From assembly GCF_006345805.1 (NCBI RefSeq), contig NC_043010.1:43028001-43092000 (forward strand): 64,000 nucleotides of DNA, read 5' to 3'. Shown piece by piece: positions 1 through 64,000 of the stretch (position 1 is its first letter; every line of letters begins with the position of its first letter). This stretch comes from Octopus sinensis (lineage: Eukaryota). A program made the translations under genes and the position numbers. The notes beneath the pieces are model-generated. The model made no database searches. It had not been told where the DNA came from and worked only from the letters and a program-made list of their open reading frames with translations.

Positions 1-8
1 TAGACTTT

Positions 9-405
9 ACTCTTTTACTTGTTTCAGTCATTTGACTGCGGCCATGCTGGAACGCCGCCTTTAGTCGAGCAAATCGACCCCAGGACTTATTATTTGTAAG
101 CCTAGTACTTATTCTATCGGTCCCTTTTGCCGAACCGCTAAGTGACGGGGACGTAAACACACCAGCATCGGTTGTCAAGCGATGTTGGGAGGACAAGCAC
201 AGACACACAAACATATACATACACACATATATACATATTTACGACGGGCTTCTTTCATTTTCCGTCTACCAAATACACTCACAAGGCTTTGGTCGGCCCG
301 AGGCTATAGTAGAAGACACTTGCCCAAGGTACCACGCAGTGGGACTGAACCCGGAACTATGTGTTTGGTAAGCAAGCTACTTACCACACAGCCACTCCTG
401 CGTCT
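9..405 (-). mobile_element. tRNA-headed CORE-like SINE (family A), near full length
   Basis: Minus strand reads A/B-box-like head (GGAGTGGCTGTGTGGTAAG...GTTCAGTCCC), CORE-like CCTTGGGCAAGTGTCTT, internal (TA/TG) tract and tail ...GTCAAATGACTGAAACAAGTAAAAGA; at least 6 similar copies in the window. Confidence 0.85.
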
Positions 406-575
406 ATTTGTTCATGCATCTTACTTCATTTCTTCTATTCGTTTCAGCTTGCATCATAAATTTAGTATTTTCATTCAGTATAATATTCAATTGCCATTTT
501 ACCTGCTGCTTCCTTCATTCAATTATTCTCCGGCTTACATCAGGTTATCTCTTTGAATGTCTAATTCTCACTTAC

Positions 576-603
576 ACTAAACATTTTCTTTACTACTGCC
601 TAG
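576..603 (-). other. Candidate last or 3'UTR exon of the micro-exon gene
   Basis: Strong acceptor tgtttgcttttttcag and donor gtaagtga on minus; stops in all three frames, so terminal or non-coding if real. Confidence 0.35.
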
Positions 604-689
604 CTGAAAAAAGCAAACATGAACCTTATCCTTGGATAAAACAATACACACGCTCACGTGTGTGCGCACGTGCATGTACATATGTAATT

Positions 690-1020
690 GTAAGCAGGGT
701 TTGTAGTTAAGAAGCTTGCACTATGTCATGGCATCTTGGACAAGTGTCTTCTACTATCGACCCATGTCAACCAAAAACTTGTGAGTGGATTTAGTAGACA
801 GAAGCTGAAAGAAGCCCATCACACATACACACAGGCATACATATATCCATATACATACATACATACATTGATATGTACATACATATATACACACACAAGC
901 AAAGGCTGGGCAACTTAGACTAAGAAGATGGTTTGCAGCCACATGATTTCAAGTTCAATTCTACCGTGTGGTACCTTGTGAGTGAAACTGATTGATGGAA
1001 ACTGTGTAGAAGCCTTTGAA
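690..1020 (+). mobile_element. Two decayed SINE family A fragments
   Basis: CTTGGACAAGTGTCTTCTACTAT...CTTGTGAGTGGATTTAGTAGACAGAAGCTGAAAGAAGCCC matches family A body. Confidence 0.65.
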
Positions 1021-1048
1021 AGTGTGTCTCTCTTTTTCTTCCCTCGTT

Positions 1049-1050
<2 letters not shown>

Positions 1051-1100
<50 letters not shown>

Positions 1101-1153
1101 AAAGAAAAGATGAAGACAGGGGTATAAACAACAACAGTTGTACTAGTTTGACA

Positions 1154-1190
<37 letters not shown>
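1051..1190. repeat. (TA)n microsatellites
   Basis: Two pure TA runs visible in sequence. Confidence 0.95.
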
Positions 1191-1191
<1 letters not shown>

Positions 1192-1193
<2 letters not shown>

Positions 1194-1395
1194 CATCATT
1201 ATCGACATTTAACATCTGTTTTCCATGCTAGCATGGGTTTGATAGTTTGATAGGAACTGGCATGGCCAGGGTCTGCACCAGGTTCCATTGTCTGTTTTCG
1301 ATTAGTTTCTACAGTTGGATTCCCTTCCTAAGTCCAATCACTTTACAGAGTGTACTGTGTGCTTTTTACATGGCACTATCACGTGGCATTAGCAT
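1192..1395 (-). mobile_element. RTE LINE 3' tail fragment with (GAT)n end
   Basis: Reverse complement of the GGAAGGGCATCCAGCTGTAGAAAC...CATGCTAGCATGGAAA...GATGAT tail seen attached to RTE ORF2 ends at 43810 and 54831. Confidence 0.7.
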
Positions 1396-1619
1396 CAGTG
1401 GTTTATACATGGAAGTAAAACAATGAATAATGTCTCTATTCCTTTTTGCCATTGCAACTGAGTGCTGTGTTTTTGAAGATCTGTGGGATAAAAAATCCCA
1501 TGCTTCAAAAACTACCAAGGAAGTGCATCCAGCTGTAAAATCCCATCTCAAATACATCCCCATACAACACATGCTAGCACAAGGAAAAATAGGAGTTAAA
1601 CAAATGAAATTAAATAGCA

Positions 1620-1647
1620 TATGTATGTGTGTATGTGTGTACACACA

Positions 1648-1705
<58 letters not shown>

Positions 1706-1760
1706 CACACACACACACGCCCATGTACATGCACACGCACACGCACACACACACACACAG
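1620..1760. repeat. (CA)n microsatellite
   Basis: Long CA run. Confidence 0.95.
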
Positions 1761-1809
1761 TGCTACTAGTAAGCTGACCCTCACAAAATATTTTTTATCT
1801 TTTATTGTT

Positions 1810-3483
1810 TTATTATTTCTATCCAATGTTAGAGATAATACTAGCTACAGATGCTAGCAAGTATGGCATAGGAGCCATGCTCCGACGCAAGGATAACGAT
1901 GGCAGGAGAAAGGCCATAGCTCACACATCAAGGACATTATTTCTGGTAGAGAGGTGTTGGCTATTATATTTGGTGTGAAAAAGTTCCACAGACATTTTTG
2001 GTTGCAAACGGACCATAGAGCTCTAATAACAATATACAGATCCAAAAAGGAATCCCCACATATATGGCAAACAGACTGCACTGGTGGAGTACCATTCTAT
2101 TAAACCACCATAATAGAATGGAATATCTTCCTTCAAAACCATTGGGACATGCCGATGGTCTGTCTAGGTTAATTTAAGAAATAATGAACCACTGGAAGAC
2201 ACCGTAAAAGCAGAAGCTGAAACAAAAACGTAATGTAGAACATCAAGTGTAAACTGCCAGTAACTTTGGAAGAAATAAAAACAAATGCTAGAAATGACAA
2301 ATTTATTGATGAAACAAAAAGAAAACTGTGGTCGACAAAAGAAATAAAGAAAGATCTGATGCAAAGAACCACCAAGAATTGAGCATGTATTCTACATGTG
2401 ATGGTGTACTAATGTATGCTCAGAGGGTGGTCATACCACAGACATTACAGAAGAGAATGCTAAAAGAGTTTCATGTCGAACACCCTGGCATCTCTAGAAT
2501 GAAAGTGCTGATGTGAAGTTTCATATACTGGCCAAGCATGGACAAGGAAGTTGAAAACCTGGTAAAAGGCTGCAGAGGATGTGTGCCAGCAGTGAAACTA
2601 ATTACTACAAAATGTGAACCTTGGCCAGAAGTGAAAACATCATGGTCCTGATTGCATATCGATTTTGCAGGCCTGGTAAATGGATATTATTACTTAATAG
2701 TAGACAGCTAAACAAAATGGCCTGAAGTTGTGAGGTGTAAATGACCAACCTCATTTTGGGTAATAAACAGCTTACATGAGCTGTTTGCAAGATTTGGTGT
2801 ACCTGGTATAATTGTCTCTGATAACAGAACACAGTTTGTATCCAGTTAGTTTAAAAGATTTTGCGAGATGTTCACATTAGAGCATAAACCTACAGCTCCA
2901 TATCACCCTACATTGAATGGAAGGGCCAAACAGTTCATGGACACTTTTAAGAAAGCTTTAAAGAAAGCTAATAAAGAAGCCATGGATGAGGTTGAAAGCC
3001 AACAGTTCTTAAGGGTATACAGGCTAACTCTGAACTCAAATGCACCAGAAGGAAGTTCACCAGCAGAATTAATATTTGCTAGAAAGGTGAAGTCAGTATT
3101 CGATAAACTGTTACTAGTAAAGAAAAAAATACATGCTAGTAAATACATGCCAAAATTCTTTAGAATTGGTGATAAGGTATATGTGAGAATGTACAAAAAT
3201 GGCAAGCAATACTGGGAAGAAGGAGAAATTGTAACATACATGGAAACAATGATTTATGGTGTAAGAAGCAGAAATGGAATGGAAAGGAGACAGAAATTAG
3301 CTTAAAGAAGGAGTCACAGAAAAGGAACCAACAAGAGTAGAAATACCGATGGATTGGCTATGTAACACTTTTTAGGTTCCAGCACTGTTACAAGAAGTTG
3401 AAACCACAAGTACAGGGGAAAGAGAGAGAACACTAAATTCCTAAAAGTAGACTCTAAGAAGAAAAGATATCGAGCATATATAT

Positions 3484-3521
<38 letters not shown>

Positions 3522-3813
3522 CTCAATAGTATATGTGTATATATATAAAGGAGGAGGTGGATGAATAAAAGAAATTGATTGTTAAATATAATAATTAAAA
3601 GAGGAGGTGTTGTATAGTGAAACTGTACACTCCTCCTGGTAAAAAGTGGTAGGAACGAGCCATTATAAATAAACCAGTAGCCAGTTGTCAAGAGAGGGTC
3701 AAGAATCAAAGAGTTGAGAGTTGACAGTTCTAGTTGGTGTCTTGTGGTGTTATCAGTAATAGTAAGACAGTAGAAGTTAGTGCATTACTATTCCAAAACA
3801 AAGAGATACAACA
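1810..3813 (+). mobile_element. Decayed Ty3/Gypsy LTR retrotransposon, 3' half (RNase H, integrase, PPT, 3' LTR)
   Basis: Broken frames give ATDASKYGIGA (RNase H), HPGISRMK...YWPSMDKEVE...C..C (integrase HHCC), HIDFAG, VSDN, PYHPTLNGRA; many stops and frameshifts. Confidence 0.9.
3608..3813 (+). repeat. 3' LTR of the Gypsy element (206 bp)
   Basis: Termini TGTTGTAT...ATACAACA form an 8-bp inverted repeat; immediately preceded by polypurine tract AAAAGAGGAGG (3597-3607). Confidence 0.8.
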
Positions 3814-3907
3814 TTATCTGCTGATGACTAGTAACTATTGAGGCTACTAGCGTAAAACAGCAACTACAGTACAACAGCAGTTGCACATCACACTTTACAA
3901 CACTCAT

Positions 3908-3991
3908 GGACACAAAATGTTGCTAGAAATTGAACTCACAACTTTATGATTGTGAGCAGAATACCCTAACCACTAAGACACATGCCTTCAC
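3908..3991 (-). mobile_element. tRNA-like head of another SINE family (family D), fragment
   Basis: Minus reads GTGAAGGCATGTGTCTTAGTGGTTAGGGTATT...GTGAGTTCAATTTC, similar to the copy at 62253. Confidence 0.55.
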
Positions 3992-4142
3992 AGTGAGTTA
4001 GAGTACGCATAAGCACCTATTCAGTATTTATAAGAAATAAGGTAAGAAAACTGTAAATTTTATTAGTTATATATCATATTTTGAATCTCAAGAATAAGGT
4101 ATTTTTAATCTCATAATCCAGAGATTAACAATACGTACATAC

Positions 4143-4218
4143 TTTTGACTTCAAAGTGCTTTTATGGAACAGCCATTGGTTCTCTGGTAAAGATATGAAG
4201 TTCTTGGCTTAGACTGAA
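4143..4218 (-). CDS. Candidate exon 5 of secreted micro-exon gene
   Basis: Acceptor catatttatgtcttag, donor gtatgtac; phase-1 frame reads (V)QSKPRTSYLYQRTNGCSIK, ending near the exon end or at the start of the next exon. Confidence 0.5.
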
Positions 4219-4610
4219 CTAAGACATAAATATGTTTGTTAGTTGTACCCGAGTTCTGCACAGAAAGGTCAAGAGTCCTTGCCTGTTTCAACGTTTTAAA
4301 TTTTTCCTCCTAAGAATTTTATCTATAAGTAGGAGATTCTGAAATACTTCGGGATCAAACAATTTGCTGGAACAGGCCCCTTAAATTGGGATATATGGTA
4401 AGCTTTCTAATTCATATTCAACAATTAAATTATGATTATTTTCCACTAAAATATTACTTTATAAATCTTTAAACAAATGGATTATTTGTCAAGAGTGCAA
4501 TTGAATAGCTCATTAGATTAATAAAATGAGATTTCATCTACAATCAAAGTAAATAGAAGCAATCGAATTATATATTAAAATTATAAGAAAAGATTTTTCT
4601 TTCTACTCAC

Positions 4611-4634
4611 CAAATTTGAATTTCTTCTCAGCAG
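4611..4634 (-). CDS. Candidate 24-nt micro-exon (exon 4)
   Basis: Acceptor attttgatatttacag, donor gtgagtag; phase 1-1, reads (A)AEKKFKF. Confidence 0.55.
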
Positions 4635-4974
4635 CTGTAAATATCAAAATATAATACCATTAGTAGGTTGTGTACAAAATGTTTTTGATATTAATGTAAC
4701 AAAATACAATGTAGACATTGTACTCAAATACAATATTTTAAAATTTTTTGCAAGATTATGTAATTAATATTTGATTTATCTTACATAATGTAGCCGAGCT
4801 GAAATATTTTGCAAAAAAATAAAGGATTACAATACATTTTTAACAACATAGATTAATGTCTTGTTTTAAAAAGTTTTGAAGAGTAAACATCTTTAATCAC
4901 TGACACTCGTGCAGGCTAGATACTGACAAAAGTAATCAAATAAGGGTTGAATAAATTTATTCATTATAATTATT

Positions 4975-5186
4975 TCTACTCTAGGCACAAGGCCCTGAAA
5001 ATCTTGGGGAAGGGAACTAGTTGATTACATCGACCCCAGTGTTTCACTGGTACTTAATTTATCGACCCCCAAAAGGATGAAAGGCAAAGTTTTCTTCAGC
5101 AGAATTTGAACTCAGAACTTAAAGGCAGACAAAATACTGCTAAGCATTTTATCCAGCGTGCTAACAATTCTGCCAACTGACTGCCT
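4975..5186 (-). mobile_element. tRNA-headed SINE family B
   Basis: Minus: GGCAG...GGCAGAATTGTTAGCACGCTGG...GAGTTCAAATTC...TTTGCCTTTCATCCTTTTGGGGGTCGATAAATTAAGTACCAG; matches the copy at 24735. Confidence 0.8.
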
Positions 5187-5252
5187 TAATTTATTCATTA
5201 TAACGAAACTATAATTATAGTTATCTTTATACAGAGCAACTTTTCACTTTTA

Positions 5253-5608
5253 TCTCTTTTACTTGCTTTAGTCATTAGGCTGTGGCGCCACTTTGGAGAA
5301 CTTTAGTCGAATGAATCGACCCGAGTACGTTTTCTCTTTCTTTTAAACCTGTTACTTATTCTATCAGGGATGTAGACACCAACACTGGTTATCAGGCAGT
5401 AGTGGAGGACAAATATAGACACAAAGACACACACACACACCCAACAGGCTTCTTTCAGTTTCCATCAACACCATATCCACTCACAAGGCTTTGATTGGCC
5501 TGAAGCTATAGTAGAAGACACTTGCCCAAGGTGCCATGCAGTGGGACTGAACCTGGAACCATGTGGTTAGGAAGCAAACTTCTTGCCACACTGTCACACC
5601 TGCTCCTA
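5253..5608 (-). mobile_element. SINE family A
   Basis: Collinear with the copy at 9-405. Confidence 0.8.
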
Positions 5609-6021
5609 TTCACACATAAAAATTATTATTTATAGAATTAGGATATTTTGTTTTCTGTTGCAAAGACAGTTAACTATTGAAGGTTTAGCATATCTAGCTG
5701 CAAATATATATCATTCATGATGCATTCCACTATTATAAATTGTAAAACTGCTACTGTTTCATTCTACAGCAAGCATAAATATTTTTACATACACTGAATT
5801 AATTGATCTCAGCTCTTAGTACATAAAAATATCCTTGAGTCTATTATTAATTGAAAGTTCATTTTTGTATGACAATATGCTTTGTGGATAAAGTAATAGA
5901 ATAAAATTCAGTCTATTACTGATTCTTATTTTGTATAATAATGAACTGGAAATAATATATTCAAAATAAATCATTTTAATAGTTTATCTCAAAGTGAATG
6001 TAATAACTAATTGTTTCTAAG

Positions 6022-6397
6022 AAAAACGCCGCCGCCGTGGTGATCTCATTCTTGCTCGCAACATCATAAGCAGAAAGTGTAACCTCTCGAAAGAGCTGTT
6101 CTTAACTCCTGCTCCGGAGCGTCGGCTGCGGGGTCACTCCAAAAAGCTCTATCTGTGAAAATTTCATCTCAATCGAAGGAGAGAGGCTTTCTCCGTCCGG
6201 GTTGCGGATCCGTGGAATAAGCTGCCGGACGAGATGGTGAAGATGCCGACGACCGCTCGGTTCAAAGTCTCCCTTGACCACAAGTGGCCTGAACTCTTTG
6301 CATGAAAACCACCCTGTACATAACTCCATGTCCCCCTACATGGCCTTGCTTTTTGCTTTTTGAGCCAAAAATTAACTAACTAACTAACTAACTAACT
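6022..6397 (+). mobile_element. 5'-truncated CR1-clade LINE 3' end with (TAAC)n tail
   Basis: Translates RRRRGDLI...RLRGHSKKL...AFSVRVADPWNKLPDEMV, the conserved CR1 ORF2 C-terminus; tail (TAAC)6. Confidence 0.85.
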
Positions 6398-6496
6398 CAG
6401 TTAAAAATTATTTGAATATGTCCGAAGATTTATGCTACCAGGTAGGTTTCAATCTTTTTTCATTCCAAAGAACTTTTTACTCAATATATTGATTTC

Positions 6497-6697
6497 AAAT
6501 TTTGGCACAAGGCCAGCAAGTTTGGGGTAGGGTATAAACTGATTATATCGACCCCATTGTTCAACTGGCACTTATTTTATTAATCCTGAAAAGATGACAG
6601 ACAAAGTCAATCTTGGGGGAATTCAAACTCAGAATGTAAAGATGAAACACTGCTAAGCATTTTGCCCAGCATGCTAACAATTCTGCCAGCTTGCTGT
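6497..6697 (-). mobile_element. SINE family B
   Basis: Collinear with other family B copies. Confidence 0.75.
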
Positions 6698-6849
6698 CCT
6701 CTTTTTTTTTTTACCCAATATATTACAAGCTATTATTTATAGCTATTCACTTCAAGATAAACCTTTGCATATTTCATGAATCTTCTATATTTGTATTCTA
6801 TAATGTAAACAATATATTAAAAATTCATTCAAAATTAATACAACACATT

Positions 6850-7008
6850 ATGTGTGTGTGTGTATGTGTGTGTGTGTGCATGTGTGTATGTGTGTGTGTA
6901 TACATACACACACACACACATACATACACACATACATACATACATACATACATACATACATACATACATACATACATACATACATACATAGATACATACG
7001 TATATATA
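6850..7008. repeat. Compound (TG)n/(CA)n/(TACA)n microsatellite
   Basis: Visible in sequence. Confidence 0.95.
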
Positions 7009-7234
7009 CCAACAGAGTGTGAGAGGTATTTGAGGATACTTAATTATCAGTATATTATTGTATTCAAACCAACTAAAATTTTTTTCATTTCTTTCAGAAC
7101 CCACCATATAATTCTGTGTAGAACAAGAAAAATCGAAATAAGAAGGAAAAAAATTCTGGTTAGAAAAAAAAAGAAATGGAAAAAAAAAATAATGTGTTGA
7201 AAGAAGAAATTTTTAAAATCTCAAAGGGGAAAGG

Positions 7235-7510
7235 AAATGTGGCAGACACCCCCAGGTCCACTACTAATAAATAGTCCACTACTAATAAATAATGTTGACA
7301 CAGTCAGTAATGTCAAACTGTGAGGTACCCTTTTCCAGCCAATCCCACAGAGATGACAAAATATGTTGTCATAATGTGGGACATAACATATCCTTAGTAT
7401 ACCATGGCTTCACTGAAAGCCTTCATTGTTCAGGTGATAGCTGAAATAAATGAGAACCATTTAGTGGAGGTATGTCAATGATTCCAGTCCCACATTGAAG
7501 ATTTATAGAA
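7235..7510 (+). mobile_element. Tc1/mariner (maT-like) transposase C-terminal relic
   Basis: ASLKAFIVQVIAEINENHLVEVCQ*FQSHIE resembles the C-terminus of the DD37D copy at 33192-34429. Confidence 0.45.
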
Positions 7511-7777
7511 TAATCTTATAAGAAAGCTTATTGAGCATATCTACACAAATTTGGATTAAAACACTTAGTTTCTGCTAGATTTTGTTATTTTATTAAATTA
7601 CCAAATATGTCCTCAAATGCCTCTTGCATCCTGTATATATATTTCTTAGACAAGTGAGATAAATATGGTATGACACTAAAAGATGGGTTTCCATGTAAAT
7701 GAAGAAAATGTTCGTTGATGAAGAATTAAATGTCAGAAATTAGATGGAAAATGAAATAGTGTTTAACAAGTGCTTAC

Positions 7778-7843
7778 CTCTTTTCAGTCTGAGGGGACTA
7801 GAACCAGTAAAGTTAAAATGCACTTCAGTTTGTTGTAACTGTA
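7778..7843 (-). CDS. Candidate 66-nt exon 3 ending in RLKR
   Basis: Acceptor tttgttcaattttgcag, donor G|gtaagc; only the phase-1 frame is open: (V)QLQQTEVHFNFTGSSPLRLKR. Confidence 0.6.
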
Positions 7844-8982
7844 CTGCAAAATTGAACAAAATTTATAACTTATGCTTATAAGTTAATGACAATAATTGTT
7901 AGTTGTTACTATTACTATCACTAATACTACCACCATGATCATTATTACTATCATTCCATTAACTTCCAGCACTAACACTCCGTTTTACACAGTCAGAAAT
8001 ATAACTTCTGACCTAAATCTGGTTTCTTATATTTCTGGGCAAAGTAAAAGCATTAAGGTTTATCAATGTTCTAAATAGCTACTCATGGATACAGTGCTTT
8101 GGTGTGCATTATATTATTGGTGCTAAGTAAGAAATTTTCATTATTGACTTGTGTATAATACCCTTATTGCTGAACAAGTTATTAGTAAAATATAATTCTA
8201 GAGTACCTTTCAGTAATGTGATGAGATAGTGAGATAGGTTTCAATTAGTATGTGGACAGAGAATATCACTTCAACTTTATGGGTATGTGGACAGAACATA
8301 TCACTTCTGTTCTGTTCTTTTAATACAAGCATAATGGATAATGGTTACTGGCTGATGTTAATTTTAGCCACTAAAACATGATCTCTGCCCTTTTCTGTAT
8401 TTTAATGGAAAATTTATATTTCTGCTATTCAGGTTTCTGCAAGAGAGTTGAGTTAAGAACTCAGTATGCTGAATATGCAAGCTAGTTTGATTCCATTAGT
8501 GAGTTAAGAAAAGGTATTAATATCATCACCTTCCATTTCACCTTTCTTGTGAAGTGTAAAATCTTTGAACCTAATCAAATAAAACCAATAACATTAGCCT
8601 CATACTGTAGCAATGTGGTTGAATATCACAGCAACTGTTTTATTGTACTTAATTTTGTCCTTTTGAATTAAGCTGTCACCAGAGCCCATTTTGTCTTTCA
8701 TTCTTCAGAATCATTAGAATAAGCATTGGTATTAATTCAGTCATCTGCTTCCTTCATACTATTTTTTAAAGCCATTATTGAGTTGGAATTGGAAATCACT
8801 TGAACACTAACATTCCTATAGTGCTATTAATATACTAAAAGTATTTGAAAAGTAAATGATGAAGAGAAATTTCATAGCAAAACATATCAAAATGCATTTA
8901 AAAGTTACAATACTTCCTACATTTGTTTACATGATGATTTAATACCAAATATATTGTGTAATAATATTACATAACTACTCAC

Positions 8983-9000
8983 CAGCCTTTTGTCTCATAA
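8983..9000 (-). CDS. Candidate 18-nt micro-exon (exon 2)
   Basis: Very strong acceptor gtattttcctttctttttttccag and donor G|gtgagtag; phase 1-1 reads (V)MRQKA. Confidence 0.55.
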
Positions 9001-9219
9001 CTGGAAAAAAAGAAAGGAAAATACATTCATATATATAAAATATAACATCTGAATTAACTAGACAGCATATGTATGTAGGTAAAATGTGCATACAGAATGC
9101 CTCATATAGGAATTGAATCTGAAACCACATGTTTGTGAAGCCAAGCTTCTTAACAATACAGTGATTCCTGTACCCATACATATGCACGTGTGTGTGTGTG
9201 TGTGTTATATATATATATA

Positions 9220-9520
9220 TCATCATCATCATCATCATCATCATCCTCGTTTAACGTCCGCTTTCCATGCTAGCATGGGTTGGACGATTTTGACTGAGGG
9301 CTGGCGAACCAGATGGTTGCACCAGGCTCCAATCTTGATTTGGCAGAGTTTCTGTAGCTGGATGCCCTTCCTAATGCCAACGACTCCGATAGTGTAGTGG
9401 GTGCTTTTTATGTGCCACCGGCACATGGGCCAGTCAGGCGGTACTGGCAACAACCTCACTCGAATCCTTTTACACATGCCACCAGCACAGGTGCCAGTAA
9501 GGCGACTTTGGTAACGATCA
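9220..9520 (-). mobile_element. RTE LINE 3' tail
   Basis: (CAT)n followed by the conserved RTE tail in reverse. Confidence 0.85.
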
Positions 9521-9950
9521 ATATATATGTATATATATATATATATATTGTGTGTGTGTGTGTGTGTGTGTGTGAGTGTGTGTGTGTGTGTGTGCGCGTG
9601 CGCGCGTGTGTGTAGGTTTATTAACAAATTCCATTATGTGATAAAAGTACTGGAACAGTGTATACTGAACATTATCAAGTACACAACCAGTTGACTGAAT
9701 TTAAGTGTAAGCGTCTGAACATTCTAAAGACAGATCCAACTTAAACTTAATTTTCAGGAAGAATCAGTATGATAGAGTGTGTGATAAGGTTTGATCTTTA
9801 AATTACTGGTAGAGTCCCCCTTTCAGGCTTCAATGCTGTTTCTTTCTTCTCAATTTCATTCACAAGGCTTGAATTTACCTGAGGCTATGATAAAAGACAC
9901 TTACACATGATACATTGCAGTATGACCAAACTCAGACAACTGCCATATGG

Positions 9951-10165
9951 TCAACTCTTTAACATTTAAACCAGCCATATCTGGCCAAAATATTCTATGT
10001 TAAAACTGGCCAGATCTGGCCCCTCACACATACCCTACAATATCATTCTAAACTTTAAGTTACCTCATAAAAATCTGAAGCTGTGAGACAATGCATGATT
10101 AACTCAAAACAATGTGAATAATAAGCATTACATCAGACATAATAATCTGAATGCTAAAGGGTTAA
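9951..10165 (+). mobile_element. TTAA-flanked (piggyBac-type) MITE, family 1
   Basis: Ends TCAACTCTTTAACATT...AATGCTAAAGGGTTAA; collinear copies at 41802, 44525 (reversed) and 45236. Confidence 0.7.
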
Positions 10166-10715
10166 ACTACACATAAATAAGAAGGTTTGTGGAAGGGCAC
10201 TGGCAAAATATCCTCAACATGTAGAATTATAAAATTCAGATTCAATGGGAAAGAAAACTAGGGATGCAAAGAGATGTTGAAGAAATAGAAAGGTCACATA
10301 GATCAATGCTACTGGAAGTGGTGGTCCACAGACTGATGCCTGTCTGCAAGCCATCAGCTTCTGGTATGTGGCAAGTTTCCAGAAAAGAAAGAAACATTAT
10401 AAAATGCTTATAAAATGCTTATGTAATGTTGTATCATTCGTTTACAAAATATAAGATAAAAAAAATTGCCAACTTTTATTATATTCGTTATATATATTGT
10501 TTCCGGTACAAATTAATATTACTAAGAAATATCACCGGGCTCTGGCACATTGGAAAAAAAAGTCTACCTGTATGCCACATCAGATAGTTTGAGAAGCACT
10601 GATATAGATGACAATGATATTATAATGAGAAAGATTGATAAGAAAAGAAACCAAAAAAAAATTGATAAAATTCAAATGGATATTGTAGTTGTGATACCCG
10701 TGCCGGTGGCACATT

Positions 10716-11260
10716 GGGCCTCACAGAGGAAATGACGAAAGACCGAGACCTCTGAGATATGCTGTGACTGCGAAGACCCAACAAATGAAGTAAGTTCATG
10801 GCTTGCAGGACAGCCTGCTGTGCTAACCTTGGATCATAGAGTGACCCGCTGTGCTTGAGGAAACCTATTGAGTCAAGTACGTCAATATCAACATCACAAT
10901 AAAAATCAAATGGAAATTGTAGTTATGATACCCATGCCAGTGGCACGTAAAAAGCACCATCTGAACATAGCTGATGCCAGCACCACCTGACTGGCATCTG
11001 TGTTGGTGACACGTAAAAAGCACCAACCAATCATGGCCATTTCCTAGCCTCCTCTGACCCCTGTGCCGGTGACATGTAAAAACCACTCACTACACTCACG
11101 GAGTGGTTGGCGTTAGGAAGGGCATCCAGCTGTAGAAACTCTGCCAGATCAGACTGGAGCCTAGCACAGCCTCCTGGCTTCCCAGACCCCGGTTGAACCG
11201 TCCAACCCATGCTAGCATGGAAAACGGACGTTAAACGATGATGATGATGATAATGATGAT
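10716..11260 (+). mobile_element. RTE LINE 3' end (ORF2 tip, tandem-repeat 3'UTR, (GAT)n tail)
   Basis: GLTEEMTKDRD-like ORF2 end, three GTGCCRGTGGCACRTAAAAA units, conserved tail. Confidence 0.85.
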
Positions 11261-11454
11261 ACTGCATTAAAATCAAGATTGTTAGATGACAGATTATCAT
11301 CATCATTGTTGTTGCCATCATTGTCACCCTCGTTGTTTTCATCATCATTGTCATTGTTATTGTTGTAATTATTGTTGTTGTCATTGATATTGTCATCTGT
11401 GGCAGCGGCGTTGTCATCGTTGTTGTCGGTAGTGTCAGAATTGGCAACGTCATA

Positions 11455-11835
11455 TCAGTGACAGTGGCATTGTCATTTCACATCTGTTTTTCACGCTGGG
11501 ATGGGTAGAACGGTTTCACAGGAACTGGCAAGTCAGGTGACTGCACCAAGCTCTGCTGTCTGTTTTGGTGTGGTTTCTATGGCTGGATGCCCTTCCTAAC
11601 ACCAACCACCCAGCAGAGTGGACTGAGTGCTTTCTATGTGACATCAGAGAGGTTTTATGTGACTCTCGGAGTGGTTGGCATTAGGAAGGGCATCCAGCTG
11701 TAGAAACTCTGCCAGATCAAGATTGAAGCCCGGTGCAGCCATCTGGTTTGCCAGCCCTCAGTTATTCGTCAAACCCATGCTAGCATGGAAAGCAGACGTT
11801 AAACGATGATGATGATGATGATGATGATGATGATC
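11455..11835. mobile_element. Two RTE tails head-to-head (minus 11455-11640, plus 11665-11835)
   Basis: GGCTGGATGCCCTTCCTAAC on one side, TTAGGAAGGGCATCCAGCTG...(GAT)n on the other. Confidence 0.75.
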
Positions 11836-12269
11836 AGAAGCAGTGAAGTCACCAAGTAATTTGCTAGACAAGACCCTTCAACTGGTGGAGAGTAGTTTTT
11901 GGGGGAAAGAAAAGGTGTTTTGCATTTGAAAAAAGATATGGCTACTTCAGATAGAGAGAAAGAGAAGAAAGAAAGATGGTGAAGTTGAGACAGAGAGTGG
12001 GTAGGGACTGTACTTCAAGATCATAGTGAAGAGGACCAGGGATTTGAGAAGGTGGTTTCACAAGATTTTGAAAGGAGAGTAGGAGCTAGAGGTGTGGGGA
12101 AAGGGAAAGGGTAACAGAGGCATATTTTATACAGGTAGGTGTTTATGTGAGGGAGAATGGAGGGGAAGCAGGAAACAGCAGTGGTGAGCATGGGTGCATT
12201 GTGGAGACAGGAGGAGGCTATGGATTGTACTTTGTGTTTTCTGCATAGCATATTGCTAGTTGTCTCAGA

Positions 12270-12770
12270 CCTTTATCAGTTCCTCTGTAAGGTTCAACAT
12301 CCAAAAATCATTTCTCACTACTTCATCCCACATTTTCCTGGGTCTTCCTCTTCCTCATGTTCTCTCCACATTTAGAGATCAGCACTTCTTTATGCAGCTG
12401 TCCTCATCCATATGCATCACATGACCATACCAGTGCCATCTTCTCTCTTGCACACAATATCTGATGCCACTTACACCCAATTTTTCTTTCAAAACATTTA
12501 AACATTGTTTTACGTATACTGACATTGTACACCCAGCAGTGTATTCTGGCTTCATTTTTCTTTCATGCTTTCACATGTCTTCTGCAGTTACAGCCCATGT
12601 TTCACTGCATCATACAGTTTGCTCTTCACACTGAGGGAAAAGCCCTTTGTGACCATTATTCTAGCAGCTATGCTTTCAGAGTAACCTCCACCATTGCTAA
12701 TTTGGTCTCATTGGTAATGAAAACTATCTACTACCACCAAAGATTCCCCCTAGACACTTGAGGAAATCTA
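12270..12770 (-). mobile_element. Decayed RTE ORF2 C-terminal fragment
   Basis: Collinear with 18700-19130 (HGSETWAVT / WYGHV-like segments). Confidence 0.6.
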
Positions 12771-13170
12771 TTTCCTGTATGACAGAAGATAAAAATGAAT
12801 GATGATTTATAGGCATGAGACCTTAACATAAAATGAGTTAGGCATAACATATTGTGAGCATGCATTACTCATATGATCCAAGAGAAATAGATTTTTTTCT
12901 GCTGGAAGTCAAAACCAGATCATAGACATTTCTTTAGGAAATTACTGCCATTAAATCAAGACAATATGAATAATGAGAGCTGGGAGGATAAGTTTTCTAG
13001 CTTAAAAAAATGACAAAATACTTCTATTACTTTTATATCATATGAGGTATGAAAACCAATATGTAAAATGAAAATGAAGACATTGATTTAATGAAGTTCT
13101 GTATCAGAAAACTGAAATAAAATTTAAATAATTTCATATCAGCAATTAAGGTGTAGTATAACTACACATT

Positions 13171-13366
13171 CAGTTGTCGAGTGGTACTCGCACGAGCGGA
13201 AACGACCACCCGGAAGGCCTCAAAGACGGTGGAGTTACGATTTTAGGAGGACGATTGGGATCACGTGGATGAGAAAGGCACGATCCAGAGAGGAGTGGAC
13301 AGCGTGCTGTGACCAGCGGTGTCAAATGGACACCTGATGGACTGGTCGGTCAAGGTGATCAAGGTG
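13171..13366 (+). mobile_element. Short 5'-truncated RTE-1-type LINE with 13-bp TSD
   Basis: Encodes ERKRPPGRPQRRW...WMRKARSREEW; tail (CAAGGTGAT)2; TSD ATAACTACACATT at 13158-13170 and 13367-13379. Confidence 0.8.
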
Positions 13367-13549
13367 ATAACTACACATTTGCTTCATTCACTAATATATA
13401 AATTTATTCTAAGATACATTAATTTCTGAATCTTTGCAATACAACTTTGAAATGCACCTATATGTTTCAATATCAATAGTTTGTAAGGATTTAAACAAAT
13501 AACTTTTTTCATTATTTAGCTGCTGTTTGTAATGTAACTCAAAAGATAT

Positions 13550-13787
13550 TTAACCTGCTTCTTACAAACACACAAGAGACTGTTCCTAGTTCTATGATAC
13601 AAACTTCTTGTGTTTAAGTGATTTAAATTGAAACTTTCAATCAAAATTTTATTTTAGCTTATGTTTCAAACACCAGATTAATAATGACAAAATTATTGTT
13701 TTTTTTTAATTCTTCACTATTTCAAAAATTAATTGAAACAAAAGTAGTTCAGTTCAATAGCAGTATGGTAAAAAGAAAAGAGGTTAA
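13550..13787. mobile_element. Possible second TTAA-flanked MITE family
   Basis: Ends TTAACC...GGTTAA; single decayed copy. Confidence 0.3.
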
Positions 13788-14114
13788 TTAAAATTATGAT
13801 GGAAAGTTTAATTTAAATGCAAACACTTTTTAACAAGGTTTGATCATAGGTTCAAAGACAATTTCAGGAGTGTTGGTATCAAAAAGATTATTCAAATTCT
13901 CTGTTTTGAAAGAATAATGATTGACTTACAGGAAAGAATTTACCTTTATATTCAGTAAAGGTATAACTATTAAAGGGCATAACATTGCTTTAGACAAAAA
14001 GTGAATGTAAAGTGAAAAAATAATTGGATCTGAAATTTGAATAAATCATATTTTTAATAATATATAAAAATGATGATTTGGCCTTCTTCAAAATCAAATA
14101 TGAAAATATCCTAC

Positions 14115-14175
14115 CTCTTCCATTTGTTAACCCCAAAATGACCAACAACATGAGAACAACACCAATCCTGAACAT
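14115..14175 (-). CDS. Candidate first coding exon: signal peptide [20 protein letters not shown]
   Basis: ttcaccATG context, basic residue then hydrophobic core and small-residue cleavage region; ends phase 1 at GAG|gtagga. Confidence 0.6.
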
Positions 14176-14209
14176 GGTGAACACAATTTTAGACAAGGAA
14201 TAAAATGGT

Positions 14210-14246
14210 GATTGAGCAAAAGGCCAGCAAAGTGTGTTATATATAT
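14210..14246 (-). promoter_or_regulatory. Putative TATA box plus initiator for the signal-peptide exon
   Basis: ATATATATAA at 14246-14237 and TCAATC at 14215-14210, about 25-30 nt apart; no AG acceptor between the repeat and the ATG. Confidence 0.35.
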
Positions 14247-14311
<65 letters not shown>

Positions 14312-14469
14312 CCCACACACAAACACCCACACACAGATACATACATGCACATATATAAATGTATGTATGTATATATGTGTGTATATATGTATATATGTGT
14401 GTATATATATGTATATATGTGTGTTTATGTGTATATGTGTATGTGTATGTATATGTGTATGTATATGTG

Positions 14470-14510
<41 letters not shown>

Positions 14511-14591
14511 CATACATATATATATACATACATACATATATATATATATATACATACATACATAGATACATATATATATATATATACATAT

Positions 14592-14648
<57 letters not shown>

Positions 14649-14667
14649 CATACATAGATACATATAT

Positions 14668-14699
<32 letters not shown>

Positions 14700-14708
14700 A
14701 TATATATA

Positions 14709-14747
<39 letters not shown>

Positions 14748-14840
14748 CATACATATATACATACATATATAGATATATATAATATATACATACATGCACA
14801 TATACATATATATACATTTATGTATGCATGATGTATGTAT

Positions 14841-14891
<51 letters not shown>

Positions 14892-14905
14892 ACACACACA
14901 CACAC
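14247..14905. repeat. ~660-bp compound (CA)n/(TA)n/(TATG)n microsatellite
   Basis: Visible in sequence; source of many spurious ORFs. Confidence 0.95.
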
Positions 14906-16340
14906 AGAAAATGCAGTGATTGACAAAAACGAATGATAAAGAGAAAAGGAGTGAGAAAGAAATAAAAGCTAAGCTTTGTAAGATTTATTGAATTCCGCAG
15001 ACAAAATCACAGACAACAAAGCATTAGAAAGTTTAATCTTGTTTGTCCTATTCAATGCTGGATCTTTATTCCAGTCTCAGGCCCGGCTTTTCCCATCACC
15101 AAATCAATAATCTTATTTATTTCAAATTCTTAGACCTTTCTTGGAACCAAAACAGGTGTCTTAACAAAAAACAATTGTTCTAAGGCCATTTAATGTTGAC
15201 AGATGTCAAATTCTTTTTTGAACACTCATTTAGTTTATATTTTAATACTTGTATATTATTTGTTCCCAAGTTTTATCAACAACGCCATGAATTTTGTTTA
15301 AATCCAGAACCAATGGAGATCATGACTTCTTATTAATAATTATATGAAGAGTTAACCTTAAATTATGATTTATGCTCACACTGTAAAACCCCAAAGAATA
15401 CATTGTTATCCTTGAGAATGAATTTCTCCTGTTGTTAAAAACTGGACACTCAGTGAAGTATAACACATTTGCTCATAGAGGGTGATTCTAACGCTACTCT
15501 ATGAAAATAATTAAAGTACAACAGGACAAAAATGTAATCAGGAGTCTGACTTAGTGAAGATAAGCTCCTGATATGCACACATATAATATAGGCTGTACTT
15601 TTCATGTGAGGCGGTGTCCATAACATTTACAGGTTTATCCAGGCTCATAAAATTGATGTGAGTGCAGTTCAACTTGAATATTTTGTTGGTAGATGTTTAT
15701 AAGAAAGAAGTATGAAGGGGAGAATTTAGAGGGTGTCAGTGGTGGAAAGGAGGGAATAAGTAAAAGTTTTATTGTGTGATCTGAGAAGGGCAAGACACTG
15801 CATTGGTGACAAGGAGAGGCAGATTATTAAGTAAATCTGAGTGCATCAGTAAGCAGATGGCTAGTTCAGAGAACATTGTCTGTTGTAGTGGTGATAGAAT
15901 AAGCAGAGAAAGAAAAAACAGCATGTTCGTGGGCCTGTGGTTGTAACATGTTGGTAAGTGAATCTTGGATAAACAGCCTAGATTACCTTTTTTTGAATGT
16001 GATCTAGGGATCAAGGTTGATCTAGGATGCTTATATGGACAACAGAAGCACTATTTCTCCTTCTCCCACCTCACCCTTCTCTCTCTTTGTTTTAGTGTGT
16101 GGATATATATATATATCATATTTCAGTCCACTGAAACAAGCTGCAGTATGTCTTATTTTCAAAAAGCACAGCTTCTCTGATACTGCTGCCTACCAACTGA
16201 TTGTTCTCACTTCTAAGATCTTAAAGAACCAAGTCTTTCATACTACGAGTCTCTTTTATTGTACTTAACTGCAAAATTATGTTTTAGGATAGCTAAGAGC
16301 CTGTATAAAGTGTAATGCATAGTTGTTTGCTAAATGGAAC

Positions 16341-16342
16341 TC

Positions 16343-16388
<46 letters not shown>

Positions 16389-16790
16389 TATCATCATCGT
16401 TTAGTGTCCGCTTTCCATGCTGGCATAGGTTGGAGGGTTCAACTGGGGTCTGGGAAGCCAGAAGGCTGCACCAGGTCCAGTCTGATCTGGCAATGTTTCT
16501 ACGGCTGGATGCCCTTCCTAATGCCAACCACTCCATGAGTGTAGTGGGTGCTTTTTACTTGCCAGACGAGGCTGGCAAACTTCCACGATTGGATGGTGCT
16601 TTTTACGTGCCACTGGCACGGAGGCCAGGCGAGGCAGGCAACAGCCATGATCAGATGGTGCTTTTTACATGCCACCGGCACGGAGGCCAATCAGGGTGGC
16701 ACTGGCAACAGCCATGTTTGGATGGTTCTCTTATGTGCCACTGGCACTGGTATCACAGCTACAATTTCCATTGATCGATTTCGATTTTTA
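16341..16790 (-). mobile_element. RTE 3'UTR and tail with long (CAT)n
   Basis: About 18 CAT units, conserved tail, four GTGCC..GGCAC units. Confidence 0.85.
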
Positions 16791-17214
16791 TTTTGATATA
16801 ACCTATTTGCTTATTAAGATTCCAACATGGTTTCAAGATAACACCATGTGTCATTGATTTCATTACCATTACATATTTTACAAGACATGGGTTACTGGCC
16901 CAGCATCTAAACACCTTTCTGAAAAAGAGTACTTTTCCTACAGGAATGAATAACATCAGGACTGTGAGTCAACTTTACATTGTTGCTACAACCAACAGTA
17001 TTTTTATTGTAGTAGTTGTATTGAGAAATGTCTTGGTTATATACACAACAAAACCAAGTTGTAGATGTCTTGGCTGATTGACCAATTCCCAACTGACTCA
17101 CATGGTTGAACATTCTTTTCAAAATATCTGATGTATATTTGAACTTTAACCAGTTGAAAAATGACTGAGTAAAGTTAGTAAAATTCAGCCATTTCAATTT
17201 TATTCAGCTTCTAT

Positions 17215-17570
17215 GAAAGAGGTAGACCCAGGAAGACCTGGAATGAGGTGGTGAAGTATATCTCCAAACATTAGGCCTCACCGAAGCAATGACTAGTGAC
17301 CAAGACCTTTGGAAATATGCTGTGCGTGAGAAGACCCAGCAAGCCAAGTGAGACCATAAACCATGGCCTATGCCAACTCACTTATGTGTACTTTTTGTTC
17401 ATTAGACACTAAACTCTGCTTGCAAAGACCTGTTGAGGCAAGTGAAATCGAAATCAGAATCAAATTCGATGACTGGCATCCGTGCTAGTGGAGCGCTAAG
17501 AGCACCATCCGAGTGTGATTGCTGCCAGAGCAGTTGACTGGCTTCTGTGCCAGTGGCACGTAAAAAGCAT
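17215..17570 (+). mobile_element. RTE ORF2 end and partial 3'UTR
   Basis: RGRPRKTWNEVV...DQDLWKYAV; collinear with 43810-44200. Confidence 0.8.
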
Positions 17571-20535
17571 TTGTATGTATGTATGTATGTATTTACATTT
17601 CAGGTGCAAAGGCCCAGCTTCAGAAGAAAAGCAATCTGGGAAATGTCCAGTTATTCCTGTTCCATTCAGCCATACAGGGTTATTCCAACTTTGAACTTTT
17701 CTGCATTAAGATCTGAAATGTAAGATCGTCTATACCCTGGTGATGGAGGTTCATCTCATCCTATATTAAATGCATCCATATGGACACATATTGTGATGAA
17801 CTAAATTTACCAACATTACTATGGATCACCGAGCTCCCAGAAACAGCTGTTGGACTTATCTTTCTTCCACCCGCTTTAATTTTATCTATCATTTGTACTC
17901 TGTGTAAGTTGGACCTATTAATATAAATAACTATATATTTATACATAAAATTCATCATCTGAAAGTTTCCACTTCATTTTGCATGTATACATATATACAT
18001 ATTTTGTATTTCATGCATTTAATATATTTGATCTGTCTAATTTGTTTATTGCTTTTATACCCACTCAACTTGATGCCCCTTATAACCTTTCTTTACCTTG
18101 TGGAATGATCCTCTGTAAAGACATTGGAGTCTAAATCTAAATCTTTTGTCCTTTGAGCCCTACTGTCTTCTATACAGAGAATATCTACATCTCATTTGTG
18201 AACAATACATATATATATATATATTTATATGTATCATCATCATTATCGTTTGACATCTGTTTTCCATGCTGGCATGGGTTAAGCAGTTTGAATGGAAACT
18301 GGTGAGCTGTGGGCTACAGCATGTTCCAATCTGATTTGGCAAGGTTTCTACAGCTGGATGCCGTTCCTAATGCCAACCACTCCAAGAGTGTAGTGGGTGC
18401 TTTCTATATGCCACTGGCATGGGTGCCATTCAGACGGCACTGGCATCAGCCATGACTACAGTTTCACTTGGTTTAACAGGTCTTCACAAGCACAACATAT
18501 TACCCAACGAATGAAGGGTGCTTTTGATGGGCCAGTTATGCAACACTGGCATCAGCTATGACTACGATCTCACTTGGCTTGATGAGTCTTCTCAGGCATG
18601 ACATATCTCCAAAGGTCTCATTTGCTTGTCATTGCCTCTGAGTGGCCCAACAGTTGAAGATCGTGCTTCATCACCTCATCCCATGTCTTCCTGATCTACG
18701 TCTTCTACAGGTTCCCTCCACCATTAGAGTGTAACACTTCTTCACACAGCTGTTCTTATCTATATGCATTACATGACCATACCAGCACAGTCATCTGTCT
18801 TGCACACTACATCTGATGAATCTTATGTCCAACTTTTCTCTCAGGATGCTTACACTCTGTCATGCATGCACACTGACATTTCACATCTAGCAAAGCATAC
18901 TAGCTTCATTTCTTACAAGCCTACACATGTCCTCAGTGGTCACAGCCCATGTTTCACTACCGTGTAGCATGACATTTTGCAGACAAGCATCATACAGTCT
19001 GCCTTTCACTCTGAGTGAGAGGCCCTTTGTTGCCAGCAGAGGTAGGAGCTCTCTGAACTTTACCCAGGCTATTCTTATTCTAGCATCTAAGCTCTCAGAG
19101 CATCCACCTTTGCTACTGGTCACCTAGGTAATGGAAGCTATTGACTACTTCTAGTTTTTCCCCTGGCATGCGACGAAATCTATTTTCTGTACATTTACAA
19201 TGTTTATTGTCCCTGTGCACCTTCCACACACAAAAACTATTTTCTCTGTTAACTGTCCTCTGATATTGCTGCACCTCTTATGTATCCATAACTTACACCT
19301 GGTACATCTTATGGAGTTTCTACCTATGCCTTTTCTACAGATTGAGCAGGGTCATCTACCTGAAGGGATTTGTGATTTGTCTGCCTTCCTACTTACTAAG
19401 ACTTTGGTTTTTGCTAGATTAACTCTAAGGCCCTTTGATTCTAGACCTTACTTCCATACCTGAAACTACATGCTAAATTCATTGCTGAATTCATTGCTGT
19501 CATCTTGCTGATAGCATCTCTGCACACAGCCTGCATAGCTCTGACAAGCCATTCAGCTAAGTGTTTTTAGCAACTGGTCAACAACAGATCATGATATGCT
19601 GTCAAAGGCTTTCTCCATAGTGAGTTGCCCTTATCTTAGAAATCCTACATTTGTCTCGCTAGGAAGAGGGTATCTCTAGTACTCTGTCCACACACATAAT
19701 TGAATTACATTTCTTTTAAGTTAAATTTTCTTCCTAATTAATTATGATATAACTTTTCTATAGTTTTCAAAAGTTGATCTATAAATTTGATATCTGTATT
19801 GTGGCTTTTTTTTTTCTCAAGTATTTCCTTTATCTTTATAACAATTGGCAATAATACTATGGCATCCATCATTGCGCAAGTTTTCTCACTCTACAACTGG
19901 ACTGATTATGCAAGTAAATAGGGCATGCCCTATTTCATTGGATATTTTCAGTGTCTCAGTGACTATCTTTGGTGGTCCAGTTACTTTTCTCACCTTCAAA
20001 TCTTTAATCTCCTTTTCAGCTGTATAGCAGTTAACTTCTGTAGCTGGCCCCTCTGTTGGGTCGTTTTATACTTGGAGCACTTCCACTCTTACCTGTCATT
20101 CAGTGACCCCTTTAAGTAGCATTTTCATGTCTTTTTTCTTTTCAGCATTAAAGAGGACAAATGCATCACATTTCTCCCCCATGTACATCCTAATTCATAC
20201 TGACACACTGCTTTTCAATCCTGAACAACACACGCCCTCTGATTTTCTTGCTGCAGAACATTGGCAAACCTCTCACTTTTCAGTTTCAGTTTCTCTCCTC
20301 GATAAGTATGCCTGATGTCTAACTACTCTTCTAAGTACCTGATTCATCGTTCCCTTGTCTTCCACCAAACTTCTCATCTTTCTTAGCTTTTTGGCTCTAT
20401 TTGCTTTACTGTTTCTACCACCATATACCCTTTCTCTCATTGCCCCATTGACAGATCTGGCATGTGGATCACCTTGTAGAAAGTATCAGTTACCTTTTTT
20501 TTTAAAGTTCCTATCGTCTCTCCTCCTCATCATGT

Positions 20536-22554
20536 GTGAACTTGTATTGCTTTGAATATATACTCCAGAGTATCCTGGACTCAATATGGGCAGCATGTGC
20601 AGCATCAGTGCCACGTAAACAAAAAAAGAAGAACCGCCCCAAAAGGGCAATTTGGGAAACTTCAGCGGTCCGACTTGCCAGGAGGGAACGTCGGACTGCT
20701 GAACGGGAATACAGGTTGCATAAATCAGACACCAACAGGAAGAAGCAGAATAAATCCTCCAACCATCTCAAGCAAGTGACAAAAAAAGCAGTGCTTGAAT
20801 TTGAACAGTGCATAGCAGCCAATCCTGACAGTAAGGTTTTCTGGAAATATGTGCACTCAAAGCAGAGACCTCACTCTCCAGTGGGCCCTCTTCGCAATAC
20901 TCACACAAACCAGATCACTGACGACCCCAAGGAATGCGCAGAACTCATTGCCGAGTGCTATGCAAACATATTCACTGTTGAAAGTCAAAATGTACCATCT
21001 TCACCATCACTAACAGCAAACTCCATAACAACTATGGAATTTACACCTGCAATGCTGCGACGTCACCTTCAAAATAAGCGCAACTATGCCTCCCCTGGTC
21101 TCGATGGAGTTACATACCTGCTTCTCAAACGTGGCAGGCACTTCCTTTTACACCAGCTTTCTATTTTCTTCCAGTACTGTCTCAACAATGGTGCTACTCC
21201 GGAGCAGTGGAAAACTGCCAGTGTCATTCCTCTGTTCAAAAAGGGCGACCGCACATCACCTGTCAACTATCACCCAGTCAGTCTCACTAGCTGTATTGCA
21301 AAACTGATGGAATCGTGTGTCAGAGAAACACTCTGGAACTTCTGGAGCTCTCACAGTCTCATCCGACCCTCACAATATGGATTTGTCCCTAACTCCAGCT
21401 GCAGTGACCAGCTTGTCGAGTTCCTTGAGGACATTACTCAGATTACTGACAGTGGCTCATGGGTGGATGTTGTCTACCTTGACTTTGCTAAGGCTTTCAA
21501 CTCTGTGCCACACAAAAGGCTTATGGTGAAACTCTCTGCAATGGGTGTGGGGGATGACCTTTTTAACTGGTTGAAATCCTTCATCCTCAGCCGAAAGGAG
21601 GTAGTCACAGTTCTAGGACAGCACTCTACACCATATGAGATGTCATCGGGTGTACCACAGGGATCTGTCCTTGGCCCCCTCTTGTTTGTGGCATACATTA
21701 ACGACATAGATGCCAATTTAAAGAATGCCACAGTATTGAAATATGCAGACGACATCAAGCTGTACCTTGAAATCAAGAGGACAGATCCTGATGTCTACAA
21801 CTCTTTCCTGCAATCAGACCTAGACACAATGCAGCAATGGATCACAGACTGGCAACTGAAACTGGCTGTGGACAAGTGTACCACCATGCATTTTGGGAGA
21901 AAAAACCCTGCGTTCACATACTCCCTCCACAACACTGATATCAAGAAATCCTCTTGCGAGCGTGACCTAGGCATCACTGTCAGCAGTGATCTGCGTTGGT
22001 CAAAGCATATCTCTAAGATTGTCAGGAAGGCCGAGGGTGTCTTGGCATCACTCAGCAGGTCTTTTGTTAGCCGCTCTCCAGCCATCTATTTAAAACTGTA
22101 TACAGCTATGGTACGACCACACTTGGAATTCGCATCATCAGTTTGGAACCCTTATCTTGCACAGAACATTGACCTCCTGGAATCTGTCCAGAGATGTGCA
22201 ACCAAACGCATACCCTCCATCAGACACCTACCATATTCTGAGCGCCTTGTTTCCCTGGGCATGGATTCACTGAAGCTCCGGCGTTTGGCGACGGACTTGG
22301 TAAACACCCACAAAGTTATCAACCACCTCACCAACAACAACACTGAACACCTTTTTGATCTCCATGTGTCTAACACACGTGGACATGCCTACAAAGTCAG
22401 AAAACAATACAGCTCCCATGACTTTCGGAAACATTTTTTCACGCTCAGAGTTGCTGAAGCATGGAATAAACTGCCTGCGTCAGTTGTTGACTGCCATGAC
22501 ACTGCATCTTTTAAGGCCCTCATGCTTTCCGAAATCCGCCGAAACTTCACCTGA
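20536..22554 (+). CDS. CR1 ORF2 reverse-transcriptase fragment (672 codons, no endonuclease)
   Basis: SPGLDG, YLDFAKAFNSV, GVPQGSVLGPLLF, YADD, ERDLG, RGH...FFTLRVAEAWNKLP; the first codons lie in flanking RTE, so the ATG is not native. Confidence 0.85.
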   Translation: MNLYCFEYILQSILDSIWAACAASVPRKQKKKNRPKRAIWETSAVRLARRERRTAEREYRLHKSDTNRKKQNKSSNHLKQVTKKAVLEFEQCIAANPDSKVFWKYVHSKQRPHSPVGPLRNTHTNQITDDPKECAELIAECYANIFTVESQNVPSSPSLTANSITTMEFTPAMLRRHLQNKRNYASPGLDGVTYLLLKRGRHFLLHQLSIFFQYCLNNGATPEQWKTASVIPLFKKGDRTSPVNYHPVSLTSCIAKLMESCVRETLWNFWSSHSLIRPSQYGFVPNSSCSDQLVEFLEDITQITDSGSWVDVVYLDFAKAFNSVPHKRLMVKLSAMGVGDDLFNWLKSFILSRKEVVTVLGQHSTPYEMSSGVPQGSVLGPLLFVAYINDIDANLKNATVLKYADDIKLYLEIKRTDPDVYNSFLQSDLDTMQQWITDWQLKLAVDKCTTMHFGRKNPAFTYSLHNTDIKKSSCERDLGITVSSDLRWSKHISKIVRKAEGVLASLSRSFVSRSPAIYLKLYTAMVRPHLEFASSVWNPYLAQNIDLLESVQRCATKRIPSIRHLPYSERLVSLGMDSLKLRRLATDLVNTHKVINHLTNNNTEHLFDLHVSNTRGHAYKVRKQYSSHDFRKHFFTLRVAEAWNKLPASVVDCHDTASFKALMLSEIRRNFT

Positions 22555-22603
22555 TTATATATACACTTTAGATGAGTTGTAGTGCACCTGAGCACTGTAC
22601 ACA

Positions 22604-22635
<32 letters not shown>
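20550..22635 (+). mobile_element. 5'-truncated CR1-clade LINE, young
   Basis: Uninterrupted RT frame, short 3'UTR and (ATT)n tail; RTE sequence resumes on both sides. Confidence 0.9.
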
Positions 22636-22637
<2 letters not shown>

Positions 22638-23230
22638 GCATAGTCAAGGAGATCTTTCAACTTCCATATTGTCCTTCATCAGAAGGTCTTGTATCACTAA
22701 TCTGTCAAGCTCTTATCTTGAAGTTACTGATTGCTTGTCTATGTTAAATGGTACATTCTCCATGAGAGAAGGACTTAGTATTTACATCTAATCATCTATC
22801 CTGCTTCTTGAGGAGTATGAAGTCTATTTAGCTTGCATGTTCACTTGAGTAGTTGGTGATCAGGTAGGTGGCCGATTTCCTGAAGTTGGAAAAGGAGAGA
22901 TCATTTATGTCACCAAATTCTGAGAGTCTTGACCCATCTCCATTCTTTGTATTATATTCATAATTCAAAGTAGTCATCATGTATTGCCCAATATACATTG
23001 AAGTCACCAGTCATGATAAAGAGGTCAACAGTCCTTTTGCTCATCAGTCTGTTCAGAACGTGAACTATGTGCAAAGATAACTGTTGTTGCAGTGTCACCT
23101 ATGACAAGTTTAAGGTTAATTATTGTCATATACTCTGGCTACTCAATTACTTTATCAATTTTTCTGCAAACAGATTGCCTATTCTATCCTTTCCAGTACT
23201 GTTATCCATCAGGAAGAAGCAGTACTTGCC

Positions 23231-23750
23231 TAAGAGGAATTTGCTTGAGTCTCTCTCGACGTTACCTCTTGTTCACAATACACATTTACTTGACTCTTCT
23301 CTAACATCTCTATAGTCTCTCCCAAATTATCTTTAATTGAGCTAACACTGATGATGGCAGCCCTAGAATTTTTAACCAAACAAGAAGACAGTTTCCAGTG
23401 AAGTGTGAATTGTTTGATACTGTTTTCTTTATCTGAAAGAGAGTTTGGTGCAATATTTGATGATAGCTGAAGGATAGATGCTACACAGGGCCGTCCCACT
23501 ACTGTATGTAGCCCTAATGTAATAATCCCTTATAAGCAATTAGTATCATACCACTAACATTAAAGAGGCTATCTGTTAGGACTAAAGAGTTCTTTCTACA
23601 TTGTGTCAGCTTTTATTCAGAGATACAGCTCTCTCAGACATGTTGCCTTTGCAACAGCAAGTAGACTATAGAGATGTTAGAGAAGAGTCAAGTAAATGTG
23701 TATTGTGAACAAGAGGTAACGTCGAGAGAGACTCAAGCAAATTCCTCTTA
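23231..23750. repeat. Perfect 88-bp inverted duplication (23231-23318 / 23663-23750)
   Basis: Arms are exact reverse complements; the left arm is native RTE endonuclease N-terminus. Confidence 0.9.
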
Positions 23751-24229
23751 GCGAGTTTGCTCAGGTTCCCTAACTTCCTAAACAGGTCACACTCACATTC
23801 AAAACCTTCTTTGACATTTTCAATTTACTAGACAATTCATGTGCTGTTCTCCATCATTAACATTTCACTTATCTATTATCACCTTCAATGCCCTCAGATA
23901 TCAACTGTTGAGCTTCCCTATATTTTTCTCCAACATTTGCTATTGTCACCTTAATCCATTCCACTTATCCAGTCCAAATTTCACCTATTCTCACTTTCCT
24001 CAATGGCCCTCAACATCATCATCTCTCTTTTTGTCACTCTCTTTAATTTACTCTCTAACTTCATCTCCCTTCTTTTCCAACTAGAGTATCCATGTATCTA
24101 TTTTACAGCAAAACACCTATCTCTACCTCTATACCTTTAATCTTTCAACTGGCACAAAGACACACCTCACTGAGTACTACTCCCCACTCCCAGTTGAGGG
24201 TTTTTTGTCTTACAAGGTATTTGGTAACC

Positions 24230-24660
24230 CTGTTAGTGCTGGTGCCACATAAAAAAGCACTGGTGCCACTCAAAAAGCACCCAGTAAACCCTGTAAAGTG
24301 GCTGACGTTAGGAAGGACATCCAGCTGTAGAAACCATGTCAAAAGAGACAATAAAACCTGGTGTGGCTCCTGGCCTTCCCAGCTCCTGTCAAACTGTCCA
24401 ACCTATGCCAGCATGGAAAATGAACATTAAATGATGATGATTAATGCCTGTTAGCTGTTTTTGCCAATATTGCACATGTCCATATTTCCACGTTAACAAA
24501 CCAGTATACTCTGTAAAATGGTTGCTGTTAGTAAGGACATCCAGCTGTAGAAGCCATGCCAAAACAAACATTGGAGGTTCGCCATAGTTTTCTGGTTTAT
24601 TGGATCCTATCAAAGCCTCCAACCCATGCTCAAATTAAATGATGATGATGATGATGATAT
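24230..24660 (+). mobile_element. Two tandem RTE tail copies
   Basis: TTAGGAAGGACATCCAGCTGTAGAA twice, each followed by GATGAT. Confidence 0.7.
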
Positions 24661-24734
24661 ACATACATGATGGGCTTCTTCCAGTTTCTGTGTGGCAAAT
24701 TCACTCACAAAGATTTGGTTTGTCCAGGAATATA

Positions 24735-24965
24735 TATTTCTTTACTACCCACAAGGGGCTAAACACAAAGGGGACAAACAAGGACAGACAAACGGATTAA
24801 GTCGATAATATCGACCCCAGTGCGTAACTGGTACTTATTTAATCGATCCCAAAAGGATGAAAGGCAAAGTCGACATCGGTGGAATTTGAACTCAGAACGT
24901 AGCGACAGACGAAATACTGCTAAGCATTTTGCCCGGCATGCTAACGTTTCTGCCAGCTCGCCGCC
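24735..24965 (-). mobile_element. Young SINE family B copy with 16-bp TSD
   Basis: Head GGCGGCGAGCTGGCAGAAACGTTAGCATGCCGGGC; TSD TTTGTCCAGGAATATA at 24719-24734 and 24966-24981. Confidence 0.9.
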
Positions 24966-25067
24966 TTTGTCCAGGAATATAGCTAACCATACAGCCATTC
25001 ATTTAACAATTATTTTTCTTAGGTTATGCTATCTCAGCCAATCACAGTCACTCATATTCTTCACTTC

Positions 25068-25324
25068 CAGTGGTTCCCAAACTTTTTCAGGCTGCCAGCC
25101 CCTTGACACCCAGGCCACATTCCTAGTGCCCCCACTCCAACTAACCATCACAAACATAGACTTCTTTCTGAAGCAAATTCAAAGCAACTATTTCATAAAT
25201 AAACTTAACGTAATGAACTCATTATTTTGTTGTTTCTACATGAATTACTACCCCATTATCATCCCACCCCTGAAATGTTCCACTGTCCCCAGAGGGGCAA
25301 TACCACCCACTTTGGGAACCATTG
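25068..25324. mobile_element. hAT-type MITE
   Basis: TIR CAGTGGTTCCCAAA...TTTGGGAACCATTG. Confidence 0.7.
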
Positions 25325-25679
25325 ACTTAAACCATTTTTTAGTTGGTTTCAAGTATTGCAGTGCAAGCTTTTAGCTAATTCTATAAGCCTACAAGAAATA
25401 CTTGCATCCATGTTTCTTTTATATCTCATGTTTACACTGACTATATATTAACACAGTTTCATTAAAGCTTTTTATTTATTTTAAATTGCTATTTGGAAAC
25501 AATAGCATCACTGTTTACAGGTTTACTATTGACTAATCATTGATTCAATGTATTTATAGCAGCAACAGTGACAAGGCATTATCTAATTCAATTGAACAAA
25601 GGTCAGTGCTTTTGTTCAAAAACACTGGTTTTCTCTGTTTTCTTACCAGTGTTTATGTCCTTTGCTAATATTCATTAGC

Positions 25680-25868
25680 ACAACGGGCAAAATGCTTCGT
25701 GTCATTTTGATCATCTTCATGTTCTGATTTCAAATTCCACCAAGGTCAACTTTACCTTTCATCCTTTCATGCTTGAAAAAGTACGTACCAGTTGAACACT
25801 GGGGTTGATGCAATTGACTTACCCACTTTTCTAAACTTGCTGGCCTTGTGCCAAAATTTGCAATCAAT
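25680..25868 (+). mobile_element. SINE family B
   Basis: Collinear with family B copies. Confidence 0.7.
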
Positions 25869-26205
25869 GTTAATTGGTTAACTTCTTAACCACACAGTTA
25901 ATGTAGGCATAGCGTAGAGGTCTACACACATTTGCTTCCCAACTGTTAGGTTCTGGGTTTGATCCTACAGCATAGCAACTTGGATAAGTGCCTTTACCAT
26001 AGCCAGTAGACAAAGAGAACAACTGCCAAGAGTACACAGTAACTCAGGTAACCAAGGAAGGAAATAGTTTGTTTCCCTACTACATAACCCTGAATTCAAT
26101 GTGGCATGTTGGGCAAGAGTCTTCTCTATATAGCCCAGAGCCAACCAAAGGTTTGTGAGTGGATTTGCTAGATGTAAACTGAAAGAAACCTGTTATGTGT
26201 ATATA

Positions 26206-26585
26206 CACTACCGTCAGAAATTAATTAGCACCCTTGATTTGCTCTTCACTCAAGGTATGTGCTGTCACCTAGTGGCCATATCTCGAACTATTGCTTTGTT
26301 GCGAGTTCACTGTTGCGCAGAACGATGACGTAACTTTGTTTGCAGAGCAGTTTGAGAGTCTACAGCCTTATGATGTTGACATAGCAGTGCAACAACAACT
26401 TGGAGTGCGGATGCAGACAAATCTTCCTTTGTTTAATAGATATAGGTAGCGCCTCGCAAGGACCGAAATCACACCATACTAAGTTTTCTCATTGCGTAAG
26501 ACGTTTTGAACAGCTCATAGGTTAATTGATTTAACCTATTTAATGTAGAAATTTGAGAAGTGCTAATTAATTTCTGACGCAAGTG
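26206..26585. mobile_element. Non-autonomous Tc1/mariner derivative (380 bp)
   Basis: 26-bp TIR CACTACCGTCAGAAATTAATTAGCAC / GTGCTAATTAATTTCTGACGCAAGTG, TA on both sides. Confidence 0.8.
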
Positions 26586-29500
26586 TATGTCCATGTGTAT
26601 GCGTATGTGTATGTATATATGTATGTATATGTGTGTGTGTGTGTATGTCTCCTTGCTTTGTTATTGCATGATAGTTGTAAACGAATGTTTCCATCATGCA
26701 GTGTCCTTTATACACAGTTTTTTGGGGAAATATTACCTTACGTGGAAACAGGTAGGGGTTAACAGCAGATAGGGCATCCAGCTGTAGAAAATCTGTCTCA
26801 ACAAAATTCTGTTTGACCTGCGCAAGCATGGAAAAGTAGATAGTAAATTAACCACACATTCATGGAATAACTGTCAGCTATGTTAATTAGAAGCATCATA
26901 AGCACTCAGTTCCCACACTACTAAACAGTTGTATTTATATCCAAGAACCACTGAAAATATGTATCAGAGAAGTTTAAGAATAGCTACAAGTAACTTTGTG
27001 GATGCCCTCAGCATATAGACACTAACAATGCATCTTAATTAATTCTCATTTAATGATTTATTCTCAACACATTAAAATTCTAAGAACAAATTACAGTTAA
27101 GAGTTCCTAATAATGAAATTATTAACCTATAATAATTGGCAACCACACAGCTAGCACCAATGCCACCAGAAGCACCATTGTCATTAATGCAATTTTATGT
27201 TCATTTTGCTTTGTTTGCAGGTATTAACAATTCATATTTCAGCAAATATATCAATAATACATAAGGGAATACTTCATTAAAAAAGAGAAATATCATTTTA
27301 ACAGCCACCATTCCATGCTTCCATGGGTTAAATGGGAATCATTGAGACAGATGTTCTTGTCACCAATCCTCATCTGTTTCAAAGCATTAATATTTTCTTG
27401 TCAATGGACATGTTCTCACAGAAGACTGAGAATAAGTAACACTGCTTGTACAACAATGATTCTCATTGCATGCTGTCAAGACCAGGAGACACAAACACAT
27501 ATACACATACATATGTATACAATAGGTTTCTTTCAGTTTCTGTTTACCAACTCGACTTACAAGGTTCTGGTCAGCCCAGGGATATTATAGAAGACTCCCT
27601 AAACTACGTTTTCACTTGACTGAACAGGTCTTCTTTAGCACAGCATATTACCTGATGATTGAATGGTACTTTTAAATGGACCAGTTATGTGACACAGGCA
27701 TTGGCCATGGTTACAATCTCACTTGGCTTGCAGGGTCTTCTCAAGCACACATATTGTGACAAGATATTTTAATTAGCATTTGTTTTGTAGAAGAAGCTTT
27801 TTTAACATCAAATATTTAGAAACCAGCAATATTAAATCACAACTACAAAATTGATGTTTCTAGTATCAATATTTTCTGTTTGTGAGCTTAAATTCACTCT
27901 TAAGTTCTTTTTCATTAATGATATAATCATTCTTTAATTTTATCTGGTAGAGCAAAGAAAACAGCCAGTGTAAAGATTATTCCTGCAGAATGTAGCAGTT
28001 ATTACATTCTACCAAGCAGTTCTTAGAAAATGGAAAATAAAATAAACAATATAAAGTATGTGCAAAAGCAAGGATCAACAAAAATATTTTTAACCTAAGA
28101 ATTCAACAACTAATTAGAGGTTCAATATCATTTATTATAACAAAACTACACAATATCTCAAATTTATTACATAATGATAGCATATTGGCATCATATAATG
28201 AGGTAGTGCACATAAATCTCACTGCTTCCCATTCAATGAATAGAAAAGTTGTTTTATATAATGGATGAAGTTACAGTGTTTTTGTATTTATTTTACACTG
28301 GATGAGTTGGCTAGATAAACATTTAATATAAGATACCATGTATTGAAACTAGATTTTTTTTTTTCAAATTCTAAACAATATAAACAGAAAGCAAGCAACA
28401 AAAGTTTTATGTGGTTATCTGTCAATAAGAAATAATAGATATAAGCAAATATATGTGTCCCGTTGTGTTGTTTCCAAGTAAATTGTTTTCTTTTCTGTGT
28501 ATTATTACTTAAAATTTGTAATTTAGTACTTACAGGATTTAACTCATTTTTCTCAATTGGATTTGATTTTCACATTCCAATATTTTTATCTTATTTAACT
28601 GATGCAGATTAAAGAATACTGCATAAGAAATGTAATTATATTCTGAATTCTTAAAAAGAAATTAAAACATAAGGAAAGTTATATGAAAGGCCTGGCATTA
28701 GGGTGGTTTAAAAAGCATGGTTCAAACCTTTAAAGCTTTTGTTAATCACAAGCAGAGTGACACATTATTAGAGTAATTAAAAACCAATAATGAGAAAACT
28801 GTCTGGATTAGTTAGAACCACAAACTTTATTTAATAAAAAAAAAATAATAAGTTATTCAAACTTGATAACAATCCCTACTTGAAGAAAAGAAAGGGTTTT
28901 CCATTTTTTTTTCCTTTCTATAGTCTATAAAGTTTCATTTTATTTAATTGCATAAATGAAATGGTATTTTATTTGGGTAAGATTAAGTGGTAAATAAGAA
29001 CTTGTATGTAATTATAATAAATTTGCATGAAATGGAAAACTGGGATTTTACAGAGGGTACTTTTAAAGTATAGAATTGAGAATAACCATAGTGGTAATGC
29101 TTTGGTCAAACACCAGTGTTAATCCAATTTATAATGATTTATTTTGGCATGGTACAAGGACCATGTTTGTAGGGAAAGGGTGTGGTTGATTGAAATAAAC
29201 CCAATATGTTATGGTAGTTGATTTATCAATGCTGAAGATATAAAAAACAAAGACCGCCTCAGCAGGATTTGAATTAAACATATATGTATGCTATTAACAA
29301 GCTTTAACAGAGGATCATAGACTCTTCAAATATTTGTTAAACTGTGGAAATCTGTAGGTATCATTACCAATGCTAGAGCTAGAGTACAAAGAAAATCAGA
29401 GTGTAATTTCTATTGACTAATAGACTGGGAGAAGGTTAAAAGTGATTAATGAAAAAGAGAGAATGAATGAGTGGAAAACAATATTCTGTTGAGATGAATG

Positions 29501-29869
29501 TAAATGAAGTATATATAGTACTGTGAGGAGTGTATACAGGGGTAAAAACTAATATTAAGAGAGAACAGCACAAGAAAGAGAGAGAAAATGAAAGAAAAAG
29601 AAAAATATATAAGAGCGTTGTAGTTTGCTTGAAGCATTGTGATATTGAAGAGTGCGAAAAGTTTGATAAAACCTAGGTTTTTAAAACTTTTCGCATTGTT
29701 AGAAGCTATTTTCTCACTTTCAACATTTTTCTATATAAGTAAAATTTCTACCAATTCAAAACTGGTTGAAAGAGTAGAAAATTGGAAGAATGAGGTGCAA
29801 AATGAAATCTAAAAAGAGAAGATATATATACATACAAACACACATATATATATAAATACTCATACATAC

Positions 29870-29908
<39 letters not shown>

Positions 29909-29920
29909 CGTACATACATA

Positions 29921-31607
29921 TTACGTCATTAAATATGGAATGTCTGGTTTCCTTAACCACTAAGTTTGAGATTTGCTATCTCTGATATTTCACTTTAACG
30001 GTTCTTGGTTTTGTTTTATTGTACAGGTACATCACCACAGTTTCAAATGCAATTTTTCGTTTGATTGTCTGTTTCGGATCAATTTTTGTGAATCCATGGA
30101 CATGTCAAAAATTCATGTTATTTTTGTATACGAGTTCTATTGTGGAATCAGTGCATCGCAGACAGCTTGAAACATCAATGAGGTGTTTGGCGAGGATGTG
30201 GCTAATGAACACACAATGCGTTGATGGTTTGAGAAGTTCTGTTCTGGAGATTTTAATCCTGAAAATAAGCCACATGGGAGAACTGTGACTGAGGTGGATA
30301 ATGATGTACTGAAAACTATAGTAAAAGTGGAGTGCCTGTGTGGTAAGTAGCTTGCTAACCAACCACATGGTTCCAGGTTCAGTCCCACTGCGTGGCATCT
30401 TGGGCAAGTGTCTTCTGCTATAGCCTCAGGCTGACCAAAGCCTTGTGAGTGGATTTGGTAGACAGAAACTGAAAGAAGCCTGTCGTATATATGTATATAT
30501 ATATATATGTATGTGTGTGTATATGTTTGTGTGTCTGTGTTTGTCCCTCTAGCATTGCTTGACAACCGATGCTGGTGTGTTTACATCCCCGTCACTTAGC
30601 GGTTCGGCAAAAGAGACCGATAGAATAAGTACTGGGCTTACAAAGAATAAATCCCGGGGTCGATTTGCTCAACTAAAGGCGGTGCTCCAACATGGCCGCA
30701 GTCAAAATGACTGAAACAAGTAAAAAGAGAGAGAGAGAGAGAGAGAGACATCTCAAACTATGCATGAATTAGCAGCAAGGTTTAACATTACTATTCCAAC
30801 AATATTGAACCATCTAAAGCAAATCAATAAGGTAAAGAAGTTGGATTGATGGTTCCTGCATGAATTAAATGAGCATTAGATGAAAAATTGTCTCAAAACT
30901 TGCTGTTCTTCGCTGTCATGGCATAAAGGCAAACCATTTTTGCATTGTATTGTTACAGGTGATGAAAAATGGATCCTTTTCAACAATCGCAAGTGTTCGG
31001 CATGATGATTGGATAAAGATGAAGTACTGAAACACAGTCCAAACAGAATATTCACCAAGAAAAGCTAATGGTATTGGTTTGGTGGTCCAGTGCATGCATC
31101 ATTCACTACAGCCTTATGAGACCTGGTCAATCAATTACAGTGGATGTATACTGCAACCAACTGAATGAAATGATGAGGGAGCTTGCAGTTAAACAACTGA
31201 GATTGGTCAATAGAGACAGGCCAATCCTCTTACAAGACAACACTAGATGACATGTCACACAAACAACACAACTCAAACAACAGGAGTTGGATTTGGAAAT
31301 TCTCTGTCACCGATTGTATTCACTAGACCTTGCACCAACTGACTATCACATCTTCCAGGAATTGGACCACTTCTTGCAAAGAAAAACATTCAATTCTCAA
31401 GAAGCTGTGAAAACAGCCTTTTCGCCATTTCATCACCTCTCACCTCCAGGCTTCTTCACTGCCAGCATAAAGAAGTTACCATTAAGATGGCAAAACTGTG
31501 TTGATAGTTTAGGTGCATGATTTGATTAATTGCACTGCTTCTTGTTTTGAGATAAAATAAAATAAAATTTCAATTTGAAATCAGACATTTCATTCTTAAT
31601 AACCTAA
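29921..31607 (+). mobile_element. Decayed full-length mariner (DD34D type) with a SINE inserted
   Basis: Imperfect TIRs with TA flanks; transposase remnants WFEKF.SGDF, VTGDEKW, LQDN, YSLDLAPTDY; many stops. Confidence 0.9.
30329..30748 (+). mobile_element. SINE family A with (GA)n tail, nested in the mariner
   Basis: Full family A body; transposase frame resumes after the tail. Confidence 0.9.
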
Positions 31608-31776
31608 TACATACATACATATGCATACACACATGCACATATATATACACATATATATTTATTATGCATTATATATACATAAATACATACATATATACAC
31701 ACACACACACACATCCGTATATATATGCATATATACATACATATTGTCTTTTATATACATAAATACACACCAACAT

Positions 31777-31829
<53 letters not shown>

Positions 31830-31832
<3 letters not shown>

Positions 31833-32775
31833 GGTGTTTAAAAAAATTTGATATCATTTCACAATCTAATAATTTTGCCAGTTCTTGTTCAAATGACTTC
31901 AAATTTTAACAGCACGTGTAGAAACAGATGAATATTTTATGTTTAATGTTTGATATGTTTATCGTTTTAGGTATAGAAATGGCATTCACTGGAAGAGGAA
32001 AGGGTGTTTTGCATGTTGGAGTATGCTTGAACACAGTCAAACAAGACTGCAGCATGCATGAGAGAGTTCTCTAAAAAGTCATCAACAGCAATGCAGATTT
32101 GGACGTGGCACAAAAAATTCAAAGATGAAGGCTGTTTGTGCAAGGCAAAAGGATCTGGATGACCACTAACATTGGAAGAGACAGTCAAGCAGGTTCACCA
32201 ATAATTCTTGCAAAGCCCCAAGAAGTCCATAAGACGAACAGTCTGGAAACCCAGATTCCTCCAATGACAGTTTGGTATGTCCTGAGGAAACACTCGCGAA
32301 TGAAACCCTATAAGCTGCAGTTCATTCAGGTCATAATGGTAGATGACAAGTGAAAGCGCAAACAATTCTGTGTTGATGTGCAAGAGAAACTTGAAGCTGA
32401 GTTCAAGGAATGTTTTGTTTTCTGTGATGAGGCCATATTTCATATGAATGGCAAAGTCAATAAGCATAATGTTTGCATATGGGGTGAAGAAAATCCCCAT
32501 GCCATAGTTGAGCATGAGAGGGACTCACCAAAAGGGAATATGTTCTGCACGATCTCCAAGAAGCATCTTCATGGCCCATTTTTTCTTTGAGGGAAATGTG
32601 ACCAGTGATGTGAAATCATTCATTGAATCTACACACCTTTGAATTTCTCATTCAAACTTGGAGGAATAAATCTTATGTTGCTCAACATTAAGCCTGTTTA
32701 GTTTCATTTGCTTTGACTATATAGTTTCTGTGATATTTACATCTTGAATGATATCAAAGTTTTTGAAACACCCTG
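31830..32775 (+). mobile_element. Internally deleted Tc1/mariner (rosa/maT-like) element
   Basis: TIR CAGGGTGTTT...GATATCATT / AATGATATC...AAACACCCTG; FCDEAIFHMNGKVNKHNVCIWGEENPH...GPFF; the C-terminal catalytic part is missing. Confidence 0.85.
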
Positions 32776-32807
32776 TATATATATGCCTATATATATACAT
32801 ATATAAA

Positions 32808-33023
32808 GTTAAAGAAGTGATTTTTTTTTAATTCTCAAACACAGGACAATGCTAATAATATAGCCTGAACAGGATAAACTACCCCTATTTTGCAGAAAAA
32901 AGTGTTGGTAGCCTGAGCTGGCTGCCAACACTTTTTTCTGCAAAATAGGGGTAGTTTATCCTGTTCAGGCTATATTATTATCCTGCGTTTGAGAATTAAA
33001 AAGAAAAAAATTACTTCTTTAAC
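32808..33023. repeat. 216-bp fold-back element with a perfect 56-bp inner stem
   Basis: 32853-32908 is the exact reverse complement of 32925-32980; outer arms imperfect; (TA)n flanks. Confidence 0.9.
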
Positions 33024-33191
33024 ATTCCAAGACATCTCAACGCTTCTAAAGCAAACGTCATTTATTTGTTTACTTTCATCATAATTTGAATTTAATATAC
33101 ATATATATTATATATACATAAATACACACAGACATAAGTGTGTGTGTGATATATGCATGACTACATGTATATGGATGAATATATATATAGA

Positions 33192-34429
33192 GAGGGTGTT
33201 CAGGCTAAATTGGACAATCTTTTTTTCAGGAATAGCTTGCTGTATTGGTGAACAGTCAATGGTGTTAGAGAGCACAAAAATTAATGTTGTAGATGGAAAC
33301 CAACTGAATATTGGAAAAAAGTTACATGTATCAAAACGTCAACATCATGACTGCTCCTTAATGCTCTGTGAACATTGTAAAGGTTGTAAGACGTGACACG
33401 GAGACGATGCAATGGAAAACTATGAAGCGAGCAGGAAGGGACACTGTAGCTGTTCTGTGTCTGCATGCCAGAATTCATGCAACTACTGCAGGACAAGTTG
33501 AAGGAAGATCTGAGCAACGGAATCTGGGCTTTGGTGAGAGAAATGGGTGTTGGAGTCACCATCATGAAGCTGGTGCTGAATGAGGACCTTTGCTACTACT
33601 AGTATAAAAGGTGAAAGGGACAAATTCTGATAGCTAAGGCCAAGGAGAACCACTTGATGAAGGCAAAAAATGTTCATGAACAAGTTGAAGCATCTTGCTG
33701 AACAGGGAATGATCTGGTCCTTCCCAGATGGGAAAGACTTCTGCCAGGACCAATTGCACAACACCCAGAACAACAGGTGGCTTGCCTGCAATCCATGTGA
33801 TGTCCCATGCATTATGAAAACCAAGTTCTCCCAAACGATGGTGGTCTTTGGGAGTGTCTCCAGTGAGGGTGAAATCATGATGCCTTACATCTTTGAAAAG
33901 AGCCTTAGGCTCAATTCAGATGGCTATATGAAGCTGCAGGAGACTCTGGTCAATCCCCGGTTGGAATGGGTTGCTGCTGGAAGGCAAGATGAGTGGCAGC
34001 AGGATTCAGCCCTTTTCTATCCCTCCAGAAAGAGTCAGAAGTACTTGTTAGAGAATTTCCACAACTTCAACAGCCCCAATTTCTGACCTCCTAATTCTCC
34101 CAATTGTAATCCCATGGATTACATTATTTGTGGGGAGCAGTTGAGAAAGGCACCAACCACTCTGCTTGCAAGATCCAGGATGGGCTAGTGGCAACGTTCA
34201 AGGTGTTTGAAAACATTCCCAGGGACACAATGAGGAACACACATGCCAGATTCTGGAGCCATCTTGAGGCTGTGGTAGAAATTGAGGGTGGCTACTTTGA
34301 ATAAACTGTTATCTCCCAGCCATAATCTAGTTGATATTTTTTGATTTTTTAAAATACTTTATTTTTGAATGGGATTTTATATGTTCTTTTCCTTTTGTGC
34401 AAACTACCAAATTCAGCCTAAACACCCTA
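33192..34429 (+). mobile_element. Decayed DD37D (maT) transposon
   Basis: TIR AGGGTGTTCAGGCTAAATTGG / CCAAATTCAGCCTAAACACCCT; 37 residues between QQD and NPMD. Confidence 0.85.
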
Positions 34430-34465
34430 TATATAATATATACATATAGACACAAGTGTATATAT

Positions 34466-35053
34466 AAGAAAATGAGAATGACAAAGGAATAAATAATTAT
34501 CTTATGAACTTCGTTAGCTTACAGATGTTTCTAATATAAGATGTAGTGGACCCATAGTCGAGTGCCTCAAATATGAAGTACATTTTATTCAGGAAAAACA
34601 ACTACATTCATGCATAAACACAGAAAAGCATTATCAATTAGAAAATGAAATCCAGGCGCCCCACCCATAATTAGAATAAGTTTAATATTAAAGTGTGTAT
34701 AAGGATAGGTATATTTTCATATGTGTATGTATATGAATACATATAATTTTACTGATAGATCAAATTATTGTTTCTCAATATTGGAGTATACCTATCTTTA
34801 TACACACTTTAACATTAATTTTATTCTTATTATGAGAAGAGCTCCTGGATTCCATTCTGTACATACTTATTTTCTCATTGGTAATACTTTTTCTAAGTGT
34901 ATGCATGGGTGAAACTGTTTTTCCCAAATAAATTGTACTTCATATTTGAGGCCTTCGTGTGTTCAGGCACTCAACTATGATGAGTCCACTGCAACTTATA
35001 GCAGTAACAGCTCATACGATAATTCATTATTCCTTAATCATTTTTATTTTCTT
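34466..35053. repeat. Old long inverted-repeat element (~250-bp arms)
   Basis: 34466-34715 vs 34786-35053, roughly 75-80% identical by eye, e.g. GCCTCAAATATGAAGTACA / TGTACTTCATATTTGAGGC. Confidence 0.75.
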
Positions 35054-35545
35054 ATTACCACTCTGTACTCGACTAATGCCTTTTTATTGAGCTCAGTTAT
35101 TAGTATCACAATACTTAAGTGAGATATTATATATATATATATATATACATGTATATTATATACATCTTATATATATATTATATATACAAATTATATATAT
35201 ATATATATATCTTATACATATATTATATATACAAATTATATACTTTATAATTAGGGTTCAGCAAAGATTTGCTTTACCACATACCGAAGTTTAGAAATAG
35301 CAGTTTTTTTCATGCTGAATTCTACTTGGTGAAATTATTGATTACTTCTTAATTAATTAATTTTACCCTTTGTTATTACAAATTATATATATATATATAT
35401 ATCATATATACGTCTTTATATATATATATATATATATATATACATCTTATATATATGTGTGTGTGTGTGTGTATGTGTGTATATATATATAAATATGTAC
35501 ATCTTATATATATATGTGTGTGTGTATGTATATATATATATATAT

Positions 35546-35920
35546 AGGTGCAAGAGTGACTGTGTAGAAAATAGCTTGCTTACCAACCACATGGTCCCAC
35601 TGCGTGGCACCTTGGGCAAGTGTCCTCTACTATAGCCTCAGGCCAACCAAAGCTTGAGAATGGATTTGGTAGACAGAAACTAAAAGAAGCCCATCATGTG
35701 TGTGTGTATGTGTACATGTTTGTGTGTCTGTGTTTGTCGCCCCAACATTGCTTGAGAACCAATGTTGGTGTGTTTATGTCCCTGTAAATTAGCAGTTCAG
35801 CAAAAGAGGCTAATAGAACAAGTACTAAGCTTACAAAGAATAAGTCCTGGGGTCTATTTGTTCAACTAAAGGTGGTGTTCAAGCATGGCCACAGTCAAAT
35901 GACTGAAACAACTATAAGAA
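35546..35920 (+). mobile_element. SINE family A
   Basis: Collinear with other copies. Confidence 0.85.
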
Positions 35921-35947
35921 TAAAAAAAATATAATATAATATATAAA

Positions 35948-36150
35948 AATAATGGACAATGGAGACAAACGAGCAAGATGCTATTTAAGTCTTTTCTATC
36001 ACCACATTACTGACATGTTTAAATACATGCATTAAAATAAATCCAAGAGAAAGAATAATGTGGAACAATACATCTATCAAAACATATGTTGGTAATATGT
36101 TGTAAATGACATAAATAATATTTTGGCTGTTTGTCTCCATTTTCCATTAT
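35948..36150. repeat. Small decayed inverted-repeat element
   Basis: ~27-bp arms AATAATGGACAATGGAGACAAAC / GTTTGTCTCCATTTTCCATTATT. Confidence 0.6.
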
Positions 36151-36316
36151 TCTTATGTTCTGCAAAACACGTTGCAAGTGTGATTACTAAGTCCTAGGAT
36201 GCTTATATGACATCTGGCTACCTTGTAACTGTTCCTCTGGATCTTTCCTATAGATTGAACATTTACTAATATAATAATATAATATAATACATATATATAT
36301 AATATAAATATATATA

Positions 36317-36494
36317 TATACTTTATTTAAAAGCAGCCAAAATTCAACAAAACCTGTTACTCGGAGTTTCACGTTCCCGTTCGTCAGACAGTGTTTTGTT
36401 GAATTTCTGCTGCTTTTAAATAAAGCATACTACTCTATCCCTGGTATTTGAGTACTCTTTTTTTCCACCTTGTTACACATTTATGTGTTTACTC

Positions 36495-36497
<3 letters not shown>
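36317..36497 (-). mobile_element. Hairpin mini-element carrying a hammerhead ribozyme (Penelope-like/retrozyme-like)
   Basis: 37-bp inverted arms (3 mismatches) enclose the ribozyme; unique tail; (TA)n on both sides. Confidence 0.7.
36354..36391 (-). ncRNA. Minimal type I hammerhead ribozyme
   Basis: Minus: CTGT-CTGACGA-acg(ggaa)cgt-GAAA-CTCCGAG-TA|ACAG; complete core, helices I and II, GUA site. Confidence 0.75.
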
Positions 36498-36533
<36 letters not shown>

Positions 36534-36750
36534 CAGTAGCACCATAGTTTTCGAAGAACTCTGATCGCGAATAAATCGAGGTTTATATAAATATATAGAT
36601 AGATATAGATATATATATAAAGTATGATTTATTCGAGATCAGAGGCATTTGTAAACCAAAGTACTACTGTATTAAATGAATATGAGACAGACAGGAGATA
36701 AAGTACATTTTATTCATGATCAGAGTTTTTCGAAAACCAAGTTTCTACTG
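36534..36750. mobile_element. pogo/Tigger-type MITE with a duplicated right TIR
   Basis: TA|CAGTAG... ~44-bp TIRs; a second right-TIR copy at 36628-36671. Confidence 0.65.
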
Positions 36751-36995
36751 TATACATAAATATATATAATATAATATATGTGTGTGTGTGTGTAATATAT
36801 ATGTGTTTTTTTCAATGTTTACAAATAACAAGGAAAAAATAGATAAATAGTTATCAGGGTAGCAAAAATTCACACAGGTACCAAGGATGTAACGGCCTAC
36901 TTATAGAGGTAGAAACTCCAAGTTTAGGTGAAATGTTTTTGCATAATATAGATAAATAAATAAATGGAGTTAACTGCAGGTGTTATTCAAATATT

Positions 36996-37092
36996 TTTAC
37001 TTCCGACATATGTTTCAAAGAAATGATTGGCATTATTCCAGAAGGAATAAAATGGTGTAAAACAATGCAATCTTCTCATCAGGGAAAGAAAG
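36996..37092 (-). ncRNA. Hammerhead ribozyme, left arm
   Basis: TTTCC-CTGATGA-GAAGA...TCTTT-GAAA-CATAT-GTC|GGAAG; palindromic ACATATGT helix III. Confidence 0.65.
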
Positions 37093-37327
37093 AAACCAAA
37101 CATATAAATAAGAAATTAGCACAAAACTAATAGTGGGGAGATATATCTCTCTATATCTCTCCACTATTAGTTTTCTGCTCATCTCTTTCTTTCACCTCTT
37201 GCTCTTTCTATAAACTACCTTTGACGTTATATCGATGAACAGTTTTTTTAAAAAAAACTTATAAGCGTTCCCTTCATCATATACGCAGTCATCACATTCT
37301 GTTAAAATGTCTTATTAGTGTGTTTGG

Positions 37328-37427
37328 TTTATTTCTTTCCCTGATGAGAAGACTGCTTTGTTTTACACCATTTTATTACTTCTGCAATAAAACCAATGTT
37401 TTCTTTGAAACATATGTCGGTAATAAA
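37328..37427 (+). ncRNA. Hammerhead ribozyme, right arm
   Basis: CTGATGA at 37341-37347, GAAA at 37407-37410, GTC site ending at 37418; helix I has mismatches. Confidence 0.6.
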
Positions 37428-37534
37428 AAGATTTGAATAACAATTGCGTTTAACTCCATTTATTTATTTATCTATATAATATATATATAGTATATAAATA
37501 TATTTATATAATATATATATATATATTCTATTAT

Positions 37535-37675
37535 TCTTTTACCTATTTTAGTCATTTACTGCGCCCATACTGGAGCACCGCCTTCAGTCGAACAAATCTA
37601 CCCAAGGACTTATTCTTTGTAAGCCTAGTACGTATTCTATCAGTCCCTTTTGCTGAACCACTAAGTGACGGGGAC
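37535..37675 (-). mobile_element. SINE family A 3' half
   Basis: Tail match; ends at the TA tract holding the mariner. Confidence 0.75.
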
Positions 37676-37813
37676 ATATATATATATACACACACACATA
37701 TATATATATATACACATATATATATATATACACACATATATATATACATAGATATATATATATAAATGTGTATATATATATATATAATATATATATATAT
37801 ATAAATGTATATA

Positions 37814-39090
37814 TTAGGTTGTCGAGAAAGTTCTTGCGGAATTTTAAATTTTGGTTCTAAATTATGTATTTTCAAATTAATTTTCGTTAAATTACCTTGA
37901 CTTTATATATCATTTTAAAGTCCATTTTTCACTCTATCTAATCATGTTACTCGTTTTCTTTTTGAATAATTTGGCCATTTTTTCCGGAACGTTGAATACA
38001 ACATGGACAAAAAGCAAATTCGCACAATTTTCTTATTCCAGTTCAAGCTAGGCCAAAAAGCCGCTGAAACAGCTCACAATATCAACGATGTGTTTGGCCC
38101 AGGAATCACTAATGAACGTACAGCACAATGGTGGATCAAGATATTTTGTAGTGGTGACAAGAGTCTTGAAGATGATAGGCGTAGTGGTTGACCATCAGAT
38201 GTTGACGATCAACTAAGAGCCTTAGTGGAAGCCAATCCACACACAACTGTTCGAGAGCTTGCTTCAGAATTAGACGTAATGTATACGACAATTTTCAACC
38301 ACTTGAAAGAGATTGGAAAAACAAAAATACTTGAGAAATGGGTGTCGCACAAATTGAACGACAACCAAAAAAAACGCTATTTAGAAGTGTCGTCTTCCCT
38401 TCTTTTACACAACAAGAATGACCCATTTCTCAACTGGATTGTGACTTGCGATGAAAAGTAGATTCTTTACAACAACCAGCGATGCTCAGCTCAGCGGTTG
38501 GACACCGATGAAGCTCCATGCCACTTTCCGAAGTGAAAGTTGCACCAAAACAAGGTCATGGTGACTGTTTGGTGGTCTGCCACCAGTCTCATCTATCACA
38601 GCTTTTTGGATCCTGGCAAAACCATTACGGCAGAGAAGTACTGTCAGCAAATAGATGAAATGCATAAGAAACACCGACAACAGCCAGCATTAGTCAACAG
38701 AAAAGGACCAATTCTTCTCCATGACAACGCTCGACTGCACATCGCACAACTGACCCTGCAGAAGTTGAACGAATTGGGCTACGAATCTTTGCTTCATCCG
38801 CCATACTCACCAGACCTCTTGCCTACCAACTACCACTTCAAGCATCTCAACAACTTCCTGCGTGAGAAACGCTTCAAAAACCAAGACGATGCCAAACAAG
38901 CCTTCAATGACTTCGTCACCACCAGAACACAGGATTTTTACGCTACTGGCATAAATAGATTTGTTTCGTGTTGGCAAAAGTGTGTTGATTCTGATAGTGT
39001 TTATTTCGATTAATAAAGTTTTGTTTGAGCCAAGATATGTGCATCTGAATTTAAAGGTTAAAAACTGCAAGAACTTTCTTGACAACCTAA
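37814..39090 (+). mobile_element. Full-length (1277 bp) non-functional mariner
   Basis: TIR TTAGGTTGTCGAGAAAGTTCTTGC / GCAAGAACTTTCTTGACAACCTAA, TA TSD; MDKKQIR..., VTCDEK, LHDNAR, YSPDLLPTNY; in-frame stops. Confidence 0.95.
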
Positions 39091-39969
39091 TATATATGCA
39101 TATATATATATGATAGGAAGTGTATAATTAAATCATTGGGGTGGGTATCAATAAAGCAAAATAAAATAAACGGCTACTATAACATAATATGTCTAAGGTT
39201 ACAGGAGGTAATGGGATAATTACTTATAGAATGTTTTAGTCTTGCTATCTTTCAACTATAAGAAAATGAAAGCAATGAAAATTGAAGGGTGGAATACAAT
39301 CATGATTTGACACAGATATGAATCATAAAAAAATAAGTTGATGTAGCAGTTGGATTAAATAAGTTTAAAAAGTGTGTTTTGTATAAAATGCCATATTAAT
39401 AACTGTTTAATACAGTGATGAATTTTATATTAGTGTAGCATTGGATAAAGCAACGAAACTGAAAAACAAAGAGTTGCCAAATTCTAAGAGAAACTATGAG
39501 AAATGTTTGTCTTTTCATGCAGCAAAACACACATTTTAAACAGAAAATTGAACATTTGAAAGCACAAATAATAAAGTAATAGAATTTTTAAAAAACATTT
39601 AGAATAATAAGGAGCATTACTACTTCTGTTGCTCACTATGATAATTGTAGCGGTTTTGGCAATTGATTGTTTAAAATAAAATATAAGTAAAAAAAAAAAC
39701 ATAGAATAAAACAAAAGCTACGAGATAATACAATCTGAAGAAAAATAAAATATCAAAATGTTTTATGATAATTACATAACTCTCATTAGAAGGAAAATGC
39801 ATCCTTTATAAAATATTAAATAACAATACCTTTCTTTCTGCATTGAAAATGAGGTGGAGGTAAAATACCTAAACATCATAGCAATATAGTATTAATTAAC
39901 AATATATATATGTAATTTTTTTTAATGTCTAATAAATTTAAGAAACTTAACAGAGACTGAATAAAACAT

Positions 39970-41439
39970 CTAATCTGATTGCTTGCTGTGTCCACTTGTA
40001 CATGAGGGCATATTGTGTCCAGCTGTACATGGGGACATGTTGTGTCCAGCTGTACATGAGGACATGTCATGTCCACCTGTACATGGGGATATGTTGTGTC
40101 CACTCATACATGGGGATATATCATGTCCTCCAGAACATGGTGACATTGTATGTCCACCTGTACATGTGGATATATTGTGTCCTGCTGTACATGTGGATAT
40201 ATTGTGTCCAGCTGTACATGTGGACATATTGTGTCCACCTGTACATGGAGATATATTGTGTCCAACTGTACATGGGGATATATTGTGTCCAGCTGTACAT
40301 GAAGGAACATTGCCTGAGGTTACCCAACTGGTTGTTGTCCATGATGTAGGTGACACGGGGAATCCCCTCACCCAGGCATGATTATGATCTGGTCTAGGGG
40401 CCACCATTTGATGATGCGTGCACATTGATCCCATAACAGGAGCAGTAGTAACAGCTGCTGGCTGCTGAAGCTCACCACTGCCAGTACCTGCTGAGATAGG
40501 TTCCAGCTGAAGTTGGTTTGGTGTTTGATTTCGTCTTTGAGACATACCAGTGTCATTTGATACCCCTATGTGTGAATGTCCATGTTTTTTAAGATGTGAT
40601 CGTTGAGAAAATGCTTTCTTACACACATCACATTTATAAGGTTTTTCTCCAGTGTGTGTATGCTGATGTTTATTTAAATGTGTTCTTTGGCTGAATGCTT
40701 TTTGACACACACTGCACTTGAATGGCTTCTCTCCAGTATGAACACGCTTATGATTATTCAAATGAGTTCTCTGACTGAACGCTTTCTTACATACATCACA
40801 TTTAAATGGCTTTTCCCCAGTATGAATCCGTTCATGGTTGTTGAGATGATCCTTCTGTGCAAATGCTTTGTTGCAAATTAAGCAAACAAAAGGTTTAATA
40901 CCAGAATGAATACGTTCATGACTATTGAGATGTGTTCTTTGACTAAATGCTTTACAGCAAACAGAACACATAAAAGGCTTTTCCCCTGTATGGGTACGTT
41001 CATGGTTATTAAGATGCGATTTCTGTGAGAAGGATTTCCGACAAATCAAACATGTAAATGGTTTTTCTCCTGTATGAATACGTTTATGACTGTTCAAATG
41101 TGTTCTCTGACTGAACGCTTTACAGCATACTTCACAGGTATATGGTCTTTCACCAGTATGTGTGTGTTCATGATTCTTCAATTTATCTCTTTGGCTGAAT
41201 ACTTTCCCACAGAAGGCACAGTTGAAGTGTTTTCCTGTTGCTGAAGCTAATTCATGCTTATTTAAATAAGCTTTTAGTGTAAAACCTTTACGGCATACGT
41301 CACATTTATATGGTTTCTTTGAGTTATGAGGTACATTCTTGTATGTTTGAGCCTGGTCATTGGAAGGATAAGAGATTCCACAACTGTGATAATTATAATG
41401 GTTCCCAAAACTTGGATAAACTGGTTGGCCAGAATACAT
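39970..41439 (-). CDS. C2H2 zinc-finger protein (489 aa; 1 degenerate + 8 complete fingers; C-terminal CxxGH repeats)
   Basis: CxxC-F-L-HxxxH fingers with TGEKP linkers; intact ORF; in-frame stop 21 nt upstream of the ATG. Confidence 0.92.
   Translation of the reverse strand: MYSGQPVYPSFGNHYNYHSCGISYPSNDQAQTYKNVPHNSKKPYKCDVCRKGFTLKAYLNKHELASATGKHFNCAFCGKVFSQRDKLKNHEHTHTGERPYTCEVCCKAFSQRTHLNSHKRIHTGEKPFTCLICRKSFSQKSHLNNHERTHTGEKPFMCSVCCKAFSQRTHLNSHERIHSGIKPFVCLICNKAFAQKDHLNNHERIHTGEKPFKCDVCKKAFSQRTHLNNHKRVHTGEKPFKCSVCQKAFSQRTHLNKHQHTHTGEKPYKCDVCKKAFSQRSHLKKHGHSHIGVSNDTGMSQRRNQTPNQLQLEPISAGTGSGELQQPAAVTTAPVMGSMCTHHQMVAPRPDHNHAWVRGFPVSPTSWTTTSWVTSGNVPSCTAGHNISPCTVGHNISPCTGGHNMSTCTAGHNISTCTAGHNISTCTGGHTMSPCSGGHDISPCMSGHNISPCTGGHDMSSCTAGHNMSPCTAGHNMPSCTSGHSKQSD
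39987..40304 (-). repeat. Coding 27-bp minisatellite (12 units)
   Basis: Unit CATGGGGATATATTGTGTCCAGCTGTA; encodes C-T-x-G-H-N-I/M-S-x. Confidence 0.95.
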
Positions 41440-41801
41440 TTTACTACCTTCATAAAGTCAACTTTCAGGCATTAAATACTGTAAGGATTTTATGGGATTA
41501 CTTTTAGACAAATAGTAGAACAAATTTTTCAGCTTCCAGTATTGACAGCAAGGTTTTTCAGACTTTACACTAAATAATATAAAAAATTAATAACTATTAT
41601 TAATATTAATCAACATACAGTTCTGAATGAATGAAAACTTTTGAGAAGGTAAAAATTATAAAGAATAGAAGTAAAATAACTAGGTTTATTAGCAATTAAA
41701 TGTATAACATAAAACAGCAGTTTGCTTATAATAATTTTATTAAAAAATATCTTTTATGAGTACTAATTATATTCAGGAATAGAAATATCAGTTGTTTTTA
41801 T

Positions 41802-42031
41802 TTAGCCCACTAGCATTTAAATTGGCTATACCAGGCCCAAATATTCTACCTGTTTCATGTGCAAAATGTCTAGATCCAGCATCTTATACCCACCCTACAA
41901 TGTCATTGTAAAAAAATAAACAATCGCATCATTGAAATCTCAAAGCTACAAGATAATGCAAGATTAATTGTTTAAAATTTGAATAAGTATGCATTACATT
42001 TGACAAAGTAATCTGAAAGCTAAAGGCTTAA
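41802..42031 (+). mobile_element. TTAA-flanked MITE family 1
   Basis: Collinear with 9951-10165. Confidence 0.7.
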
Positions 42032-42859
42032 TAAAGTAAGAGATTTACACTATACACAAGTTTGCTTATGTTAACAGTTTAACTTTACCAAGAGATCAAA
42101 AATGAAGAAGAATGATGAAATTTATGGAAAAGATTCCAACCATGTTAATAATTTTAATCTGATTATAAGAGTTATCATCTATATCTAAAACTAATCTAGT
42201 CTTCATACAATTTCAAAGATTAAAATATTATTTACAGAGCAAATATAAATTTTGAAATAAAATGAAATTACTTATCTAACCTATCCATATTATTATTGAA
42301 TAGGTAAATACGGGAGTTATCGTTTGTGAATCAGGAATTTAATTTTTACATCACTTGACTAATCATGCAGCCAGAAACAAGGCAAGATTAAAAAAAAAAA
42401 AAAGGGACAGCACTGATGACCTATTTATGGATACATCAGAACAGAAAATGTGAAACATATATTTTACATTTTGTGTTCTAAAGACTATATTTAATGCAAG
42501 GAACGAATAAGTATTTCTCACTTTGATTTTTATTATAAACTATTTCTGAACTGAGAAAATTTGCTACTACTTGTCACTTGGTCGGAGATTAAAGGTAGAT
42601 AATGGACCTTTAGATTTCATCAACAACAAACAACAAATGTTCCAGCTAGTATAAATGACACAACTTTGCATTAGTCTTTCAAGCTATAGTTATTTGTTGG
42701 CATTTTATTTGTAAGATCTCACTAATCTGATCTAACCGCTTTATCTCAGGTTTTCCTTTTCTTTTATCGCTTCTTTACATCTAAGTGTTTACAGTATTTA
42801 TTTCTGATGCCATTCAAATAATATAAACACCAAGAATAAAATTGTGATATATATATATT

Positions 42860-43194
42860 TGTTTTGCAAGATTGTTAATGTGAAATCGTGTGTTGAAACA
42901 GATATTGCTGTATTTAGGAATGGTCACTTTGCCAGTTTAGCCAATAAATACAATAGAAATACGAAATGCAAAATGGCTGACCGTTAGTAAGGAGAGACAC
43001 ACAAATAAGAAAGAGAAAAACAAAGGACCACTGATGCGGTCACAGGAGTGTGACGAAAGAACTTTGGCCGAAATAAGATTAAGATTAATGTAAAATATAA
43101 ATAACGCTGAAGCAAAGTAACACCAAATATATAGTGCGTGTGTTTTTATTGGCTAAACTGGCAAAATGACCATTCCTAAATACAACAATATCTG
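42860..43194 (+). mobile_element. Inverted-repeat element with a degenerate hammerhead
   Basis: 50-bp arms (42899-42948 / 43145-43194, 2 mismatches); CCA-CTGATGCG-gtcac..gtgac-GAAA-GAAC-TT-TGG at 43025-43069. Confidence 0.6.
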
Positions 43195-43195
43195 C

Positions 43196-43582
43196 TCTTT
43201 TACTTGTTTCAGTCATTTGACTGAGGCCATGCTGGAGCACCGCCTTTAGTCGAGCAAATCGACCCCAGGACTTATTATTTGTAAGCCTAGTACTTATTCT
43301 ATCGGTCTCTTTTGCCAAACTGCTAAGTGACGGGAACGTAAACACACCAGCATTGGTTGTCAAGCAATGCTAGGGGGTCAAACACAGACACACAAATATA
43401 TATACACACATACATATATATGACAGGCTTCTTTCAGTTTCCGTCTACCAAATCCACTCACAAGGCATTGGTCGGCCCGGGGCTATAGCAGAAGACACTT
43501 GCCCAAGATGCCACACAGTAGGACTAAACCCGGAACCATGTGGTTGGTAAGCAAGCTACTTACCACACAGCCACTCCTGTGC
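43196..43582 (-). mobile_element. SINE family A, near full length
   Basis: Highly similar to 9-405. Confidence 0.9.
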
Positions 43583-43809
43583 CTATATATATATATATAT
43601 AAATTCATATATGTTATATTCTATGAGGCCAATTACTTTCTTAACTAATCTAACTGAACACTGTAAATATCTGCTGGATGATGTTGCTGAGGAAAATGAA
43701 AACAAGTCACAGAACTGATTGTGTCAAAGATGATCAACAAGAAATAAATATGACAATAAAAACCAATGTACTGCTGATGAAGCAGTACTAAGAGATTCAA
43801 ATTTACGTA

Positions 43810-44495
43810 GCGAGAATGGATGAAGATAGTTGTGTGAAAAAGTGCCACACCCTAGCAGTTGAGGGAACCTGTGGAAGAGATAGACCCAGGAAAACCTGGG
43901 ACAAGGTGGTGAAGCACGACCTTCGAACTTTAGGTCTCACCGAGGAAATGACCAGAGACCGAGACTTTTGGAAGTATGCTGTGCATAGGAAGACCCAGCA
44001 GGACAAGTGAGACCATAACCCACGGCCTCTACCTGGGACGTAGCCAGCCCACTTATGCATACCTTTCCTTCTGGTGACACAAACCCTACTTGTGAAGACC
44101 TGTTGAGGCAAGTGAAAATCAAAATCAAAATCGAAATCGATCAACATCAATGGAAATTGTAGCTGTGATACCAGTGCTGGTGGCACATAAGAGAACCATC
44201 CGAACGTGGCCATTGCCAGCGCTGCCCGAACTGGCCTCTGTGCCGGTGGCACATAAAAAGCACCATCCGATCGTGGCCGTTTGCCAGCCTTGTCTGGCAC
44301 CTGTGCAGGTGGCACGTAAAAAGCACCCACTACACTCACGGAGTGGTTGGCGTTAGGAAGGGCACCCAGCTGTAGAAACACTGCCAGATCAGACTGGGCC
44401 TGGCGCAGCCTTCTGGCTTCCCAGACCCCAGTTGAACCGTCCAACCCATGCTAGCATGGAAAAGGGACGTTAAACAATGATGATGATGATGATGA
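43810..44495 (+). mobile_element. RTE LINE 3' end
   Basis: MDEDSCVKKC...GRDRPRKTWDKVV...DRDFWKYAV, tandem 3'UTR units, (GAT)n tail. Confidence 0.9.
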
Positions 44496-44524
44496 ATATA
44501 CTTACATGAATACGAAATATAATT

Positions 44525-44710
44525 TTAACCCTTTAGCATTCAGATTATTCTGTCAAATGCAATACTTATTTATTCACATTGTTTAGAATTAATCATGCAT
44601 TATCTTGTAGCTTCAAGAGTTTGATGATGTGATTGTTTATTTTTTGAATGACATTGTAGAATAGGTGTGAGGGGCCAGATTTGGCCAGTTTGAACATGAA
44701 GCAAGTAAAA
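44525..44710 (-). mobile_element. TTAA-flanked MITE family 1, reversed
   Basis: TTAACCCTTTAGCATTCAGATTA end. Confidence 0.7.
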
Positions 44711-45235
44711 TAATAAAAATGACCAAGTCAGTTCATAAGTTCCAATCCTTGACCAAATCCTCCTCCTCTAAATCATGTACTATCAATACAATATTATGAT
44801 CACAGTCATAAAAAATATAAGTAAACTAAGAAAACCTTGCTAAGTTTATGATACCAAGTGACAAGAAATGCAATATGGTCTACAGACAAAACAACGAATG
44901 CTTTGTGCAACACCAGTAAGCATGTAATGCAATGTTTCCCAACAAGATCCACAATACTCTTAAAGAAAGAATTTGCAGTTATGAGGAGGTGGTGAGCAAA
45001 ATATTATGGGGAGGAGGTGTTTAGAGACTCGTTTATGGCAGTAAGTAAATTGATAAATCGTCAGCAAAGTAAGGAAAAGGGAAGAACAACTGAATGTGCT
45101 GCCAAATTTGATTATATTTTAATAGATTAAATCTTGAGTCTTTCACTTGTTTCAGTCAATGGACTGTGGCCATGCTGGGGTACCGCCTTGAGGGGTTTTA
45201 GTCAAATGTAATTTTTATTTCTATTTAAAAAAATG

Positions 45236-45454
45236 TTTAGACAGACCATATCCAATCTAAACATTCTACCTATTTTATGTTCAAACCAGCCATATCTGAT
45301 CTCTCAGACTTATCCTACAATGTCATTCTAAAAATGAATAATCACACCATTGAGATCTCGAAGCTATGAGACAATGCATGATTAAGTAAGTCATAAACAA
45401 TAAAAATAAATAAGCATTACATTGGAGAGAGTAATCAGAATGTTGAAGGCTTAA
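45236..45454 (+). mobile_element. TTAA-flanked MITE family 1, left end missing
   Basis: Collinear with 9951-10165. Confidence 0.65.
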
Positions 45455-45639
45455 AAATGTATGAATGTCCCTGAGTGTATTCCATACACTACGATTCAAA
45501 GATCTTTGGTGGAGACCTGACATCTTTCTTGGCATGGTGGTGTGGATTTTTCAATCAAATGATCTCTAGGAACACCAGTATAGGAAAATCTATCTTGATG
45601 TAAAGTTTACCGTGATGGTTTTTATTTTAATTAACAATT

Positions 45640-46003
45640 CAATTAACAATGATCGAAATCGATCAACATCAATGGAATTTGCAGTTTGTGGTACCAGTGC
45701 CGGTGGCACATAAGAGAACCATCCGAACGTGGCCGTAGCCAGCACCGCATCGACTGGCCTCTGTGCCGGTGGCACGTAAAAAACACCATCCGAGCCTGGC
45801 TGTTCGCCAGCCTCACCTGGCACCTGTGTCGGTGGCACATAAAAAGCACCCACTACACTCATGGAGTGGTTGGCGTTAGGAAGGGCATCCAGCTGTAGAA
45901 ACACCGCCAGATCTGACTGGCCTGGTGCAGCCTTCGGGCTTCCCAGACCCCAGTTGAACCGTCCAACCCATGCTAGCATGGAAAGCGGACGTTAAATGAT
46001 GAT
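45640..46003 (+). mobile_element. RTE 3'UTR and tail
   Basis: Three tandem units plus conserved tail. Confidence 0.85.
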
Positions 46004-46119
46004 TAAACGAATTTCTTAAATACAATTAAATGGCCATGTCTTGAAACAAAATGTCATCCATTATTGAGAATGTATGAGCAGCAGCAGCCTGGCATTGTTT
46101 TAACGTTTACAAGTTGACA

Positions 46120-46327
46120 AAGGCAGCAAGCTGGCATGTCAGACAAAAAGCTTAGTAGTATTTTGTCCATCTTTACTTTGAGTTCAAATTCCGCCAAGGT
46201 TGACTTTGCCTTTCAGCCTTGCTGGGGGTTAATAAAATAAGTACTAGTTGAGTACTGGGGTTGATGTAATCGATTTACCCCCAAACCCCAAAATTCCTGG
46301 TCTGGTGCCAAAATTTCAAACCAATAT
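46120..46327 (+). mobile_element. SINE family B
   Basis: GAGTTCAAATTCCGCCAAGGTTGACTTTGCCTTTCA...GGGGTTGATGTAATCGA. Confidence 0.75.
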
Positions 46328-46989
46328 TTATGAGTTGACAGGTCAACTTAATCCCCTAATTTTTTACAACTTATCCTTGTTTACTAAAATCTCAAACATC
46401 TCAGCACCACTGTTGCTAAACAAAAAAGGATAAACTTATTCCCCAGAAGAATGGTCAACCCTTTCACTCATCAATGAGTGAAGCACCATGTAAGAAGATT
46501 TGAGAATTGAGGAATCAAGCATATCATAATCTGAATTTACCTGAACATCTAGTGGGTGCCATCCATTTTGAGTGTCCACCAATTCACTCACCCAAAGACA
46601 CAAGTTTTCCACCTGTGCATGGACAACAGCATCCAGCCCTGCCCCACAAAAAAGCTTCACCAAAAGCAGAGTAAATATCTAAATCCAAGTTTATTTCAAG
46701 GCAATTTTTGAAGACCTTGGCACTACAGTTAGACTAAGGAAATATCTTGATTTTTAAACCTACTTAAATCAAGCTTCAGATATCAGCTATCTCCATGATC
46801 AAAACACTTTAAAAACATTGACATCATATTTAAGAAAAAGAACATAATATTGGCTAAACTGGCAAAATGACCATTCCGAAATACAACAAGAACATAATAT
46901 AGAAAACTTTCAATCTTAATTTTTTTTTTTTTTTTTTGTTTTGGCTGGAGTAAAAAAAAATGTTTTGTTTTTTCTCTGTAAAGGACATT

Positions 46990-47400
46990 AACTTAATTCA
47001 TGGAGATAGCTGATATCTATGACAAGATGAACTGCTTGAATTTGCAAATGAAATGAAACCATTTCAATTCAATTGCAGTCAACAGATTTATAAGTAAAAT
47101 CATGGTAGACGGGAGTTCTGTCCGGTTCCATTAAAGAAAAGTCTTTCAATTAGTTAGATGATAATCTGAGGATCTGGTGTGCACATTAAAAACAACTGAA
47201 GATTTGGATACAAGATTTAATGATTTGATTAAACTGGGGATGTCCGACCATTGACTGGGTAACAAAATTAAATTTTGACCAACAATTAGAAAATGAATTG
47301 AAGTAGCACAATGTGGGGATTTACGACTTCATTTATTAAATTTAGAACCAAATATTGCAAAACTTGCGGCTAGTCATCATCAGTTGCAGGAATCATATTA
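46990..47400 (+). mobile_element. hAT (Charlie-like) transposase C-terminal relic
   Basis: IADIYDKMNCLNLQM and RLHLLNLEPNIAKLAASHHQLQESY resemble Charlie-type C-termini. Confidence 0.5.
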
Positions 47401-50400
47401 ATAAATAGATTGTGCTACTTCAGTTATCCTTATTTTAATTATAAAAAATAAATGTGTGCTATCATAATTATTACTTTCATTTACAATAATAAAGTGTATC
47501 CTCATAAGTGAAAAAATAAAAAGTTTACATTCATTTAAATTCAATTACGGCTACTACCCTTATTGAACAAGCAGAATCTAGGGTAGGATGGGACAGTAAT
47601 AAGCATCCAAGTATTTTAAGACAGCAGTTGTGAAAAACAACGATGGCAAACTGATCAGATGCATTGATATATTCACAAGAAAAGAATTCAAAATTATTGA
47701 ATTTTAAAAAATTGTTTTGCTAATGAGAGGGGTTGAATGTAGAGTATGAATGAGTAAGTGAGAATCTACTTTAAGCAAATCTAGCATTCATACAAAATGT
47801 CATTTGTTTACAATTCTCTACGCAAAGCGTGTCCGGATCGCTCATTGTTTGATAAATCCAGGGAATTATAACCTTGCCAGGAAACAGGTGGGGGTTGGTG
47901 ACAAAAGCCCATCCGATTGTAGGAAAAATTTCACTCAACATTGTTTTGTCTGGCTCTTATAAACATGGAAAAGTGGACGTTAAAACAATGATACATGTTC
48001 AACTCGGTTAAATAATCCGTCAGGATAAATTTAAAGTCCCTGTCAAAAATAAATTTTTTAATATTTGACTCCCCAGCAGTAAATATTCTGTTGTTATTCT
48101 TTAACTTAGCTTTGAAATAACTATGTGAGTGTAGGACCTATGTTGTAAAAAAAACAAAAACAAAAACAATTAGCTTTCATCTAACTCGAAATATTTTCAC
48201 CAATCTATCACGAAGACAATCAATTATCACAGATCAATGTAATACAATCAATTTGTCCCACTTTATGCAATTAGTTTTACTAGTATTATAAAGAATTATA
48301 CACAAATTTTATAAGAAAACCACCCTTCTTTACTGATGAAGCTAGGGGCTTGCTGTATTAAATTTTCCTTCTCAGTTTAAGGTGAGAATCAACAGATCAT
48401 ATAATTCTCCTGCTTTCTATCCGATGCCCGTTCAATATGAATGAAATTAATGCAAAGAGGGGAGGATAGAGAGAAGAAAAAAGATAATATTGTTGGCTAT
48501 AATAATAGAAGAAACACAACTGTAAGTATGCCAATAAAAAGCGAGAGCCTGCAAGCTTGAAGTGACGTGCTCTAACAAAAACTGATGGAGTTAAACATTT
48601 GAAACACGGTTACAAACTTTATATAAAACACACCAGCGATTATGATTATTTACAGCAGCAAAAGCATAACAGAAAATAATAAAATTTAATGAATACAAAA
48701 ATATCAGCAGAAAGTAGCTTCTGGGCTATTTAAATACAAGGGAAAGACTATTAGAAGTGTCCAGCGAAAGGGACATATGGCGATAGAAGTTGAGAAGTTA
48801 AAACATCTTGAATGACATTTTGTCAGGGTTAAGAGTTTTGTGAGATTCCGCAATAAATAAATAAATAAATACGAAAAACATCGATAAAATAGAAGAGTTC
48901 ACTGATACACAGCAGTTTAGATTTAGAGAACTGTCCCTTGTTCTCTATACGGCTATATTTTTTAGGTATTCTTAAATCATCTAGAAAAAACGAGAGGCTG
49001 TTTTAATAAAATAACATTGAAAGATATGGTAGAATCAGACACGAAGCAAGTTATTTAAAAGCAAGCTCTTTTTTCAGTCATTTCGAACATCTGTGACACT
49101 GAAGTCTAGTTGCTGTCATGTCAGCAGCTAAACTTCAGCCTACACTAAATCAAAAACTATAGCAATAGGAGGTATCGAAAGTGTTTCTGGTTTTGCAACT
49201 GATACATCTATTCTTTCATATATCCTTTAAGTCTACCTAACCAAGTTACACACTTACCTTTTCTGATTTAACCTGGGGGAAATAAATAACAGTAGCAGCA
49301 GCAGGGGGGAAACTACTTGCCGACATGAATAGTCAAGGGGAGACAACATTATAATTATTGTAATTATCCTTCTATTTTTTTTAGTTACAATTTACTAATA
49401 TTGTCCACAATTTAAATTTACAATTATTTTCAAGTAAATTTCCCGATATTTCAATAACATATTTCCAAAACTAGCAATAAATTTAATCCGGATATTTTTT
49501 CATAACAAATTTTACCCGGATGTTTTTTCATTGTGAACACCGACATTGTTGTCTCCCACATTTCATCAATTAGACGTTCAGACAAAGAAACTTCGACCAG
49601 AAGCCTTTATTAATGGCTTGATATTTTTAAGGTATTGTCACTTGTTGGAGTCTTTTTCCTCAATGACCTTCCTCTTTTCACTAATTACAGGAATTTATTA
49701 TATCTGTTACTTATTTCTTTGCTGTTGTATCTAATTCTCATGAGGATGGGTGGTTGATCATCTTTTTTCCCCTCTTCAACAAAGTTTGATTCTTTTTTTA
49801 AATAACTCTAAAAAAGTTTTTACACTTGAGCTCTTAGATTTCGTTTTCATAATTCACTTTCTCTTACGTAATATCGTTCACAAACATGAGTTTTCTCGAC
49901 TCTATTTTGTGTTTCCATCATCTTATAGCCTAGAAATAATTTCTAACATAACACAAGGCCATACGCTTTGAAGAAAGCTGTCTATTAAAACAGTCACGTA
50001 CTTTATTTTATCGACCTCAGAAGAATAAAAGAGAAAGTCGACTTCGACAGGATTAAACTAAGAACGTAAATAGATTTAACTAAATACCAATTCTGCCGCT
50101 CTATTCCCTTTTCTATGTCTTATAAAAGTAATTAATCTCATAATCAATTGTTCTGTTAATTTACTTTTTGTAGAAGTTAATGAATCATCAGTTGATTATA
50201 GAACTTTATTTGAGATTGAAACACAACAAATGTTTTTGATGATCTCATTTTTAGACTTGTAATATCAATTAATTATGAATATCTCTGCATTAAAACGTGA
50301 AAATGTTTCTCAAATGAAGTTTAAATTTTTTTCTATATCTTACTTTTTAAAATTATATCCAAAAGAATAGGTGACACGTGAAAATAAATCCACTAAATTA

Positions 50401-51261
50401 TACCATCGAAACCCATCCTTTATTTTGATTTCCTGCAACAACTTGAAACTTTCTCATTGTTGTTCTCATATTTGTAGATATATATCCTCACGATTTAGCG
50501 TGAAGTTGTTATAGCTCAGATCAAATGCGTTCCAGTCCTCACTATCCAGTTTATTTTTCCGCACAGTATATCTAGAACTATAACCAGTTTTCTTTCAGAA
50601 ACGTAAAGTGGTAAATCTTTGAGGTAAATCTTTTTAGTACGAGAGGTAATCGAGGAAGACAAGGAACCATTAATTTTACAACATCATTTGTATGCAGCTG
50701 ATATTGATTTTCTGATTTTGGTCCTAAGAAAGTTTTTCCTTCTCCATCCGTTTGCGCTTCCTCGTTCCAGGGTACTGGTTTGTCATCATCTCTTCACTAG
50801 AAGAAATCCCTTGTTAAAGTGCTGTTTCAACTAGTAGAACAACTCTGTCTCATTCGCGCCATCATATTAATCGGTTTTTAAACTTGTATTTCCACTATTA
50901 TAAAGTTGTATAACTTAATTTTAGTAGTGAAGATGGTTATTGTTCTATTTCTTGAATTAATTAAAAGTTGCATTTCATTTGTTACTAGCTATCAGCTGGT
51001 TTCTAACATCAGTCAAGAGAAAAAAATAGATTTCGTGTTTCCTTGTTATTCTGAGTGTGTGTATACATATATATATATATATACGACACGAAATAATTTT
51101 TGTCTCTTTTTATGGAAACAAAAGGGTTTATAGGACTGCAGGAAAGAAATACTCAAGTGTAATTGAGACAAAGGTAACACTGATCATAGAACAAACATCA
51201 AATTCGAGTCAACGAATTTATATATAACACCATACCTCAAACATTATATATAAATGTTACA

Positions 51262-51470
51262 TAATAATAATAATGAAATTATTGTATACAGTGCTCAGAT
51301 GCACTACAACTTGTCAAAAGTGTGTATAAAGCATATGCAGTAATGTGGAAATGCCTGGAAAGTGAACAGTGTATGAGTCAGATACATGCTTGTGTGTGTA
51401 TGGAGGGGAGAAAATCAGGTGTAGTGTTGGCGAATCTCAGGAAGCATGGAAATTTTGAAGGATGCAGGAT
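51262..51470 (-). mobile_element. CR1 3' end related to the 20.5-kb copy
   Basis: ASFKISMLPEIRQHYT* vs ASFKALMLSEIRRNFT*; shared GTTGTAGTGCAYCTGAGCACTGTA and (ATT)n tail. Confidence 0.75.
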
Positions 51471-52949
51471 ATCTTTACATCTGAAGTGTTTTTATAATCA
51501 AGGAAACTATGTAACGTGTACCAAATATTTTATTTAAATTGTTCTCTTAAGTGTTTGAAAAATTTATGCCATCTTATCTCGAGGAAGCAAAGACAAATTT
51601 CATGGACTTTGAGTAAACAACTCTGAAAGTGATTGAAGATTATATATTGTGTAATCTTTATGTCAAAGATTTTGTTAATATTTCTAGGAAAGAGAGTACT
51701 CTAAGCAGAACAAACAGAAGTTGGTTGTAGTGATCAGAAAGAATATGAGCCACTAATTAAGTATATGTGTAACAAGAAAATCTGCTGCAGGATCTTCAAG
51801 AATCATAGATGTTGAGGTAAAACCATCAAGCTTGGTTGATGTTTGACTAATCATTTTCTAAGAGGTGTTGTTCTTCATATCAAGTCTAGCACTACTGTTA
51901 TCAACTACTTCAAATGAAAAAGTTGCAGTAGAAAAAAAGAATAATGTACATATCAAGCTTTGAAGGTTACAGAGTCGTAGTGAATTCTTCGTATCATAAT
52001 TAACTCTATACTTGAATTCTTAGGTAACTCTGCTCCCATCCTGTGAAATATCCTAGGGGAGAAAAGGGACTGAAAGTGGATTTTGATAGGGATCCTCTTG
52101 TAATTTAATTTTTCAGAAAGCTGATTCTTTAATATAATTCATCTAAACATACAGAAATATGTTCACTGTGCTATATCTTATATTATTCCAATAGCTATGT
52201 TATTTTTCTTTCAATCGCTAACATTTTAGACTTAACTTCATTCTAAAGTGCATGTAACACATGTCACCCAAGTGTTCCCATCCCACACCTACTATTAGAG
52301 AATTTGTATAGCTGAAGCTTTTTCTGTTATATCAAGAAAACCAGGAGAAATTACCAAAGTTGAATTTTTTTTTTATATATATTATTATATAAATTTCATA
52401 TATTTATATTGTCAACTAACTTTTCATATACAGGATGTTTGAATACTACTTCAGGTTGACAGTTGCCTGTAATTCTTTTTTAATGTATCTAAGCATAGAA
52501 ACTGATATAAAATAGATAGAATGCTAAAGGGTTAAGTTGGGAAAATTAAAGGAAAACAACAGGATGGGTTGCCAAACACTTGTTGATATTAATAAAATAT
52601 GCACAATGCATGATATATGTGCACAAAACAAAATTAATGATAACTAGAGCCAGTAAGAGTAATCGGTAAATTCTTATGCAATATAGTCAGCTTGAGACAA
52701 CAGTAATGGTAATCAGAACACGACAGTTGTAGTAATTCTAAAGTTGTACCTTTTATAAACTGAGAATTTATCATCTCTCATAACATAATTTTGCATGTTA
52801 GAAACAGTAAAGGATTTGCTGACTAGAACGAGAAAGAGGAGGTTGAAGAGAAAGTTCTTGTAATGTTCTCGAAAAAGCTGCTCGGTGTTTTTCAATCCTC
52901 TCCTTTTTGACATGTATATCTTGATAATAATGTATTGCTTATATTGCTA

Positions 52950-54520
52950 CTTTAGCATATCCTTTGGTTTGAAAACTCTTGATGTTCTGGTTTATTATTT
53001 CCAGTTGGGCAAGACCTTTATGAAAATGAGAAAGCTCAACTGCCAACCCCTTGGCAGTGAACAAATTCTGTGGCTTGTCTTCTTAATGTCCTTGCTGGAC
53101 AGCACTTCGGATTTGTTGTTCAGTACCTCTGTTCTGCATCATCCTGTTCAAGTGATTGAATAATTTTGGCCAGTTCCACAATGTTACCTTTGATTCCATC
53201 TAACTTTTCTACTTCACCAAAGTCAACAAATGCACTAATGCAGCATTTGAGACATTGTTTCCATACTCTTTTCACACATTTAAAACTTACATTCTCCCAT
53301 GCTGCTGCAATGTTTTTGATGCACCAATGAATGTTGTGACTTTCCGGAGCTCTCGAGTGTCTGTGCTTGTCATATCTTGATGCTATAGTTTTGGCAACTG
53401 TTGATAGAAGATAGGTTTAAATGCTGCTTTAGTTCCTAGGCTAAAGGAGAGAATGGGCATGTAGATTACTTTTACGTCTGGTTGGATGTTCTCTAGGTGG
53501 GTGAGTTACCGAGGTGCATTATTTAGTGTTAATAAAACCTTGAACAGGACTTTTCCAATAGAATATTTTTGTATATTTCAAATAAAACAGGTTGAAAATC
53601 AGCCTTCAAACAATGTTTGAGTCATCTCTACTTTATTTTGTTGCCAGTGAACAGCAGTTTGTTATTGATATTTGTAAATATGCATGGGTTTTCAGAATAG
53701 TAGATTAGAAAAGGTTCAAGTTTGTAACAAGCTACATTCTCTCCTAGCAGGAGAGTTATCTGATCCTTAAATGCCTTAGACCCAGGCATGGTTTTTGTCT
53801 TTCTGTGTATCTCTGTTTATTCAAAACATCCTTTTCCAATATAAGCCATTCTCATCGATACTGAAAATCTGTTCCTTTAAAACAGTGGTTCTCAACCATT
53901 TTTTATCTGTAGACCTCTTTGGTTACTGTTTTACTCTGGTGGATCCCCATAGTCATTTGATGTTTAAAAACTAGTTTTATAGATACTTCTCTCAAAATTC
54001 CCATTCTCTTGTCCACCCATTCATTTGTGTAGGTTTGCAGTAGCACTCTCTGAGAGAACATGTTGAACTAAGTGTTAAAAACAGAAACCTAGTTGTAATA
54101 AATATATCTAAAGCACAATTTTTTCATGGACCTCCAATTTACTATTTTGCTTACATGAACTCCCAGAAGTCATATGGCCCTTGGTGGAACCACTGCTCTA
54201 GAACTCTTCTCCTCAGATTATTTCATCCAAAGATTTATTAAACTTCAGTATATATTACTTGGACATTTTTGTTTTTTGACATCATTAAATTGTCTATTGC
54301 TAACTTTATAGTTTTCTTTATATTCCTCTCCTATTCATTCCTTTAGACTGTCAAAAAGGCTTAAAGCATTGTGTTGAATTGTTAGTAGGCGTTTGGTTAT
54401 TTGTTTTTATATCCAGATCTTCAACATTTTCTCTATTTCATTGATAGATCCTTGTCAGTTGCTTGGTTTCCTTTTACTGCTTTAAAACTCCTTTCTTGAT
54501 CTTAATAATAGTGGAGGTTA
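52950..54520 (-). mobile_element. Decayed pogo/Tigger transposase
   Basis: Minus frames: EIEKMLKIWI (HTH), KTMPGSKAFKDQITLLLG, LIYYSENP, CIKNIAAAWENV...VWKQCLK. Confidence 0.8.
53883..54195. mobile_element. hAT-type MITE nested in the pogo relic
   Basis: TIR CAGTGGTTCTCAACC...GGTGGAACCACTG; flanks CTTTAAAA/CTCTAGAA resemble a decayed 8-bp TSD. Confidence 0.7.
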
Positions 54521-54830
54521 CTGAATAAGACAACTATAAATAACTTTCATTCCCCCAATTCTTTATGCTGGTTAATTATATTATTTTAATCTTCAAAGTC
54601 AATGATTTTCCTACCTGAGGTATGTGTATTTGTAGTATGTCTTTGGTTTGGGAGCTTTGGATGGTAGTGATGATATGACTGTTGAAATACAAATTATCTG
54701 GGAAGAAAATGCAACAATGATGGTGATGATGATGCTAATCTGAAATATGTGTAACCATGGAATAAAAAATTTTGAATTTGAATGTTGAACCTTAGTAAAT
54801 GCCAAGAAAAATTGCATGTGCATGTATGGC

Positions 54831-55428
54831 GGCCTCACAGAGGCAATGATGAAGGACCGAGATCTCTGGAGATATGCTGTGACTGCAAAGACCCAGGCTG
54901 CTTCCTGCACCAGTTCTGCATAGCCCCAGCCCATTCGAAGTACCTTGGATTTCAGAACAACCTGCTGTGCTTGAGGAGACCTATTGAGTTAAGTACATGA
55001 ACATCGAAGTAAATATCAAATGGAAATAGTAGTTGTGATACCTGTGCCGGTGGCATGTAAAAATCACCATCCGAACGTGGCCGATGCCAACGCTGCCATG
55101 ACTGGCTTCTGTGCCGGTGGCATGTAAAAAGCACCATCCAAATGTGACTGATGCCAGCGCCACCTTGACTGGCTTCTGTGCCAGTAGCACATAAAAAGCA
55201 CCAACCGATCATGGCCGCTGCCAGACTCCCCTGGCACCTGTGCTGGTGGCATGTAAAAAGCACCCACTACACTCACAGAGTGGTTGGCATTAGGAAGGGC
55301 ATCCAGCTGTAGAAACACTGCCAGATCAGACTGGAGCCTGGTGCAGCCTCCTGGCTTCCCAGACCCCAGTTGAACCGTCCAACCCGTGCTAGCACGGAAA
55401 ACGGACGTTAAACAATGATGATGATGAT
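54831..55428 (+). mobile_element. RTE 3' end, same subfamily as 10716
   Basis: GGCCTCACAGAGG start, four tandem units, (GAT)n tail. Confidence 0.85.
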
Positions 55429-58096
55429 ATGTATATTGTTTATATGATTTGAATTCCAAGTGAAATTGTGCTTGTGCATATAAATGGTATTTATAGCAGG
55501 TTGTCGTAAGGAGAAATTGCATGTGCTCTCATTAAGACATACATGATTATAATAGTTACTAATCATCATAAGGGGTTCATATGTCAGGAAGTGTCTAAAG
55601 GTACTTAGGATGTGACAAATGTCTAAAGTGATCAGATATATTCACAGCTTTTGCTCACCATGATAGCTAAAAATTTCATTTTAGTGCATGCTGTGTTAGA
55701 AGTGCCTATCTTACATAGTAAATTAAGGTAATAAAAGCTTAATATTTTAAAATCTAGAATGGAAAGAATGATAACAAAAATAAAAAAGTTGTTTACTTAA
55801 GTGATGAACTATGCCAGATTCCGCTTAACAAAATTTCTGAAAGTAATTTAAGCATAGAGAACCATCTGAAAGAGTTTTGAAACTCAATTACAAATGTGTT
55901 TATTTCTTAAATTATTGTTCTGCTAAGGTCATCTTTGCCTTTCATCATTTTAGGATTGATAAAATAAGTAACAGTTGAACACTGCTGTCAATGTATTCAA
56001 CTTATCTTCTTCCTCAAAATTTCCGGCCTTATGCCAAAATTTAAAACCAATATTAAATTATTGAAAAATGTTGGATGCACTTAATATCAAATGACATTTG
56101 CAATAATAAGCAGGTAATCTACATTGATACAGATTTTCAATATGAATAGATGGGTTATGTGGCTTGAAAAAACGTTTTGAATTAATAATAATAGGTTGAG
56201 TTGTCAGGATAATTTTGAGAATATTGAGACTCAAAGTATGGGAATGTAGGATAATAGCCTGTTTAACTTCAACATTAAAAAGAAAAGAATTATGGTTGTG
56301 ATGATAGTGATGAATGTGTACAGTTGTTTTCCATAAATTATTTTTGGTTTGTTAACTTCTGCTATAACTCTAGAATTTAATATTCTTTCTCTAAAATGTA
56401 TGAATTTAAGAACTAAATATTTAGTCTCCTTTTAGAATATTTTTATTCTTGATAGAATTTGTTTTAGTAATAACAGGAATAGCAGATCAAATTCAATGCA
56501 GAGGCATTATCTTCACTATCCTTTTGATGTAAAATTTGTAATAGTCATTTAACTTAGAATATATTTCTCGTTTCATTTTATAAGTTCTCGTAGCAAGATA
56601 TACAATGAAAATCATCTCCCTTTACAATCTGAATCAATTTGATGCTGTCCTAAAAAGTATTCCACTGTCAAGAAAGGGAGATTATCATCAATTTAGTTAA
56701 CTACACGTCATTTTTGTTTTTTACTTTTTTAAATGATTGATGGAGACAAAGAAGACGGTGTTAATACTAATGATGACTCTTTTTAAGAAGTTCCCAATCA
56801 GTATTTTCCGACAGCTGTTGATACGTTTATCGAATTTAAATACACATATCAATATTTCATTTAAAGATTTCTTTCTCTTTTTATTTTTGTTTCATTGCTG
56901 TAATATTTATTTAGAAATTAAAAAATTATCGCAATTATATATTATCTCCCTTTAGCAATGTTTCTTATTTTTTATATATATTTTTATTTAATTTAACTTT
57001 TATTTTATCCTAACCTTCGTTAACGAATATACATATATACATGTGTGTATTTAGCATGGCAAAGTAACTTAGATTCTGGTGGGAATTCTGTTGGCTTTCG
57101 TTCTACCAGCAAGATGCCAAAGAAATTAACAAAACATTTCACAATGGGATCGGAAACATAATACGGCTTTGCTTTGTTTTCCATTATTTTAATATATTAA
57201 CCGTCTTTTTAAAGTGGGTAGCTTCTTTTTTTAAATCAATTATGCTCTTACCAGCTCTTTTTTTTGTTCGCTCCTCAAGTCTAGTGTTTAAAATCTTTTC
57301 TTTCAAAATGTAGCTTTTAACAATTTGATTTCCTTTCAAAGTAAGAGAAAAACTTAAGAAATTACGCAACGTTTTTACATTAAAAAGTAATAATTTGAAT
57401 ATATTCAAAAAAAATTCCTGCTAACCCTCGGTGAATCTCATATTGAAATGCCTATGCAAACTGTTATGATAGATTTATTTATTTAGTAACTTAATATCTC
57501 ATGCAATAATTTTTGCATTAAAAAAATATATGCATCTGTAATTGAATGTGTTCAAAGTTATTTCTGGAACTTGTCTGAATTAACAGCAGTTCCTGACAAT
57601 CTGTAGAAAAGGGTTAAACCGCTTTGTCATGATCAAATTCTTACTTCGGTTAAGAACCGCCGTAACTATTGTCAACTTAGATTTAAAGATAGCATCAGAT
57701 GGTTAAATATAGAATCTATCGACTTTTTTTTTAATGTTTTCGTTCATTAATTAATGTTTTATTCTTTGGTTTCATCATTCTCTATCCAAACGATTTGATA
57801 AATTTTCTTATTTTAAAGTAGTTTAACGTTAGATATTAATGTGCTTACAAAGTCTGTGAGAGCATTTAAAAAAATTTAGCAGTCTGTTGTTCCTTCGCTT
57901 AGAATCGAAATATCTATGAGTAATTCCGGGAACATTTGATGTTATAAGTTCATGTCCTTTAGAACTTTATTTTTTTAATCTAAATTTTTACTAATTGTAA
58001 AGAAGAAAAAGTTGCAATGCAAATTGTTTAAATAATTTTGTTTGCATTTATGTTAAATTCAGTAAGTCCGAGTAGCAAATTTTTCAGAAACTTAAA

Positions 58097-59344
58097 ATGA
58101 TGAATTATAAACTTGATCAAAATTCTGTTAATTTGCCAGATTTTATGAAATCAAAGGCTATGCATACAGTTCCAGCCATCAGTTCGATTGATAACACTCA
58201 GACTGTGTGTACCGATTTTGTTAGTAAGCCAGACAGTGTTTACCAAAGTAACGAAATTCTTAAGTGTCCAATCAGACGAACTTTAGCTCTTGCAAAACCT
58301 TTTAAATGTGGTGTTTGCCGTAAAGGATTTTCTCGTAAAATCAACCTTAATAATCATGAACGTACTGGAGCAAAGCACTTCTATTGCTCTTACTGCAAGA
58401 AAGCTTTCTCTCAAGAAATCATTTTGCGAAATCATGAGCGGACACATACTGGTGAAAAGCCGTATAATTGTTCATTTTGTGATCGTGCATTTTCTCAACA
58501 GACTGAATGGCGCAACCACGAACGTGTTCATACTGGAGAAAAACCATATGCCTGTTCTATCTGTAGCAAGACATTTAGCCAACAGGGGAATCTTAAAATA
58601 CATTTGCGAACTCATACAGGAGAGAAGCCTTATACATGTGCCGACTGTGGTAAAGCATTTAGTCAACGTACCAATCTAGACAATCACCGACGTACCCATA
58701 CTGGAGAACTATTTAAATGTGTCTTTTGTCCGAAAGCCTTTTCTCTACTTATTAATCTCAAAAGTCATGAGCGTATTCATACTGGGGAGAAGCCATTCAA
58801 ATGTTCATTTTGTACAAAAGTATTCAGTCAGCAATCAAGTTTGCGTAGTCACGAGCGAACTCATACGGGTGTGAAACCATACCAGTGTTCTTTCTGCTCA
58901 AAAGCGTTTACCCAACAGACTAACCTTCGTAATCATGAACGTATCCATACTGGAGAAAAACCATTTTCTTGTCTTGTTTGTGGAAAAGCATTCTCGCAAG
59001 TTACCAATTTAAAAAATCACGAACGTACCCACACAATTGAAGAACTGCGGAAATTGACTGAATCGAAATCAATATCAGAACCTCTTCCACAGAATTCACA
59101 GCATCCCCAACTATCAAGTCCTAATCCTCCTTCTATCAGACCCCAACCACTTAATATCCCATCGACTTGGATAGCTTCTGCATATCCCCATCATCAATTA
59201 ACACCAAACAACTGGGACAACAATTTTAATTGGTCCCGAGGGTTCACAATGACAGAAAGATTAAACGCTGGTGGAAATACCACTGCACCCCAGTTTTTGC
59301 CACAACCACCAAATGCACACCATTCATCTTGCAATAAAGTCTAG
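58097..59344 (+). CDS. C2H2 zinc-finger protein (415 aa; 1 degenerate + 8 complete fingers; Pro/Asn-rich tail)
   Basis: TGEKP-linked fingers, intact ORF; acceptor tttttcag at 58080-58087 just upstream, so an extra upstream exon is possible. Confidence 0.92.
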
Positions 59345-61689
59345 CCTGAACTATATGTATCAAGCAACTAAAACAAAATAATCATAATTCTAAAACAGTA
59401 GTTGTAAATTTAGTTGCTATTCACATACATATATTTCAAACATTTATCTGTTCATCAATAATGTGTAGGATTCATTTCTGAATACTTTCAGTTCAGAAAT
59501 TTGAAATAACATTGTTGTAAGTTCTTTATGCGAGAAGCATAAAATTCATCTTGTTACATGACTTGACTTTTTTTAAGAATGCAAACATTCTGAAAAAAAT
59601 AGTACAAATTCATCAATATATTCTTAATGTCATCTAAAATTATTATTATTATAATGCTGTCAAAATTAATTTTCTGTGTATTTCCTATAGATATTGAGAT
59701 TTAGGCTTTGTCTAAGAGATAAACAGAAATAGAAAATGCAGTTAAAAAGGTGGTGCTTAAATAAGCACAACTTGGAAATGCCCAAATTCAGTGCTAATGA
59801 GAGCATTAAATTAATTTGTGGTACCTAAAGCTTCCATATAAATGACCACTATCTTTTAAATGAAAGTTCCTGTTAGAAAATGCTAGCTTCATTGACTCCC
59901 TCCTGTTTAAATCTCATTAAATTAACTGCTTTAACATTTTTATAAAACTATTTTGAAAAAGTATTTAATTTTTTATATGCACTATCATCAGAAAGGGATG
60001 GCTTAAGCAACTTTCCTTGTATGGTCAATTTGATCATAAAGCTAGCTGTGAATCATTTAACAGAAAAGGTGTTTAAACAAATTTATCGACACTGCTTTGA
60101 TAAATGATTTAACTGGATCTTTCAATGCCTAATGAAAATTGAGTTAATTCACAAACTTCTTTTGTTTTATGACTAGATGTCTATAAATGTATTATATCCA
60201 GAACTGTTTATTTTTTTCCACACAATATCAGAGACAACTCATTTTTTTTTCCAGCCTTTGTGTTAATGTAAAAAAATGTAGCTGTTCAAATAATTAGACT
60301 TACATAGTAGTTGTAAATAAAAACTGCATTAGCTATTGTGCAGCAGCTAAAAATGGGCTTTTGATCATGTCAAATAGATTGTTTAATATGTGTTCATTCT
60401 AATTGGTCAAACATGAAATATATTTTATAATAACAATCTGCAAATCATCATTTATCAAGATCTTTCTAATTTGTATTAAAATAAACCATTAAACAAATGA
60501 TTCTCTTGCTTATACTTTTAACTTTAATTAAAAGTTAAGTACTTGATTGATAAATGCTCTGCTTTGTTCCTTTAAGAGTCAGTATCTTTCTGCTTTACAT
60601 AGAAAATTGAAGTTTGAGTTGCTATATTCTAGTAGTTGTGATGTTATCCTTCATCTCATTGATGAAATATTTAAAAAAGAAATTCATGGAATTTAAGAAA
60701 AAAAATCTCTAGTTTGACTTCAAATATATTATGTCATTAAATCATAGCATATGATTTGCTATGAATCTGTGATATCCCCTCAAAGATTTTATTTCAATGA
60801 TATAAGAGTAAGAAATAAAGATTACAATTGTGATGACAAACTTACCTGCATGTACAATTTGGAGAAGTCTTTTTAAAGTGTTGGATATATAACATCTATG
60901 AGTAAACTCTTAATATGTGTCTGATTCACTAACACACTTTGTATTCTGTTGCTATACCTCAGATCAACCCTGATTGAGTTGATCTATGGTCAATGTTGTT
61001 GCAATTATGACCATCCTACCTTCTTAGTAGTGTCATGGCTACATAATCCAAATGTCTTTTCATTTCTTAAGATGGTAAGATTATAATTTAAAGAATATTT
61101 GACTGTTATTTCTAGCAGGTGAAACTTCCAGGCTGGTTCAGTTTTGTATCTTAATGGTTGTTGCTGAAGTGTATAATATATTATTTCCTGAAGTATATAA
61201 TATTGAATTTCACCAGCTGGAACTGTTCACATTCCCTTGTGCTACATTGAGTTTGGACATTCATTTGTGTGATATGTTAAATTATAAAATGCATAATGTC
61301 CGTATATAAAATACATAAAGTTCATAATGTGGGGAAATATAAGTACAAGCAACATTTTTAATGAGAAACCTTGTTAATTATTCAATAAATATTGGTTAAT
61401 GTACTTATAGTAATCAGTGGGTGAAAATGAAGAATCAGCTTGATATTAGGCCAAATTCTAATATTGGTTTGAAACTCCTTTTTTAAAGGTTTACAATCTA
61501 TATATTACAAAACTGATGGTTGTTCAAAAGAAAATATACTGAGTTAATGTTGCAGCTACTGAAAGCCAAAGTGTGCTAAAACTGCTGTGCAGTGTCTATG
61601 ACATGATAATTTCAATTAGAAGTCGATGATGGAAGTTTCTACTTGGTCACTTGATCTGCTAGTAATAGTAACCAAATCATCCATTTGCC

Positions 61690-61895
61690 AGCCTCCTCAG
61701 GCCCCTGTGCCGGTGGCACTTAAAAAGCACCCACTACACTTACGGAGTGGTTGGCGTTAGGAAGGGCATCTAGCTGTAGAAATACTGCCAGATCAGACTG
61801 GAGCCATGTGCAGCCTCCTGGCTTCCCAAACCCCGATCGAACCGTCCAACCCATGCTAGCATGGAAAGCGGACGTTAAACGCTGATGATGATGAT
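61690..61895 (+). mobile_element. RTE tail
   Basis: Conserved tail and GATGAT end. Confidence 0.85.
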
Positions 61896-62252
61896 ATATA
61901 TATATATACACTAACCCCATCCCTCAAAAAAAAGGATTCAGTGGTGATGGCTGGAATACCTTTGGTCGTAGGACCATAGGTTTGACCTGGGGTTAAATAA
62001 CAATAGACATTGATGATGTCTAGTTTTCCATACTTGCATGGGTCAAATAATATTCATTGAAGCAGAATTTCTATGGCTGGACACTGTTCCTGCTGCCAAC
62101 TTTCACCTGTTTCCAAGCAATATTTAGATGTACAAATAGCCAAAAGAACATTCAATACCTGCACTAAAGTTTATTTGCTAGAAGCTACTGTCACACTTCA
62201 TATTTGCGCAAATTTCTCAGATCATATAGTCATACATACACATGTATACACC

Positions 62253-62540
62253 AAGTGAATGCTTGTGGCTTAGTGGTTAGGAATATTCAGCTCTCAATCA
62301 TAAGGTCATGATTTCAATTCCCAGCCATGCATTGTATCCTTGAGCAAGATGCTTTATTTCACATTGCTCCAGTTCACTCAGCTGGCAAAAATGAATTGTA
62401 ATCCAATGGGCCAGCCTTGTCACATTCTGTGTCATGCTGAATCTCCTGAGAGCTATGTTATGTGTCTGTGGAGTGTTCAGCCACTTGCATGTTAATTTCA
62501 CAAGAAGGCTGTTCTGGTGATCAAATCAACTGGAACATTT
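62253..62540 (+). mobile_element. tRNA-headed SINE family D
   Basis: GTGGCTTAGTGGTTAGG...ATTTCAATTCCC head followed by TCCTTGAGCAAG...CCAGTTCACTCAGCTGGCAAAAATGA. Confidence 0.6.
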
Positions 62541-62685
62541 GTAACCAATGGAGTGCCATTTTTTTTTGTTTTTTTTTATATACACCACTGATGATCCAGC
62601 ACCTCTTTTATTCTAAGCATATTTATAAGTAGATCCTTGAATTCCTCACAACCCAAAAGACTAGTTTCTTGTATGTCATCTACAA

Positions 62686-62915
62686 TCATCATCATCATCA
62701 TCATCGTTTAACGTCCGTTCTCCATGCTAGCATGGGTTAGATGGTTCGACCAGGGATCTGGGAAGCCAGAAGGCTGCACCAGGCTCCGGTCTTATCTGGC
62801 AATGTTTCTACCGCTGGATGCCCTTCCTAACGCCAACAACTCCGTGAGTGTAGTGGGTGCTTTTTACGTGCCACCTGCACTGGTGCCAGTCGAGGCGGCA
62901 CTGGCTTTGGTGACT
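62686..62915 (-). mobile_element. RTE tail
   Basis: (CAT)n plus reverse tail. Confidence 0.85.
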
Positions 62916-63089
62916 GTTGCAGGTCCATTGAGTTTGGGAAATTTCTTGTCTTATTTTGCTAATATTTATCCTTTGTTATGGCTTCTAAGCACAGTATAAG
63001 TTTCAAAGGTGGTGTAAAGCATAAACACAAAAACATTAAATTATAATGAATAAAATAAACTTATCCTCATACACATGTCTATATATATA

Positions 63090-63403
63090 TATTACGGAGA
63101 TGTATTTGCATAGCGAGTGACTTGATTTGAGATTGTGTGCTGGAACGAAAACAATTGCACCGTGGAAGGTGTTTATAAGCCATTTAAGAAATGCACAAAA
63201 CCGTTAGATTCACTTCAAAATTTAAATTTAATTTGTCAAAATATTTTCGGCGCTTTGAGACTGCGACCTGTTCACTGACAAAACATCGCCGCAGTCTCAA
63301 AGCGATGAAAATATTTTGACAAATTAAATTAAAATTTTGAAGTGAATCTAACGGGTTTGTGTGTTTCTTAAATGGCTTATAAACACCTTCCATGCTGCAA
63401 TTG

Positions 63404-63405
<2 letters not shown>
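63090..63405. repeat. Fold-back element with 116-bp arms in (TA)n
   Basis: 63150-63265 vs 63290-63405 nearly complementary; unique 60-bp left extension. Confidence 0.85.
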
Positions 63406-63437
<32 letters not shown>

Positions 63438-64000
63438 GGCGGTGCCCCAGCATGGCCACAGCTCGTGAGCTGAAACTAGATAAAATAAAATTTTAAAAAA
63501 TAAAATATATAATCAGCAACAGCATTTAACATCCATTGTCCATGTTGACATGGATTGGACAGTTTGACATGATATGGTGAGCTACAAGGCTGTATCATAT
63601 GCCATGTCAGCTTTGGTGTGGCTTCTATGGCTAGATGCCCTTCCTAATGCCAACCACTTTACTGTGCGTATTGGGTGCTAGGTGGGGTTGCCAGGTAACT
63701 TGCAAGACAGGAAAAAGGGGATTGGAGAAATTACTTGAGAGGGTGGAGTGATTTTATGACGGGCAAATGGAGGTGTCTTGCTATGGAGAAGATACATGGC
63801 TACTCTGTGTTTATATAGGGTAGGAAGGAGCAAGTGGGTAGTGATGGGTTGTCAGAACAAAACCTTCAGAAAACTACAGATGTTACGGGCAGTGGATCAG
63901 GAAGGGAAGTAACAGGTAGAATATTTGGGTCAGCTATGGCCGTTTTTAATGCTAAAGGGTTAAGTCATGGATTCTGATAAACATCTAAATTTGTTTGAAT

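Follow-up and report, generated by a model that had tools for sequence, protein, structure and literature searches.

A lineage-restricted Octopus gene with short, phase-symmetric exons that probably encodes a secreted prepropeptide

Can a small secreted peptide precursor, split over exons of a few codons each, be recognized in raw cephalopod DNA, and is the candidate considered here a real gene? The question is raised by a 64,000-nucleotide stretch of the Octopus sinensis genome (RefSeq assembly GCF_006345805.1, contig NC_043010.1, positions 43,028,001 to 43,092,000), hereafter called the window. A preliminary description, made from the letters alone, had joined five minus-strand segments lying within 576-14175 into a micro-exon gene of the kind known from Schistosoma. 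Our analysis indicates that positions 1-14175 of the minus strand probably hold the 5' two-thirds of a real gene that is restricted to the Octopus lineage and encodes a small secreted prepropeptide. The gene is an orphan, already modelled in databases as an uncharacterised protein and unstudied; a literature search by accessions, peptide strings and topic found no paper mentioning it, and matching peptide strings were absent from the supplementary data of a proteome study of the O. vulgaris salivary gland. We infer its splicing from gene models and sequence signals.

Exon map and splice signals

All five segments are present on the minus strand (14115-14175, 8983-9000, 7778-7843, 4611-4634 and 4143-4218), each with AG and GT at its borders, and their in-frame splice product comprises 78 aa. 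For the lower bound of 576 given to the span, nothing in the original finding accounts. The first four segments (61, 18, 66 and 24 nt) code for 56 aa, with introns of 5.1, 1.1 and 3.1 kb between them and phase 1 at all junctions. Coding exon 1 (14115-14175) opens in the context caccATGt, encodes the signal peptide and ends at a phase-1 donor (GAG/gtagga). It is followed by micro-exon 2 (8983-9000, VMRQKA), by exon 3 (7778-7843, VQLQQTEVHFNFTGSSPLRLKR), which carries an NFT sequon and, at its 3' end, the convertase-type site RLKR, and by micro-exon 4 (4611-4634, AAEKKFKF), the latter three being of phase 1-1 throughout.

Splice sites were scored with a rough metazoan PWM based on human frequencies, the region 1-14175 of the minus strand offering 756 AG and 890 GT dinucleotides. 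On this scale the donors of exons 1-4 are the 7th, 1st, 2nd and 4th of the 890, and the acceptors of the two micro-exons rank 2nd (exon 2) and 117th (exon 4) of the 756. The 18-nt exon is the top AG..GT candidate on both strands of the 64 kb (score sum 15.9), and in Markov simulations (n=30) no symmetric, phase-1-open candidate reached a score of 14. Exon 1 is the sole signal-peptide-like exon with ATG and donor on both window strands and found no counterpart in simulations (0/40), this filter having been set post hoc.

Upstream of the ATG, TATATATAA (14237-14245, minus strand) begins at a distance of 70 nt, at the edge of a microsatellite, and could speculatively be a TATA box; the 72 nt between microsatellite and ATG show no change with respect to O. 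vulgaris. A 2-kb segment at 5559-7550 is specific to the window; a search around it for terminal repeats or target-site duplications turned up microsatellites only. Elsewhere, the window contains two zinc-finger ORFs, one of which, used as a protein query, gave mostly generic C2H2 matches. Rfam, searched with the whole window at gathering threshold, returned zero matches.

Annotated counterparts and alternative 3' ends

The product of exons 1-4 is identical in 56/56 residues to the N-terminus of the O. vulgaris protein CAI9733000.1 / A0AA36BEK5_OCTVU (77 aa, E=5e-28), exon 1 matching its residues 1-20, and shares 47/56 residues (84%, E=8.5e-21) with O. bimaculoides A0A0L8I598_OCTBM (99 aa). 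Together with the donor ranks and the simulations, the exact O. vulgaris match bears out the coordinates and in-frame phase-1 splicing originally given for exons 1-4. The comparison with O. bimaculoides, which has a time depth of ~34 My, as against 2.5 My given for the split of O. vulgaris and O. sinensis (PMC10700109), comprises 9/56 substitutions, no indels and no stops, while the signal peptide, NFT, RLKR and the exon boundaries and phases are kept. Exon by exon, VMRQKA is unchanged in O. vulgaris and reads VLRQQA in O. bimaculoides, exon 3 is identical in the former and conserved in 17/22 residues in the latter, and exon 4 differs from O. vulgaris by one synonymous change (AAG/AAA) and corresponds to ASEKKFKF in O. 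bimaculoides. This synonymous change is the only one in 169 exonic nt, whereas the introns are 3.1% diverged; the exonic deficit is marginal (Poisson P(<=1 | 5.2 expected) ~0.03, calculated by hand). Splice-site conservation in a sister species, which had been named as a check, was found at the O. vulgaris locus, where every junction is GT-AG and the internal coding exons of 18, 66, 24 and 57 nt are all of phase 1-1. The early recognition of a signal peptide, of 18- and 24-nt micro-exons and of phase-1 symmetric internal exons is thus upheld by the sequence itself, by the O. vulgaris model and by conservation in O. bimaculoides, and the same applies to the sequon and to the R-x-K-R site at the exon 3 boundary, both kept in the two species.

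The gene is not hidden or invisible, as had been supposed, since eukaryotic annotation pipelines already model it in two Octopus species. These models are only partly independent of each other, because the O. vulgaris pipeline used Spaln alignment of the O. bimaculoides UniProt proteome (PMC10700109). An exhaustive phmmer search with the 99-aa protein against 1.84 billion representatives returned two Octopus proteins only and no relatives outside Octopus, and word-based protein searches, including the concatenated tail exons, added none.

With regard to the 3' part, tblastn detected neither of the two annotated tails in the window, so that the gene must be taken to continue past its edge, the intron that starts after exon 4 occupying 4610 down to 1 on the minus strand. 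Window position 1 aligns to position 22382 of the O. vulgaris locus sequence (L001), and homology with that locus would place the remaining coding exons of O. sinensis at about the following distances beyond it: exon 5a, with its own stop, ~0.5 kb (22917-23058 in L001), exon 5b (57 nt, phase 1-1) ~7.4 kb (29736-29792) and exon 6, an 8-nt coding end, ~8 kb (30356-30363). The models of O. vulgaris and O. bimaculoides differ in their 3' exons, and both exon types are present in O. vulgaris DNA; from these two models we infer that 5a and 5b may be used alternatively within one species. The route through exon 5a gives a 51-aa tail after RLKR, its exon 4+5a product having a net charge of +14 in O. 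vulgaris and +15 in O. bimaculoides, and this tail, far more cationic than the peptide proposed initially, carries further RKRK/RRKK sites. Between exon 5a as read from O. vulgaris DNA and the tail of the O. bimaculoides protein, identity amounts to 83%, the stop position coincides, and several substitutions are K/R swaps. The route through exon 5b and the 8-nt end gives a tail of 29 aa with a net charge of -2 (O. vulgaris). Exons 3 and 5b share the repeat V-x-LQQ-x-E..FNF (shuffle p=3e-4), and their pairing is the unique best match when the ~7000 stop-free 19-mers in the gene span are compared, so that exon 5b is, as judged from the sequences, a diverged duplicate of exon 3. A dibasic site follows the first copy of the repeat only, and no amidation Gly accompanies it.

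Alternative readings of the locus

A five-exon gene in which 4143-4218 truly serves as the last coding exon, if only in a minor isoform, and gives ...AAEKKFKFVQSKPRTSYLYQRTNGCSIKAL would be very unlikely. The segment is in phase with exon 4, has AG and GT flanks and runs for 22 codons to a stop; a usable phase is, on the other hand, expected in ~1/3 of random AG-started segments, the acceptor is ordinary (rank 219/756), the donor weak (score 0.8), and the one change relative to O. vulgaris alters the amino acid (S>L). It shares words with 0 of 5.8 billion proteins and lacks a protein match, and both annotated models bypass it for exons outside the window. The strong GT-AG flanks originally ascribed to all five segments thus hold for the donors of exons 1-4 and fail for this one, which is most likely plain intron, and the proposed released peptide AAEKKFKFVQSKPRT... 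falls because it depends on the unsupported fifth exon. The weaker, frame-shifting candidates that had been offered as sources of isoforms (13944-13966, 8542-8570, 7602-7630 and 4785-4798) have unremarkable or poor splice scores.

Two further readings deny a coding gene altogether. That the locus is transcribed and spliced but effectively non-coding, the 77- and 99-aa ORFs being annotation artefacts created in part by cross-species protein projection, is unlikely, if less so than the terminal exon just discussed. It would fit a tiny ORF that has neither a domain nor homologues outside Octopus, the Spaln step in the O. vulgaris pipeline (PMC10700109) and the absence of RefSeq-type proteins from other Octopus annotations among the search results. 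It does not sit well with a textbook signal peptide, with 4/4 internal exons being multiples of 3 ((1/3)^4, ~1%, under free lengths), with a frame, NFT, RLKR and 5a stop position kept over ~34 My despite 16% amino acid change, with a sole exonic difference from O. vulgaris that is synonymous, or with the in-frame recurrence of the exon 3 peptide motif in exon 5b. As to the idea that splice-like motifs and a hydrophobic ORF have come together by chance in AT-rich DNA between genes, such DNA is indeed rich in sites, as the 756 AG and 890 GT in 14 kb illustrate, and the candidates had been picked post hoc; the ownership of 4 of the top 7 donors in 14 kb by exons 1-4, the lack of anything comparable in simulations and the matches to independently deposited proteins of two species nevertheless leave this idea effectively refuted. 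A coding gene for a secreted precursor is therefore the reading that we retain.

Predicted processing and comparison with known systems

In the putative prepropeptide, the N-terminal 19 residues would be removed as signal peptide by cleavage after TNG; they consist of a basic n-region and a hydrophobic core of 13 residues, have T-N-G at -3..-1 and are followed by R. Asn37 of the NFT sequon may carry a glycan. A furin/PC-type convertase would cut after RLKR, which lies at the exon 3/4 junction and does not vary among the window, O. vulgaris and O. bimaculoides. An N-terminal peptide of ~25 aa would thereby be freed together with a C-terminal one, and which 3' exon is used would decide whether the latter is acidic and repeat-containing or highly cationic. 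Since all internal coding exons are symmetric, exon skipping would likewise keep the frame. AF2, applied to the 99-aa O. bimaculoides protein, models a confident helix at residues 2-28 only, while the remainder, including a tail of low confidence (residues 51-99, block-mean pLDDT 53-61), looks disordered, as expected of a peptide precursor. A Gly-Lys-Arg amidation signal or any other known peptide-family hallmark is absent from the predicted protein, Pfam has no matching family, and a PDB sequence search gave nothing significant (best E=0.34).

The Schistosoma micro-exon genes (MEGs) contain 10-20 micro-exons of 3-81 bp, mostly multiples of 3 and typically of 15 bp, that form most of the coding sequence (10.1101/2023.06.21.545858). 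The Octopus gene shares with them a signal peptide in the first coding exon, a small secreted product (predicted in Octopus), internal exons of 18, 66, 24 and 57 nt that fall within the MEG size range, are multiples of 3 and are separated by long introns, restriction to one lineage and a frame that would survive exon skipping. It has, however, only 4 internal coding exons, and exons of <=27 nt are just two (18 and 24 nt), making up 42/234 coding nt (~18%). In addition, MEG variants arise by exon skipping, whereas the hint in Octopus consists in the differing 3' exons of two species' models; Octopus is a free-living mollusc and Schistosoma a parasite; and the MEG family is specific to Schistosomatidae, its proteins having no sequence similarity to the Octopus protein. 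Of the suggested cephalopod equivalent of MEGs, part of the architecture therefore stands, while the few micro-exons and the nil sequence relationship speak against the rest: the architectural resemblance is real but modest, and homology is none. That the gene is MEG-like by independent origin, with 3'-exon choice and symmetric skipping yielding either an acidic repeat-motif peptide or an arginine-rich peptide of charge +14 that acts in host defence, as a venom or in signalling, is a speculation to which we give a minor chance.

Phase-1 symmetric exon modules are a general pattern of secreted and extracellular proteins in metazoans. The Octopus gene conforms to it by an intron right after the signal-peptide exon and by 1-1 exons that can be duplicated or skipped in frame, exons 3 and 5b looking like such a pair, and deviates from it in that its modules have the size of peptides (6-22 aa) and are not folded domains. 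Signal peptide, conserved R-X-K-R, predicted disordered body and the motif repeated in exons 3 and 5b are reminiscent of convertase-processed prepropeptides, a group that takes in neuropeptide and hormone precursors as well as antimicrobial precursors of the amphibian type (signal, propiece, KR, cationic peptide). To this adds the 5a isoform, which ends in a net +14 product; this strongly cationic C-terminal peptide, a feature of host-defence precursors, resides in the exon 4+5a product, exon 5a itself lying outside the window. Unlike neuropeptide or AMP precursors, the Octopus protein has no amidation signal and its propiece is not acidic, and it matches none of the known molluscan neuropeptide or AMP families (Pfam, exhaustive phmmer). 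With respect to its putative role, we lean slightly towards a fast-evolving defence or secretory peptide over a classical neuropeptide.

Real coding exons of 18 and 24 nt and a signal-peptide exon can thus be recovered from raw cephalopod sequence alone, the point of failure of such exon picking being the terminal exon. Homology-based annotation covers orphan small-peptide genes of this kind poorly, and at present the locus stands as one more orphan small secreted protein with an existing gene model. What is flagged here is an Octopus-restricted, predicted secreted prepropeptide whose gene combines short symmetric exons with an internal repeat at the exon level and has two contrasting C-terminal ends. 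Should it prove to be expressed in particular tissues, such as salivary gland, skin, suckers or nervous system, the gene would lend itself to study as the possible source of a new bioactive peptide in cephalopods.

Exons 1-4 inside the window

On the minus strand, the five segments that the preliminary description had joined into a micro-exon gene for a small secreted prepropeptide (14115-14175, 8983-9000, 7778-7843, 4611-4634 and 4143-4218) read as described, with AG and GT flanking each of them. Joined in phase 1, they yield an open reading frame of 78 aa that begins in the context caccATGt and ends with ...CSIKAL*. Splice sites were scored with a rough metazoan PWM, the frequencies of which approximate those of human sites and which serves as a ranking device only. 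On the minus strand of 1-14175, the donors of exons 1, 2, 3 and 4 occupy ranks 7, 1, 2 and 4 among 890 GT dinucleotides, and the acceptor of the 18-nt exon 2 (8983-9000) is second among 756. The same 18-nt exon is the best AG..GT candidate on both strands of the 64 kb (score sum 15.9). In 30 simulated 64-kb sequences (first-order Markov), no symmetric phase-1-open candidate scored 14 or more, and those scoring at least 12 occurred at a rate of 0.03 per simulation. A simple filter for a signal peptide followed by a donor, set up post hoc after viewing of the sequence, returned exon 1 (14115-14175) as its one match on both strands of the window and none in 40 simulations. Exons 1-4 clearly exceed chance, and these four exons were called correctly.

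The situation is different for the proposed terminal exon, 4143-4218 (minus strand). Its acceptor is ordinary (rank 219 of 756) and its donor weak (score 0.8, same PWM), it lies inside intron 4 of the Octopus vulgaris gene, where it maps to position 18169 of the O. vulgaris locus (L001), and its sole difference from the O. vulgaris sequence is non-synonymous. The peptide said to be released falls with this unsupported exon, and the four weaker candidate exons have equally unremarkable PWM splice scores. Neither of the tails of the two matching proteins is encoded within the window; the real continuation lies past its edge and the true tail exons were therefore invisible when the window was read.

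A gene conserved in Octopus and its 3' exons

When the spliced peptide was queried against 5.8 billion proteins, exactly two matched, a 77-aa protein from O. vulgaris (CAI9733000.1 / A0AA36BEK5, 'Hypothetical predicted protein [Octopus vulgaris]') and an uncharacterised 99-aa protein from O. bimaculoides (A0A0L8I598). The former is identical to the product of exons 1-4 over 56 aa and continues with VRLQQQEIPVYFNFDIQTEDD, while the latter shows the same four blocks with nine substitutions and no indel, followed by EFRVRRRKNKPGVVVLRIRNGNRNKVPRRRQCPKHPTSPAPLT. The O. bimaculoides protein retains signal peptide, NFT sequon and RLKR convertase site; all three had been recognized correctly. Contrary to what had been claimed, the gene is not hidden: two public annotations already carry a model of it, although it has not been characterised. 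Beyond these two Octopus proteins, no relatives emerged when phmmer was run exhaustively against 1.84 billion representatives, nor in a word-based search with the tails; within the libraries searched, the gene is taxonomically restricted. No Pfam domain was found in the product, a PDB sequence search gave no significant relative, and a search of the available literature library found no paper joining micro-exon genes with octopus or naming these accessions or peptide strings.

The full gene was mapped on L001, taken from chromosome OX597827.1 of assembly GCA_951406725.2. Positions 1-25763 of the window are collinear with this chromosome; window and locus share 93-97% identity, window position 1 corresponding to L001 22382. 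On L001, the coding part of exon 1 (10001-10061, 61 nt) encodes the signal peptide and is followed by exon 2 (15339-15356, 18 nt), exon 3 (16483-16548, 66 nt, with RLKR at its end) and exon 4 (17752-17775, 24 nt). Past the window edge, the gene continues with exon 5a (22917-23058, 142 nt) at a distance of about 0.5 kb and with exons 5b (29736-29792, 57 nt) and 6 (from 30356, 8 coding nt, ATGATTGA) at about 7.4-8 kb. Exon 5a is part of the O. bimaculoides model, 5b and 6 of the O. vulgaris model. In the latter, all four internal coding exons are multiples of 3 with phase 1-1, the a-priori chance of which is about (1/3)^4. The product of O. vulgaris exon 5a (EFRVRKRKNRPG...APLI*) shares 83% identity and the stop position with the O. 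bimaculoides tail. Because a strong donor (CAG|gtaaga, score 7.2) is located 11 nt past its in-frame stop, exon 5a may be an internal, stop-containing alternative exon instead of a terminal one.

For the O. vulgaris annotation, transcript data (Iso-Seq and RNA-seq, processed by PASA/TransDecoder) were combined with ab initio gene prediction and with the O. bimaculoides proteome, aligned by Spaln (PMC10700109). Owing to the Spaln alignments, the two gene models are only partly independent of each other at exons 1-4. That the O. vulgaris genome conserves these exons, on the other hand, is a property of the DNA, independent of annotation. Exons 5b and 6 cannot be derived from the O. bimaculoides protein, and we infer that the 8-nt coding end is best explained by transcript evidence. 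O. sinensis and O. vulgaris split 2.5 My ago, and O. bimaculoides is about 34 My away (PMC10700109). Between window and O. vulgaris, 371 of 11,946 aligned intron positions differ (3.1%) vs. one synonymous change in the 169 nt of exons 1-4; this low exon divergence (Poisson P(≤1 | 5.2 expected) ~0.03) is supportive but weak. The intron divergence and the identical protein point to the sister species O. sinensis, rather than the deposited O. vulgaris assembly, as the most plausible source of the window. Over about 34 My, 16% of the protein positions have changed, with frame, exon boundaries, sequon, convertase site and the stop position of exon 5a kept. The locus is a spliced micro-exon gene for a small protein with a signal peptide, and its conservation extends to at least three Octopus genomes.

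Surroundings of the gene

A compound microsatellite, (CA)n-(AT)n-(AC)n, of about 660 nt (14248-14906) ends 72 nt upstream of the ATG, with TATATATAA at its edge (14245-14237, minus strand); O. vulgaris has the same 72 nt between microsatellite and ATG. Intron 3 measures 3143 nt in the window vs. 1203 nt in O. vulgaris. A segment of about 2 kb in this intron (5559-7550), containing (TG)n/(ATAC)n microsatellites, is missing from the O. vulgaris locus, and clear terminal repeats or a target-site duplication were not found for it. At least 12 copies of a SINE-like interspersed repeat (about 200-350 nt, 70-89% identity, translated motif ...LDALPNANHS...) occur in the window (1188-1376, 9225-9452, 10930-11260, 11473-11828, 16375-16683, 18232-18419, 24297-24658, 44149-44502, 45671-46003, 55011-55429, 61670-61896, 62685-62905 and 63508-63658), and four of them lie in introns of the peptide gene.

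Elsewhere, the window holds a LINE-type retroelement (20536-22554, plus strand) with an intact 672-aa ORF and a reverse-transcriptase domain (RVT_1, E=3e-36), and apparent transposon remnants on the plus strand, i.e., a mariner-type transposase fragment (38540-39013; Transposase_1, E=7e-17, DDE_3), a stretch with no Pfam match (33670-34086) and, inside intron 4, a weak integrase-core match under the curated cutoff (2868-3305; rve_3, E=0.005). Two long ORFs encode tandem C2H2 zinc-finger proteins (39970-41439, minus strand, 489 aa; 58097-59344, plus strand, 415 aa), a type characteristic of the ZNF expansion in octopus; neither has an exact sequence match in the protein collection searched. The second-best AG..GT candidate of the window, a 15-nt segment at 49258-49272 (minus strand; GTTAAATCAGAAAAG, combined splice score 15.0), may be a micro-exon of a different gene.

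Predicted product and comparison with schistosome micro-exon genes

The prepropeptide would be secreted co-translationally, could be N-glycosylated at NFT and would be cut by a convertase after RLKR, precisely at the exon 3/4 junction. Signal removal and this cleavage are predicted to leave an N-terminal peptide of 25 aa with a net charge of +2, RVMRQKAVQLQQTEVHFNFTGSSPL(RL). The predicted C-terminal peptide has 29 aa and a net charge of -2 when derived from exons 5b and 6, and 51 aa, a net charge of +14 or +15 and internal RKRK/RRKK sites when derived from exon 5a, such that the choice of 3' exon would switch its character. A motif is common to exon 3 (VQLQQTEVHFNF...) and exon 5b (VRLQQQEIPVYFNF...; shuffle p 3e-4), and of the roughly 7000 19-mers free of stops that the 20-kb span of the gene contains, only exon 5b resembles exon 3, which points to a relation of the two by exon duplication. 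In the AlphaFold2 model, an N-terminal helix (residues 2-28) is the sole confident part; the low confidence of the remainder (mean pLDDT ~48-61) would fit a disordered peptide precursor.

The gene is an orphan, its product has diverged by 16% in 34 My and is predicted to be disordered, and one of its tails is rich in arginine. These traits suit a secretory or host-defence-type peptide slightly better than a classical neuropeptide, a class whose members tend to be of greater age and in many cases carry an amide.

The preliminary description had likened the gene to Schistosoma micro-exon genes (MEGs), and the overlap in architecture stands: the octopus gene shares with them a signal-peptide exon, long introns, symmetric short exons in the 3-81 bp range, a predicted secreted product and lineage restriction. 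MEGs, however, possess 10-20 micro-exons that form most of the coding sequence (10.1101/2023.06.21.545858), which is not the case in the octopus gene, and the octopus product lacks the sequence kinship that connects MEG proteins to each other. As two defining features fail, the gene should not be classed as a MEG; a more fitting description is that of a convertase-type prepropeptide gene made of phase-1 symmetric mini-exons.
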